Source: an uncultured Methanosarcinales archaeon (GTDB lineage: Archaea > Nanobdellota > Nanobdellia > Woesearchaeales > GW2011-AR9). Taken from it: a stretch of 32,377 bases of DNA. A model generated the notes under the pieces. That model searched no databases. It worked only from the letters and a program-made list of their open reading frames with translations, and had not been told where the DNA came from. Positions 1 through 32,377 of the stretch are shown here, piece after piece (the stretch's first letter is position 1; the number at the start of each line of letters is the position of its first letter). The translations under genes and the position numbers were made by a program. The DNA lies in assembly GCA_964502785.1 (NCBI GenBank), contig CAZCXW010000009.1, positions 1 through 32,377 of the forward strand. The letters run 5' to 3'.

Positions 1-409
1 CTTCTTCCGCCTCCCACACTCTTCGCGGCTGATTAAAATCAAGCAATTCCTGCACTTCTCCTCTCAGCGCCTGCGCATCATCTTCCAGATCAAGCGTCTG
101 GCGATGCACATTTGCCGGACCATCGTCTTCTAAATCTTCTAAAAAATCATCAATATCATCTTCCAATTCCTTCGTCTTCTCATAAAGTTTTTCCAGACGA
201 TCTTTATATCTATTAAATTTGTTATCATCCCGATCTAATCGTGCTTCAATAAATTCTCTTTTGTAATCACGATAATCATCATAATATTCGTTGTAATCGT
301 CTCTCAAATGATCATACTTTGCTTCTTCTGCTGTTTGTGCTGACACGAGAGAACCGACTGTAAGAATAAATAAGAGCAAAAATCCAACGATAACCTTGCT
401 GCCTGCCAT
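1..409 (-). CDS. Hypothetical secreted acidic coiled-coil protein; the 3' end runs off the window
   Basis: ATG at 409-407. Hand translation MAGSKVIVGFLLLFILTVGSLVSAQTAEEAKYDHLRDDYNEYYDDYRDYKREF... shows a Sec-type signal peptide (VSA/Q), then D/E/K/R/Y-rich sequence with no stop down to base 1. Absent from the supplied track because no stop lies in the window. Confidence 0.5.
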   Translation of the reverse strand, partial: MAGSKVIVGFLLLFILTVGSLVSAQTAEEAKYDHLRDDYNEYYDDYRDYKREFIEARLDRDDNKFNRYKDRLEKLYEKTKELEDDIDDFLEDLEDDGPANVHRQTLDLEDDAQALRGEVQELLDFNQPRRVWEAEE

Positions 410-475
410 TATTTTTTTAGGTTAAGGCTTCTTTATAAATTTTTCTTAGAATTCTACTTTAGAGTAGCGACTCTG

Positions 476-949
476 TTAAAGAATAACTTCTCCCCTGTTT
501 AATTTAGGAAGGAAATTAATAATCGTCTTCTCTTTGTAACGGGCGCAGCCGATCGTATTATTTTGATACTGTAATACTAGCAATTTGCTTTCTTCTCCTA
601 AATCTTTGCTTAAATCAAGCCCTTGGAAGTATTCCTTGACCTCTTCTGGTGTCAGTTGGAGAAGATTTTTTATCTTTTTCCCCGATTTCTCCGCTTCCTG
701 CACCAATAATTGCGCCCCTTCCTTGCTTAATCTCACTTGTTTGTCCCGCACTTCAGCAACATAAAGGCCGATCCTATCGATTCTTAATTTCTTAAGGTCA
801 ACTTTAATTAAATCATTGTTAATGATAAACAAGCGGTCTTTTTCATTGAGAAGATATGCATAATCCCCTTCCCAGAAATAACCAAATTCATGTATACATT
901 GCTCCCGAATGTGTTTGATCTCTTTAGCATTAAGAATTTTATTTTGCAT
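476..949 (-). CDS. Nip7-like PUA-domain protein (putative ribosome biogenesis factor)
   Basis: 157-aa ORF starting 3 nt downstream of the aIF5B stop. The C-terminal tail ...IGCARYKEKTIINFLPKLNRGEVIL follows the G-x-G...N...GE-x-L pattern I recall from archaeal Nip7 PUA domains. Assigned from the recalled family pattern only. Confidence 0.5.
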   Translation of the reverse strand: MQNKILNAKEIKHIREQCIHEFGYFWEGDYAYLLNEKDRLFIINNDLIKVDLKKLRIDRIGLYVAEVRDKQVRLSKEGAQLLVQEAEKSGKKIKNLLQLTPEEVKEYFQGLDLSKDLGEESKLLVLQYQNNTIGCARYKEKTIINFLPKLNRGEVIL

Positions 950-952
950 TTC

Positions 953-2740
953 TTAACCTACCCCCCATACTGGATTATTCTTCCTTTTCATCTCTGCAAT
1001 TTCTTTTAGAACCTCGATCTCCATCTTTGAAAGATATTTTTTCAATTCTTTCAGTTTCTTGAAATCATCTTCCGGCAGATCAGTATACAAAAAATCCCCT
1101 TCATTAATTTGTCTTCCCACCGTCACTTTGTCAAGAGCCATCGCTAATTGTTTTCCTTGTTCGGCAATGGTCACCGATTCCTGCCCTTCTTTCATGCTCT
1201 TCACCAAAGTCAGATGCTCCCCATCTTCTTTCATGACAGGATCTCCTGTTTTAATCCTTCCCACTTCAATCTCCACTCCGACGATCGCCGGATTATTCTG
1301 GCGGAAAACATATCCTTTAAGGATAAGGAATTTACAAGGACGCACTAATTTGCTTAACTCTTGCAGCTCAATCCTCTTTTTGAATGTTTCAGTATATTTT
1401 TCATATTCTTCAATAACCCGGTAAATAATATCATAAGAAATAATCTTCAAATTTTTTGTCTTGATGTAATCCTCTAACTCCGGTGGAGATTTTACATTAA
1501 AACCTAAAAGAACACCATACATTTGATCTTTTTCCTGGATTGATTCGAGATTGGATAAATCTTTTTTAGTGATATTCCCTAACGAAGCAGAAGAAATGGG
1601 GATTTTCTTCTCTGAAAGAAGTACCCGCAGCGCTTCCAATCCTCCTAGTGTGTCCGCTTTAATAATTACTCCTACCGCATCGCTTTCTTCCATCACCACT
1701 TCTTGAATCTCTTGCTGCACTTCCTCTTTCAAAGCTTCAATATCTTCCTGTTTTCCAGAGCATCCTCGCAGGGGCATTCCCGCCATCGCTTTCTCTAATC
1801 CTGGAGCAATAATCTTTACTCCCGTTGCTGCCATGGCTTCTTTCACTTTTTTGAAACTGCTTTTTTTCTCCCGCATTTCCGTAAGTTCTTCCGGTTCTAG
1901 TAATGCCCTTACCCTTAAAATTAAAGGCCCGTCCATATTCCCAACAATTAATGTATCATTAACTCGTAGCGTGCCATTATAGATAATTGCATCGATGGCC
2001 GTGCCCATCCCTTTTTCTTCTTTTACTTCTAAGATTGTTCCTTTTGCTGGTCCTGCTTCTTCGATCACCAGTTTTTGTTCCAAATACTTTTGTGCTAAGC
2101 CGGTAAGAACCATCAACAATTCCGGTATTCCTTGCCCTGTGTGTGCTGAGATGGGCACCAATGCAATTTGTTTTGTGTAATCCTGAACTCTGTCAAAGCG
2201 TTCCGACTGCAATTCATGTTCATGAAACTGCCCAACCAGTTCATACATTTTTTTCTCAAACTCAGCTTGAAGCTGATAATCTAAATTATTGATATTCTCT
2301 AACAGCAGCTTAGCAGGATCATATTTCCACCCCGCCAATAAGTCAATCTTATTTGCAGCTACGACAAAAGGGACTTTATGAGCTTTCAAAATTTCAATAG
2401 ATTCAATCGTTTGCGGTTTAAATCCTTCATTGATGTCTACGACAAGAATCGCAATATCCGCTAAGCTTCCTCCTCTTTTACGTAAGGATGTGAATGCGGC
2501 ATGACCGGGAGTATCAATTGTAAGCAGTCCTGGGACGGTGAGCTTATCCTTAAAAACATTCATTAATGATCCGCAGATTTTCTTAATCGTTTCAATGGGG
2601 ATAATGGAAACACCGATGGCTTGCGTAATTCCTCCCGCTTCTCCTTTGGTCACTGCCGTCTGCCTAATTTTATCTAACAATGAAGTCTTTCCATGGTCAA
2701 CGTGACCTAAGGTTGCAACTAAAACTTTGCGGATTGCCAT
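953..2740 (-). CDS. infB: Translation initiation factor aIF5B (IF-2 family GTPase)
   Basis: GTPase motifs GHVDHGKTSLLD, DTPGH and NKID; full-length aIF5B-like architecture (595 aa). Start moved to ATG 2740 (MAIRKVLVATLGHVDHGKT). The 33 extra N-terminal codons of the track ORF are hydrophobic junk running into the divergent promoter. Confidence 0.95.
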   Translation of the reverse strand: MAIRKVLVATLGHVDHGKTSLLDKIRQTAVTKGEAGGITQAIGVSIIPIETIKKICGSLMNVFKDKLTVPGLLTIDTPGHAAFTSLRKRGGSLADIAILVVDINEGFKPQTIESIEILKAHKVPFVVAANKIDLLAGWKYDPAKLLLENINNLDYQLQAEFEKKMYELVGQFHEHELQSERFDRVQDYTKQIALVPISAHTGQGIPELLMVLTGLAQKYLEQKLVIEEAGPAKGTILEVKEEKGMGTAIDAIIYNGTLRVNDTLIVGNMDGPLILRVRALLEPEELTEMREKKSSFKKVKEAMAATGVKIIAPGLEKAMAGMPLRGCSGKQEDIEALKEEVQQEIQEVVMEESDAVGVIIKADTLGGLEALRVLLSEKKIPISSASLGNITKKDLSNLESIQEKDQMYGVLLGFNVKSPPELEDYIKTKNLKIISYDIIYRVIEEYEKYTETFKKRIELQELSKLVRPCKFLILKGYVFRQNNPAIVGVEIEVGRIKTGDPVMKEDGEHLTLVKSMKEGQESVTIAEQGKQLAMALDKVTVGRQINEGDFLYTDLPEDDFKKLKELKKYLSKMEIEVLKEIAEMKRKNNPVWGVG

Positions 2741-2829
2741 CAGTAACCCTGAACTGAAGATTATTTTTAAACTTAACGAGCAGGTTTGACAGAAAAATTT
2801 AAATATAAATACTATATTTAAGTAGTAAC
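2741..2829. promoter_or_regulatory. Divergent AT-rich promoter region with two TATA-like boxes
   Basis: gattatttttaaac (about 2759-2772) is centred about 26 nt from the aIF5B ATG at 2740. aaatttaaatataaatac (about 2796-2813) is centred about 25 nt from the ATG at 2830. This spacing is typical of archaeal leaderless transcripts. Confidence 0.45.
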
Positions 2830-3540
2830 ATGAATTCAACTCGGCGAACGTTTCTACTGTCAGTGATTATGGCTCCCGTCACTCTGCCATTTATTGGCTG
2901 CGGTGAGCAGACTAAGATTGGAAGAGTTCCTTCTTTGCCCGATGGCGGAATTTTGTATTCAGATGTTCATATTGGCGCGGATGCCGGTGCATTTACCGAT
3001 GCGCGCGCTCCGGATGCAGAATCAGATGTTGCAGATGCTGGAATTGCCTGTCGTATAAAATTTGAATGGTACAATGATTTTGAAAGTCCCTTCTGCCGAC
3101 GCTTCTACGAAGACTCTCTTCCTTCGATTAAAACTGATTACGGTTCTCAAGTTGACGTCGTAATCCATCATTTTCCCCTTCCGGAAATTTTTCCGAATGC
3201 CTATTTTGCCGCCGTCGCTGCCGAATGCGCGCTTCGCCAAGGAAAGTTTTGGGAATATGCAGATCTCCTTTTTCAAAATCAAGGGAATTTAACCGATCGC
3301 AACCTACAGCAATTTGCATCCAACGTAGGCCTTGATGAGAGAATCTTCAATGAATGTTTTGATGCAGGTTCCAATGGAATTGCTCAAACGCAAGTTCAAA
3401 ATGATAAGAATAATGGTCAAGATCGTGCCGTTCGAGGTGTTCCTACGTTTTTCATCGGTCCACAAAATCTCCGTATTGATGGCGCTAATCCTTACGTCCA
3501 ATTCAAGTCCGTTATAGAAGAAGCATGCGGGCGGCAATAA
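2830..3540 (+). CDS. DsbA-like thioredoxin-fold protein with Tat-type signal and lipobox; active site SPFC
   Basis: N-terminus MNSTRRTFLLSV...LPFIGC combines a twin-arginine motif (S/T-R-R-x-F-L) with a lipobox-like Cys. The body matches the DsbA/Thioredoxin_4 pattern (FEWYNDFESPFCRRF..., QGKFWEY..LF, RGVPTFFIG cis-Pro loop). Confidence 0.75.
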   Translation: MNSTRRTFLLSVIMAPVTLPFIGCGEQTKIGRVPSLPDGGILYSDVHIGADAGAFTDARAPDAESDVADAGIACRIKFEWYNDFESPFCRRFYEDSLPSIKTDYGSQVDVVIHHFPLPEIFPNAYFAAVAAECALRQGKFWEYADLLFQNQGNLTDRNLQQFASNVGLDERIFNECFDAGSNGIAQTQVQNDKNNGQDRAVRGVPTFFIGPQNLRIDGANPYVQFKSVIEEACGRQ

Positions 3541-3622
3541 TAATACCCATTTCTAATTTTTCTATAGGACCTATGCTTGGCCATAAACCAATAATTTTTA
3601 AACTTCTCTTCTTCTCAGAACC

Positions 3623-4750
3623 ATGATGTCTCTCATAACTGAACATTCCTCTAAAATACAAATTACTTTTCCAGAAAAAGATGTTCATCGTAAAATGGAC
3701 GTCTTTTACAATCCTCTTATGGCATCGCAGCGTAGCATCACCATCCTTCTCCTCAATTCTTTGGAAAAAAAAGAGATGAACATTGCCGATCCCCTTGCTG
3801 GTTCCGGCATCCGCGCCTTGCGTTTTATGCAGGAATTAAAAAGCAACAAAATCAGGCATCTCTTTGTCAACGACCTTAAAGAGACGTTCCAAAAAACATT
3901 TACCCAAAATATCGAATTGAATAACCTAAAAAAAAGTACAAATATTCATCTCTCAACCGAGGATGCTTCCTTATTCCTCCTGAATCAGGTTCATCACTGT
4001 AAAGACATTGAAAAGTATTGCGGCTATTTTGATTATATTGAAATTGATCCTTTCGGCACCCCTAATCCATTTTTGAATGCTGCCATCGCCAGAATTAATC
4101 GTCACGGCCTTGTCGCCGTCACCGCCACCGATACAGCGGCATTAACAGGAACTTATCCTAAAGTAACACAGCGTAAATACTGGGCAAAATCCTTGAAAAA
4201 TTATCTCATGCACGAACTTGGCTTGCGTATTCTTATTCGTAAAATTCAGTTAATTGGCATCCAATTTGATAAAGCATTAATTCCTATTTTAGCTTATCAT
4301 AAAGACCATTATTTCCGGATTTTCTTCATCTCAGAGAAAGGCAAAGAAAAATGCGACACTCTCGTAAAACGACACCAATATTTTCTTTTTAATCCAGAAT
4401 CATTAGAATTTACAACCTCTTTCTACAACCAACAAAATGGCTTTGAATTTGCCGGCCCTTTATGGACGGGGAATCTCTCTGATAAGAAATTAATCCAAAA
4501 AATGGCGAAAGAAAACCCCTTCCCTGAAGAACAGAAATTTTTAGATTTATTGAAAGAAGAAGCAAGAATAGATCAAGTAGGATTTTATGATTTGCATTCT
4601 TTTGCCAGAAAATATAAAATGGATGCGCCGAAGATGGATTTTGTTTTATCAAAAGTCCATGGCGTGCGAACTCATTTCAGTGGTACGGGCATAAAAACAA
4701 AGTGTCCTTTTAATGAAATCAAAAAATTGTTTTCTTCTATACATTTTTAA
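3623..4750 (+). CDS. trm1: tRNA (guanine(26)-N2)-dimethyltransferase Trm1
   Basis: FYNPLMASQRSITILLL, ADPLAGSGIRALRF and DPFGTPNPFLNAAIARINRHGLVAVTATDTAALTG are classic Trm1 motifs. A TATA-like box aataatttttaaac lies about 27 nt upstream. Confidence 0.9.
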   Translation: MMSLITEHSSKIQITFPEKDVHRKMDVFYNPLMASQRSITILLLNSLEKKEMNIADPLAGSGIRALRFMQELKSNKIRHLFVNDLKETFQKTFTQNIELNNLKKSTNIHLSTEDASLFLLNQVHHCKDIEKYCGYFDYIEIDPFGTPNPFLNAAIARINRHGLVAVTATDTAALTGTYPKVTQRKYWAKSLKNYLMHELGLRILIRKIQLIGIQFDKALIPILAYHKDHYFRIFFISEKGKEKCDTLVKRHQYFLFNPESLEFTTSFYNQQNGFEFAGPLWTGNLSDKKLIQKMAKENPFPEEQKFLDLLKEEARIDQVGFYDLHSFARKYKMDAPKMDFVLSKVHGVRTHFSGTGIKTKCPFNEIKKLFSSIHF

Positions 4751-4801
4751 ATGGCGTTCAAATTTACCTTTTATGTCAAAAAATCAGCATATTAAACGCT
4801 C

Positions 4802-5476
4802 ATGACCAATAATGATTTAATTTCCCTCGTCGCTGAAAATAAACACTATCTCAAAGTTAGATCCCCTCGTGATCCACAAGTTCTCAATGCCATGCGTCGC
4901 GTCGATCGCGCTTTTTTTCTTCCACGCTCGCAGCAATCATATGCGTATGAAGATGAGCCGCTCAGCATCGGTTATCGTCAGCCCTGCGCTAAACCATCTT
5001 TGGTTGCGCTTATTACAGATCTTTTAGACCTAAAAAAGAGCATGAATGTCCTCGAAATTGGCACTGGCTGCGGATACCATGCGGCCATTGTCGCTGAAGT
5101 TATTGGCCGCAAAGGCCATATCACATCTGTTGAATACATTCCTCAATTAGCCCGCCGCGCCCGCTCTAATCTCGCCCAGCATTTCGGCGAAGCGTGGAGA
5201 GAAAAGGTGAGCGTCCATCGTGGTGACGGTTCGGTTGGTTATGTCAAAGACGCTCCTTACGATAGGATCTATTTAGCGGCAGGTGTTAACATAAAATCTT
5301 TCAAACCTGAGCTCATTGCTTCTCAGTTGAAGTCGGAAGGAATTCTGTTGTATCCCCAAGAAAAAGGGGGAATCATCAAAGAAAAATATTCCAAGGATGT
5401 GCGTATTTACTCTCAGCTCTGCTCCCCAGACAAAGATGGCTTTTGGTTTGTTCCACTTCGAGGATTTAATGTTTAA
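4802..5476 (+). CDS. pcm: Protein-L-isoaspartate O-methyltransferase family protein (divergent substrate motif)
   Basis: AMRRVDRAFFLP, AYEDEPLSIG and the SAM motif VLEIGTGCGYHAAIVAEVIG, at PIMT length. The usual GQT(I/V)S(Q/A)P motif reads RQPCAKP here. Confidence 0.85.
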   Translation: MTNNDLISLVAENKHYLKVRSPRDPQVLNAMRRVDRAFFLPRSQQSYAYEDEPLSIGYRQPCAKPSLVALITDLLDLKKSMNVLEIGTGCGYHAAIVAEVIGRKGHITSVEYIPQLARRARSNLAQHFGEAWREKVSVHRGDGSVGYVKDAPYDRIYLAAGVNIKSFKPELIASQLKSEGILLYPQEKGGIIKEKYSKDVRIYSQLCSPDKDGFWFVPLRGFNV

Positions 5477-5922
5477 TGTATCCTCTCATACCTTCCCACC
5501 AATTCCGCTTTAGCGAGTATGTGCCCTTGCATCGCTTTCTCCACTTCTACTTTAGTGGCTCCTTCTTTTAGATTTAACATAACATCTAATGCATATAATT
5601 TGAAGAAATACCTATGCTCTGTATCTGGCGGACATGGGCCTTTATACTTGAAATTTCCTCCCGTTCCTTTCCCATGAATTCCTTCAGGTTCTTTTCCTTC
5701 AGGAATTTCTTTTGTCTCCGGTGGAATATTAAAAACAATCCAATGATCCCATATCTTTCCTGCCGGTTTTACCGCATCCGGATCATCCATAATCAACACT
5801 ACACTTTTTGCTTCTTTTGGCACATCTGCTATTGTTAACGGCGGATTGCTATTTTCTCCATCACAGGTATATTTTGAATCGATTTTTTGATTCTGCTGAA
5901 ACGTCGAACTTGTTAGTTCCAT
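5473..5922 (-). CDS. PEBP/YbhB-YbcL family (Raf kinase inhibitor-like) protein
   Basis: YTCDGENSNPPL, LIMDDPDA, WDHWIVFNIP and GPCPPDTEHRYFFKLYALD. Start set at ATG 5922 (MELTSS...), which is preceded by GAGGTGA 6-7 nt upstream. The upstream 46 codons of the track ORF overlap a repeat element. The stop overlaps the pcm stop (convergent). Confidence 0.85.
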   Translation of the reverse strand: MELTSSTFQQNQKIDSKYTCDGENSNPPLTIADVPKEAKSVVLIMDDPDAVKPAGKIWDHWIVFNIPPETKEIPEGKEPEGIHGKGTGGNFKYKGPCPPDTEHRYFFKLYALDVMLNLKEGATKVEVEKAMQGHILAKAELVGRYERIH

Positions 5923-5974
5923 GCCTTTCACCTCATTATTTTGTTCAACTTTAGTACAGCTTATTAAAATCCTC

Positions 5975-6194
5975 GGAATTTTCCACCAGTCTATGACTGG
6001 TGGCTTCAACGTGGAAAATTCTGGGAGCCAAAAAGCTCTGGCTTTTGGATCCAAAAACAATGTTTTTGTGAGTCAGAAAACCGCCCCGAGCGAAGCGAGC
6101 ATGCAAAGAAATCCGCTGATTTCTTGCACAAGAAATGCGCGACATTTCTTTGTGCCATCCGGTCTCTGACCGGTGGTGGGCGGTTTTCTTTGAC
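5975..6194 (-). repeat. Mosaic intergenic repeat, copy C (long form)
   Basis: Read on the minus strand it starts GTCAAAGAAAACCGCCCAC (6194-6176). It contains the CCGGTC-aga-GACCGG hairpin and ends with the hairpin CCACCAGT(5983-5990)-ctatg-ACTGGTGG(5996-6003). The termini are shared with copies at 12240, 21622, 22167 and 31095. Confidence 0.8.
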
Positions 6195-6337
6195 AAATCA
6201 CAATAACAAGCATTATTAATGCAGGTTTCATTTGATATTATCCAGTGATGAACATATTTAAAGATTCTTATTTTTCAGGTTAATCTTTTTAAAGAAAAGA
6301 AACAATTTCAGGAAAATAACTTTTGGAGGAAGATAAC

Positions 6338-7126
6338 ATGGCAGAACTGCAGTTTGAAGGATATTCTCCCTTCGACAGAGGAAGAATTTATACAAAAGAT
6401 GGTGAATCATTCAGTAAAATCCCTCTTCGAGAAATTCTTATGGTTGAAACTTTTACGGAACCTACGAAAGACGGCGTAATTGATTATCTGGTTAGTGAAG
6501 CATCTAAAACATCAGTTTTATCTTTGCCTTCTAGTATGGAGCAGGATGTAAAGACGTTAAGAGATCTCATTCGTGTACTGCCAACTCAAATCCTGACTCA
6601 TCTTAAAACAAGAGATTCTAATTGTTTGACTTTTGTCGGACAAAATACTCCTGCGAGAAAGATTGAACAAGGAGAAAACGCTAGACGCTATCTGCATATT
6701 CAATATGGTGCCATTCCCCTTGACTTCATTAGCGCGCAGCCAGCAGCATCCGTTGATGCAGATTGGTACGAAGCAATACTCCCTCGATTAAGTCCTTCAC
6801 CAGTAGGTGTTACCATGACCATGCAGTGGGGTATCACAGAACACCCTCCTCAGCAGGAGGAAACTCAGCTTCAAGTCAACATTCTCCAATTTGCTAAAGT
6901 AACCGAAACAGTAAGTATTGCCTATGCTGGAGTACGTGACCTATTCCCAGACTTTTCTTCAGTAAAAGACGCTACGGAAGATCATCTGAAAAGTGCTTCA
7001 TTGCCAGCCGTGAAAGCATTGTATCAAAGGGTTGCTCAAGCAATAGCTCAAGAAAAAGCTCGTGAAAAAGAAAGTCGAGAAATAAGAAGAATCCTTCTTG
7101 ATCAAGATCCAACGCACCGCCGATGA
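6338..7126 (+). CDS. Hypothetical protein, paralog 1 of a tandem pair (unknown family)
   Basis: Long ORF. ATG 6338 is preceded by GGAGG (6325-6329) inside TTGGAGGAAGATAA, the same RBS context as the S-layer-like gene; the track start at 6323 is a TTG inside that RBS. Shares blocks with the ORF at 7486-8319 (TFTEPTKDGVIDYLVSEAS, NTPAR...GE.ARY...YG.(I/V)PL, DWYEAIL, ASLPAVKAL). Confidence 0.7.
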   Translation: MAELQFEGYSPFDRGRIYTKDGESFSKIPLREILMVETFTEPTKDGVIDYLVSEASKTSVLSLPSSMEQDVKTLRDLIRVLPTQILTHLKTRDSNCLTFVGQNTPARKIEQGENARRYLHIQYGAIPLDFISAQPAASVDADWYEAILPRLSPSPVGVTMTMQWGITEHPPQQEETQLQVNILQFAKVTETVSIAYAGVRDLFPDFSSVKDATEDHLKSASLPAVKALYQRVAQAIAQEKAREKESREIRRILLDQDPTHRR

Positions 7127-7348
7127 GATTTAATATTTTTGTTTCTTCTCTCATTTTTGAATAAAGAGAATTTTGCAAAATTGATTTCCTGCTCTAAATT
7201 TGTAGAATTTTACGCATAAATTGCAAAGTTATCTGTCAGAACACAAAAGGGAAAATGATCCCTTTTTGTGCAAGAATTTTCTGCTTCAAAGAAGAGAAGT
7301 TCACCACCAATCAAAGAAAATGGTAGAAAATTCTGTGCATTTTGAGTT

Positions 7349-7384
7349 GTCAAAAAACAGGGTTTTTTACTCCCAGAATTTTCC
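7349..7384 (+). repeat. Partial copy (G) of mosaic intergenic repeat modules
   Basis: GTCAAAAAACAGGG...CTCCCAGAATTTTCC. The CTCCCAGAATTTTCC module is also present (reverse complement) in copy C at about 6010-6024. AAAGAGAATTTTGCAAAA at about 7163-7182 recurs as AAAGAGAACTTTGCAAAA at about 21598-21615. Confidence 0.6.
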
Positions 7385-7485
7385 GATATGTAAACTTAAT
7401 AAAAAATTCTGAGGATTTCAAAATTCTCTAAATAATAACATTTCTCTAAAGAAGATTTATAATTATCAAAAACGTCCCTCCTAAA

Positions 7486-8319
7486 ATGACTGGTGATGCA
7501 CGTCAATTATTCTTAGGATACCAGGCTATTGAAGAGGGAAAAGTACACTTGGGTATGGATATAATAGGGGGAATGATTACCCAAAAAATACTTTTTCCTT
7601 ACACCTTCACAGAGTCGACAGAAGAAGGTGTTATAAAGTATCTCAGTGAAGAAGCCTCTGGGGCATTGGCCAATCTCGCCTTGAATTTGCCCGAGACCTT
7701 GCGTCCCCAAAGAGAAAAAAGTGAATCCATTGAAAGTCGGATTCGCGCCCTGCCTTTTCAAATGCTGACCAAAATCGCGTTGCGGGATAATGGTTATGCG
7801 ACATTCATAAAACACAATACTCCCGCCAGAGTTCTGCCGACAGGAGAAACCCCGGCTCGGTATGTGGAAGTTTCCTACGGCTTGGTGCCGTTAGCTTTAG
7901 TTGAAGCTTCTCGGGAAATGGGGGTTGACATCAATTTTGAATGGTACGGACAAATCCTTCGCCAGTATAAAAGCGACTTCATTGGACCAAAATTAACTCT
8001 CTGCTGGAAATTAAATGCTCTGGGAAATCTCCCGCCTATTAATGAACTTATTTTTAATGCCTATAACGAAGGATATAACACTTTGTTAAATGTAGCCTCT
8101 GTCGTTTATCAAGGCTTAACGAGCTGCTGGCCAAATCCCGCCTTCAGCGATATTTCTCACGAAAAAATAAAAGAAGCTGCCTCTCCCGCGGTTGATGCCC
8201 TGCAACGATTAATTGATAGTCAGAAATTAAAAAAAGGATCTTCGGTGAAGAAAGTGCGAATTCATACAGCATCGAAAAAGGCTGGAAAAAACGATGACAA
8301 GAAAGCAAAAGTAAATTAA
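7486..8319 (+). CDS. Hypothetical protein, paralog 2 of the tandem pair; lysine-rich C-terminal tail
   Basis: 277-aa ORF with collinear similarity to 6338-7126 (TFTESTEEGVIKYLSEEAS, NTPARVLPTGETPARYVEVSYGLVPL, EWYGQIL, ASPAVDAL). Tail is KKGSSVKKVRIHTASKKAGKNDDKKAKVN. Confidence 0.7.
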   Translation: MTGDARQLFLGYQAIEEGKVHLGMDIIGGMITQKILFPYTFTESTEEGVIKYLSEEASGALANLALNLPETLRPQREKSESIESRIRALPFQMLTKIALRDNGYATFIKHNTPARVLPTGETPARYVEVSYGLVPLALVEASREMGVDINFEWYGQILRQYKSDFIGPKLTLCWKLNALGNLPPINELIFNAYNEGYNTLLNVASVVYQGLTSCWPNPAFSDISHEKIKEAASPAVDALQRLIDSQKLKKGSSVKKVRIHTASKKAGKNDDKKAKVN

Positions 8320-8336
8320 TAAAACCAGCTCGCAGC

Positions 8337-8615
8337 TTACCCCAATGCTAAATCCATTTTTGCTACTTCTGCTGACTGCACTTCCTTAATTTTCTGCATC
8401 TCTGCGGCGATGGCCTCAAAATCACGATTCTCTATCGTATACATAGCCATAATCAGAACTGCTTTCAGGCCAAAAGCGATGGGCTCTTCCTTAGCCTGCG
8501 TATCGCCTAATGCTCCTTCAACCTTTGCAATTTCCTGCGCCCTCCTCTTGATAGCCTCTAAATTAGCGTGCGGAGATTCCGGCATTAGTTTAAATGTAAT
8601 CACTGCTCTTGCCAT
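8337..8615 (-). CDS. Elongation factor 1-beta (aEF-1beta)
   Basis: 92 aa. TFKLMPESPHANLEAIK...EEPIAFGLKAVL matches the aEF-1beta pattern (KVMPESP...EEPIAFGL). Confidence 0.9.
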   Translation of the reverse strand: MARAVITFKLMPESPHANLEAIKRRAQEIAKVEGALGDTQAKEEPIAFGLKAVLIMAMYTIENRDFEAIAAEMQKIKEVQSAEVAKMDLALG

Positions 8616-8626
8616 GTTTCAACACC

Positions 8627-8797
8627 TCAATTTGGCCCAGTAAAGTTGCATTCCGGGCAGGAATATTTAATTGCATTTACCCGCGCATACGAACTGCGGA
8701 CAATTTCAAACTTGCCGCACTGCGGGCACAGAAACGACGCTGCGCCATGGTCATTCTCAATTCTTTTTTTTGTGGAAATACATATTTTTGCATCCAT
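8627..8797 (-). CDS. Small Zn-ribbon protein (COG2888-like, translation-associated); not in the ORF track
   Basis: Hand translation from ATG 8797: MDAKICISTKKRIENDHGAASFLCPQCGKFEIVRSSYARVNAIKYSCPECNFTGPN, with stop TGA at 8629-8627. It ends 11 nt upstream of the aEF-1beta start. A Zn-ribbon gene next to aEF-1beta is, as I recall, a conserved archaeal neighbourhood. TATA-like tttataaat lies about 26-30 nt upstream. Confidence 0.75.
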   Translation of the reverse strand: MDAKICISTKKRIENDHGAASFLCPQCGKFEIVRSSYARVNAIKYSCPECNFTGPN

Positions 8798-8976
8798 AAA
8801 AGCCACAGAACGAGATTTATTTATAAATGTTTTTCAGGCAAATGGGGGAGTGTTGACTTGGAGTTAAACAAACCAATAGTCTTAGCAATAATCTACAAGC
8901 CAGAAATTTTAGACATCTTCGGTGTGGTTATGGAAAAACATGAAGATAATATAGAAAAAAAGATCATGACTTGTTA

Positions 8977-10077
8977 CTAATTTATTTTTTCTTCCACACT
9001 AATTACATTATTTTCCATTTTAAATCCCACCGACAGGAATTTCTCTACGACATAAATATTTGTAAGAGTATGATCATTAACTTTGTTCCCTTGAATGGAA
9101 GAACCAGGCAGCAATCCCATGTAAAGAATTAATTGATCCATCAAATGCGCATCCACCGCCGCTTCAGCCTCGATTTCTTTTTCCAGTTCCTGCGCCGCTT
9201 CTCTCCCAATTTCTTCAGAACTCTTCCCTTTTTCAATGAGCGCGTCTCCTCCCAACAAAACAGGATTGTCATAATCCACGCGTCTTTCATTGCTGAATAC
9301 TCCCCATAACAGAATCTCTCCGCCGATGCTTCGGGCTTTTGTATATTCTACTCTTATATTTAGGGGGGCTTTATAATCTTTCAAGACATTTTCCGCTGCC
9401 TTTTTAATCCTCTCTCCTACTTCCTTTTCTTGCAACTCCAAAGAAACATTAACAATCCCTTTTATCTGCTCTAATTTTCCTTGCTTGCACAATGAAATCT
9501 TTACCGTTTTATACTTCATTTCTTCCAGCAAAGCAGGTACTGACGCAAATTCATCCACTTTAAAGCGCGGTGTAATTTCCACCACCGCTTCTCCCCCTCC
9601 TTGCGGATAATATCCACGTTTTAATATCTTCAGTTCTATTTTCTCTACGAATCGCAGCAGCTGAGGAAAAAGAATATTTTGAATATAATCAACAGAAGCC
9701 TGCCATTTTCCGCAAGTCCCTCCTTTAAGCTTAAATGTCACTTTCCCTGGCGCAAAGAGCGCTGGCAGCGTCAGAGATTGTAAAAGCAAAGCAATACTCC
9801 CCGCCGTCCCGATATCAAACTCAAAAACTCCTTTTTGGATTTTTCCCGGCCTAAAATATAATTCTGTCGAACCAATCTCTACTTTATTCGTTACGGCATT
9901 GCCTAACTGCTGCAAAGCGTGGATTGCCGTCAGATGCTGCGCTTTTAATCCTGGCTCGTCTCTCCCAGCGCGGATATTTGTTACTTTAAATTCTTGTCCC
10001 GTTAAGGTCGCAAGAGCCAGCGCCGTTCGCACCAACGCGCCGCCACCTTCTCCATAGTTGCCGTCTAATTCAATCAT
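8977..10077 (-). CDS. rtcA: RNA 3'-terminal phosphate cyclase
   Basis: GGGALVRTALALATLTGQEFKVTNIRAGRDEPGLKAQHLTAI plus the His-containing AVDAHLMDQLILYM (adenylylation site region). Confidence 0.9.
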   Translation of the reverse strand: MIELDGNYGEGGGALVRTALALATLTGQEFKVTNIRAGRDEPGLKAQHLTAIHALQQLGNAVTNKVEIGSTELYFRPGKIQKGVFEFDIGTAGSIALLLQSLTLPALFAPGKVTFKLKGGTCGKWQASVDYIQNILFPQLLRFVEKIELKILKRGYYPQGGGEAVVEITPRFKVDEFASVPALLEEMKYKTVKISLCKQGKLEQIKGIVNVSLELQEKEVGERIKKAAENVLKDYKAPLNIRVEYTKARSIGGEILLWGVFSNERRVDYDNPVLLGGDALIEKGKSSEEIGREAAQELEKEIEAEAAVDAHLMDQLILYMGLLPGSSIQGNKVNDHTLTNIYVVEKFLSVGFKMENNVISVEEKIN

Positions 10078-10649
10078 TGTTCTTCAAAAAGATGCCCCAT
10101 CTTTTCTTTTTTTGTAAGCAGATATCGCCTGTTTTCCTCTGTTGGTCTGGTCGTCAGAGGAATTCTCGTGACTAAAATTCCTTTTTCATTTAAGACTTCT
10201 TGTTTTTTTGGATTATTTGTCAGAAGCCGAATCGAAGAAATTTTTAAATCATGGAGAATTTCCGCCGCCACGGCAAACTCTCTTTCATCATCATTAAACC
10301 CCAGCGCGTTATTGGCTTCTACTGTATCTAAACCTTTATCCTGCAGGGCATACGCTTTTATTTTATTGAATAATCCTATGCCTCTTCCTTCCTGCCGCAA
10401 ATAGACGAGAATGCCTCCTTCCTCACCGATGATCTTTAACGCTTTTATCAGTTGGGCTTGACAGTCGCAGCGCAGCGAATGAAAAACTTCTCCCGTCAAG
10501 CATTCGGAATGAACGCGCACTACGCAATTATTTTTTGCTTCTTTAATTAACACCGCATGCTCTTTCTGATCAGACGTTTTGTAAATATGCACTGTGAATT
10601 CCCCAAACTTTGTGGGGAGCTTGGCCGAAGCCGTTTTCATAATCATCAT
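10074..10649 (-). CDS. ribA: GTP cyclohydrolase II (bacterial RibA type)
   Basis: VRVHSECLTGEVFHSLRCDCQAQL (three Zn Cys residues), YLRQEGRGIGLFNKIKAYALQDKGLDTVEAN and LLTNNPKK. Near-collinear with E. coli RibA. Overlaps rtcA by 4 nt. Confidence 0.9.
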   Translation of the reverse strand: MMIMKTASAKLPTKFGEFTVHIYKTSDQKEHAVLIKEAKNNCVVRVHSECLTGEVFHSLRCDCQAQLIKALKIIGEEGGILVYLRQEGRGIGLFNKIKAYALQDKGLDTVEANNALGFNDDEREFAVAAEILHDLKISSIRLLTNNPKKQEVLNEKGILVTRIPLTTRPTEENRRYLLTKKEKMGHLFEEQ

Positions 10650-10774
10650 CGCTCTAAGAACGTTCTGATATAAATTAATTTAGGATTATTTTTCTAGAGA
10701 AAAGTTTATCCTTCATAAAATAAGTGACGGCAAACCGTTTCCTTTTTGAGGTCAACGCCATTCGGAGCAAAACC

Positions 10775-10785
10775 TTAATAAAATA
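10775..10785 (+). promoter_or_regulatory. TATA-like box for tRNA-Trp
   Basis: ttaataaaata lies 22-32 nt upstream of the predicted tRNA 5' end (10807). Confidence 0.45.
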
Positions 10786-10806
10786 ACTATTTTTCTAGTG
10801 CTTTGT

Positions 10807-10958
10807 GGGGCTGTAGTATAACCTGGTAGAATAAGGGCCTCCAGTACTGGAGGATTGAGCGTCAAGCGATGACAATACCTTCCCCTGTGGTTAGCCTTTG
10901 ATCTGGGGATTAGCAAGCACGCGCTTGTTATTCAGAAATTCAAATCCCAGCAGCCCCA
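10807..10958 (+). tRNA. tRNA-Trp(CCA) with two apparent introns (48 nt at 37/38; 31 nt in the T-loop at 53/54)
   Basis: Hand fold. Acceptor GGGGCTG (10807-13) pairs with CAGCCCC (10951-57), discriminator A. D arm GTAT/GAAT is weak. Anticodon stem AGGGC (10834-38) pairs with GCCTT (10894-98), with loop CT-CCA-G then intron 10845-10892 then A. T stem CTGGG (10903-07) pairs with CCCAG (10946-50) and T loop TTCAAAT (10939-45) is preceded by a 31-nt insert (10908-10938). Spliced length is 73 nt. Confidence 0.7.
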
Positions 10959-11018
10959 CTTTTATTTAGTTATCAGTGTCCCTTCTATTTTATATATTTC
11001 TTTAATATTACTCGCATT

Positions 11019-12185
11019 ATGTCTCAAAAAAGAGGTCGTGATTGGTCGCTTCTTACTGCCGCTGCCCTCCTCATTGGCACCGTGATTGGCGCGGGAATTC
11101 TGGGCATCCCTTACGTTGTCGCCAAAGCCGGCTTTTGGTACGGGGTTTTGTTGGTGCTGGGACTGGGCGTCGTTTATGTATTCTTGCATTTATTCCTTGG
11201 TGAAATTATTTTGAGAACAAAAGAACAGTACCAACTTACCGGATATGCGGGAAAATACCTTGGCCCATTAGGAAAAAAAGTGATGACTTTTTCTTTGCTC
11301 ATCAGCCTTTATGGGGCGCTCATTGCCTACATCATTGGCAGCGGAGAAACTCTCTATTATGTTTTTAAAATAGGTTCTCCCAGCGTCTGGTCTATTCTTT
11401 TTTTCCTCATCGCTGCAGGCATCATTTACCAGGGAATTAAAGCAGCCGGAAAAACAGAAATGCTTCTTACTCTTTTTCTTATCGGCACAGTGCTGGGCAT
11501 CGGTATTTTTTCTTTTGAACGTATCCATCTTCAGGAATTCACTTTTTTTCATCCCGCTTTTTTTTTCTTTCCATACGGCGTCATCCTCTTTGCCTATCAT
11601 GGGACGGCTGCTGTTCCTGAAATGCAGGAAGCTTTAGGCAAAAAGAAAAAATACCTCAAAATGGCTGTTCTCTTAGGTTCCGGCATTCCTATTATTATCT
11701 ATTTGCTCTTTACCTTTGTTGTTGTTGGCCTGATTGGTTTAGAGAATTTTGAATTGCTGGCGCCTAACCAGCGCATCGCCACCGTTGCCCTTGGCATCTA
11801 TTCACATCCACTCTTAGGCTTGCTTGCCAACATTTTTGCGACGTTAGCGATGTTCACTTCGTATTTAACTATCAGCCTCGCTCTGCGGGGAATTTATGAA
11901 TATGATTATAATATCTCAAAAAGAGTAGCTTTTAGTTTAACCGTGCTCGTCCCTTTAATCATTGCTCTTCTTGGCCTTACCTCGTTTATTACGATATTAA
12001 TGGTCACAGGAACATTGATTGGCGGGTTGGAAGGCAGCTTGATTGTTCTCATGTATTGGAAAGCTAAAAAAAATGGTGATAGGAACCCTGAATATTCTCT
12101 AAAAGCCCACTACTTTATTGGTTCCATTCTTCTCTTTTTCTTTATCATTGGAATTATTTATCAACTCTGGCACACCTTTCAATAA
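11019..12185 (+). CDS. Amino-acid permease (aromatic/hydroxy amino acid permease-like, multi-TM)
   Basis: About 11 hydrophobic segments. N-terminal LLIGTVIGAGILGIPYVVAKAGFWYG is typical of the Trp/Tyr (HAAAP/AAAP-like) permeases. TATA-like attttatatatt lies about 25 nt upstream of the ATG. Confidence 0.75.
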   Translation: MSQKRGRDWSLLTAAALLIGTVIGAGILGIPYVVAKAGFWYGVLLVLGLGVVYVFLHLFLGEIILRTKEQYQLTGYAGKYLGPLGKKVMTFSLLISLYGALIAYIIGSGETLYYVFKIGSPSVWSILFFLIAAGIIYQGIKAAGKTEMLLTLFLIGTVLGIGIFSFERIHLQEFTFFHPAFFFFPYGVILFAYHGTAAVPEMQEALGKKKKYLKMAVLLGSGIPIIIYLLFTFVVVGLIGLENFELLAPNQRIATVALGIYSHPLLGLLANIFATLAMFTSYLTISLALRGIYEYDYNISKRVAFSLTVLVPLIIALLGLTSFITILMVTGTLIGGLEGSLIVLMYWKAKKNGDRNPEYSLKAHYFIGSILLFFFIIGIIYQLWHTFQ

Positions 12186-12239
12186 GTTTCTTTTCATTCT
12201 CCCAAAGCTGGCTGCGATCGCCCATCATTCCAAATAATA

Positions 12240-12279
12240 GTCAAAGAAAGCAGACCACTGGTGGAAAGAGCAGATTCTA
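12240..12279 (+). repeat. Mosaic intergenic repeat, copy D (shortest form)
   Basis: GTCAAAGAAAGCAGACCACTGGTGGAAAGAGCAGATTCTA. It has the same 5' and 3' termini as copies B and A with almost all internal sequence missing. Confidence 0.75.
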
Positions 12280-12367
12280 TCTTTCGGTTCGTTTAGGCTA
12301 TATTATTATACTATCCTACAATAGTTCTCATCTGTAGCTACTCTAAAATACTAAAAGCAACGAAACA

Positions 12368-12376
12368 TTTATATAA
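12368..12376 (+). promoter_or_regulatory. TATA box of the S-layer-like gene
   Basis: tttatataa lies 56-64 nt upstream of the ATG, implying a roughly 30-nt 5' UTR carrying the SD. Confidence 0.5.
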
Positions 12377-12417
12377 GACTACGGTTTTGAGCTTCTAAAC
12401 ATACTTTTAAAAGATTT

Positions 12418-12422
12418 GGAGG
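12418..12422 (+). promoter_or_regulatory. Shine-Dalgarno GGAGG
   Basis: GGAGG lies 9 nt before ATG 12432, within TTGGAGGAAGATAA, which is identical to 6323-6336. Confidence 0.6.
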
Positions 12423-12431
12423 AAGATAAAA

Positions 12432-13778
12432 ATGAAGAAGCTAGGTATTTTGGCTTTGTTTGTTTTCAGCCTCTTAAGTGTTTTGGTAAGTGCTTCATTC
12501 ACGAGCCAAACCTTGCAGGTTGCAAACGTTGAGGTTAACGATATAGATGTTCAGTTGTTAGACCAGGCTCAAATCACCGCTCAAGGTGTAGATGCACGGT
12601 CTGGCGTTGTTGTTGATGAAGGCGAAGAGCTTGAAGTAAGCTTGACCTTGATTTCAACCGCAGATATCGAGAATGTTCAAGTGGAAGCGGAAATTAGAGG
12701 GTACGAATATGATGATTACGAAGACATTTCTGATCGAGTTCATGTCTTTGATTTGAAAGGAACTGTTGCTGCCCCTTCCCAAAAGAAAGTAAATTTGCGC
12801 TTAACATTGCCGCGTAAATTGGAAGACGACAGATACTTATTACGCATTACCGCAGATGATAAGGACAGCCCTTCCTTTGTTGGTTATGTTGTCTTGCAAG
12901 TAGAACCGACCAGACATGGCGTTGATGTTGCCGATGTTGTCTTTTCACCAGGCAATGTTGTAAAAGCTGGACGTTCTTTGCTTGCTACTGTGCTTTTGGA
13001 AAACTACGGAGATAAAGTAGAACGAGATGTTAAAGTTGTTGTCGAAATTCCAGCTCTTGGCGTGCGCGCTGCTGAATTTGTTGACAAAGTAGATGTCGAA
13101 AGCATCGTTGATACCGCTACCCAAAGAACTGGCAGCAACGTTGAATACGAAGACGTGCCTGAAATGTTCCTTGCTATTCCAGCTACCGCTGAAGCAGGCG
13201 AATATGAAGTTATCGTCCGCGTCCTCTACGACAATCTTCGTGAAGAAATTGTTCAAAAGCATCTTGTAACCGTTGTTGAGAATCCTATGTTTGCGCCGCA
13301 AGAAACCGGGGAACAACGCTTAATTTTAGCTGTTGGCCCGCAAGCGCAAAATGTTCGCATCGGTGAAACAGGAGTATATGCTATTGCTTTAAATAACGAA
13401 GGAAAGACCTCTGAAGCATACACGCTTGAACTTGTCAACAATAACTGGGCGACTGCCGCATTAAGCGAATCGCTCATTGTTCTCAGCCCAGGCAAAAATA
13501 AAGTAGTGTATGTGGATGTAACTCCATTGTCAGATGCTGCTGTTGGCAGCCATACTTTAAGTGTTGCTGTGAAGAAAGGAATTGATGTCCTTGAAACCGT
13601 AACCTTAAACGCTAATGTCGCTGCTGCCGCAGAACAACCGCAAGGAGAGAGCATCAGCTTGCGTAACGGCTTGGAGATTGCCTTAATCGTCTTGGTTGTC
13701 TTGCTGATTATCATCGGCTTAATCGTTGGTTTCAGCAGACTCCGTAAAGACGACGATGAGGAGAAAACTTACTACTAA
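12432..13778 (+). CDS. S-layer-like / CARDB-type cell-surface protein with C-terminal TM anchor
   Basis: Signal peptide MKKLGILALFVFSLLSVLVSA/S. Acidic beta-rich body with CARDB-like segments (VVFSPGNVVKAGRSLLATVLLENYGDKVERDVKVVV; GETGVYAIALNNEGKTSEAYTLEL). C-terminal TM EIALIVLVVLLIIIGLIVGF followed by RLRKDDDEEKTYY. Strong SD and terminator. Confidence 0.7.
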   Translation: MKKLGILALFVFSLLSVLVSASFTSQTLQVANVEVNDIDVQLLDQAQITAQGVDARSGVVVDEGEELEVSLTLISTADIENVQVEAEIRGYEYDDYEDISDRVHVFDLKGTVAAPSQKKVNLRLTLPRKLEDDRYLLRITADDKDSPSFVGYVVLQVEPTRHGVDVADVVFSPGNVVKAGRSLLATVLLENYGDKVERDVKVVVEIPALGVRAAEFVDKVDVESIVDTATQRTGSNVEYEDVPEMFLAIPATAEAGEYEVIVRVLYDNLREEIVQKHLVTVVENPMFAPQETGEQRLILAVGPQAQNVRIGETGVYAIALNNEGKTSEAYTLELVNNNWATAALSESLIVLSPGKNKVVYVDVTPLSDAAVGSHTLSVAVKKGIDVLETVTLNANVAAAAEQPQGESISLRNGLEIALIVLVVLLIIIGLIVGFSRLRKDDDEEKTYY

Positions 13779-13781
13779 GTA

Positions 13782-13822
13782 GGAGGCTTCCTCCAAATCT
13801 TTTTTTATTTTATTTTTATTTG
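13782..13822 (+). terminator. Hairpin plus T-tracts after the S-layer-like gene
   Basis: GGAGG-ctt-CCTCC (13782-13794) followed by tctttttttattttatttttattt. Confidence 0.55.
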
Positions 13823-13912
13823 TATTCTTGGTTAAGAAATGAATAACTTCTGGATAACACAAAGAATCAATTTATCAAAATCTTAATAAATGCATTATTA
13901 AAATAATCCGCT

Positions 13913-14533
13913 ATGGCTAAGAAAGTATATCTTATTTCTGGACATCCTCCTCAAGGGGGATTGCCATTTATTGATCAACAATGTTTAAATGAGAGTGAAA
14001 ATAAAAATGTATTAGTGTTAAATCTTACAACTTCTGATAGAGATAAACTAGCCTCTAAAGAAAGAGCGCTTAAAGATTATTTTATGCAATTAGGCGCAAC
14101 TCGTGTAAAATTCCTATCGCCAGACACATCAGACTCTGCAAGCAGAGAACTCTTCAAAAGAGCAGGCTTGCTTTATCTTCCAGGAGGAGACACCATAACC
14201 TTAATGGATAATATCGGAACAAAAGGATTGGATTCTTTGATTTCTTCGTTTAACGGAATCATCGAAGGGCATAGCGCTGGAGCCTATGTTCTCTGTCCAG
14301 AATACCTGAAAATAAGCGAAGAAAATATTCAACTAATTCCCACTCTTGGTTTAGTGCCATTCCATGTAAAAGCGCATTATGAGGAGAAATTGGACCATTC
14401 CTTAGAAGAATTATCATACGGAAGGGTAATATATGCTCTCCAAAATGGATCTGCGCTTATTGTCCATGAAGAAAATCTCGAGTTTGTGGGAAATATCTGG
14501 AAATTTTATGAAGGAAGGAAAGAGAAAGTCTAA
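13913..14533 (+). CDS. Peptidase S51 family (dipeptidase E / cyanophycinase-like)
   Basis: LYLPGGDTITLMDNI...GLDSLI and the nucleophile motif EGHSAGAYVL; 206 aa. Confidence 0.7.
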   Translation: MAKKVYLISGHPPQGGLPFIDQQCLNESENKNVLVLNLTTSDRDKLASKERALKDYFMQLGATRVKFLSPDTSDSASRELFKRAGLLYLPGGDTITLMDNIGTKGLDSLISSFNGIIEGHSAGAYVLCPEYLKISEENIQLIPTLGLVPFHVKAHYEEKLDHSLEELSYGRVIYALQNGSALIVHEENLEFVGNIWKFYEGRKEKV

Positions 14534-14594
14534 ACTTTTCAATCAAACTTTAGTTCGATAACCTTTTTATATCCACTTTCAGCTTCCATGACAA

Positions 14595-15683
14595 ATGAAA
14601 GTAGCAATTATCGGTGCTGGTCCCATCGGCTGTTATGCCGGCTACTTATTGGCAAAAGCCGGCCATTATGTTTCTATTTACGAAAATCATGGCCAAATCG
14701 GTACTCCTATTCAATGCACCGGACTTCTTACCTCTGATTTTGATCAATTTAATTTTCCTATGGATTCTTTCCTTGTCAATACCTTTTCGCGAATTTCCGT
14801 GTTTTCTCCGAACCATCAGCTTGAAATCAAACAGAAAGAATATCTCGTCTGCCGTACACGTTTCGATAATTTCTTTGCCGATCTCGCTAAAAATGCAGGC
14901 GCTTCTATTTTTGTAAACCATTCATTTATTCGCAAAGAAGGCAATACTTTGATCATTAAAGATTCGCAGTGTGCTCAGGAAAAGAAAATCAATCCTGATC
15001 TCGTCCTCGCCGCTGACGGTCCTTTATCTCCTACCGCAAAAGCGTATGGCTTCTATTATCCTAAACGAGAAAATTATTTTGGTATCCAAGCCACCGTCAA
15101 AGGAAACTTTGATCCCACTCAATTTAAGGCCTATTTTGGAGAAAAAGTCTGCCCTGAACTTTTTGCCTGGATTGTTCCTGAATCTCTTACAATTGCCAGA
15201 GTCGGTTTAGCGATGCGCAGGAATTCCCGGGAATACTTTGATACGTTCATGAAAGAACATCATTTTAAAGCTCTCGAAATACAAGCTGGCGCTATTCCCG
15301 TCTATCATCCTCATCAAGAACTGAAAAAAGATAATTGTTACGTTCTTGGTGATGCCGCGGGCATGGTCAAAGCCACTACATTAGGCGGTTTAGTGCCTGG
15401 TTTAAAGCAGGCGGAGATTCTCGCGGATTGTTTAATTCACCACAAAAATTATGAAAAAGCCATCGCTCCACTTGCCAGAAAATTACGGCTTCATTTAGCG
15501 GTACGCAAGATTTTTGATAAATTCTCTGATAAAGACTGGGACAGGCTCGTTTCATTTATTTCCCAGCCGAAAGTGCAGAACATCTTTGAGCGCTACACTC
15601 GCGATAATCCTCTTCCGCTGGTGAGTATGGCTCTTTTGAAGGAACCACGATTCCTATATTTTGCGAAGCATTTGATTGGATAA
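14595..15683 (+). CDS. Geranylgeranyl reductase family flavoprotein (archaeal lipid saturation)
   Basis: FAD fingerprint MKVAIIGAGPIGCYAGYLLAKAGHYVSIYE, and GDAAGMVKATTLGG near the C-terminal third. TATA-like cctttttatatcc lies about 28 nt upstream. Confidence 0.8.
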   Translation: MKVAIIGAGPIGCYAGYLLAKAGHYVSIYENHGQIGTPIQCTGLLTSDFDQFNFPMDSFLVNTFSRISVFSPNHQLEIKQKEYLVCRTRFDNFFADLAKNAGASIFVNHSFIRKEGNTLIIKDSQCAQEKKINPDLVLAADGPLSPTAKAYGFYYPKRENYFGIQATVKGNFDPTQFKAYFGEKVCPELFAWIVPESLTIARVGLAMRRNSREYFDTFMKEHHFKALEIQAGAIPVYHPHQELKKDNCYVLGDAAGMVKATTLGGLVPGLKQAEILADCLIHHKNYEKAIAPLARKLRLHLAVRKIFDKFSDKDWDRLVSFISQPKVQNIFERYTRDNPLPLVSMALLKEPRFLYFAKHLIG

Positions 15684-16784
15684 TTAATATACATCATCCT
15701 TCGTCGCATCCGTCGTAATCTCTTCTCCTTTCTTAATATCTTTCAAGGCTACATCACATTTTTTCTTTAGATTCTGGATAGTATTTGGTTTTGGTGAATG
15801 ATTCACATATCTCTCGGGAACAGAATAAAGATAAATAGCACCCCTTTGCTTATGAGTAAACTGTTTCTCCTCTTCAGGTAGTTGTTGGTATTCTTTTTCC
15901 GTCAAAGGTGTAAGATTATACTGTATTACTGCTTCTCCTTTCTTAAAATCTCTCTTCGCAAAAACTCCCTTGCTAAACTGCCCTATTTTTGATTTTTTAA
16001 TAATTAAATCAGCACCATCTCTATTATCATCCACAAACTCCTTCAACACCTTCACATACTCTTTATTCAGTCCTCCCAAACGAAAGATAACTATTTCTTC
16101 AATCCCTATATCTTGCATCAACTGCAGATCACGTTTAAGATCCTGCGGTGATAAAATGGGTTCCCTGCCGAGAATACCGGGAGCGATAGTCCCCAGAGCA
16201 ACAGATAATTTATTGCCATATTTGTCATGCAATCGTTTAATATTGCCTAACAAAAATCTACCAGCTTCTTTATGCATTGAAGAGTAATACATTACTATTT
16301 TTTTATTGCCATATTTACGTGGAGAAAAAGAAACACCGAGGCGTATTAGGAAAAATTCAGCAAGTTTGCTTTTAAGAGGGTATTCACTTGTAGCCATGAT
16401 TTCCCCATACTTTCTCAAAAAACGCTTAATACGCAGCCTATTGACAAAGAAATGATCGATGCGGAAGAATAATTTAGGATGACGAAACGGAAGTTCCGCA
16501 TCCCACATAATAAATGGGATTCTTTTAGCTTCTTTAATTTCCTTTATTATCCGCTGCAATGCTTCAGGCTTACTAAAAGGACTAAGCCAATATCCTTCTT
16601 CTTTTTTTAACACTGGCCAATACGCAAATGTGATATTCTTTTTCCGATACTTCTGTGCAAGATTTTGAAATTGTTCTAGGCTCTCTACTGCCAGATAAAT
16701 TGTACTGTTCCAAGCAATTGTCTTTAATTTTGCTATATTTTCTGCCGTAGGAAACTCTTCGAAGAAATTAATTTGCATCTCCAA
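15684..16784 (-). CDS. Fusion protein: unknown roughly 250-aa N-terminal domain plus C-terminal SET-domain methyltransferase
   Basis: The C-terminal roughly 110 aa carry KGVFAKRDFKKGEAVIQY, RYVNHSPKPNT (NHSxxPN) and KGEEITTDA (GEE-x-T-x-D). The N-terminal domain has no motif I recognise. Confidence 0.7.
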   Translation of the reverse strand: MEMQINFFEEFPTAENIAKLKTIAWNSTIYLAVESLEQFQNLAQKYRKKNITFAYWPVLKKEEGYWLSPFSKPEALQRIIKEIKEAKRIPFIMWDAELPFRHPKLFFRIDHFFVNRLRIKRFLRKYGEIMATSEYPLKSKLAEFFLIRLGVSFSPRKYGNKKIVMYYSSMHKEAGRFLLGNIKRLHDKYGNKLSVALGTIAPGILGREPILSPQDLKRDLQLMQDIGIEEIVIFRLGGLNKEYVKVLKEFVDDNRDGADLIIKKSKIGQFSKGVFAKRDFKKGEAVIQYNLTPLTEKEYQQLPEEEKQFTHKQRGAIYLYSVPERYVNHSPKPNTIQNLKKKCDVALKDIKKGEEITTDATKDDVY

Positions 16785-16839
16785 GCAATACTATTCTAAA
16801 ATATAAATCTATTTAAAAGCGACAGCGTAGATCTTTTTG

Positions 16840-17214
16840 ATGCCAACTTTATTAGCCTGTTTATCATCTGGAAAAGGAACGTGGAGTGAAGTATTAAAGA
16901 TAATCAATGCTAGAGAGTGGAGTAAGGTATTTCTCATTACAAATGAATTTGGCAGAGAAAATTTTCAGAATAATCGTTCCTCCATTGAACTGGTAGTCAT
17001 CGACACATTTAATCCAGATTCCTCAACGATGGCAAAGACGATCATAAAACAGCTTCAAGGCAAGATTAACGACTTTGAAATCGCCCTCAATTTTGCTTCC
17101 GGAACGGGAAAAGAACACATGGCTCTCTTAGAAGCTGTACTGCAGCTTGGCTTGAATTTTAGATTAGTCACATTGCGGAACGGAGAAGTAGAAAGTATGG
17201 GGATTGAAAAGTAG
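16840..17214 (+). CDS. Small stand-alone Rossmann-like protein with CARF-like motifs (tentative)
   Basis: 124 aa from ATG 16840 (the track start at 16837 is a TTG). LLACLSSGKGTWSEVLKII (beta1 plus S-x-G), KVFLITN, and IALNFASGTGKEHMALLEAV resembling the CARF (D/N)-x-T-G-G-T-K-x-M motif. Confidence 0.4.
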   Translation: MPTLLACLSSGKGTWSEVLKIINAREWSKVFLITNEFGRENFQNNRSSIELVVIDTFNPDSSTMAKTIIKQLQGKINDFEIALNFASGTGKEHMALLEAVLQLGLNFRLVTLRNGEVESMGIEK

Positions 17215-17215
17215 T

Positions 17216-17767
17216 CTATCGACTTATTCTTTTCTTTATTTCGTTAATAATTTCATGCCACAGTTGTCCATGAGGCACAAATTTCTCATAATCGCTTTTC
17301 AATTCCATTTCGAGTTCATGGAGAGGCATAAATTTTATTTTTTGCACTTCCTCTTTTTGTAACGTCCAATTTTTTATATCTCCTTTAAATTTAAGAAAAT
17401 AAATATAATAAAACTCATTATTTTTAATATCCCGAAAAATCTGTTTTTGTTTAACGACATTAAAAAACTCCAGCTCTTCTTTTTTAACGGTTAATCCTAT
17501 TTCCTCTTTTATTTCACGCAAAGCAGATAATACTGGTTCATCTCCCGCGCTGATATGCCCGGCGACTGACACATCCCATTTATCGGGAAATAATAATTTA
17601 TCATGCGCCCTCAATTGAACAAGAACTTCTCCGTTAGGACTATAAATCCAGATATGCACTGCTCTATGCCACAATCCTTTCTTATGCGCTTCACTTTTTA
17701 ATTTCTGAACACCTAAAAGAATATTGTTTTCATCGCAAATATCAATTAATTCATCGGCCATGCCCAA
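17216..17767 (-). CDS. Nudix hydrolase (IDI-like subfamily, lacking the IDI catalytic Cys)
   Basis: Nudix box GHISAGDEPVLSALREIKEEIGL. The WHRAVHIWIY...WDVSVAGH layout resembles type-1 IPP isomerase, but with Ala where the Cys of NSVCGH sits. Confidence 0.8.
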   Translation of the reverse strand: MGMADELIDICDENNILLGVQKLKSEAHKKGLWHRAVHIWIYSPNGEVLVQLRAHDKLLFPDKWDVSVAGHISAGDEPVLSALREIKEEIGLTVKKEELEFFNVVKQKQIFRDIKNNEFYYIYFLKFKGDIKNWTLQKEEVQKIKFMPLHELEMELKSDYEKFVPHGQLWHEIINEIKKRISR

Positions 17768-17852
17768 AACTTTAGGGTTTCTGCTTATAATTTTTTCCGT
17801 CAGAAAGTGGTCGTTTCCATTTCTCGGGAATTAATCCTTCCATAACCTCAAA

Positions 17853-18110
17853 TCATTTTTCAGATTTTTTCCATTTAAGGAAACCTCGCAAATAGAGACC
17901 AAACAAAACTATGGAAGTGACTCCATTAGCAATACTTCCAATCTGAAAACTAAAAATCAATGAGAAAATTGCCGAAATCGTTCCTATGATGAATCCCCCT
18001 CTTTTCTTATCGCCAAGCAGAGAAATTCCGACAAACACCGTTAACGTAATGAGCCAATCAATACTATAATATTGAAAAGCGTAATATTTTATTTGTTCTA
18101 TTATTGCCAT
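17853..18110 (-). CDS. Small 3-TM membrane protein, PnuC/SemiSWEET-like half-transporter (tentative)
   Basis: 85 aa with three hydrophobic segments. LLGDKKRGGFIIGTISAIFSLIF...NGVTSIVLFGLYLRGFLKWKK resembles one 3-TM repeat of PnuC nicotinamide-riboside transporters (recalled pattern). Confidence 0.45.
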   Translation of the reverse strand: MAIIEQIKYYAFQYYSIDWLITLTVFVGISLLGDKKRGGFIIGTISAIFSLIFSFQIGSIANGVTSIVLFGLYLRGFLKWKKSEK

Positions 18111-18112
18111 AT

Positions 18113-18278
18113 GTCAAAAACCACCAGTCAGACGCACAGTGAAACATAGATTTCACTGGCGCACAAGAAGCAGCGGCTTCTTTGTGGACAGGTGGTATGA
18201 CGTTCATAACGTCATGCAGAGTTTTTGAGCACCCCAGTATTCCACTGGTGTTCCACCAGTGGAATATCTGTGGTTTTA
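18113..18278 (+). repeat. Mosaic intergenic repeat, copy F (three perfect hairpins)
   Basis: Starts GTCAAAAACCACCAGTCAGAC. Hairpins are CAGTGAAA-cataga-TTTCACTG (18137-18158), ATGACGTT-cat-AACGTCAT (18197-18215) and TATTCCACTGGTG-ttc-CACCAGTGGAATA (18238-18266). It ends with the reverse complement of AAAACCACAGATATTCCACTGGT, a module shared with 22311-22333. Confidence 0.8.
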
Positions 18279-18325
18279 AATCTGTAAAGAAAGTATATAA
18301 TAATATCTCTTTATCCTTATCATCA

Positions 18326-18874
18326 TTATTCCTTCCTCAAATACTCCTTTGCTTTCATAATTAACACGCAACTCGGCCCATGGATAATCTTGCTTTCCAT
18401 AACCATTGTAACAGCCTTAGTTAACGTCGTCTTGTACATTTCAATCTTCTCCGTCGCCTCCTGTTTATGCGAAGTAAACTGTAGTTTCTTTGCTAGGAAA
18501 AGATAAGCTGGAGCATGCACAATATTCGTAAACGGATGCATAACTCCAAAGTCAATTATTTCTTCTGCGATAATTCCCAATTCTTCCAACAATTCCCGTT
18601 TCGCAGCTTCCAGTGGTTTTTCCTCTTCATCAATTCCACCGCTTACCGTTTCAATACATTCTTTTTCTAAAGCATATTTATATTCTTTAACCAAATACAC
18701 ATTTCCTTGCTCATCAATGGGTAGAATAGAAATTCCCGGCAATAATTTCACGACGCTAAACGTGCCAAGCTTTCCATCAGGACGGATCACAGAATCCTCA
18801 ATAACTTCCATCCATGGTGTTTTGTAACGCACAACTGAACCTTTCACAACCCATGGTCCTTTTTGTCTCGTCAT
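18326..18874 (-). CDS. ADP-ribose pyrophosphatase-type Nudix hydrolase
   Basis: NudF-like layout: KTPWMEVIEDSVIRPDG...ILPIDEQGNVYLVKEYKYALE...VSGGIDEEEKPLEAAKRELLEELG (Nudix box). Confidence 0.8.
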   Translation of the reverse strand: MTRQKGPWVVKGSVVRYKTPWMEVIEDSVIRPDGKLGTFSVVKLLPGISILPIDEQGNVYLVKEYKYALEKECIETVSGGIDEEEKPLEAAKRELLEELGIIAEEIIDFGVMHPFTNIVHAPAYLFLAKKLQFTSHKQEATEKIEMYKTTLTKAVTMVMESKIIHGPSCVLIMKAKEYLRKE

Positions 18875-18876
18875 GT

Positions 18877-19644
18877 TTAATACAACATTATTCCATACCA
18901 GAAATACAACAATCGGTCAACAGCTTTCACAATATCTTCTCCCTGCCCGCTGATCTTAACACAAGTGTCAAAAAATTCTACTGTAGGAGCTTTATCTTGA
19001 AAGTTAAGTTCCACGACCGGCCTGCCATTTGCCGTTTCGCACGTAATAATTGTTCTATTCTCGCAGATGGGATCATCCATTGTGCAAGAACCTCGAGGAA
19101 TTCGATCCATTCCTTTCACCAGATTAAAACTTAATTCTGAAACCGCCAGCGAATAATACTTATTTGCGACATTGGGATTAATTCCTATAAAAACATCTTC
19201 TCCTTTGTTAAATGCGGGATTAAGCCTCCCCGCTAGGGGAATATTTTCCAATTCCTTCGGTCCGTAATGAAGAGGAATTTTTAATAACGTCTTCTTATCT
19301 TTCATGATTTCTGTCCACCACAAGCCGTCGGCTTTTACAACACTAAAAGCGCCATAGGTGTATCCTTCTTCATCATTTAATTTGCCTTTCAGGTTTTTAT
19401 CATGCAGCTCTTCGATATTCACCACTGTTCCTCCGGTGATTTTGTTATAAATTGCCAATCCGCCAAAAGAAAGGACAAAAATCCCGATAATCACCGCTAA
19501 AATAATGACTATATTTTTTGTTTCCGATTTTCCTGGTTCAATATTCTCTTTATCAACAGTTTCTTTATCAATAAGACTTTCATAGACAAAATCTTCCTCT
19601 TCCTTTTCCTCTTGAGAAGGTTCTTTTTGTTCCAGTTCGTCCAT
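18877..19644 (-). CDS. Hypothetical type-II membrane protein (acidic N-tail, one TM, roughly 180-aa Cys-containing ectodomain)
   Basis: MDELEQKEPSQEEKEEEDF..., TM IVIILAVIIGIFVLSFGGLAIY, and an ectodomain with CTMDDPIC, C-E-T and a further Cys. The stop lies 2 nt from the Nudix start, so it is probably in the same operon. Confidence 0.6.
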   Translation of the reverse strand: MDELEQKEPSQEEKEEEDFVYESLIDKETVDKENIEPGKSETKNIVIILAVIIGIFVLSFGGLAIYNKITGGTVVNIEELHDKNLKGKLNDEEGYTYGAFSVVKADGLWWTEIMKDKKTLLKIPLHYGPKELENIPLAGRLNPAFNKGEDVFIGINPNVANKYYSLAVSELSFNLVKGMDRIPRGSCTMDDPICENRTIITCETANGRPVVELNFQDKAPTVEFFDTCVKISGQGEDIVKAVDRLLYFWYGIMLY

Positions 19645-19835
19645 TTTCCTCTTTTGTCCAAGGTTTGCTTTAAATACTTTATGAAGCTATTCCAGTTTAG
19701 CGGAAAAAATCGCCGCCATGGCCAAGATATAACGTGAGAACTACCATTCGTAAAACCTGTTGGCGGGTGCCCGCTTTCAATGATTTTTTCCTGAGCAGCA
19801 CGAAGGTTACGGTCAAGGCGATTTTTCTCGAAAAG

Positions 19836-20621
19836 CTATTCCGGCTTGGCAAAACTTCCTTTTTCTTTTCCTCTGTTAATAGACTTCATTAAAAAGAGAC
19901 TTACCACCACTAAAAAAAGAATCACTCCCAGAAAAGCATAGCCCAATTCTGAATACGCCAAAGGCCGTCCAGCCAAACTTGCTCTCAGTCCTTCAAAGAC
20001 ATATGTCGTTGGCAGCCAGGACGCGATTTTCATAGCCCACGGGGGTAATGCGGAAAGTGGGTAAAAAACACAGCTAAACGGCTGCAAAATCCAAATTGTG
20101 CTCCAGGCAAGAACCTGAATGCGCGAGCCCCAGCGAAATACTAATGAACTCACCAACAAACCCAACCCCCAGGCAAATAACGTCAGTATCCCTACAAATA
20201 ACGCAAAGTGGTAAGGATTTAGGGAAAAAATATTGAATTGATAAAAGAAATAGGCTAAAGCCACAAGAAAAATAAAAGAGATTACCGATCGGATTATGCC
20301 CAGAATACCAAGAGCTGCGATCAATTCTATGCTTCTTATTGGCGTTATAAATAAATGATACAAGCTTCTTGACCAGTAATGCTCTAATAAATAAGTTACA
20401 ATATCCTGGCTTGAACGCCATAAAAAAACCCACAGGATAATGCCTCCCAAGATGGAATTAACAACATTAAAATCAGAAATGCCTTTGATATAAGCAGTCA
20501 TAAATCCCCAGATAAGAATATCGACAAGCGGCCAGTAAAATACATCAAATATTCTATCCAAACTGTTAATAGAAAAATAATAATAATTCCAGAGCAGCCC
20601 TTTAATCCTGTGCCATTTCAT
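19836..20621 (-). CDS. ABC-2 type transporter permease
   Basis: 261 aa with about 6 TM segments, overlapping the upstream ATPase gene by 4 nt. Typical ABC-2 exporter layout. Confidence 0.8.
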   Translation of the reverse strand: MKWHRIKGLLWNYYYFSINSLDRIFDVFYWPLVDILIWGFMTAYIKGISDFNVVNSILGGIILWVFLWRSSQDIVTYLLEHYWSRSLYHLFITPIRSIELIAALGILGIIRSVISFIFLVALAYFFYQFNIFSLNPYHFALFVGILTLFAWGLGLLVSSLVFRWGSRIQVLAWSTIWILQPFSCVFYPLSALPPWAMKIASWLPTTYVFEGLRASLAGRPLAYSELGYAFLGVILFLVVVSLFLMKSINRGKEKGSFAKPE

Positions 20622-21547
20622 TTTTTCCGCGACCTTTTAATAAAATATTCTTCCAATGTTGGTTTTTTCAAGTGCAAATCATCAAAAGGCACATTTTCTT
20701 CTACAAATCTCTCCAGAATAGGAAAAATCATCTTTTCTTTGTTAGGAATGGTGAAATGCAAAACTTTATTTCTTTTTTTATAATATTGTATCTTTAATTT
20801 TTGCAAAATCTTTTCCGCTTCTTGGATCTTCGCTGAAAAATGCAATTCTATTTTTTGCTCTTCTAATTCTTTAATGATTTCTTTTGCGTCGCCTATTTTT
20901 ACAATTTTCCCCTGGTCCATAAACGCAATGCGCTGGCAGATTCTTTCAACTTCTTCCATATAATGGGAAGTGAAAAGTATGGTGCAGGCCGTCTTTTTAT
21001 TGTATTCAATAAGAAATTCTCTCGTCAACTCTGCCATATCCGGATCCAACCCGACAGTGCACTCATCCAAAAAGAGAAGCTCTGGATCATTGAGCAGTGC
21101 TTTCACTAAAACTAATCTACTTTTCTCTCCTGAACTTAAGGAAACAACTCGCATATCGCGGAGGTTAGAAATAAAAAACTTTTCTAATAAATGGTTAATT
21201 TTCTGTTCCGGATTTTTTACATTATATAATATCGCAAATACTTTTAAGTTCTGCATAACCGTTAAATTATGACTTAGTGTATAATATGCTGTAGCCACAT
21301 TGAACCTTCCTTTAATTTCTTCCTCATGTTTTTCAAAATCCTTGCCGAAAATCGAAATCTGTCCTGAATCAGCAGTCATTAAACCACTAAGAATATTGAT
21401 TGTCGTTGACTTTCCCGCTCCATTTACACCTAGCAACCCAAAGATTTCCCCTTTTTTGATAGAAAATGAAATGTCATCAACGGCTTTTATAACTCCATTT
21501 TTGCTCGGAAAGGTCTTTACAAGATTTTTAACAGCTAAAGCGTCCAT
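20618..21547 (-). CDS. ABC transporter ATP-binding protein
   Basis: Walker A GVNGAGKST, signature LSSGEKSRL, Walker B LLFLDECTVGLD, H-loop TSHYMEE. The palindromic TATA-like tatataattatat lies about 27-30 nt upstream of the ATG. Confidence 0.9.
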   Translation of the reverse strand: MDALAVKNLVKTFPSKNGVIKAVDDISFSIKKGEIFGLLGVNGAGKSTTINILSGLMTADSGQISIFGKDFEKHEEEIKGRFNVATAYYTLSHNLTVMQNLKVFAILYNVKNPEQKINHLLEKFFISNLRDMRVVSLSSGEKSRLVLVKALLNDPELLFLDECTVGLDPDMAELTREFLIEYNKKTACTILFTSHYMEEVERICQRIAFMDQGKIVKIGDAKEIIKELEEQKIELHFSAKIQEAEKILQKLKIQYYKKRNKVLHFTIPNKEKMIFPILERFVEENVPFDDLHLKKPTLEEYFIKRSRKK

Positions 21548-21621
21548 TCCATTTTAAAGATGAAAAGATTATATAATTATATCGAAAAGCCATTTTCAAA
21601 AGAGAACTTTGCAAAAGAATT

Positions 21622-21648
21622 GACTAGCGGTGGTCTGTTTTCTTTGAC
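21622..21648 (-). repeat. Mosaic intergenic repeat, copy E (5'-module only)
   Basis: Minus strand reads GTCAAAGAAAACAGACCACCGCTAGTC, beginning 4 nt after the stop of the gene at 21653-22018. Confidence 0.65.
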
Positions 21649-21652
21649 TTTC

Positions 21653-22018
21653 TCATGACTTCTTTTCCTTCACATCATCGTCCAAACTCTGCATTGCTCT
21701 TCTCAATTGGAATTCAGCCAGACTCACCATTCTTTCACGCACTATGGGGCTTGCATCTCTATATGCATACGTCATATTCTTGTTGGCAAATTTCAATGCA
21801 TCTTTTCGCGGCAACCCGTAACTTTTTATCAGCCGATTTACAAACTGAACAGGATCATTATATCTTGATAGGTCTTTCACAATTTCATATACTAAGATCT
21901 CATTTAGTTTAGCATCCGCTGTGCCTAACAATCTTTCCAGAAATCCAGGCCGTCTGCCGATAATCTCGCGGGGAAAATATTGTTGTACCAATTCCGGATA
22001 TATTTTTCGTTCGAGCAT
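21653..22018 (-). CDS. Hypothetical protein (121 aa)
   Basis: ORF trimmed to ATG 22018 (MLERKIYPELVQQ...), because the track's longer version (to 22105) is read through the tRNA-Thr gene. No recognisable motif. Confidence 0.5.
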   Translation of the reverse strand: MLERKIYPELVQQYFPREIIGRRPGFLERLLGTADAKLNEILVYEIVKDLSRYNDPVQFVNRLIKSYGLPRKDALKFANKNMTYAYRDASPIVRERMVSLAEFQLRRAMQSLDDDVKEKKS

Positions 22019-22025
22019 AATAAAA

Positions 22026-22111
22026 AGCCCCTGCGGGGATTTGAACCCCGGATCTGCGCTTCTCTCCTTATGGATACGAGAGCGCCGCTCTAGCGACTGA
22101 GCCACAGGGGC
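22026..22111 (-). tRNA. tRNA-Thr(CGU) with a 13-nt intron at 37/38
   Basis: Reverse complement: GCCCCTG TG GCTC AGTCGCTA GAGC G GCGCT CTCGTA [TCCATAAGGAGAG] A AGCGC AGATC CGGGG TTCAAAT CCCCG CAGGGGC T. All four stems are perfect. Anticodon at 22078-22076, intron at 22074-22062. TATA-like catatttaaaaaaag lies about 28 nt upstream. Confidence 0.8.
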
Positions 22112-22166
22112 TTGTAGAACTAAAAAAACTTGCTTTTTTTAAATATGTAGGGTTAGAAAAATGAAA

Positions 22167-22333
22167 GTCAAAGAAAACCGCCCACGACCATTCTATTGAA
22201 TGGTCGTATGCTCCCTTCATTCTAACGATTTTCTGACCCTGCTTTTTCCTAAGCTGGCACACTCGTCTCCAGACCACCAGTAAATACACTGGTGGAAAAA
22301 GCAGATTCTAAAACCACAGATATTCCACTAGTC
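22167..22333 (+). repeat. Mosaic intergenic repeat, copy B (reference long form)
   Basis: GTCAAAGAAAACCGCCCAC, then hairpin ACGACCATTC-tatt-GAATGGTCGT (22184-22207), then about 65 nt, then hairpin CCACCAGT-aaatac-ACTGGTGG (22274-22295), then AAAAAGCAGATTCTA, then AAAACCACAGATATTCCACTAGT. Confidence 0.85.
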
Positions 22334-22522
22334 GCAGAATCATATGATTTTTTATGCTAAAAGCACTAAATATTTGTACTTATTATTAATGCTTTTACAT
22401 ATTAAAATGTGCTTGACTCTGCTCTTAATGAAGCACAAGCCGCCCTGCAAAAATTATATGGCGGTTCATGGGCAATCAAATATAAACTAGAACCAGAACT
22501 CAAAAGGTACCCGATTTTTAGG

Positions 22523-22687
22523 TTAATGCAGTTGCGCCAATATCTCTTCTTTTGTGGGAAATTTTCGTTGGCATTCAAAACAGATTAAATAATGTTTATC
22601 CGAACCTTGCTTCTTAACAATAGTTCCTTTTATTTTCTCCAAAAACAATTCCCGTATCGCATTCCCGCAAATCGCGCATTTTGCCAT
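22523..22687 (-). CDS. Small Zn-ribbon protein (54 aa); not in the ORF track
   Basis: Hand translation: MAKCAICGNAIRELFLEKIKGTIVKKQGSDKHYLICFECQRKFPTKEEILAQLH (CxxC...CxxC). TATA-like ttttttaaacatt lies about 28 nt upstream. Divergent from ABCE1. Confidence 0.45.
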   Translation of the reverse strand: MAKCAICGNAIRELFLEKIKGTIVKKQGSDKHYLICFECQRKFPTKEEILAQLH

Positions 22688-22778
22688 TTTTCTTATAAAA
22701 TCACTTCTTTTTTAAACATTTCTTCGACAACTTCAAATCCACCAAAAGTAATATAAAACAAACAGTTTAAATTATTCT

Positions 22779-24545
22779 ATGCGTAAGCGTATCGCGATTA
22801 TTGACAGGGAGAAATGTCATCCGGATGAATGTGGAAATTATCTTTGCGCTAAATTATGCCCTGTCAACAGGGCTGGCGCCGATTGCATTTATCCTGGCGA
22901 TGATTCTGGGAAAAAAGCCCGCATTGATGAACTTCTCTGCACAGGCTGCGGCATTTGCCCGAACCGTTGTCCTTTTGGTGCTATCACCATCATTAACCTT
23001 CCTGAGAATCTTAAAAAGCAGCCCATCCACCGCTATGGGGAGAATATGTTTGAATTGTACTCTCTTCCATCTGTCATTTTTGGCCAAATCACGGGAATTG
23101 TCGGCCGCAACGGCATTGGAAAATCAACTGCGATAAAAATTATGGCGAATCTTCTTCAGCCCAATCTCGGCAAATGGGAAGAAGCAGCCGACTTCAAGGA
23201 AGTGATTAGTTATTTTAAAGGCACGGAAATGCAAAAATTCATGGATCAGCTTCACAAAGGGATGATTTCTCTTTCCTACAAACCGCAGCAGGTTGATTTA
23301 ATCCCTAAGCAGTTCTCAGGAACAGTCCGAGAATTGCTGCAAAAAGTAGATACTCATAATCAATTATTGGAAATTGCTGAAAAACTCCAATTAACCTCTT
23401 TCCTGGATAATCCTATTTCTGCTATTTCCGGGGGAGAATTGCAACGGGTGGCCATCGCCGCTGCTGTCCTAAAAAAATCGACGCTCTACCTATTTGATGA
23501 ACCAACTTCATATCTTGACATTAAACAGCGTGTCCAGGTTTCTCATTTTCTTCGTTCTTTGCTCACTGAACAAACCGCTTCTCTTGTCATTGAGCATGAT
23601 CTTATCATTTTAGATTACATGACGGACATTGTTAACATCATGTACGGGCAGGAAGGAGCCTATGGTATCGTCTCTGGCATCAAATCAAATCGCGAAGGCA
23701 TTAACGCCTTTTTGGAAGGTTATCTCCGGGAAGAAAATGTGCGTTTCCGCGACCACCCCATTAATTTTCAAAATATTCCCAAATCCAAAGGCGGCTTGCC
23801 GACGCCTCTTCTTTCCTGGAAAAATATTGAGGTTAACCTCGGGAATTTTGTTCTCAGAGCAAAAGGTGGAATTCTAAAGCGGAATGAAATCATCGGCGTT
23901 CTCGGGGAAAATGGAATCGGCAAGACCACATTCATTAAAATTATTGCCGGGATGCTCAAACAAAACAAAGGAGAGATCAGCAGCAATGTCAAAGTTGCAT
24001 ATAAACCACAGTATCTTGAAAGCGGTTCGGAAATGTTGGTCGCCGACTTCCTGCAGGAAGCGATGGCGAAATACGAACATCAGCTCATTAAGCCTCTGGA
24101 CATTGAGAAACTCTTCACGCAAAAACTTTCGCAATTATCAGGAGGGCAATTACAAAGGGTTGCCATCGCCTATTGCCTGGCTCAGGACGCCCAATTATTT
24201 CTTCTTGATGAGCCTTCGGCATATCTTGATATCGAACAACGGCTCATTGTTTCACGGATTTTCCGGAATGTCGCCTTTGAACGCGATGCCACTATTTTAG
24301 TCGTTGACCACGATTTGCTTTTTTTAGATAATATTTCCGACCGCTTGATGGTCTTTTCAGGGATTCCCGCCAAGGAAGGCTGTATCGAAGGCCCTTTTGG
24401 CATGGAAGAAGGGATGAACAAATTTCTTCAAGATTTGGGGATAACTCTCCGCAGGGAAATCAAATCGCACCGTCCCAGAATTAACAAGCCAGGCTCTGTC
24501 AAAGATAGGGAACAACGCGAGCAAAATAAGTGGTATTATAGTTAG
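22779..24545 (+). CDS. ABCE1 / RNase L inhibitor (ribosome recycling factor)
   Basis: N-terminal double 4Fe-4S region (CHPDECGNYLCAKLCP; CTGCGICPNRCP) followed by two ABC cassettes (GRNGIGKST / GENGIGKTT; LSGGELQRV / LSGGQLQRV). Confidence 0.95.
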   Translation: MRKRIAIIDREKCHPDECGNYLCAKLCPVNRAGADCIYPGDDSGKKARIDELLCTGCGICPNRCPFGAITIINLPENLKKQPIHRYGENMFELYSLPSVIFGQITGIVGRNGIGKSTAIKIMANLLQPNLGKWEEAADFKEVISYFKGTEMQKFMDQLHKGMISLSYKPQQVDLIPKQFSGTVRELLQKVDTHNQLLEIAEKLQLTSFLDNPISAISGGELQRVAIAAAVLKKSTLYLFDEPTSYLDIKQRVQVSHFLRSLLTEQTASLVIEHDLIILDYMTDIVNIMYGQEGAYGIVSGIKSNREGINAFLEGYLREENVRFRDHPINFQNIPKSKGGLPTPLLSWKNIEVNLGNFVLRAKGGILKRNEIIGVLGENGIGKTTFIKIIAGMLKQNKGEISSNVKVAYKPQYLESGSEMLVADFLQEAMAKYEHQLIKPLDIEKLFTQKLSQLSGGQLQRVAIAYCLAQDAQLFLLDEPSAYLDIEQRLIVSRIFRNVAFERDATILVVDHDLLFLDNISDRLMVFSGIPAKEGCIEGPFGMEEGMNKFLQDLGITLRREIKSHRPRINKPGSVKDREQREQNKWYYS

Positions 24546-24566
24546 GCTTTCATACTTATATGAAAA

Positions 24567-24983
24567 TTAGAGTGGGTATTCAACTGCCAAAAATTCACTA
24601 GCTTTCATAATTGTCACTTTTGCAAATTCTTTCAGTTTCAGTAAATGCGGATCTCCACTAATCAAATATTGAACATTTCCTACTATTGCTGTTTCCAGTA
24701 TTGCATTATTATAAGGATCATCTACAATTACTTTTACTTTACCTGTAATCTCAACCATCGTTGCAATTTCCAGAATTATAGAGATAAACATTGCTTTCTG
24801 CTCTCCAGTAAAATTGAATTTTGGATAGTCCAGTACTCTTTTTAACTCTTCAATCTGATTTGGAGAACTTACTAACTCCAATTCTCCATACAAACACTTC
24901 TCAAAGATCACTCTTGGTTTTCCCAACCAGCCAAGGGCAGAAATGAGAATATTCGTATCTAAGAGGACCTTCGTCTTGCCCAT
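24567..24983 (-). CDS. vapC: PIN-domain toxin (VapC-like)
   Basis: KVLLDTNILISAL N-terminus, acidic residues at PIN positions (VDDPYNN, SGDPHL), 138 aa, and overlap with the upstream antitoxin gene. Confidence 0.8.
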   Translation of the reverse strand: MGKTKVLLDTNILISALGWLGKPRVIFEKCLYGELELVSSPNQIEELKRVLDYPKFNFTGEQKAMFISIILEIATMVEITGKVKVIVDDPYNNAILETAIVGNVQYLISGDPHLLKLKEFAKVTIMKASEFLAVEYPL

Positions 24984-25225
24984 GCGACAGCCTCATCAAC
25001 ATCTTCAGGTGCAACTCTCTGTTTCTTGAATTGCTTCTCAATTTCTTTCGATAATTTCTGAAATTCAGCTTTTACATCTGGTATTTCTACTTTCTTAAAT
25101 AATATCCCACCTTTTACAGGAAACGGAACAAATCTATCCCCTGGACTAAATCCTTCGTCTATCCTTATATCTTGAGGAACTACCAACTGTCCTTTCGGAC
25201 TCATTTTTACGAGATCGGTGTCCAT
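24959..25225 (-). CDS. vapB: AbrB/SpoVT-family antitoxin (VapB-like)
   Basis: MSPKGQLVVPQDIRIDEGFSPGDRF swapped-hairpin motif; 88 aa; GGAGG about 9 nt upstream of the ATG; overlaps the PIN gene by 25 nt. Confidence 0.8.
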   Translation of the reverse strand: MDTDLVKMSPKGQLVVPQDIRIDEGFSPGDRFVPFPVKGGILFKKVEIPDVKAEFQKLSKEIEKQFKKQRVAPEDVDEAVAWARRRSS

Positions 25226-25250
25226 TTTATGCTACCTCCCATTGATGGTA

Positions 25251-25270
25251 AACAGTTAAACAGTTAAACT
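25251..25270. promoter_or_regulatory. Tandem octamer AAACAGTT x2.5, candidate VapB operator
   Basis: aaacagttaaacagttaaac sits between tatataaaa (25271-25279) and the SD/ATG of vapB. Confidence 0.35.
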
Positions 25271-25362
25271 ATATAAAATTTTCTCAAAATTACAGTTGCT
25301 ACCTATAAAATTGTATACTGTGGTTTATTTTAATTTACCAAAGTAATCGAAAGATTATTAAA

Positions 25363-25388
25363 GTATATCCGAGTACTTTACGGTATAC
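25363..25388. promoter_or_regulatory. Inverted repeat just upstream of the double-RHH gene
   Basis: GTATATCCG (25363-71) ... CGGTATAC (25381-88), ending 3 nt before ATG 25391. Confidence 0.35.
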
Positions 25389-25390
25389 CC

Positions 25391-25690
25391 ATGGACAAAA
25401 AGAGGCTGGATAGCGTTACAAAGATTTCTCAGGCTAATCTAGACCGCATTTCACGCTTAAAAGAATCAGGTTACGAGCCGAATGATTACGTCATTAATCT
25501 CGCATTAGACCTTCTCGAACAGGTGGGAGGGGGGGAAGGACTTGCGACGAAGCCGAATCTGACCACCAAAATTTCTTCTAAGACATTATTGCGGATTGCA
25601 AAGCTAAAACCAAGCGGTTACGAGACAAATGATTACATTATCGCCAAAGCGCTAAGTTTGCTGGAGAAGAAAAAAAGCATTAAAAAATGA
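25391..25690 (+). CDS. Tandem (fused) ribbon-helix-helix protein, putative DNA-binding regulator
   Basis: Two internal repeats, VTKISQANLDRISRLKESGYEPNDYVINLALDLLEQ and LTTKISSKTLLRIAKLKPSGYETNDYIIAKALSLLEKK. Each has the beta-strand / helix / G-x-(S/T/E) / helix layout of CopG/Arc-type RHH modules. They are joined by VGGGEGLATKPN. Confidence 0.55.
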   Translation: MDKKRLDSVTKISQANLDRISRLKESGYEPNDYVINLALDLLEQVGGGEGLATKPNLTTKISSKTLLRIAKLKPSGYETNDYIIAKALSLLEKKKSIKK

Positions 25691-28600
25691 AACAAAAAAA
25701 TAGAAAAAAGAGAAGAATGTTGAGAAAAAAGAAAGAACATTCTTTCCTTCCGCATCTTACTCCAAAGCTCTGGCTCTTTATGCTGCTCCTCGTCCTCCTC
25801 GCTCTGGGCAGTCTTTCATACTTTGTAGGTCCTCATACTATGAGTTCGATCACGGCCAGCGCTATCGGCATTTTGCCATTTGAAGAGAGCATTATGAATG
25901 AAACTGGACCTTCAGAGAGCAACAAAACGGAGAGTCAATCCGCTAATGTATCAGCGCTCTTGACTGAAAATGGCGCGCTTCCATCTGAAATTTCTGCGCC
26001 TCAGGAAAGAAATCTGCCTCAGGAAAGAAATCTCATTGTCAGTCAGATAACACCTCAGGCCGGAAATCATAATCGAGTCAGAGGGCCAGGAATGAATCGT
26101 CCTTCCGTGGTCAATAGAACAAACCTGCCCGAAGGAAGGGATCAGCACAATGGGTTTCGAAAGTATACCAAAAATAATGGCTTTGTTGTTGTGACTGAAC
26201 CAAAGGTAAGTTGTGAATGGGAGAGCCCAACCCTTGCTGTAAAGAGATGTTCTATTGTCTTTGAAGCCGAGAACACCAATGGCCAAAAGCCTGTCATTTC
26301 TGCTCCCACTTTGAATTTTAGCCACCAAAATGCTAACATCACTGACGTTACGACGTTATTCTCCAATGAATCTGTTGAGGATACTATTTGGGAGGTAATT
26401 TCCAACGTGACGGGAGATTATATTGAGGGTGAAGCAATTGATAGATTTACTAATTTTGTTCCTATTCCCGCTGCTATTGACACGGGAATTCCCTTTGCCA
26501 TTCAATACAATTTAACCATGCCCGTCTATCAAAACGATACCTTCAGCCTGCAACTAATCGGAGTCGTCAATGCTACTATTGACCCAGATATCTCTGCCTG
26601 CGCTACGCTTACAAATACAACAGATGAGTATGTGTTAACTTCAGAGGTAAGTTCCACCACAGATTGTTTTACCATTAGCAGTTCTACTGGTGTGGAGTTA
26701 GATTGTCGTGGAAATCTCGTTTATTTTGGAACTGATGGAAAAGGAAGCGCCAGGGGCGTTTTACTTAATGCTGCAAATGATACAAAAATTAAAAATTGTA
26801 TTTTTATACAGGGAGCAGGAAATAATACCAATGGCGATCGGGCAGTTTTAACAACCTCGAACAGTAGTGTAAATCTAACTATTCTTAATAATACTATAAT
26901 TCTCAACGGGACCAACGCAAAAGGAATAAGATTCTCAAATGTCCTAAATAGTGAAATAACATTAAACCGGATTAATGCTTCCATTGGTAATGCCCCGGCG
27001 GGAATAGAACTCATTTCTTCTGATAATAATACAATTATCCAAAATAATACTATAACTATCACTAGTAATGCTACACAGGGGATTTTTATCAATGGCGGGT
27101 CAGGAAATAATACGATTCGTTACAATTTTATTAACATAACTGTCTATAATTATGGATCCCCTATTTTCTTTCTAGGAACAAAGTTCAACTATATTTACAA
27201 TAATACTTTACACTATCAATGTACGACATGTAAAACTGATCAAGGCGATCAAGATGTTATTATTTTTGGATTAGGTTTAGCTGTAAGTGATAACCAATTT
27301 GTTAACAATATTTATTCCATTATTGGAAATGGTTCTGAAATGATTTTTAGAGATCGAAGGCCGCTGGAAGCAGATACACTCATTTTTAATAACTCACAGG
27401 GAGAAATAAGATTTGCTTACAATTCATTTCTCCTCAATTTGAATATCACTACTTTTTCCCGAACATTGCAGTTAGGCACTAATTTACATATCAGCAACAA
27501 CAGCATTGCCATTAACGCTTCCGATTTTAACACTTCCAAAAGTCCTTATTCGAACAGCAGTCTTAATCTCACATTGTCAGGATTGGGCTTTAATCAGAAT
27601 GTGACAAGAATTTACTATCTCGCAAACTTCAGTAATGATGGGGATTTCATTATTGCCAACGGTATAGATTGTATTGCCGCGGGGTATTGCGGCAATTTAG
27701 CTTATGACAACACAACTAAAATTGCTACATTCAATACTTCCTACTGGGGAAGTTTTGCGGTTAACGGAACGTATATGATAGATACTTTTTTTCCTCAAGC
27801 AGCATTCCTCAATCCTGCGAATAACAGCAACTTTAGTTCTGGTAATCAATCATTCAATGTCAGCATTCTTGAAGATTGGTCTTTAGGAGTAGTTCTCTTC
27901 AGTATTTCCAATAGCACTGGAACGCCATTTAATATCACATCTTTGACCAATGTCAGCGGCAACTGGAACACGATGATTAACATGAGTTCGTTAGTGGAAG
28001 GAACAAATATTGTAACCGTCTTCGCCAATGATACGAGTAATAATCTCAATAATACTGTTACTCTTTACTTTAATGTTGACTACACACCACCTAATGCTTC
28101 GTTTGTGAATACTATTGCCAACAACACAAATTTCAGCCTCGCCACGGGCTCATTAATTCTCAATGCTTCCATCATCGATGGTTTTGCAGGTGTATTGTCA
28201 GTGAATCTGAGTTTTGAAAACAACAGCGCGCAAGGCGGCACGGCATTCAACCGCACAGCTCTTAATTTCAGCGGGATGTGGAACGTCACCTTTACCGATG
28301 TATCTAACTTAACGGATGGCCTGCACCGTGTCAAAATTATGGCCAATGACAAACTTAACAACACAAATCGCACGTCTGAATTCTGGTTTGGCGTGGATAA
28401 GACCCCTCCTAATGTCAGCAATCTCAATATGATGGGCATGCTTACCCCTTCCGCTTTAGTTAATAATTCTAATTTCAGCGAGAATGTTGTAGCGCAATAT
28501 GGAGCAATCGCTTTTAATGTCACGGTCATCGATGGTTATCGGGGAGTCTTAAATGTAAATTTCAGTTTCGACAATGCTTCCGGAAATGCCGGGGGAACAG

Positions 28601-30444
28601 CATTCAATCGCACTGCCACGAACTTCAGCGGCAATTGGAATGTTTCATTTGAAAATATTTCTTTGAATTTCACCGACGGCCTTCATAAAATAATAATCAT
28701 GGCCAACGATGGATTGAATAATACGAATCGAACTACAGAATTATGGTTTAGAATTGACAGAGAAGTTCCGAATGCCAGTTTTGTCAACACAGTGACAGCT
28801 GGCGCAAATTTCACAGAAGCGACGGGAAGAGTTGTGTTCAATGCGAGCGTCATCGATGGAAGCATTGGCGTATTGGAAGTTAACATGAGCTTCGACAATG
28901 CGAGCGGCGTGGGCGGAACTGCATTCAATCGTACTGCAGCTAATTTCAGCGGCAACTGGAATGTGAGCCTTGAGAATGTCTCTGCAAACTTAACGGATGG
29001 TCTGCATGTTGTCCGCATCATGGCAAATGATAGATTCAATCACAGCAATCGTACAACAACATTTACATTCAGGGTTGACAGAGCGCCACCAAATGTTAGT
29101 GTTGGCGTCTTTGGAATAACAAATTCGAGTTATGGCGATTCCACTAATTTCCTCACCTTTGTGAATAACAGCAACTTCACGAGCGGAGCTCGTGTCGTGT
29201 TCAATGCGACTGTTATCGATGGCGTGACGGCTATCTCAACCGTTAACCTCAGTTTCTCTAACTTAACGGGAGACGGAGGAACTGCATTCAATCGTACTGC
29301 GGCTAACTTCAGCGGCAACTGGAATGTGACATTTGAGAACATTGCCCAGAACTTTACCGACGGCAGACATAGGCTGTTTATCATGGCGAATGACTGGGTG
29401 AATCACAGTAATAGAACCACTGATTTTTGGTTTTCGGTTGATACCACTGCTCCCAATGTTACTATTCTTACTTCTAATCTTACAAGATACAGTATAAATA
29501 ACGGCAGCACCGTCAATGCTACCATTTTCGAAACAAATTATGTTGTTGCTGTTATCTATCAATTCAGCAATGGCACTAACCCATTTAATCTCACGGCCGT
29601 TAACAACAGTGGAAATTGGCATTTAACATTTAACGCTTCTATCATTACGGAAGGAACTCACAATATTACGATCTTTGCCAATGACAGCGCGGGGAACTTG
29701 AATCGTGGGCAATTGGCGACTTTTATTATCGACCGCACCGCGCCGACAATTTCCCTCAGCCGTTCTGATGCATCTACTTCTACGCAATTGATAATTAACA
29801 TCGCCACCACGTCTGATTCTTTGACGTGCATTTCCGATCGTGGAAATGTTATAGGGACAGGCGCCGCGCAAACCCTCACCGCCAGTAGTTTAAGCCCTGA
29901 CACTATCTATTCTTTCACCGTATCTTGCACGGATGATGTTTCCAATACGAATAGTGTAACCCAAGAATTCCGCACTGGAGCTGCAGGTGGCAGTGGAGCT
30001 TCGGGAGGAATTAGCGGCGGTGGCGGAGGAGGTGGTGGCGGACGAAGCGCATCTCCTGCTGCGGAAAGCGAGCCTTCGCCGCAGCCAAGCGATGCTGTCA
30101 CTGGCGCGGTAGTTTCTTCAGAGGAGGAAGCTCCGATTAGTGAACGCGGCGGAGAAGCCGCCGGTGAAACAGGCGGCAAAAGTTGGATCCGACGGCCTTT
30201 TGTCCAAGTAACTGCTAATCGTGTCAGTGCCTTTGCGAAGAACATTATTTCTCTCACCACCGAGAGAGCCAGCGCGCTGCTTAAAATGGCCATCACCAAA
30301 TCAAAATGGTTTGCGACGGTTAATTACGGCTGGATAGCTCTCGCCTTTGTTTTAATTGCGGTCGTTCCCAGAATTTGGGTTTATGTGTATAAGAAGAGCG
30401 CAAAGAAACAGAAAAAAATAAAATCTATGAAAAGAAAACTATGA
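25687..30444 (+). CDS. Giant (1585 aa) membrane-anchored surface protein: N-terminal signal-anchor, parallel beta-helix (PbH1/NosD-like) region, about 7 Ig-like modules, Gly/Ser/Pro linker, C-terminal TM
   Basis: Basic N-tail plus TM (LWLFMLLLVLLALGSL). PbH1-like repeats at about 26750-27400 (NNTIILNGTNAKGIRF, NNTIIQNNTITITSNATQGIFI, NNTIRYNFINIT). Repeated modules are bounded by (V/I)D-x-x-(P/A)PN(A/V)(S/T). GGISGGGGGGGGGRS linker. C-terminal TM WIALAFVLIAVVP followed by a K-rich tail. ATGA overlaps at both ends. Confidence 0.85.
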   Translation: MKQKNRKKRRMLRKKKEHSFLPHLTPKLWLFMLLLVLLALGSLSYFVGPHTMSSITASAIGILPFEESIMNETGPSESNKTESQSANVSALLTENGALPSEISAPQERNLPQERNLIVSQITPQAGNHNRVRGPGMNRPSVVNRTNLPEGRDQHNGFRKYTKNNGFVVVTEPKVSCEWESPTLAVKRCSIVFEAENTNGQKPVISAPTLNFSHQNANITDVTTLFSNESVEDTIWEVISNVTGDYIEGEAIDRFTNFVPIPAAIDTGIPFAIQYNLTMPVYQNDTFSLQLIGVVNATIDPDISACATLTNTTDEYVLTSEVSSTTDCFTISSSTGVELDCRGNLVYFGTDGKGSARGVLLNAANDTKIKNCIFIQGAGNNTNGDRAVLTTSNSSVNLTILNNTIILNGTNAKGIRFSNVLNSEITLNRINASIGNAPAGIELISSDNNTIIQNNTITITSNATQGIFINGGSGNNTIRYNFINITVYNYGSPIFFLGTKFNYIYNNTLHYQCTTCKTDQGDQDVIIFGLGLAVSDNQFVNNIYSIIGNGSEMIFRDRRPLEADTLIFNNSQGEIRFAYNSFLLNLNITTFSRTLQLGTNLHISNNSIAINASDFNTSKSPYSNSSLNLTLSGLGFNQNVTRIYYLANFSNDGDFIIANGIDCIAAGYCGNLAYDNTTKIATFNTSYWGSFAVNGTYMIDTFFPQAAFLNPANNSNFSSGNQSFNVSILEDWSLGVVLFSISNSTGTPFNITSLTNVSGNWNTMINMSSLVEGTNIVTVFANDTSNNLNNTVTLYFNVDYTPPNASFVNTIANNTNFSLATGSLILNASIIDGFAGVLSVNLSFENNSAQGGTAFNRTALNFSGMWNVTFTDVSNLTDGLHRVKIMANDKLNNTNRTSEFWFGVDKTPPNVSNLNMMGMLTPSALVNNSNFSENVVAQYGAIAFNVTVIDGYRGVLNVNFSFDNASGNAGGTAFNRTATNFSGNWNVSFENISLNFTDGLHKIIIMANDGLNNTNRTTELWFRIDREVPNASFVNTVTAGANFTEATGRVVFNASVIDGSIGVLEVNMSFDNASGVGGTAFNRTAANFSGNWNVSLENVSANLTDGLHVVRIMANDRFNHSNRTTTFTFRVDRAPPNVSVGVFGITNSSYGDSTNFLTFVNNSNFTSGARVVFNATVIDGVTAISTVNLSFSNLTGDGGTAFNRTAANFSGNWNVTFENIAQNFTDGRHRLFIMANDWVNHSNRTTDFWFSVDTTAPNVTILTSNLTRYSINNGSTVNATIFETNYVVAVIYQFSNGTNPFNLTAVNNSGNWHLTFNASIITEGTHNITIFANDSAGNLNRGQLATFIIDRTAPTISLSRSDASTSTQLIINIATTSDSLTCISDRGNVIGTGAAQTLTASSLSPDTIYSFTVSCTDDVSNTNSVTQEFRTGAAGGSGASGGISGGGGGGGGGRSASPAAESEPSPQPSDAVTGAVVSSEEEAPISERGGEAAGETGGKSWIRRPFVQVTANRVSAFAKNIISLTTERASALLKMAITKSKWFATVNYGWIALAFVLIAVVPRIWVYVYKKSAKKQKKIKSMKRKL
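27775..29970 (+). repeat. Intragenic tandem array of about 7 Ig-like coding modules (about 240-365 bp each)
   Basis: Module boundaries lie near 27775, 28078, 28396, 28756, 29076, 29441 and 29731. The recurring core is GGTAFNRTA-NFSGNWNV-(S/T)-EN...TDGLH...IMAND..N.(T/S)NRT..F.F.VD. Segments 28915-28966 and 29278-29329 differ at only 2 of 52 nt. Confidence 0.85.
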
Positions 30445-30818
30445 GAAAAAAACAAAAGAGGACGCTCCGGAGGATGTTCCTGCAAAAGAAGTATGTTCAT
30501 TCCTATTTAATAGTATTATTCCTTCTCTTCCTTTTCTTGCTCAGCATTGCATTTATTGTTCCTCAAGAGCTTTCCAATTCCATCACCGGAGCGGTGATAA
30601 GTATATTGCCCATTGACGAGCCTCAAAATGAAACTGCCCATTTCATTAATCCTTCTCCAGAAATAACCATTCCCGAAAATCCCGCAACTAAAGTCCAGAA
30701 TCCTTCTCCCGCAGCTTCTGTACGTAATCCATCACCAGAGCAACCGATCAATTTGGAAAAGAACTTGAAAAACATAAAACAAACCGCTGAAGAAAGAGAC
30801 TACGAAGAGTTAGACTAA
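30441..30818 (+). CDS. Small membrane-anchored Pro-rich protein; N-terminal module paralogous to that of the giant protein
   Basis: MRKKQKRTLRRMF... followed by a TM, then SNSITGAVISILPIDEPQNET (compare MSSITASAIGILPFEESIMNET in the giant protein), then NPSP repeats. ATGA overlap with the giant gene's stop. Confidence 0.6.
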   Translation: MRKKQKRTLRRMFLQKKYVHSYLIVLFLLFLFLLSIAFIVPQELSNSITGAVISILPIDEPQNETAHFINPSPEITIPENPATKVQNPSPAASVRNPSPEQPINLEKNLKNIKQTAEERDYEELD

Positions 30819-30894
30819 AGAAGGAATTTTTAACTGAGCCTCTTCCATCTATTCCACTTTTTCATCACTACCTTTTTATACTTCTTCCATAATT

Positions 30895-31056
30895 ATGATT
30901 TCGGTGATCACTATGACAATGGGTAAACGAGACGTCGAAAAAAGGTTAAAAGATCTTAAGCAGGAAGTGGCTGCTCTTGAAGCGAAATGCCAGGGCGGGG
31001 GAGGAAAAAAAGAAGATTATGAACTGCTTGCCAAATTAAAGCGGAAGCTGAATTAA
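30895..31056 (+). CDS. Possible small coiled-coil protein (45-53 aa, start uncertain); not in the ORF track
   Basis: Hand translation: (MISVIT)MTMGKRDVEKRLKDLKQEVAALEAKCQGGGGKKEDYELLAKLKRKLN, stop at 31054-31056. TATA-like cctttttatac lies at about 30871-30881. Confidence 0.3.
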   Translation: MISVITMTMGKRDVEKRLKDLKQEVAALEAKCQGGGGKKEDYELLAKLKRKLN

Positions 31057-31094
31057 GCATCTCCTTTGCTTTCCATTTTTATACTAGAAATCAT

Positions 31095-31149
31095 TAGAAT
31101 CTGCTTTTTCCACCAGTGTATTCACTGGTCGTGGGCGGTTTTCTTTGAC
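31095..31149 (-). repeat. Mosaic intergenic repeat, copy A (internally deleted form of copy B)
   Basis: Minus strand reads GTCAAAGAAAACCGCCCACGACCAGTGAATACACTGGTGGAAAAAGCAGATTCTA. This equals copy B minus about 90 nt lying between two GACCA pentamers. It starts right after the T-rich tract following the cupredoxin-like gene's stop. Confidence 0.85.
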
Positions 31150-31171
31150 TTTAGAAAAGAAAAATAAAAAA

Positions 31172-31633
31172 TTATTGCACGGTAATCGTGCCTTGCACTA
31201 CTCTATCTCTGTCATCAGGGCGTTCATCGCGCGTGTCTTCCATTTCGTACTCGCTGGCGTAATAATACACGCCTGGCTGCAAAAATGTATACTGCGCTTT
31301 TGCTCCCGGTGGAAGGAATATCTCCGGACCATTTTCTTGAAACATTATTGTATGGCTGATATAGAACTGTTTTCCTTCTGCATTTTGCACACTGTCTCTG
31401 TTCACCCACATCACTGTGTCTCCGACATTAATTATCAAATCTGTAGGCATGAATTGCAGGTTTTCTACAACTACTTCACTCACCACTCCAGTTGCTTTTA
31501 CAACCAAAGCTTCCTCCTCTTCCTCTGCCACAGACAGCTTTTGTTGCGGTTGTTTTATTTGCTGTTGTTCTACGCAGCTGCTCACCAAGAGCGCGCCCAA
31601 CAGTAAAATACTTAGGACTAGTATTTTTTTCAT
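31172..31633 (-). CDS. Cupredoxin-fold lipoprotein-like protein lacking an intact type-1 Cu site
   Basis: Signal peptide with lipobox MKKILVLSILLLGALLVSSC. Plastocyanin-like VVENLQFMPTDLIINVGDTVMWVNRDS and SHTIMF. The usual C-x(n)-H-x(n)-M loop is replaced by GVYYYASEYEMEDTRDERPDD. Confidence 0.6.
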   Translation of the reverse strand: MKKILVLSILLLGALLVSSCVEQQQIKQPQQKLSVAEEEEEALVVKATGVVSEVVVENLQFMPTDLIINVGDTVMWVNRDSVQNAEGKQFYISHTIMFQENGPEIFLPPGAKAQYTFLQPGVYYYASEYEMEDTRDERPDDRDRVVQGTITVQ

Positions 31634-31662
31634 ATTTTTACCCCCTAATACATCTAACCTTA

Positions 31663-32377
31663 CTACTCAGAAGTCCTCCTTTTTAACAATAATTTCCATT
31701 CTCCTTTATAATACTTGTGGAAAGCATAGAGGGCTGCGAGGACCATCAGCAGGCTGAACCATTGGCCAACAGTAAAGGAAAAATAGGTTTTTTCATCGCG
31801 ATAGAAGTCCAGCAAAAACCTTCCCAAACCCTCTAAAAAGATAAAATTCCAAAAAACAAATCCTGATTTAAACTCTTTCTTGTAACCCAGCCAAAGCAGC
31901 CAAACAAATAACAGGAATCTTTTTCCTGCTTCGTACAACTGATACGGATGCCGGCAGAGATCGTCTCCTCCAGTATTTTTAAAATTAACGCACCACAAAC
32001 CATTCCATGGTTTTCCCCAGAGTTCTCCATTCACAAAATTAGCAATCCTTCCTAACGCCAGAGCCAAAACAGCGGGAATCGTCAGAATATCCGCCACGCG
32101 CCAAAAATCGATTTTTTTCTTTTTACAGAACCATAGTGCTCCTAAGACGCTTCCTGCAAATCCGCCATGGAAACTCATTCCCCCCTGCCAAACTTTAAAG
32201 ATATTAAGAACATTTGAGAAATAATAAAGTGGTTCATAAAATAATTCAAAGAGACGCGCTCCTATAATCAGCCCCATCATTACATAAAAGATAAGATCCC
32301 AGATATCTTCTTTGCTGAGATTAAGTTGTGAACGCTGTTTTTGCAGGAAATAAATTCCTAACAAAAAACCTAACACA
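31663..32377 (-). CDS. lgt: Prolipoprotein diacylglyceryl transferase (Lgt) homologue; the N-terminus runs off the window
   Basis: VWQGGMSFHGGFAG, LGRIANFVNGELWG and RHPYQLYEAG are collinear with the E. coli Lgt signature blocks (VWDGGMSFHGG, GRLGNFINGELWG, RHPSQLYE). Multi-TM protein. Confidence 0.9.
   Translation of the reverse strand, partial: VLGFLLGIYFLQKQRSQLNLSKEDIWDLIFYVMMGLIIGARLFELFYEPLYYFSNVLNIFKVWQGGMSFHGGFAGSVLGALWFCKKKKIDFWRVADILTIPAVLALALGRIANFVNGELWGKPWNGLWCVNFKNTGGDDLCRHPYQLYEAGKRFLLFVWLLWLGYKKEFKSGFVFWNFIFLEGLGRFLLDFYRDEKTYFSFTVGQWFSLLMVLAALYAFHKYYKGEWKLLLKRRTSE

Follow-up and report, generated by a model that had tools for sequence, protein, structure and literature searches.

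The window, a stretch of 32,377 nucleotides, has a Woesearchaeal gene content (aIF5B, Trm1, RtcA, ABCE1) and a GC content of 40%. It carries a family of hairpin-rich intergenic repeats. A sequence-only reading had listed seven copies sharing a 5' and a 3' module. The multi-copy family is real: copies are present at all seven sites, and the shared modules occur far above chance. The 5' module GTCAAAGAAAACMGMCCAC, with at most three mismatches, has five matches against 0.01 expected, at 6176-6194(-), 12240-12258(+), 21630-21648(-), 22167-22185(+) and 31131-31149(-). The sequence ACTGGTGGAAAAAGCAGATTCTA has three matches where none is expected, at 12257-12279(+), 22288-22310(+) and 31095-31117(-). 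Several of the listed ends and copy types needed correction. Degenerate copies were also picked up by a covariance model, and in all the window holds about eight copies or remnants, decayed and truncated ones being common in the model search.

The focal copy is full-length and occupies 22167-22310 on the plus strand (144 nt; covariance model R1, 128 bits, E-value 1.5e-29). Its domain A (22167-22237) starts with the 5' strand GTCAAAGAAAACCGCCC, contains a palindrome at 22186-22205 and ends with the decayed 3' strand ..CGATTTTCTGAC. Domain B (22239-22304) runs from CTGCTTTTTCC through a palindrome at 22274-22295 to GGAAAAAGCAG, and is followed by the tail ATTCTA (22305-22310). Mutations have disrupted the stem that closes domain A, and thus the copy is decaying. 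The earlier end at 22333 was placed too far, as positions 22309-22332 are an inverted 3'-end fragment of a diverged subfamily (TAAAACCACAGATATTCCACTAGT, minus strand). The fragment lies tail-to-tail with the focal copy, the terminal TA being common to both, and is 96% complementary to positions 18255-18278. The latter belong to a full-length member of the diverged subfamily at 18113-18278(+), which has the two-domain architecture (14.6 bits, E-value 0.058). Here GTCAAAAAC..GTTTTTGAG closes domain A, domain B is a long hairpin CCACAG..CTGTGG, and the tail is TTTTA; the DNA fold has -49.4 kcal/mol and a z-score of -10.8.

Another full-length copy, with extra hairpin modules, spans 229 nt at 5966-6194(-); its end had been set at 5975. 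It consists of domain A (about 6194-6072), two extra hairpins, domain B (about 6021-5976), the closing stem of which (GGAATTTTCC/GGAAAATTCC) is covaried, and the tail GAGGATTTTA. The minimum free energy is -86.7 kcal/mol (z-score -6.4), and the covariance model matches 6052-6194 (41.9 bits) and 5968-6051 (22.1 bits). Spurious ORFs arise from the repeats; examples are the ORF 5921-6169 and, in 5473-6060, the TTG start. The partial copy described at 7349-7384 is indeed a remnant, and the spacer 7127-7485 contains two of them, both degenerate and similar to domain B: one at 7242-7341(+) (20.9 bits, E-value 0.0017) and a weak match at 7349-7420(+) (9.1 bits) with GTCAAAAAACAGGG.. CTCCCAGAATTTTCC .. 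AAAATTCTGAGGATTTCA. The second is related to the 3' part of the 229-nt copy (6013-6034 paired with 7363-7384 at 91%). The site 21622-21648(-) proved to be a 5' fragment only, 21617-21648(-) (GTCAAAGAAAACAGACCACCGCTAGTCAATTC), starting 4 nt past the stop codon of the ORF 21653-22021.

The sequence-only reading had allowed for as little as 0 nt between the modules. For two short copies this is too simple, as both are deletion derivatives. The minimal 40-nt terminal-only form at 12240-12279(+) consists of the domain A 5' strand, CCACTGGTGG, the domain B 3' strand and the tail, and recurs in other metagenome-assembled genomes (MAGs; loci L026 and L040). The 55-nt core-deleted form at 31095-31149(-) consists of the domain A 5' strand, one palindrome, the domain B 3' strand and the tail ATTCTA; equivalent forms of 55/56 nt are present in L024 and L034.

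The intact unit is 129-150 nt long and consists of two long fold-back domains, each with a CCACCAGT..ACTGGTGG palindrome, followed by a tail of 5-6 nt. In the orientation of the first reading, domain A is folded back by GTCA[AA]GAAAACCGACC ... GGTCGGTTTTCTGAC and contains the palindrome CCACCAGTC-loop-GACTGGTGG and the conserved stretch GCATGCTCGCTTCGCTCGG. A single base separates it from domain B, which is folded back by (C)ATGCTTTTTCC ... GGAAAAAGCAT and encloses a variable bulge, absent from the 129-nt subfamily of the MAG JACPNA01, and the palindrome CCACCAGTG-loop-CACTGGTGG. A tail, ATTNTA, comes last. The palindrome CCACCAGTC-AATA-GACTGGTGG lies 17-19 nt from one end of the unit and CCACCAGTG-AAACA-CACTGGTGG lies 15-17 nt from the other. 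Within each lineage the palindromes resemble each other but do not always share their changes (in L036, CCGCTGG.. and CCACCAG..). Both ends of the unit are sharp. The tips are not inverted repeats, as the 5' tip GTCAAAGAAAAC.. and the reverse-complemented 3' tip TAAAATATGC.. have nothing in common but the internal CCACCAGT. A5-A3-B5-B3 is the predominant architecture, and domains A and B were never seen as independent families.

The fold is strongly conserved. RNAalifold yields 41 pairs, 10 of them with compensatory changes, and 97% of cells are paired. Double changes at 10 pairs compare with 3.7 +/- 1.2 in shuffled alignments and 0-3 in slid controls, and the free energy z-scores are -7.9, -6.4 and -10.8. 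In the distant members L082 and L090 the closing stems have covaried completely, and GTCAAA..TTTTGAC, the palindromes and GCATGYTCGC are kept. Mismatches in the stems comprise 32 G:T and 28 A:C pairs without strand asymmetry, and thus give no hint that one folded strand is under selection. Some hairpins carry flipped loops, which is a DNA-level event. The sequence-only reading had made its case depend on further copies elsewhere and on compensatory changes; many more copies exist outside the window, and compensatory changes are abundant.

Three causes explain the mosaic look of the family: deletion between palindromes, extra hairpin modules and decay. Deletion between the two palindromes would produce the 55-nt and then the 40-nt terminal-only forms, and the 55/56-nt forms match the product of such an event. 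Small hairpin modules may be inserted into the loops of palindromes and into junctions; L054 equals L022 plus two 37-nt insertions located exactly in both palindrome loops. Mutational decay would be the third source.

The exact 5' module was searched for in archaeal tiles of species-representative genomes. It was found in 64 tiles, 36 of them from JACPNA01 and the others from 15 further Woesearchaeota/Nanoarchaeia MAGs and MAGs labelled Methanosarcinales. Covariance model R1 gave 88 matches in 460 kb. JACPNA01 contains about 50 near-identical copies (96-99% identity), and k-mers of the element reach 16-75 times the single-copy depth. A permease-RtcA-EF1beta-PEBP block is syntenic in the window, L028, L038 and L070 (53-68% amino acid identity), and the element occupies different spacers of this block. 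The different positions in syntenic blocks and the recent burst in one genome show that the element is mobile. Only three matches came from 57 ABCE1-anchored loci (620 kb) chosen without bias, two of them, in L090 and L135, being an identical copy with identical flanks, and thus the family is patchy across Woesearchaeota MAGs. In JGI metagenomes the nearest ABCE1 is 71% identical to that of the window (79% for one partial sequence). This identity is too low for the spacers of these relatives to be aligned. Viral contigs yielded a single match, by chance, and plasmid and phage collections none. Degenerate window copies (7242-7420, 21617-21648 and the decayed stem in 22167-22310) would be compatible with chance similarity or decaying local duplications without mobility. 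That reading has a negligible probability: it is refuted by the five module matches against 0.01 expected and by dozens of near-identical copies across many contigs and many genomes.

The sequence-only reading had reported neither terminal inverted repeats nor target duplications and had set the family apart from classical MITEs. Both absences are borne out, as is the distinction: the flanks of 49 distinct insertion sites contain no direct repeat. Of 49 copies, all have A or T at position -1 and 46 have A or T at position -2. In five copies a convergent gene has its stop codon TAA in the final bases of the tail, and the opposite flank never begins with a displaced stop; the ABCE1 gene of L039 can be aligned to the last residue of the window ABCE1. 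As the tail supplies the native stop codon of five neighbouring genes, it seems to have been present as a target before insertion, reading TWNAA on the opposite strand. The middle base of the tail differs among otherwise near-identical copies, and L117 has TTCAA at the position homologous to the L082 tail. The target is reconstructed as 5'-T-W-N-A-A^W-W-3' on the strand complementary to GTCAAAG. Seven of about 45 JACPNA01 copies stop 2-6 nt short at the tail end and have no canonical tail, the other end being constant; this is not predicted by precise Y1 cleavage. Bases 5' of the palindromes, compared with the tail by eye, showed no consistent pattern of IS608-style covariation between guide and cleavage site. 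Among Logan contigs of groundwater runs, searched against the window (its genome at about 4x) and L008, no empty-site joint was seen at an element boundary, and an all-against-all BLAST of flanks gave only one imperfect pair, L082 and L117, with an extra gene in L082 at this position.

The copies are oriented by contig. All 11 JACPNA01 contigs with at least two copies (32 copies) are internally concordant, which has a chance probability of about 2^-21; the tiles run in the orientation of their contig. The GTCAAAG strand is on the G-rich strand in 17 contigs and on the other in 7. Element strand is correlated with a replication-like component of +0.14 in GC skew. One of two CAYHXT contigs is discordant, and in the window the orientation is mixed, 3 versus 3, though the skew is uniform. 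We infer a coupling of insertion to replication. Bacterial IS200/IS605 elements insert 3' of a target of 4-5 nt, in the orientation of the lagging-strand template (PMC5027513). The polarity observed here conflicts with this paradigm, as the target-like motif places the 'top' strand opposite GTCAAAG, whereas it is the GTCAAAG strand that coincides with the G-rich strand in JACPNA01. The family is a test case for whether archaea that have Orc1/Cdc6 origins use replication-coupled single-strand (Y1) transposition.

Relative to neighbouring genes, the copies are randomly oriented. With gene calls by longest ORF, which are crude, 18 copies are convergent, 17 divergent, 14 in co-oriented tandem and 16 in anti-oriented tandem, and downstream genes share the orientation of the element 32 times and run against it 39 times. 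Three window copies do follow a same-strand stop codon, starting 4-54 nt downstream, as pointed out earlier, but no such bias exists over 76 copies from many genomes.

No transposase was found in the window by a Pfam search of some thirty-odd non-nested gene-like ORFs of at least 80 amino acids (the set did not include the 1585-aa ORF 25687-30444), in agreement with the sequence-only reading, and eight Pfam-negative ORFs had no transposase match in NCBIfam. The proposed search for TnpA(Y1) or TnpB genes with the same hairpins, done in the window and about 1.1 Mb of loci, gave none. No gene-bearing element with the ends of the family adjoins the copies examined. Crude motif scans for Y1, RAYT and TnpB over the same 1.1 Mb found nothing in archaeal loci; the sole RAYT-like motif was in L025, a bacterial chance locus. 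Among ORFs near copies a paralogue screen retrieved only a class II aminoacyl-tRNA synthetase family, and the ORFs of copy-dense loci are housekeeping genes, with no autonomous partner among them. A screen for left and right ends more than 450 nt apart was too noisy. Two window ORFs beside copies, 6323-7126 and 7486-8319, have no Pfam, NCBIfam or PDB match, and were rejected as candidate transposases, since their homologues (123 clusters) are absent from all other element-bearing loci. In 256 Nanobdellota proteomes, strict hits are reported for no transposase KO except K07491, the REP-associated tyrosine transposase (bioRxiv 10.64898/2026.05.13.725050).

We consider it unlikely that a conventional DDE transposase moves the element as a composite fold-back MITE. 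In such a scheme the two domains would each be a small MITE, with the closing stems GTCA..GAAAACCGACC / GGTCGGTTTTC..TGAC and ATGCTTTTTCC / GGAAAAAGCAT as inverted repeats, and the transposase would bind the double-stranded repeats, covariation reflecting co-evolution of both repeats with the protein. Indeed, each domain is an almost perfect long palindrome, the bulge is missing from the 129-nt subfamily, stem mismatches have no strand asymmetry, loops flip, and JACPNA01 contains an active canonical IS with 16-bp terminal repeats. However, this IS, the only one seen, has unrelated ends and makes a duplication of 9-10 bp. The element as a whole has no inverted repeats at its tips, and 49 sites show no target duplication. 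Moreover, the two domains never occur as separate families, and double-strand cut-and-paste does not predict uniform orientation within contigs. Absence of duplications and of inverted repeats at the tips, together with subterminal hairpins, would also agree with other non-duplicating systems: rolling-circle elements (IS91/Helitron-like HUH), IS110-type elements with bridge RNA or IS607-type serine recombinases. The one variable end in 7 of about 45 copies resembles one-ended rolling-circle events, and the two-domain fold is superficially like two-loop guide RNAs. These systems are improbable here, as no such gene was seen in the window or adjoining the copies examined. In addition, IS110 and IS607 require core dinucleotides that are the same on either side, and none are seen, the IS91 targets CTTG/GTTC are absent from the flanks, and the element, always gene-less, is far smaller than any known end bearing a bridge RNA.

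Still less probable is an alternative offered in part by the sequence-only reading: the copies would be small structured RNAs or would act in cis as RNA elements (3'-UTR stabilisers, terminators or promoters), would be kept for that role and would have spread only secondarily. The very stable conserved structure with compensatory changes would fit it. Each full copy has T4-T5 runs on both strands (GCTTTTTCC, GGTTTTCTTTGAC), the 3' end GGAAAAAGCATATTTTA resembles a BRE/TATA pair, and many copies abut stop codons. Such T runs could stop archaeal RNA polymerase, and the BRE/TATA likeness is to known archaeal signals. On the other hand, copies have no preferred orientation or position relative to genes (18 convergent, 17 divergent, 30 tandem), G:U and A:C mismatches show no asymmetry, loop inversions are tolerated, presence among close relatives is patchy, and many window copies are decayed or truncated. 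Rfam gave no match: at the gathering score only a tRNA was retrieved, and at E-values up to 10 nothing meaningful. Two specific candidates were rejected. Integron attC sites do not fit copies dispersed between housekeeping genes (aIF5B, Trm1, RtcA, ABCE1, aminoacyl-tRNA synthetases and others) in both orientations in the window, with no integrase; a hammerhead does not fit in sequence or context, CUGAUGA occurring once, in L054 only.

The repeats are very probably a family of non-autonomous (gene-less) mobile elements. They are probably a PATE/REP-like family of Woesearchaeal genomes moved by a single-strand Y1/HUH transposase. For movement by a Y1 enzyme as such the case is nearly balanced, leaning slightly against; because no such gene was found, this mechanism is an indirect conclusion. 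An HUH/Y1 transposase, of the IS200/IS605 TnpA or RAYT type, would be supplied in trans, would recognise two like palindromes on one strand and would insert the element without duplication beside a short AT-rich target. The REP/PATE-type interpretation of the sequence-only reading agrees with the absence of tip repeats and duplications, the like palindromes, the 55-nt forms, the loop modules, the target-like motif and, in JACPNA01, the uniform orientation within contigs; its derivation from IS200/IS605 is unproven, with no Y1 or TnpB gene with these ends found.

DPANN archaea have among the smallest and most streamlined cellular genomes. Nevertheless, a single Woesearchaeal genome has about 50 near-identical copies, and about eight copies or remnants are found in the 32-kb window. 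The repeats break assemblies, and a defined family with a covariance model lets annotators mask them and offers markers for strain tracking. A 2024 census placed 'a Woesearchaea genome' among those with the highest archaeal MITE densities, giving no anatomy (PMC11602168).

It is doubtful that the family constitutes a distinct hairpin-ended single-strand transposon system of DPANN archaea, beyond IS605 debris, with base-paired tips, the target TWNAA^WW (often a stop codon), replication-strand specificity, a polarity opposite to that of IS608, a single-copy RAYT-like Y1 gene or another enzyme as mobiliser, and a 37-nt parasite targeting loops. Were it so, no REPIN/RAYT-like symbiosis would have been described in archaea before, and the elements would fill about 1% of a genome of about 1 Mb.

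Pneumococcal BOX and Neisseria Correia elements are small, highly structured and intergenic, with possible side effects on transcription. They are modular or mosaic, with a variable number of internal hairpin modules. Correia elements have inverted repeats at the tips and a TA duplication, and the ends of BOX are complementary to each other. The Woesearchaeal family is likewise small, structured, modular and intergenic, but neither BOX nor Correia elements are known to have its uniform orientation within contigs or its target-like flank. The modular BOX repeat, boxA-boxB(n)-boxC, is treated in PMC3049150. Bacterial REP/BIME/REPIN sequences with RAYT resemble the family as intergenic, palindromic and mosaic combinations of hairpins (PMC3333891; PMC6006769); in both, a Y1 HUH enzyme encoded by one or a few genes is presumed to process single strands. 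However, the Woesearchaeal unit is a fixed two-domain structure of 129-150 nt, whereas REPs are 20-40 nt long and occur in variable doublets; there is no conserved GTAG-like tetranucleotide, no RAYT flanked by repeats in the loci, and copies number in tens rather than hundreds. The short REP units flanking a single-copy RAYT gene that define REPINs were not found in the archaeal loci. Unlike the ends of IS608, both Woesearchaeal tips are base-paired inside long stems.

The family looks most like the PATE leftovers of IS200/IS605, above small-RNA genes or terminators. PATEs of Haloquadratum walsbyi and other haloarchaea are derived from IS200/IS605 elements (IS1341-type), and in Haloquadratum have 52-bp terminal-only forms and SMR-A elements in near-terminal palindromes (PMC3119063). 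Both families occur in archaea, carry no genes and measure from tens to about 200 bp, without terminal inverted repeats or target duplication and with two near-terminal palindromes of like sequence. In both, loss of the core through repeat-mediated deletion leads to terminal-only forms of about 52-56 bp, the near-terminal palindromes are hit by small secondary hairpin repeats, and homogeneous, recently expanded sets stand beside heterogeneous old ones. The Woesearchaeal family differs in that no IS605-type parent, TnpA or TnpB with the same ends was found, its tips lie in long closing stems (two fold-back domains), its target motif is deduced and degenerate (TWNAA), its mini-module is 37 nt rather than the approximately 110 bp of SMR-A, and it lives in a DPANN archaeon whose genome is about 1 Mb in size. 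The family involves no new principle; haloarchaeal PATEs, the nearest precedent, already have most of its traits.

Reading each place named in the sequence-only reading confirmed the seven related stretches with shared modules. The 5' module (19 nt, at most 3 mismatches) has five matches in the 32.4-kb window against 0.01 expected, and the 3' module (23 nt) has three against 0. Two degenerate remnants in the spacer 7127-7485 were added by a covariance model built from the copies. The copy previously placed at 22167-22333 stands as 22167-22310 (+); the 22 bases that follow, as far as 22332, are a piece of the end of the diverged copy 18113-18278, inverted. In 22167-22310 the stem of domain A has decayed and lacks its 3' strand.

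In the alignment of copies the repeat unit has sharp ends and a fixed length of 129-150 nt. Domain A has the closing stem GTCA[AA]GAAAACCGACC / GGTCGGTTTTCTGAC, enclosing the palindrome CCACCAGTC-AATA-GACTGGTGG and the conserved stretch GCATGCTCGCTTCGCTCGG. Next come a single base and then domain B, whose closing stem (C)ATGCTTTTTCC / GGAAAAAGCAT encloses a variable bulge of 22-26 nt together with another palindrome, CCACCAGTG-AAACA-CACTGGTGG. The tail is ATTNTA. Covariance analysis, which had been proposed as a check, does reveal compensatory changes: they are seen in 10 of the 41 pairs predicted by RNAalifold. In the MAFFT alignment of copies, 97% of cells are paired and ten pairs have double changes, compared to 3.7 +/- 1.2 in shuffles and 0-3 with the partners slid. 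Single copies fold with z = -7.9, -6.4 and -10.8 relative to shuffles. The distant metagenome members L082 and L090 have closing stems wholly different in sequence with complementarity kept, and retain GTCAAA...TTTTGAC, the palindromes and GCATGYTCGC.

The mosaic look arises by deletion, added modules and decay. The 55/56-nt forms (31095-31149 in the window; L024, L034) are full units minus all sequence between two CCACCAGT repeats, and the 40-nt forms (12240-12279 in the window; L026, L040) have lost the hairpin as well. These deletion forms carry lineage-specific variants and thus have originated repeatedly. Longer copies of 182-409 nt, including 5966-6194 in the window, contain extra hairpin modules. 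Two copies from one MAG, L054 7634-7889 and L022 5258-5439, are about 98% identical apart from two 37-nt insertions in the former; each near-terminal palindrome holds one of them, placed precisely in its loop. The inserted mini-module, a double hairpin ..TCACT..GTGAGTTGCT..GCAAC, also occurs in L004, L031, L039, L056 and L072 and behaves like a tiny loop-targeting mobile unit; the SMR-A repeats in haloarchaeal PATEs are its analogue.

The further copies expected outside the window were found by a 5'-module scan in which each species was represented by one genome. Among the matches listed (at least 80 tiles), at least 64 tiles are archaeal, 36 of them from the Woesearchaeota MAG JACPNA01 and the others spread over 15 further MAGs. 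The 16 bacterial tiles among these matches were discarded as chance, since they are single matches without the remaining element. No Rfam family corresponds to the repeat, and full-text literature searches found no description of it; one MITE census reports a density of 105 MITEs per Mb for a Woesearchaeal genome without describing the elements (PMC11602168).

Several side observations concern the host genomes. Contigs L038, L022 and L035 (MAGs CAYHXT01, CAZNUS01, CAYRMP01), labelled "uncultured Methanosarcinales archaeon", are syntenic with the Woesearchaeal window (34-68% amino acid identity) and contain repeats of this family; these MAGs look mislabelled or wrongly binned. The window genome (about 4x) and JACPNA01 carry different subfamilies and co-occur in groundwater samples X1 and X4; the depth of JACPNA01 is about 60-90x in X5 and X6, further runs of the same study. 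JACPNA01 also has a canonical multi-copy IS with the terminal repeat GGCTAATATGAAACCC (L062 2368-2506; L070, L003, L063 1-140; L084 9646-9661). Three contigs begin and one ends within this IS. One repeat copy (L062 end and L070 141-195) is split by the IS, and about 9-10 bp, GTGTTAGTG(G), are duplicated there; the IS ends bear no relation to the repeat family.

The repeat is very probably a family of non-autonomous mobile elements. The window, L028, L038 and L070 share a conserved permease-RtcA-EF1beta-PEBP block, with the element in differing spacers. The JACPNA01 copies are 96-99% identical to each other, and their k-mers reach 16-75 times single-copy depth in the source metagenomes. In 57 loci (620 kb) selected solely for an ABCE1 relative, the covariance model had three matches, and therefore the family is patchy; two of the three (L090, L135) are an identical copy with identical flanks. 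The sequence-only reading had also considered a structured small RNA, or a 3'-UTR or terminator structure. The copies are intergenic and favour no particular placement with respect to genes: 18 are convergent and 17 divergent, with 14 and 16 in the two tandem arrangements. G:T and A:C mismatches in the stems are balanced (32 vs 28), and the hairpin loop is reverse-complemented in some copies (L023, L039), a DNA-level event. Together with the mobility and patchiness, this speaks against selection for an RNA or terminator function.

As noted before, there are no inverted repeats at the element tips, and no target duplications were seen at 49 sites. The base preceding GTCAAAG is A/T in 49/49 copies and the next base outward in 46/49. 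In five copies the last tail bases form the TAA stop codon of a convergent gene (gene strand ...TAA|AATATGC...), and a displaced stop codon was never seen at the start of their opposite flank; ABCE1 of L039 aligns through the last residue of the window ABCE1. The middle base of the tail differs among otherwise near-identical JACPNA01 copies. An element-free relative has TTCAA at the place of the L082 tail, weak evidence as the sites otherwise differ. In these comparisons the tail appears to behave like a pre-existing target, from which we infer a candidate target 5'-TWNAA^WW-3' on the strand complementary to GTCAAAG. The groundwater contigs and flank comparisons showed no empty site.

Movement by a Y1 single-strand transposase is a tentative proposal, slightly less probable than its opposite. 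With JACPNA01 tiles in contig orientation, 32/32 copies on the 11 contigs with at least two copies are uniform within each contig (about 2^-21 by chance). The element strand has a replication-like GC-skew component of +0.14 after removal of the coding component (+0.13), positive on about 17 contigs and negative on 7; this non-coding skew is unusually strong, +/-0.15 to 0.3 per 8-kb tile (e.g. L008, L014, L032, L078). However, the window copies are of mixed orientation (3 vs 3) despite a + strand that is C-rich throughout the 32 kb (component -0.13), which does not fit the proposal. Nor does it fit that the target motif implies the element strand opposite to that found on the G-rich strand, or that both tips are paired within long stems. 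The tail end is 2-6 nt short in 7 of about 45 JACPNA01 copies, which also counts against the mechanism.

The window host is an archaeon. Its genes (aIF5B, Trm1, PCMT, a PEBP-family protein, EF-1beta, RtcA, GTP cyclohydrolase II, ABCE1/RLI, a geranylgeranyl-reductase-like protein and others; GC 39.9%) show synteny and 53-73% identity with contigs from MAGs of Woesearchaeota and Nanoarchaeia, and the sequence is present in groundwater metagenome runs. The claim that the window has no transposase holds for the 30-odd non-nested ORFs scanned with Pfam out of 66 listed (at least 80 aa; the 1585-aa ORF 25687-30444 left out), and NCBIfam found none among eight Pfam-negative ORFs. That 1585-aa ORF (+) probably encodes a large surface protein. 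It contains internal repeats 321-363 nt long (28590-29458 and around), and L035 has a relative; the small ORF 30441-30818 after it has a similar basic N-terminus. The tandem paralogues 6323-7126 (+) and 7486-8319 (+), 29% identical and surrounded by repeat copies, lie between the PEBP and EF-1beta genes, which in L028, L038 and L070 are direct neighbours. The paralogues have no Pfam, NCBIfam or PDB match; a profile search gave 123 representative clusters of about 270-290 aa, with no Pfam domain in ten sampled and no relatives in other element-bearing loci. A PIN_3-domain ORF, 24567-24983 (-), overlaps a small upstream ORF, 24959-25225, and the pair looks like a VapBC-type toxin-antitoxin. Lgt (PF01790; 31663-32376, -) and a DsbA-like thioredoxin (2830-3540, +) have typically bacterial envelope functions, here in a DPANN archaeon. 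An 86-nt tRNA gene, 22026-22111 (-), matched Rfam with 56.8 bits, was missed by ARAGORN, and resembles a tRNA-Thr(CGU) interrupted after position 37 by an intron of about 13 nt. The ORF 21653-22105 begins inside it, so its real start is probably the ATG near 22021. The mechanical ORFs 5473-6060 (-), 5921-6169 (+), 5951-6196 (-) and 31145-31606 (+) cross or begin inside repeat copies. In the TTG-start ORF 5473-6060 the PEBP domain starts only at residue 59, so translation probably begins at the ATG that yields MELTSST. Such repeats can cause spurious ORFs or extensions in automatic annotation.

The earlier suggestion of REP/PATE-type, IS200/IS605-derived elements agrees with the repeat in four descriptive features; membership in that class is not established, as neither the window nor about 1.1 Mb of loci yielded a Y1 or TnpB gene or a gene-bearing element with the ends of the repeat. 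K07491 (REP-associated tyrosine transposase) is reported to be the only transposase KO with strict matches in 256 Nanobdellota proteomes (bioRxiv 10.64898/2026.05.13.725050, preprint). The combined statement as worded, a non-autonomous PATE/REP-like mobile family moved by a Y1 single-strand transposase, seems to us moderately probable. IS200/IS605 elements insert 3' of a 4-5-nt target without duplication, in an orientation tied to the lagging-strand template (PMC5027513); the repeat shares the lack of duplication, and its candidate target and contig-uniform orientation can be compared with the other two hallmarks. Haloarchaeal PATEs have no tip repeats, similar near-terminal palindromes, no duplication, terminal-only forms of about 52 bp that arose through repeat-mediated loss of the core, and palindromes with small repeats inserted in them (PMC3119063), and all five traits recur here. 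The repeat is a real, well-defined element of an already known kind, closest to PATEs and then to the REP/BIME/REPIN-RAYT systems, with BOX and similar modular repeats as analogues only.

Follow-up and report, generated by a model that had tools for sequence, protein, structure and literature searches.

Genes A and B form a real, previously undescribed two-gene module of mechanistically ordinary design, in which a small protein, predicted to be a single-chain ribbon-helix-helix (RHH) protein, is encoded in overlap with the start of a giant surface protein gene. The pair probably constitutes a self-regulated operon, with the third gene, C, as a lineage-specific passenger. Few obvious candidates exist for the means by which small, host-dependent archaea contact other cells; giant surface proteins are one of them, and to our knowledge almost nothing is known of their expression.

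The genes and sites given here with coordinates lie on the forward strand of the window, i.e. the whole 32,377-nucleotide stretch of DNA analyzed. Gene A (25391–25690) encodes a 99-residue predicted autoregulator, gene B (25687–30444) a protein of 1585 residues, and gene C (30441–30818) an orphan of 125 residues. The initial annotation described the three ORFs as chained by ATGA stop/start overlaps; these were read from the sequence at 25687–25690 (A/B) and 30441–30444 (B/C), and the coordinates were borne out. Its statement that B is the largest gene of the window also stands, the next largest ORF being 628 residues long. The window carries core chromosomal genes (aIF5B, Trm1, ABCE1, and RtcA), a PIN/AbrB toxin-antitoxin pair lies directly upstream of A on the opposite strand, and no tRNA was found in the window.

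Predicted fold and family of protein A

Protein A contains an internal duplication, with residues 10–44 and 59–93 sharing 63% identity (E 1e-13). An AlphaFold2 (AF2) model, built on a 6-sequence alignment and of moderate confidence (pLDDT 75.6, pTM 0.65), has a twice repeated β-α-α topology with strands at residues 8–12 and 57–61 and helices at residues 14–23, 31–45, 63–71, and 80–98. Combining the modeled secondary structure with the repeat alignment places RHH unit 1 at residues 8–45 (25412–25525; strand VTKIS, helix, SGYEPND loop, helix) and RHH unit 2 at residues 57–98 (25559–25684), after which there is only a short lysine-rich tail. Foldseek comparison of the model with the PDB returned as top matches the relaxosome chains E, F, and G, DndE, a permuted single-chain Arc, and AvtR (9f12_E: probability 0.99, TM 0.56); from their size and number, the three relaxosome chains are likely the three TraY molecules. 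In BFVD the top matches are archaeal-virus proteins of 95–120 residues annotated as RHH/CopG (probability 1.00, TM 0.57–0.62). The Foldseek alignments with single-chain RHH dimers are full length (91–101 columns), but their E-values are weak (0.002–0.04). A is thus predicted to be a single-chain pseudo-dimeric RHH protein, and it would be expected to bind DNA. The fused double-RHH protein proposed in the initial annotation is in keeping with the predicted fold, with the best structural matches to the model, which are single-chain double-RHH proteins, and with the palindromic operator-like array in the promoter (below).

Sequence profiles, suggested in the initial annotation as a check (RHH_1/CopG), gave no such result: A has no RHH match in Pfam or NCBIfam, and PHROGs returned nothing usable. 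A Pfam match to Exog_C (20 bits) is sub-threshold and was judged spurious. Profiles of the family and of the repeat unit produced chance matches only against PDB sequences (armadillo designs, centrin, phosphoglucomutase), and hhalign comparisons were non-significant, with nothing for Arc and E 0.015 with a probability of 3% for CopG. We also considered the repeat as a Cpl-7-like three-helix unit but abandoned this, as the model and every structural match are RHH.

RHH proteins have a glycine-containing turn and a serine, threonine, or asparagine capping helix 2, in the motif G-x-S/T/N. In the alignment of 25 repeat units, the strand residues T5, K6, I7, and S8 show no or almost no variation, and G22 and N26 are invariant, in the spacing G-Y-E-P-N. 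This spacing and the inter-helix loop KESGYEP are longer than their classical RHH counterparts, a point against the assignment.

The family is small and previously unclassified. We found ~15 sequences; an exhaustive profile search of 1.84 billion representatives added only 3 further true members, and its three marginal matches (Cpl-7-like, ankyrin-like, and LRR repeats) were judged unrelated. Besides the tandem form there is a single-repeat form of ~48 residues, which would have to dimerize, and this natural single-repeat/tandem-fused pair extends the short list of known single-chain RHH proteins. In all ten distinct loci (the window, L001/L002, L007, L008, L011, L013, L014, L015, L017, and L019; L018, the L013 locus on a second contig, was counted once) the ORF of a giant secreted protein begins in a stop/start overlap with a gene of the family, of either tandem or single-repeat form; the overlap is of the ATGA type in 7 of the 10. 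The loci range in GC content from 34 to 59%, a range over which the RHH units remain 53–78% identical, and one related locus (Woesearchaeota) carries a taxon label pointing to DPANN, the only one to do so. The idea that a dedicated regulator is tied to the giant protein is therefore supported, as is the A/B part of the synteny proposed for the three genes; no homolog of C was found in any related locus.

Toxin-antitoxin and plasmid modules typically include small stand-alone RHH proteins, and together with the neighboring PIN/AbrB pair this might suggest that A is an antitoxin-like or mobile-element protein (toxin-antitoxin, plasmid copy control, or partition) whose adjacency to B is incidental. 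We consider this very improbable: A has neither a toxin partner nor a C-terminal toxin-binding extension, the downstream gene encodes a giant secreted protein in every one of the ten loci, no relatives of A were found in viral contigs, phage records, or plasmid records, and the surroundings of A in the window are chromosomal. The missing fit to any RHH sequence model, together with the very high conservation of A whichever giant follows and the recurrence, in several loci, of the giant's N-terminal signal anchor as its conserved partner, could instead point to a small cytoplasmic helper, such as a co-translational chaperone or targeting factor for the basic N-terminus or anchor, with the promoter palindromes read by something else. 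This too is improbable, if somewhat less so, as the predicted fold and all of the best structural matches are those of DNA-binding RHH proteins, in L013 and L014 the same RHH protein precedes giants whose signal peptide is of another, classical type, and phased palindromes, the classic layout of RHH operators, accompany the family in all ten loci, weakly in L013 and L014.

The promoter array and a proposed mode of control

Upstream of A, a TATA-like box read from the sequence, TTATTAAA (25355–25362), is a putative promoter element. It is followed by an operator-like array (25363–25388) of three units in 10-bp phase, GTATAT (25363–25368), GTACTT (25373–25378), and GTATAC (25383–25388), which stops 2 nt before the ATG of A. 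Further upstream, a distal TATA-like element, CTATAAAATT, and an exact GTATAC (25313–25318) together occupy 25303–25318 and possibly form a second promoter/operator unit; the same distal layout of TATA followed by GTATAC is present in L011. All ten loci share a TATA-like box followed by 2–4 palindromic GTATAC units, in exact 10-bp phase, up to the start codon, and in most of the other loci the box abuts the first unit. Exact GTATAC occurs 21 times in the 1.3 kb upstream of the ten genes, compared with 0.9 ± 0.9 in dinucleotide shuffles and a background of 19 in 142 kb (0.13 per kb), and pairs of sites spaced by 10, 20, or 30 bp number 23, compared with 0.4 ± 0.7 in shuffles. The array of the window, where no second phased array was found, is the weakest of its subgroup, comprising one perfect proximal core, one core with a single mismatch, and one degenerate unit; the arrays of L013 and L014, in each of which one or two units are good, are also weaker. 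We read the phased array as the predicted operator of an autorepressor.

In the mechanism that we propose, the two TKIS β-strands of A would pair into a single sheet that reads the palindromic GTATAC core, and several copies of A would line up along one face of the double helix, occupying the 3–4 units in 10-bp phase that fill the stretch between TATA box and start codon. Because these sites lie downstream of the TATA box, over the expected transcription start, A bound there would be expected to block recruitment of RNA polymerase and so repress its own operon; we infer repression rather than activation. Translation of A and B may be coupled through reinitiation, as suggested by the ATGA overlap and by the lack of a Shine-Dalgarno-like sequence within ~20 nt upstream of the B start. 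Since the start of B, and in the window also that of C, lies within the preceding stop codon, and neither gene has a ribosome-binding site of its own there, their translation probably relies on ribosomes finishing the upstream gene. With translation so coupled, the level of A would follow that of B, and the amount of repressor, tracking the amount of the giant protein, would provide a negative feedback that caps a very costly product.

Several known systems resemble this proposal in part. F-plasmid TraY, a monomer with a whole RHH-dimer fold (10.1101/2024.12.19.629322), and lipothrixvirus AvtR, with two RHH motifs within one chain (PMC6547453), resemble the model of A in carrying two RHH units in one chain of ~100–130 residues with a pseudo-dimer fold, although neither has detectable sequence similarity to A. 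Three TraY molecules bind adjacent sites as a train (10.1101/2024.12.19.629322), similar to the binding proposed for A on its phased units. However, TraY is an accessory factor of a plasmid relaxosome and AvtR a viral regulator, whereas the A family is chromosomal and archaeal, is tied to giant genes, and also exists in single-repeat form. The regulatory logic proposed for A/B is that of CopG-RepB of plasmid pMV158: the gene of the small RHH protein stands at the head, copG and repB share a transcript, and CopG acts as repressor of their promoter through an operator that overlaps it (PMC2724298). CopG is a 45-residue homodimer of a bacterial plasmid that controls a replication initiator, in contrast to the A/B pair with its 1585-residue surface product, archaeal TATA-type promoter, and 10-bp-phased GTATAC array. 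In archaea, the pair cdrS and ftsZ2 (PMC7439475) sets a precedent: a very small RHH protein whose gene is co-transcribed, and stays in conserved synteny, with a single structural gene. Family, target, and operator all differ from those of A/B; CdrS reportedly activates ftsZ2 along with other genes and was not found in DPANN (PMC7439475). If the self-regulated A/B operon is the correct reading, it is a tidy new case of a familiar autorepressor design and introduces no new principle. The combination of a rare RHH family, a likely GTATAC operator, and strict physical coupling to a giant gene offers a concrete regulatory handle, open to in vitro work that does not depend on culturing the organism.

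The giant protein and its counterparts in other loci

Protein B is a predicted type-I-like surface protein comprising a signal anchor, a β-helix, six Ig-like domains, a linker, and a C-terminal transmembrane (TM) segment. The N-terminal anchor (TM residues 24–49) and a juxtamembrane ITASAI motif (residues 55–60) are encoded at 25756–25866, and the anchor may be cleaved by signal peptidase. A right-handed parallel β-helix core, assigned from homologs and the structural model, spans residues ~300–520 (26584–27246). It is followed by six Ig-like repeats of ~100–120 residues each (residues 701–1350; 27787–29736), identified by Pfam with boundaries read from the sequence and rich in glycosylation sequons, and by a region (29737–30186) consisting of a seventh small β domain (1351–1431) and a sequon-free Gly/Ser/Pro-rich linker (1432–1500), with weak matches to Pur_ac_phosph_N and Big_3_3. 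The C-terminal TM segment (residues 1541–1569; 30307–30393) precedes a lysine-rich tail. The two hydrophobic segments agree with the N- and C-terminal TM segments given in the initial annotation. Its β-helix/Ig label fared unevenly across methods: the Ig part is firm, as Big_13 (71.1 bits, E 1.2e-19) and Big_3_3 (65.1 bits, E 7.7e-18) each match five stretches well above the cut-off of 27, and the β-helix part is supported by homologs and model but not by the Pfam Beta_helix profile, which scores 21.5 bits against a cut-off of 25.9 at residues 328–482 and has no match with full-length B. Residues 300–590 align by BLAST with NosD/Beta_helix-bearing regions of the giants P0011, P0012, and P0013, the β-helix core is modeled by AF2 with pLDDT 75–89, and all of its top Foldseek matches are β-helix proteins. 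B contains 108 N-x-S/T sequons, compared with 38.7 ± 5.2 in shuffles (maximum 53), and none past residue 1400; it is probably heavily N-glycosylated, a prediction that, like its surface exposure, follows from sequence features.

Giant surface proteins of NosD/Beta_helix and Big_13/Big_3_3 architecture occur in archaea and bacteria; the giants P0008–P0014 are assembled from the same building blocks as B, likewise running from a signal to a C-terminal TM segment and basic tail; the C-terminal architecture of B recurs in P0010, P0013, and P0014. A small regulator is not a general companion of giant β-helix/Ig proteins, an idea that we rejected on finding no overlapping small regulator gene with the more distant giants whose upstream region could be examined (P0013 and P0014; L020 and L022). 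P0009 (L010) is coupled to another small DNA-binding protein, a winged helix-turn-helix (wHTH) protein of the ArsR/MarR type. For P0008 (the closest relative), P0012, and L021 the start lies too near the contig end for the upstream gene to be judged.

The giants that follow the RHH gene are mosaics of shuffled modules and vary from β-helix/Ig proteins to Ala/Leu-rich proteins without a Pfam domain. A signal anchor of the TM plus [IL]TGxA type heads most of the RHH-coupled giants of the lower-GC loci and one wHTH-coupled giant; those of L013 and L014 have a classical signal peptide and no ITGxA head, yet the same RHH protein. L007 and L019 are ~70–73% identical over the upstream gene, promoter, RHH gene, and first ~55 codons of the giant, and are unrelated thereafter, their similarity ending just past the signal anchor. 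Such a sharp boundary between conserved head and variable body, if due to cassette exchange, would represent an archaeal mechanism of surface variation: operator, RHH gene, overlap, and ~55 signal-anchor codons would form a portable expression and export cassette behind which ectodomains are swapped by recombination, with autoregulation as mere housekeeping. The L007/L019 breakpoint, the mosaic giants, and the conservation of the RHH units beside giants of widely different type all fit this idea, as does the observation that, from one related genome to another, the RHH and giant unit is differently placed and oriented with respect to Lgt and ABCE1. However, L007/L019 is a single clean breakpoint pair, no silent cassettes, recombinase, or repeats were identified in the genome fragments analyzed, divergence with long-term domain shuffling could yield the same picture, and the head is not that of the L013 and L014 giants. 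We therefore regard the cassette as possible but doubtful. The same doubtful standing applies to its broader form, in which a conserved, self-regulating 'expression head' of Woesearchaeota-like archaea would receive unrelated giant ectodomains by recombination, as a dedicated system of surface variation for cell-cell (host) interaction, while the RHH protein sets the level whatever the cargo.

Gene C and the end of the putative operon

Protein C has a basic N-terminus, a TM segment (residues ~22–40), an ITGAVI motif (48–53), and an acidic tail. The N-terminal hydrophobic segment and the NPSP repeats of the initial annotation are both present, the latter as three motifs at residues 70–73, 87–90, and 96–99. 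The same annotation held that C reuses the anchor of B; there is a genuine N-terminal likeness, though a weak one (25 bits, pairwise E 0.002; 'SSITASAIGILPFEE..NET' compared with 'NSITGAVISILPIDE..NET'), and specific paralogy did not hold up, as signal anchors of this type head most of the RHH-coupled giants of the lower-GC loci and a wHTH-coupled giant. We also rejected the possibility that C arose by recent duplication of the 5′ end of B, since the two N-terminal regions show just moderate, patchy DNA similarity.

The initial annotation grouped all three genes as one surface module, in which A would regulate and B and C would be functional partners in, for example, host attachment, with C as a short stalk or co-anchor acting through the juxtamembrane motif. 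The ATGA coupling of C to B, its giant-type N-terminus (basic stretch, TM, ITGAVI, and ILP..E..NET), and the position of the candidate termination zone only after C are consistent with such a grouping. Against it, C matches only itself among 5.8 billion proteins and has no tblastn match in any related locus, no C-like or otherwise comparable gene comes after the complete giants of L011, L013, and L014, and the motif shared by B and C, which most of the lower-GC giants also have, is not specific to the pair. We consider a three-gene module unlikely and a role in host attachment speculative, and on these sequence comparisons C appears to be a lineage-specific passenger, unique to this genome and outside the conserved A/B module.

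Counts of oligo-T runs, used as a test for a single transcript, indicate no depletion within the operon (8 observed, 6.6 ± 2.4 expected). Oligo-T tracts have a known role in archaeal termination, and the three T5 tracts at 30827–30877, less than 60 nt past the stop codon of C, are a candidate termination zone.

A small gene overlapping giant genes

The three ORFs lie on the forward strand at 25391–25690 (gene A, 99 aa), 25687–30444 (gene B, 1585 aa), and 30441–30818 (gene C, 125 aa), with ATGA read from the sequence at both the A/B and B/C junctions, as the initial annotation had placed them; comparison of ORFs bears out its statement that B is the largest gene of the window. The window itself (aIF5B, Trm1, PCMT, RtcA, geranylgeranyl reductase, and ABCE1) is ordinary archaeal chromosome.

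Genomic context was recovered for every reachable member of the A family, giving ten distinct loci: the window, L001/L002 (from a Woesearchaeota MAG), L007, L008, L011, L013, L014, L015, L017, and L019 (L018 is the L013 locus on a second contig and is not counted separately). At all ten, which span 34–59% GC, the small gene is followed by a very large ORF and the two overlap stop-to-start, through ATGA in seven and by 14–26 nt in the others, supporting the proposal of a regulator hard-wired to a giant gene. The complete giants comprise 2760 (L011), 2944 (L013), and 1271 aa (L014); those of the remaining related loci run off their contigs. No such small gene precedes the more distant β-helix/Ig giants of loci L020 and L022 (L021 starts too near its contig end to judge), which makes the coupling a feature of this ribbon-helix-helix (RHH) family.

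Giant genes occur in tandem at four loci, where a second giant ORF lies directly 5′ of the RHH gene: L013 (1–8871), L014 (2–8575), L019 (3–6083), and L007 (3–1727, a fragment that includes an AHSLGG lipase-type serine motif). At the related locus L010, a different DNA-binding fold fills the same position: a 90-aa ArsR/MarR-type wHTH protein (5732–6004), unrelated to A, is ATGA-coupled to a 1973-aa B homolog (6001–11922) with the same TM + SSITGAAV head, and the TATA box of the wHTH gene is flanked by an inverted repeat, TAGAAAAC..GTTCTA.

Predicted fold and family of protein A

Protein A is internally duplicated (residues 10–44 versus 59–93, 63% identity, E 1e-13). A search of 5.8 billion proteins returned five homologs, all of 98–103 aa, and three further family members (one tandem, two single-repeat) came from an exhaustive profile search of 1.84 billion representatives. 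AlphaFold2 with the family alignment predicts two strand-helix-helix units joined by a linker (pLDDT 75.6, pTM 0.65), for which the best PDB structural matches are chains E, F, and G of the F-plasmid relaxosome (probability 0.99, TM 0.56), together with DndE, a permuted single-chain Arc, and AvtR. These chains are presumably the three TraY molecules, since three TraY, arranged in a train over adjacent sites, are described for the relaxosome (10.1101/2024.12.19.629322). F TraY is a monomer, one chain holding the whole RHH-dimer fold (10.1101/2024.12.19.629322), and a single AvtR chain carries two RHH motifs (PMC6547453); both thus resemble A as predicted, with two RHH units in one chain. The predicted viral structures that match best over the full length are proteins of crenarchaeal viruses annotated as RHH/CopG (probability 1.00, TM 0.57–0.62). 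The reading of A as an incidental toxin-antitoxin or mobile-element RHH protein is extremely improbable and ranks lowest among the rivals, the family being without relatives in viral contigs, phage records, or plasmid records.

Membership of a known RHH family was not found at the sequence level (profile against PDB sequences; hhalign against Arc and CopG), and the double-RHH description therefore rests on the predicted fold and promoter DNA: fold, structural matches, and phased palindromes agree with it, although no curated sequence model matches A. A single repeat of ∼48 aa forms the small protein of L013, L014, and L019, and repeat units across the family are 53–78% identical to unit 1 of the window protein. 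In the tandem proteins, the first unit looks like the single-repeat forms, having N at alignment position 11, and most second units have T there, which suggests that the tandem form arose by one old duplication-fusion. The β-strand residues T-K-I-S are invariant or nearly so across the family.

Operator-like array and the autorepressor model

A TATA-like box precedes the small gene at all ten loci and is followed directly 3′ by palindromic GTATAC-core units in exact 10-bp steps, with 2–3 nt separating the last unit from the start codon at nine loci; the exception is L001, with ∼20 nt between last unit and ATG. Perfect units lie on the outside of the arrays and degenerate ones inside, and the arrays of L013 and L014 are weaker, each having one or two good units. 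In the window, the TATA-like box read from the sequence (TTATTAAA, 25355–62) is followed by GTATAT (25363–68), GTACTT (25373–78), and GTATAC (25383–88) ahead of the gene A ATG (25391); an additional TATA-like element with GTATAC lies at 25303–25318, and no second phased array was found within the window. The 1.3 kb of upstream DNA contains 21 exact GTATAC sites, compared with 19 in 142 kb of other sequence; dinucleotide shuffling of these upstream regions yields 0.9 ± 0.9 (maximum 5 in 1000), and site pairs at 10/20/30 bp number 23 versus 0.4 ± 0.7 in shuffles. The near-invariant T-K-I-S strand fits an invariant recognition sequence; that A is a helper protein without DNA binding is very unlikely.

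RHH operators classically consist of phased palindromes within the promoter of the regulator itself, and archaeal repressors block polymerase recruitment at sites downstream of TATA over the start site. The array sites have this RHH-type layout and lie downstream of the TATA-like box, over the expected start site, from which we infer that A represses its own promoter. The best-supported model is a CopG-repB-like RHH autorepressor operon; CopG-repB itself (PMC2724298) is a precedent for a small RHH autorepressor operon. In archaeal cdrS-ftsZ2, a small RHH gene is co-transcribed with one structural gene (PMC7439475), a pairing like that of A and B. Through translational coupling, the dose of repressor would be linked to synthesis of the giant protein. 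Mechanisms of this kind are known; no paper was found that describes a family of RHH proteins linked to giant surface proteins, and there appears to be no published account of this family, of its operator, or of its strict association with hypervariable giant surface proteins. A host-attachment and episymbiont role for the module is conjecture.

Divergent from gene A, an 88-aa AbrB/SpoVT-like gene and an overlapping PIN_3 gene (24567–25225, minus strand) form a type II toxin-antitoxin pair. The intergenic region shared with A contains, at 25250–25278, a tandem direct repeat, AAACAGTT (∼2.5 copies), beside TATATAAAA; the repeat may be the operator of the AbrB/PIN_3 pair.

Giant proteins, gene C, and neighboring genes

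Hydrophobic segments at residues 24–49 and 1541–1569 confirm the N- and C-terminal TM segments ascribed to B, which ends in a Gly/Ser/Pro linker, TM segment, and Lys-rich tail and has 108 N-x-S/T sequons versus 38.7 ± 5.2 expected from its own composition. Its β-helix/Ig description stands for the Ig part, with Big_13 and Big_3_3 repeats above the Pfam threshold and six Ig-like units counted in residues 701–1350. Pfam Beta_helix on residues 328–482 falls below the cut-off (21.5 versus 25.9 bits), but homologs and modeling point to a β-helix: the region aligns to NosD/Beta_helix-bearing parts of the B relatives P0011–P0013, and the AF2 model has a confident all-β core (residues 300–520, pLDDT 75–89) with right-handed β-helix proteins as structural neighbors without exception. 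The closest relative of B, P0008 (locus L009, 1–320), is called from an internal TTG; upstream of this codon the reading frame stays open and encodes a TM + GSGITGAAIG head but offers no canonical start codon, and an ORF of a different frame terminates at a poly-A tract just before it, which suggests a frameshift or assembly error near the contig end.

The RHH-coupled giants are non-orthologous and have shuffled modules in common. L007 and L019 are ∼70–73% identical through the upstream gene, promoter, RHH gene, and approximately the first 55 giant codons, beyond which their giants are unrelated: a conserved head with a variable body. A recombination-based surface-variation cassette is a doubtful alternative to the autorepressor operon. 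No Pfam domain was found in the giants of L013, L014, or L001. The higher-GC giants of L013 (10126–18960) and L014 (10126–13941) are Ala/Leu-rich, with a classical signal peptide and zero N-x-S/T sequons in 2944 and 1271 residues, respectively. These signal peptides end in Cys (..YAQSC and ..TFASC), and the proteins could be lipoproteins; in L014, a gene for Lgt (prolipoprotein diacylglyceryl transferase) lies ∼3.6 kb downstream of the giant gene.

Protein C has a basic N terminus, one hydrophobic segment, and three NPSP motifs. Its proposed reuse of the B anchor holds as a weak N-terminal likeness (25 bits), but the TM + [IL]TGxA layout is common to most lower-GC giants and the wHTH-coupled giant as well as C, being otherwise rare among hydrophobic-N-terminus ORFs of these loci. 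The N terminus of C belongs to this giant-type signal-anchor class, so the description that suits C best is that of a short derivative specific to its lineage, and it could also be a remnant of a giant-gene head. C is probably co-expressed with B because of the ATGA overlap, the lack of its own ribosome-binding site, and the presence of T5 tracts only 3′ of C. Neither the search of 5.8 billion proteins nor tblastn against the related loci found a homolog of C, and nothing comparable follows the complete giants of L011, L013, and L014. C lies outside the conserved module, and a true three-gene module, as originally claimed, is unlikely. Outside the operon, a 255-aa protein (18877–19644, minus strand) also carries an ITG juxtamembrane motif, with an acidic 40-aa N terminus and one TM segment followed by KITGGTVV.

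Downstream, a bona fide Lgt (31663–32376, minus strand; PF01790, E 1e-61) adjoins a cupredoxin-like protein (31172–31633, minus strand), as in L011 (9085–9867 and 8499–9011, both minus strand). In both, the cupredoxin-like protein has a signal peptide with a terminal lipobox (window, ..LLVSSC; L011, ..FVVGC), so that a bacterial-type lipoprotein enzyme and a likely substrate are adjacent in an archaeon. The RHH gene of L008, L011, L015, and L017 also has Lgt as its direct upstream neighbor. A DsbA/thioredoxin-like protein (2830–3540, plus strand), with a twin-arginine-like STRRTFLL and lipobox-like PFIGC at its N terminus, is a possible Tat-exported lipoprotein. Just 3′ of C, a 53-aa coiled-coil ORF (30895–31056, plus strand) is 65% identical to an ORF of L017 (5030–5176) and is therefore a real conserved small gene of this neighborhood.

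What the first reader, a model, noticed from the sequence alone, without database searches (positions are those of the whole stretch)
31172..32377. Bacterial-type Lgt next to a lipobox protein in an archaeal genome
The partial ORF at the right edge carries all the Lgt signature blocks. To my knowledge, cultured archaea with lipobox proteins generally lack Lgt/Lsp homologs. Here an Lgt homolog lies 30 nt from a gene whose product has a textbook lipobox (LLVSSC, 31633 downward). A second lipobox-like, Tat-signal protein sits at 2830. Because the window also encodes an archaeal-lipid geranylgeranyl reductase, the lipid donor for this enzyme (archaetidylglycerol versus bacterial or host diacyl-PG) is an open question.
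Basis: partly seen in the sequence, partly recalled or inferred. Interest (0 to 1): 0.6.

Follow-up and report, generated by a model that had tools for sequence, protein, structure and literature searches.

The report
Bacterial-type lipoprotein anchoring pathway in Woesearchaeota
This uncultured DPANN archaeon (Woesearchaeota) carries a genuine bacterial-type Lgt, the enzyme that fastens secreted proteins to membrane lipid, in an operon with a conserved substrate protein; the partner enzymes Lsp and Lit lie elsewhere in the genome, although recent specialist papers say archaea have no Lgt or Lsp.

Summary
Window 31663-32377 (-) encodes the C-terminal 237 residues of a canonical Lgt (Pfam 1e-61; TIGR00544 above its cut-off; the model's only PDB match is E. 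coli Lgt). Only the contig end truncates the gene. The first 26 codons, including the essential Tyr26 equivalent, lie at the end of contig C73.

A cupredoxin-fold lipoprotein gene starts 29 nt downstream. Orthologues sit beside lgt in six related genomes, and the lipobox Cys is invariant in all of them.

The contig is archaeal (aIF5B, EF-1beta, ABCE1, Trm1) and fits the bin. The genome also holds LspA and a Lit homologue that keeps the catalytic His dyad. It has about 26 lipobox proteins where 4.7 are expected.

In 301 high-quality genomes of the phylum, Lgt occurs in 265, Lsp in 266 and Lit in 223. Some relatives have overlapping lit-lgt or lsp-lit genes. So this is a lineage-wide pathway, not contamination.

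Databases already name these genes, and this scan has noted them in at least 42 other genomes. Two recent papers nevertheless state that Lgt is absent from archaea.

The lipid donor is unresolved. CarS and CDP-alcohol transferases point to archaeal lipids, while Lit points to ester-linked acyl chains. The Tat reading of the second protein is not supported.

The parts
31663..32377 (-). lgt: C-terminal 237 codons plus TAG stop of prolipoprotein diacylglyceryl transferase. The first 26 codons lie on G000 contig C73:4497-4576(+).
   Evidence: Pfam LGT 1e-61. TIGR00544 157.4 bits, above 118.9. AF2 model pLDDT 86.6, whose only PDB match is 5azb at E 4.3e-9.
31634..31662 (-). 29-nt intergenic spacer with a Shine-Dalgarno-like AGGGGGT (31646-31640) 7 nt before the ATG of the next gene. 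The two genes are probably one transcript.
   Evidence: Read directly from the sequence. The same lgt-then-lipoprotein order occurs in L015, L014, L012, L018 and L019.
31172..31633 (-). 153-aa Sec-type lipoprotein (lipobox LVSS|C, Cys20) with a cupredoxin fold. The type-1 copper ligands Cys and His are lost in this copy.
   Evidence: Cys20 is invariant in 7 orthologues at 26-52% identity. The AF2 core has pLDDT above 90 and matches plastocyanin, amicyanin and CuA domains at probability 1.00. L012 and L014 keep the YxCxFHPxM copper motif.
2830..3540 (+). DsbA/thioredoxin-like secreted protein with an RR motif and a non-canonical lipobox-like PFIGC. Its status as a lipoprotein is doubtful, and it is peripheral to the finding.
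   Evidence: Pfam Thioredoxin_4 and DSBA. Sequence. No TatC in the genome. Family homologues lack a lipobox.
14595..15683 (+). Geranylgeranyl-reductase-family flavoprotein. It serves only as context for the lipid-donor question.
   Evidence: TIGR02032 159.2 bits against a cut-off of 158.8. It is far below the cut-offs of the digeranylgeranylglycerophospholipid reductase models.

Best explanation
The window ends inside a functional lgt gene of a Woesearchaeota (GTDB Nanoarchaeota/Nanobdellota) archaeon. It belongs to a complete bacterial-type lipoprotein maturation pathway that is inherited across this archaeal phylum. Proposed mechanism: Sec-exported precursors carrying a lipobox have a glyceryl-lipid group transferred from a phosphatidylglycerol-type membrane lipid to the lipobox Cys thiol by Lgt. 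About 26 such precursors exist here, including the cupredoxin-like protein encoded 29 nt downstream of lgt. LspA (C64:942-1382) then removes the signal peptide in front of the lipidated Cys. A Lit-family enzyme (C15:19720-20298) then modifies the new N-terminus. Shown here: family membership of the three enzymes, retention of their catalytic residues, presence and enrichment of substrates, conserved lgt-substrate synteny, lineage-wide distribution, and genomic coupling of the three genes in relatives. Inferred: that the reactions occur as in bacteria, and which lipid is the donor. The genes most likely entered an ancestor of this phylum from bacteria once; the archaeal sequences form one clade in the tree built here. 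Within the window's family the pocket that holds the lipid's glycerol has since been remodelled (Y235E, E243D, mostly E202A).
For: Lgt membership rests. Residues Y26, R73, G98, H103, D129, R143, N146, E151, G154, R239 and R246 are kept, and most are invariant in 144 archaeal rows. The lists of essential residues come from PMC4728403 and PMC13251419. LspA scores 95.2 bits on TIGR00077, above 73.95, and keeps the GNxxDR and FNIAD Asp motifs when aligned to PDB 6ryo. Lit scores 68 bits on Pfam against a cut-off of 24. Its alignment to B. cereus Lit 7b0o keeps His85, Asp88, Val89, Phe149, His153, Phe157 and Trp162. For substrates, 26 N-termini have Cys after a signal-peptide-plus-lipobox pattern out of 408 pattern matches with any residue, against 4.7 expected (p 4.5e-12). 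A closed relative with Lgt and Lsp (G145) has 16 of 294 (p 1.4e-7). A closed relative lacking both (G096) has 3 of 147 (p 0.15). The neighbour's orthologues sit directly downstream of lgt in 5 genomes, and within 1.3 kb in a sixth, with the Cys invariant. Contamination is excluded because archaeal marker genes share the contig, tetranucleotide correlations are 0.991 for C9 and 0.977 for C64, and closed genomes carry both genes (for example G040). Distribution across 301 genomes: Lgt 265, Lsp 266, Lit 223. The same class-level families (f78, f82, f85, f89, f90) lack both Lgt and Lsp. The lit and lgt genes overlap by 8 nt in G192, and lsp and lit overlap by 17 nt in G271. In the tree, all 24 archaeal rows lie on one side of a branch with SH-aLRT 96.
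Against: There is no experimental evidence: no expression, activity or lipid-modified protein has been shown for any of these organisms. In this family Tyr235 and Glu243, whose mutants failed to complement in E. coli (PMC4728403), are replaced by Glu and Asp. Y235 also varies in Bacteroides Lgt. The Lit homologue is far below NCBIfam's equivalog cut-off (35 of 400 bits). The lsp gene lies on a short 6.5-kb contig. The single-origin inference rests on a bacterial sample that is mostly Pseudomonadota. The cross-genome lipobox comparison uses only one genome without the enzymes and is underpowered (Fisher p 0.05 and 0.13). Whether the archaeal AliA system is also present could not be tested.
Confidence: 0.85

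Rival explanations
1. Contamination or mis-binning: the lgt-bearing DNA is bacterial and was wrongly placed in an archaeal bin.
For: Lgt is a hallmark bacterial gene. The gene is split over two contig ends, and lsp lies on a short contig.
Against: The same 32-kb contig encodes aIF5B, EF-1beta, ABCE1 and Trm1. C73 carries HisRS and fits the bin, as do C9 and C64. Lgt is found in 265 of 301 genomes of the phylum, including single-contig genomes. The archaeal sequences form their own clade.
Confidence: 0.01
2. The pathway works, and the donor is an archaeal ether lipid (archaetidylglycerol made through CarS and a PgsA-like transferase). Lgt then attaches a diether (archaeol-type) anchor, as seen on haloarchaeal lipoproteins, and the Lit-like protein does something other than ester-to-amide acyl migration.
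For: CarS is present (Pfam 111 bits). There are four CDP-alcohol phosphatidyltransferases, one PgsA-like and fused to a DAG-kinase-type lipid kinase, and a GGR-family reductase. PlsY, PlsC and CdsA were not found. The glycerol-binding pocket is remodelled in this family (Y235E, E243D, E202A), which could fit a backbone of opposite chirality. Halocyanin-type archaeal lipoproteins carry archaeol (PMC12462473).
Against: Lit keeps every catalytic and conserved residue needed to move an sn-2 ester acyl chain, a reaction impossible on ether chains. Lit is translationally coupled to lgt or lsp in relatives. Other families of the order keep the bacterial-type pocket residues E202, Y235 and E243. G1PDH, GGGPS and DGGGPS were not found, so the cell cannot build archaeol itself.
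Confidence: 0.4
3. The pathway works, and the donor is an ester lipid (diacyl-PG or a mixed ester lipid) scavenged from bacterial neighbours or hosts. This would give diacylglyceryl and then lyso-form (N-acyl, S-monoacylglyceryl) lipoproteins, as in Enterococcus and Bacillus cereus.
For: The Lit homologue has an intact His85/His153/Phe157 site and occurs in 223 of 301 genomes, overlapping lgt or lsp in some. Tyr26 and Arg143, which contact the ester oxygens of PG in E. coli Lgt, are invariant. No de novo archaeal core-lipid genes were found, but a GpsA-like G3P dehydrogenase is present. An SLT-domain peptidoglycan lytic transglycosylase lies two genes upstream of lit, hinting at contact with bacteria.
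Against: No PlsY, PlsC or CdsA was found, so ester phospholipids cannot be made in-house. CarS is the archaeal-type CDP-archaeol synthase. No lipid data exist for these organisms. Lit is missing from about a quarter of the genomes that have Lgt.
Confidence: 0.4
4. The Lgt homologue has been recruited to a different job, for example transferring a lipid to a non-protein acceptor, and the lipobox proteins are processed by an archaeal AliA-type system.
For: AliA and AliB carry out lipidation in Haloferax, and AliA is reported in DPANN 'with some gaps' (PMC12462473). The clade shows substitutions in the H-bond network.
Against: The peptide-binding HGGL motif and all catalytic residues are kept. 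Lgt co-occurs with Lsp, and families that lack one lack the other. The lgt-lipoprotein operon is conserved. Lipobox enrichment tracks the enzymes in the three genomes compared.
Confidence: 0.05

Closest known systems
E. coli Lgt (phosphatidylglycerol:prolipoprotein diacylglyceryl transferase; PDB 5AZB/5AZC; PF01790, TIGR00544)
   Same: It belongs to the same family by HMM above the curated cut-offs. The predicted fold is the same, and 5azb is the only PDB match (E 4.3e-9, TM 0.66). The signature motif is GRIANFVNGELWG, the HGG motif is present, and Y26, H103, R143, N146, G154 and R239 are all kept.
   Different: The host is an archaeon without bacterial phospholipid synthesis genes. Sequence identity is about 27%. 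In this family Y235 is Glu, E243 is Asp and E202 is mostly Ala, although the window keeps Glu at 202. A Cys pair in the outer head domain (WC...CRHP) occurs in 139 of 144 archaeal rows and in almost no bacterial row. The donor lipid is unknown.
Firmicute lyso-form pathway Lgt-Lsp-Lit (Enterococcus faecalis, Bacillus cereus; Lit structure 7B0O)
   Same: The same three enzyme families are present and Lnt is absent. The Lit catalytic dyad and aromatic cage are conserved, and the lit gene is physically coupled to lgt or lsp in relatives.
   Different: The archaeal Lit is shorter at the N-terminus (it matches Pfam positions 35-176) and scores far below the NCBIfam equivalog cut-off. The ester substrate it would need is not known to exist in an archaeal membrane.
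AliA/AliB archaeal lipoprotein lipidation system of Haloferax volcanii (arCOG02177 and arCOG02178)
   Same: It serves the same biological end, lipid anchoring of lipobox proteins in an archaeon. The source paper notes that lipoproteins are abundant in DPANN and that some archaea with many lipoproteins lack AliA and AliB.
   Different: It is an unrelated or at best very distantly related protein family (HHpred probability 29% to Lgt according to PMC12462473). The present gene is a bona fide PF01790 member. Whether AliA is present in this genome could not be tested.
Halocyanin of Natronomonas pharaonis (lipid-anchored archaeal blue copper protein)
   Same: The gene next to lgt encodes a small cupredoxin-fold protein with a lipobox. 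Orthologues in L012 and L014 keep a type-1 copper motif.
   Different: The window's copy has lost the Cys and His copper ligands (Ser and Glu in their place) and carries an acidic insertion. No sequence-level orthology to halocyanin was tested.

Membership tests
Lgt (PF01790 / TIGR00544) | Profile score above the curated family cut-offs | tested here: met
   PF01790 scores 208.8 bits against a cut-off of 24.9. TIGR00544 scores 157.4 against 118.9, even without the first 26 residues.
Lgt (PF01790 / TIGR00544) | Residues absolutely required in E. coli: Y26, H103, R143, N146, G154, R239 | tested here: met
   All are present. Y26 is in RWYG on C73, and the others are in the window ORF. Each is invariant, or nearly so, in 144 archaeal rows. 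The residue list is from PMC13251419.
Lgt (PF01790 / TIGR00544) | Signature motif G142-RLGNFINGELWG-154 and the H103-GGL motif | tested here: met
   The window protein has GRIANFVNGELWG and MSFHGGF.
Lgt (PF01790 / TIGR00544) | Buried H-bond network around the lipid glycerol (E202, Y235, E243, R246) | tested here: not met
   R246 is kept, but Y235 is Glu and E243 is Asp. Most members of the window's family clade also have Ala at E202. Other families of the order keep E, Y and E. Y235 also varies in Bacteroides Lgt, so this does not exclude membership.
Lgt (PF01790 / TIGR00544) | Seven-TM fold with arms and head domain, like 5AZB | tested here: met
   The AF2 model has pLDDT 86.6 and pTM 0.84. 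Foldseek returns 5azb as the only hit at E 0.001 or better (4.3e-9, probability 1.00, TM 0.66).
Lgt (PF01790 / TIGR00544) | Transfers a diacylglyceryl group from PG to the lipobox Cys | not testable with these tools
   This needs an enzyme assay or complementation.
Lgt (PF01790 / TIGR00544) | Lipobox substrates and the downstream peptidase present in the same genome | tested here: met
   There are 26 lipobox N-termini against 4.7 expected. LspA is at C64:942-1382.
LspA (signal peptidase II; PF01252 / TIGR00077) | Score above cut-off and the two catalytic Asp motifs | tested here: met
   TIGR00077 scores 95.2 against 73.95. GNLGDR and FNIADA align with the S. aureus LspA structure 6ryo.
Lit (lipoprotein intramolecular transacylase; PF07314) | Catalytic His85/His153 dyad with Phe157 and the conserved aromatic residues | tested here: met
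   SHLQDVR and FILFHKIFFPQGNWIF align to H85-D88-V89-K90 and to F149...H153...F157...W162 of 7b0o. The residue roles are from PMC8275575.
Lit (lipoprotein intramolecular transacylase; PF07314) | Score above curated cut-offs | tested here: inconclusive
   Pfam scores 68.2 against 24, which is met. NCBIfam Lit equivalog scores 35 against 400 and TIGR01906 scores 53.9 against 74.8, which are not met.
Lnt (apolipoprotein N-acyltransferase) | LNT_N domain present | tested here: not met
   PF20154 gave no match in a genome that is 94% complete.
Tat-dependent lipoprotein (protein at 2830) | A Tat translocase in the genome and a conserved twin-arginine plus lipobox N-terminus | tested here: not met
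   No TatC was found. Homologues in 20 family genomes have TM anchors or long fusions instead.
Type-1 (blue) copper cupredoxin (neighbour gene) | Cupredoxin fold with His-Cys-His-Met copper ligands | tested here: not met
   The fold criterion is met. The ligands Cys and His are replaced by Ser and Glu in the window copy, while orthologues L012 and L014 keep them.
AliA/AliB (arCOG02177/02178) | Presence of an arCOG02177 homologue | not testable with these tools
   No profile or seed sequence was available, and the paper's supplements are not held.

The most novel reading that the evidence does not exclude
If the pathway is functional, one of two unprecedented things must be true. Either (a) a bona fide Lgt uses an archaeal ether lipid with a glycerol-1-phosphate backbone as donor, which would be a new substrate class and stereochemistry for this enzyme family. 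Or (b) an archaeon anchors its surface proteins with ester-linked acyl chains, as the intact and operon-coupled Lit transacylase implies. Option (b) means that Woesearchaeota hold or scavenge bacterial-type phospholipids, perhaps from bacterial hosts. Either outcome bears on the 'lipid divide'. It would also identify the lipidation route that the AliA/AliB authors noted as missing for archaea that have many lipoproteins but no AliA.
Probability: 0.75. Interest if true: 0.8.

Novelty: new member of a known kind. Interest (0 to 1): 0.66.

Why it matters
Two recent specialist papers state that archaea have no Lgt or Lsp homologues: Nat Commun 2025 (PMC12462473) and mBio 2026 (PMC13251419), the latter titled in part 'absent from archaea'. 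They build evolutionary and antibiotic-target arguments on that claim. Here a complete Lgt-Lsp-Lit set, with substrates, is near-universal in a whole archaeal phylum.

This corrects the distribution of the family. It offers an answer for DPANN genomes that have many lipoproteins. It also makes a concrete question testable: can Lgt work on archaeal lipids, or do these archaea carry ester lipids?

The family-specific Y235E/E243D pocket variant is a natural experiment on positions that were intolerant to mutation in E. coli.

Tried and rejected
- **Contamination:** rejected on marker genes, tetranucleotide fit and closed genomes.
- **Truncated pseudogene:** rejected, because the N-terminus was found on C73.
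- **Lnt:** not found.
- **Tat route for the protein at 2830:** no TatC, and its lipobox-like N-terminus is not shared by family homologues.
- **Donor of the transfer:** not resolved. The tree therefore shows only that the archaeal sequences form one clade against those rows. The Atlas 'Bacillota' labels rest on few members and may describe the protein's own cluster, so they were not used.
- **AliA presence:** could not be tested. No profile was available and the paper's supplements are not held.
- **Literature searches:** searches for Lgt or Lsp in Woesearchaeota or DPANN found no paper reporting them. Most 'LGT' hits mean lateral gene transfer.
- **Between-genome lipobox comparison:** it has only one enzyme-negative genome and is underpowered (Fisher p 0.05 and 0.13). 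It is suggestive only.
- **UbiA hit as DGGGP synthase:** rejected, since its best match is a decaprenyl-phosphate phosphoribosyltransferase-like model.
- **First crude gene call:** it missed the window's own lipoprotein because of an equal-length antisense ORF. The census was redone on all ORFs.
Full report
**What is there**

The window is the whole of contig C9 of a 1.32-Mb, 95-contig genome bin (94% complete, 0.8% contamination). On the minus strand an open frame runs from the last base (32377) to a TAG at 31665-31663. Its 237 residues match Pfam LGT at E 1e-61 over model positions 19-238 of 240. They score 157.4 bits against NCBI's equivalog TIGR00544, above the 118.9 cut-off.

The missing start is not lost. 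[quoted passage not shown] The last 6 nt of C73 equal the first 6 nt of the reverse complement of C9. The joined frame gives a 262-aa protein collinear with the 263-aa homologue P0001, which is 74% identical. C73 also carries a histidyl-tRNA synthetase gene.

**The organism**

The contig encodes aIF5B (GTP_EFTU plus IF-2 plus domain 4), Trm1, EF-1beta, ABCE1/RLI and RNA 3'-phosphate cyclase, so it is archaeal. The nearest public records are Candidatus Woesearchaeota, Nanoarchaeota or Nanobdellota MAGs. Tetranucleotide profiles of C9 (r 0.991) and of C64, which holds lsp (r 0.977), are typical for contigs of their size in this bin.

**Is it a working Lgt?**

Alignment to E. coli Lgt (PDB 5azb) and to 143 archaeal and 69 bacterial homologues gave the following:
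- The six residues reported as absolutely required are all present: Y26, H103, R143, N146, G154 and R239 (list from PMC13251419).
- R73, G98, D129, E151 and R246 are present as well.
- The signature motif reads GRIANFVNGELWG.

An AlphaFold2 model (pLDDT 86.6, pTM 0.84) has E. coli Lgt as its only significant PDB match (E 4.3e-9, probability 1.00, TM 0.66).

Three positions of the buried H-bond network that holds the glycerol of the donor lipid differ (network described in PMC4728403). Y235 is Glu, E243 is Asp, and in most close relatives E202 is Ala. One search shows that this triple change is confined to the window's family-level clade. Other families of the same order keep E, Y and E. A pair of Cys residues in the outer head domain (WC...CRHP) occurs in 139 of 144 archaeal rows and in almost no bacterial row.

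**The neighbour**

A 153-aa gene (31633-31172) starts 29 nt downstream, behind an AGGGGGT Shine-Dalgarno-like element. Its N-terminus is MKKILVLSILLLGALLVSS|C.

Homologues lie directly downstream of lgt in five related genomes (L015, L014, L012, L018, L019) and 1.2 kb away in a sixth (L016). In the seven-way alignment the lipobox Cys is one of only eleven invariant columns, at 26-52% identity.

The model's core (pLDDT above 90) is a cupredoxin, with plastocyanin, amicyanin and CuA domains matching at probability 1.00. Two orthologues keep a type-1 copper motif (YxCxFHPxM), while the window's copy has Ser and Glu at the Cys and His positions. The arrangement recalls halocyanin, the classical lipid-anchored archaeal blue copper protein.

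**The rest of the pathway**

- **LspA** lies at C64:942-1382. TIGR00077 scores 95.2 bits, above 73.95, and both catalytic Asp motifs align to PDB 6ryo.
- **Lnt** was not found.
- **Lit:** A 192-aa homologue lies at C15:19720-20298, scoring 68 bits on Pfam against a cut-off of 24 but far below the NCBIfam equivalog cut-off. Aligned to B. cereus Lit (7b0o), it keeps His85, Asp88, Val89, Phe149, Phe152, His153, Phe157, Trp162 and Phe164. These are the catalytic dyad and the conserved aromatic cage described in PMC8275575.

**Substrates**

I scanned all ORFs for an N-terminal basic region, a hydrophobic stretch, a lipobox and then any residue at +1. This gave 408 matches, of which 26 have Cys at +1. 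From the 1.15% Cys content 4.7 are expected (binomial p 4.5e-12). Nearly all 26 are followed by polar linkers, as in real lipoproteins.

The same scan on two closed genomes of the class gave:

| Genome | Lgt and Lsp | Cys at +1 / all matches | p |
|---|---|---|---|
| G145 (0.74 Mb) | present | 16 / 294 | 1.4e-7 |
| G096 (0.49 Mb) | not found | 3 / 147, one convincing | 0.15 |

. With a single negative genome this is suggestive, not proof.

**Distribution**

In 301 genomes of the phylum, each at least 90% complete, the counts were Lgt 265, Lsp 266 and Lit 223. These tallies include two unpublished genomes (G261, G262), and no individual claim rests on them. Without them the counts are 263, 264 and 221 of 299.

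The window's family has Lgt in 35 of 36 genomes and Lsp in 36 of 36. Several class-level families (f78, f82, f85, f89, f90) lack both. Four control archaea (M. jannaschii, H. volcanii, S. acidocaldarius, M. acetivorans) have neither. Single-contig genomes carry both genes, for example G040.

In relatives the genes are physically coupled. The lit and lgt genes overlap by 8 nt in G192, and lsp and lit overlap by 17 nt in G271.

In a quick maximum-likelihood tree of 93 sequences all 24 archaeal rows fall on one side of a branch (SH-aLRT 96). The bacterial rows are mostly Pseudomonadota, so neither the donor nor a single origin is firmly established.

**The lipid donor**

The genome has:
- CarS (CDP-archaeol synthase family);
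- four CDP-alcohol phosphatidyltransferases, one PgsA-like and fused to a DAG-kinase-type lipid kinase;
- a GGR-family reductase;
- a GpsA-like dehydrogenase.

I found no G1P dehydrogenase, GGGPS, DGGGPS, PlsY, PlsC or CdsA; the one UbiA hit is decaprenyl-phosphate phosphoribosyltransferase-like. The cell therefore seems unable to make either kind of core lipid. It probably scavenges core lipids and remodels head groups.

CarS and the remodelled glycerol pocket favour an archaeal PG-type donor. The intact, operon-coupled Lit favours ester-linked acyl chains, because the Lit reaction moves an sn-2 ester acyl group to the amine. An SLT-domain peptidoglycan lytic transglycosylase two genes upstream of lit hints at dealings with bacteria. 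I rate the two donor readings about equal. Either would be new.

**What is known**

NCBI and JGI records already name these proteins 'prolipoprotein diacylglyceryl transferase [Candidatus Woesearchaeota archaeon]'. This scan has noted the same thing in at least 42 other genomes.

The literature I could search holds no report of it. Two recent papers say the opposite. [quoted passage not shown] The first of these also notes that lipoproteins are common in DPANN and that some archaea with many lipoproteins lack AliA and AliB. The present pathway is an obvious candidate to fill that gap.

**The second protein**

The DsbA-like protein at 2830-3540 has an RR motif and PFIGC. No TatC was found. Its homologues in 20 genomes of the family carry transmembrane anchors or sit in fusions of about 550 aa, not behind lipoboxes. 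The Tat-lipoprotein reading is not supported.

**Verdict**

The enzyme is an ordinary member of a known family in an unexpected domain of life, and part of a lineage-wide pathway. The open and interesting part is the chemistry of the anchor.

Noticed in passing
window 32372-32377 and G000:C73:4497-4576 (L103): Contigs C73 and C9 join inside lgt. There is a 6-nt overlap (TGTGTT), and the joined frame is collinear with homologues. HisRS lies on C73 on the opposite strand.
   Followed up: yes
window 31663-32377 (Lgt residues aligned to E. coli 202, 235, 243): E202A, Y235E and E243D are fixed together in the window's family clade only (the window itself keeps Glu at 202). Other families of the order keep the bacterial residues. 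In E. coli, Y235 and E243 mutants did not complement.
   Followed up: partly
window 31663-32377 (Cys129 and Cys141 of the partial protein): A Cys pair in the extracytoplasmic head domain (WC...CRHP) occurs in 139 of 144 archaeal Lgt rows and in almost no bacterial row, so it may form a disulfide. The genome encodes secreted DsbA-like proteins.
   Followed up: no
G000:C17:20161-21615 (L097:493-1947, -): A 484-aa fusion joins a PgsA-like CDP-alcohol phosphatidyltransferase to a DAG-kinase-type (DAGK_cat) lipid kinase. This layout would suit recycling of scavenged diacyl- or dialkyl-glycerol into PG-type lipid.
   Followed up: partly
G000:C15 (L102:2497-3360, -): An SLT-domain lytic transglycosylase (Pfam 62.8 bits), a bacterial peptidoglycan-cleaving enzyme, lies in an archaeon. 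It sits two co-directional genes upstream of lit, with a YbaK-type tRNA-editing domain gene between them.
   Followed up: partly
G000:C46:41-946 (L100, -): The only UbiA-family gene found is closest to decaprenyl-phosphate phosphoribosyltransferase models (208.7 bits, cut-off 234), not to DGGGP synthase. G1PDH and GGGPS were also not found.
   Followed up: partly
L012:1741-2127 and L014:2328-2723: Orthologues of the lgt-adjacent lipoprotein keep a type-1 copper motif (H...YxCxFHPxM). The window copy and L015 have lost it and gained an acidic insertion.
   Followed up: partly
L017, L022, L023 (public records titled 'uncultured Methanosarcinales archaeon') and P0077 ('Nitrospirae bacterium', 1.1-kb contig): Their Lgt sequences nest inside the Woesearchaeota family clade or are 56% identical to the window's. 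The organism labels of these records are probably wrong.
   Followed up: no
L127, L129, L131-L133, L135, L138: In relatives, DsbA-like domains homologous to window 2830-3540 are embedded in proteins of about 550 aa that start with a conserved acidic MEQKQLDE... N-terminus.
   Followed up: no
L008 (G040:C1:121863-125576): In a closed genome of another family, lgt is flanked by two further lipobox ORFs: 1141-1371 (-) with LLLTGC and 2805-3374 (+) with LLVGC.
   Followed up: no
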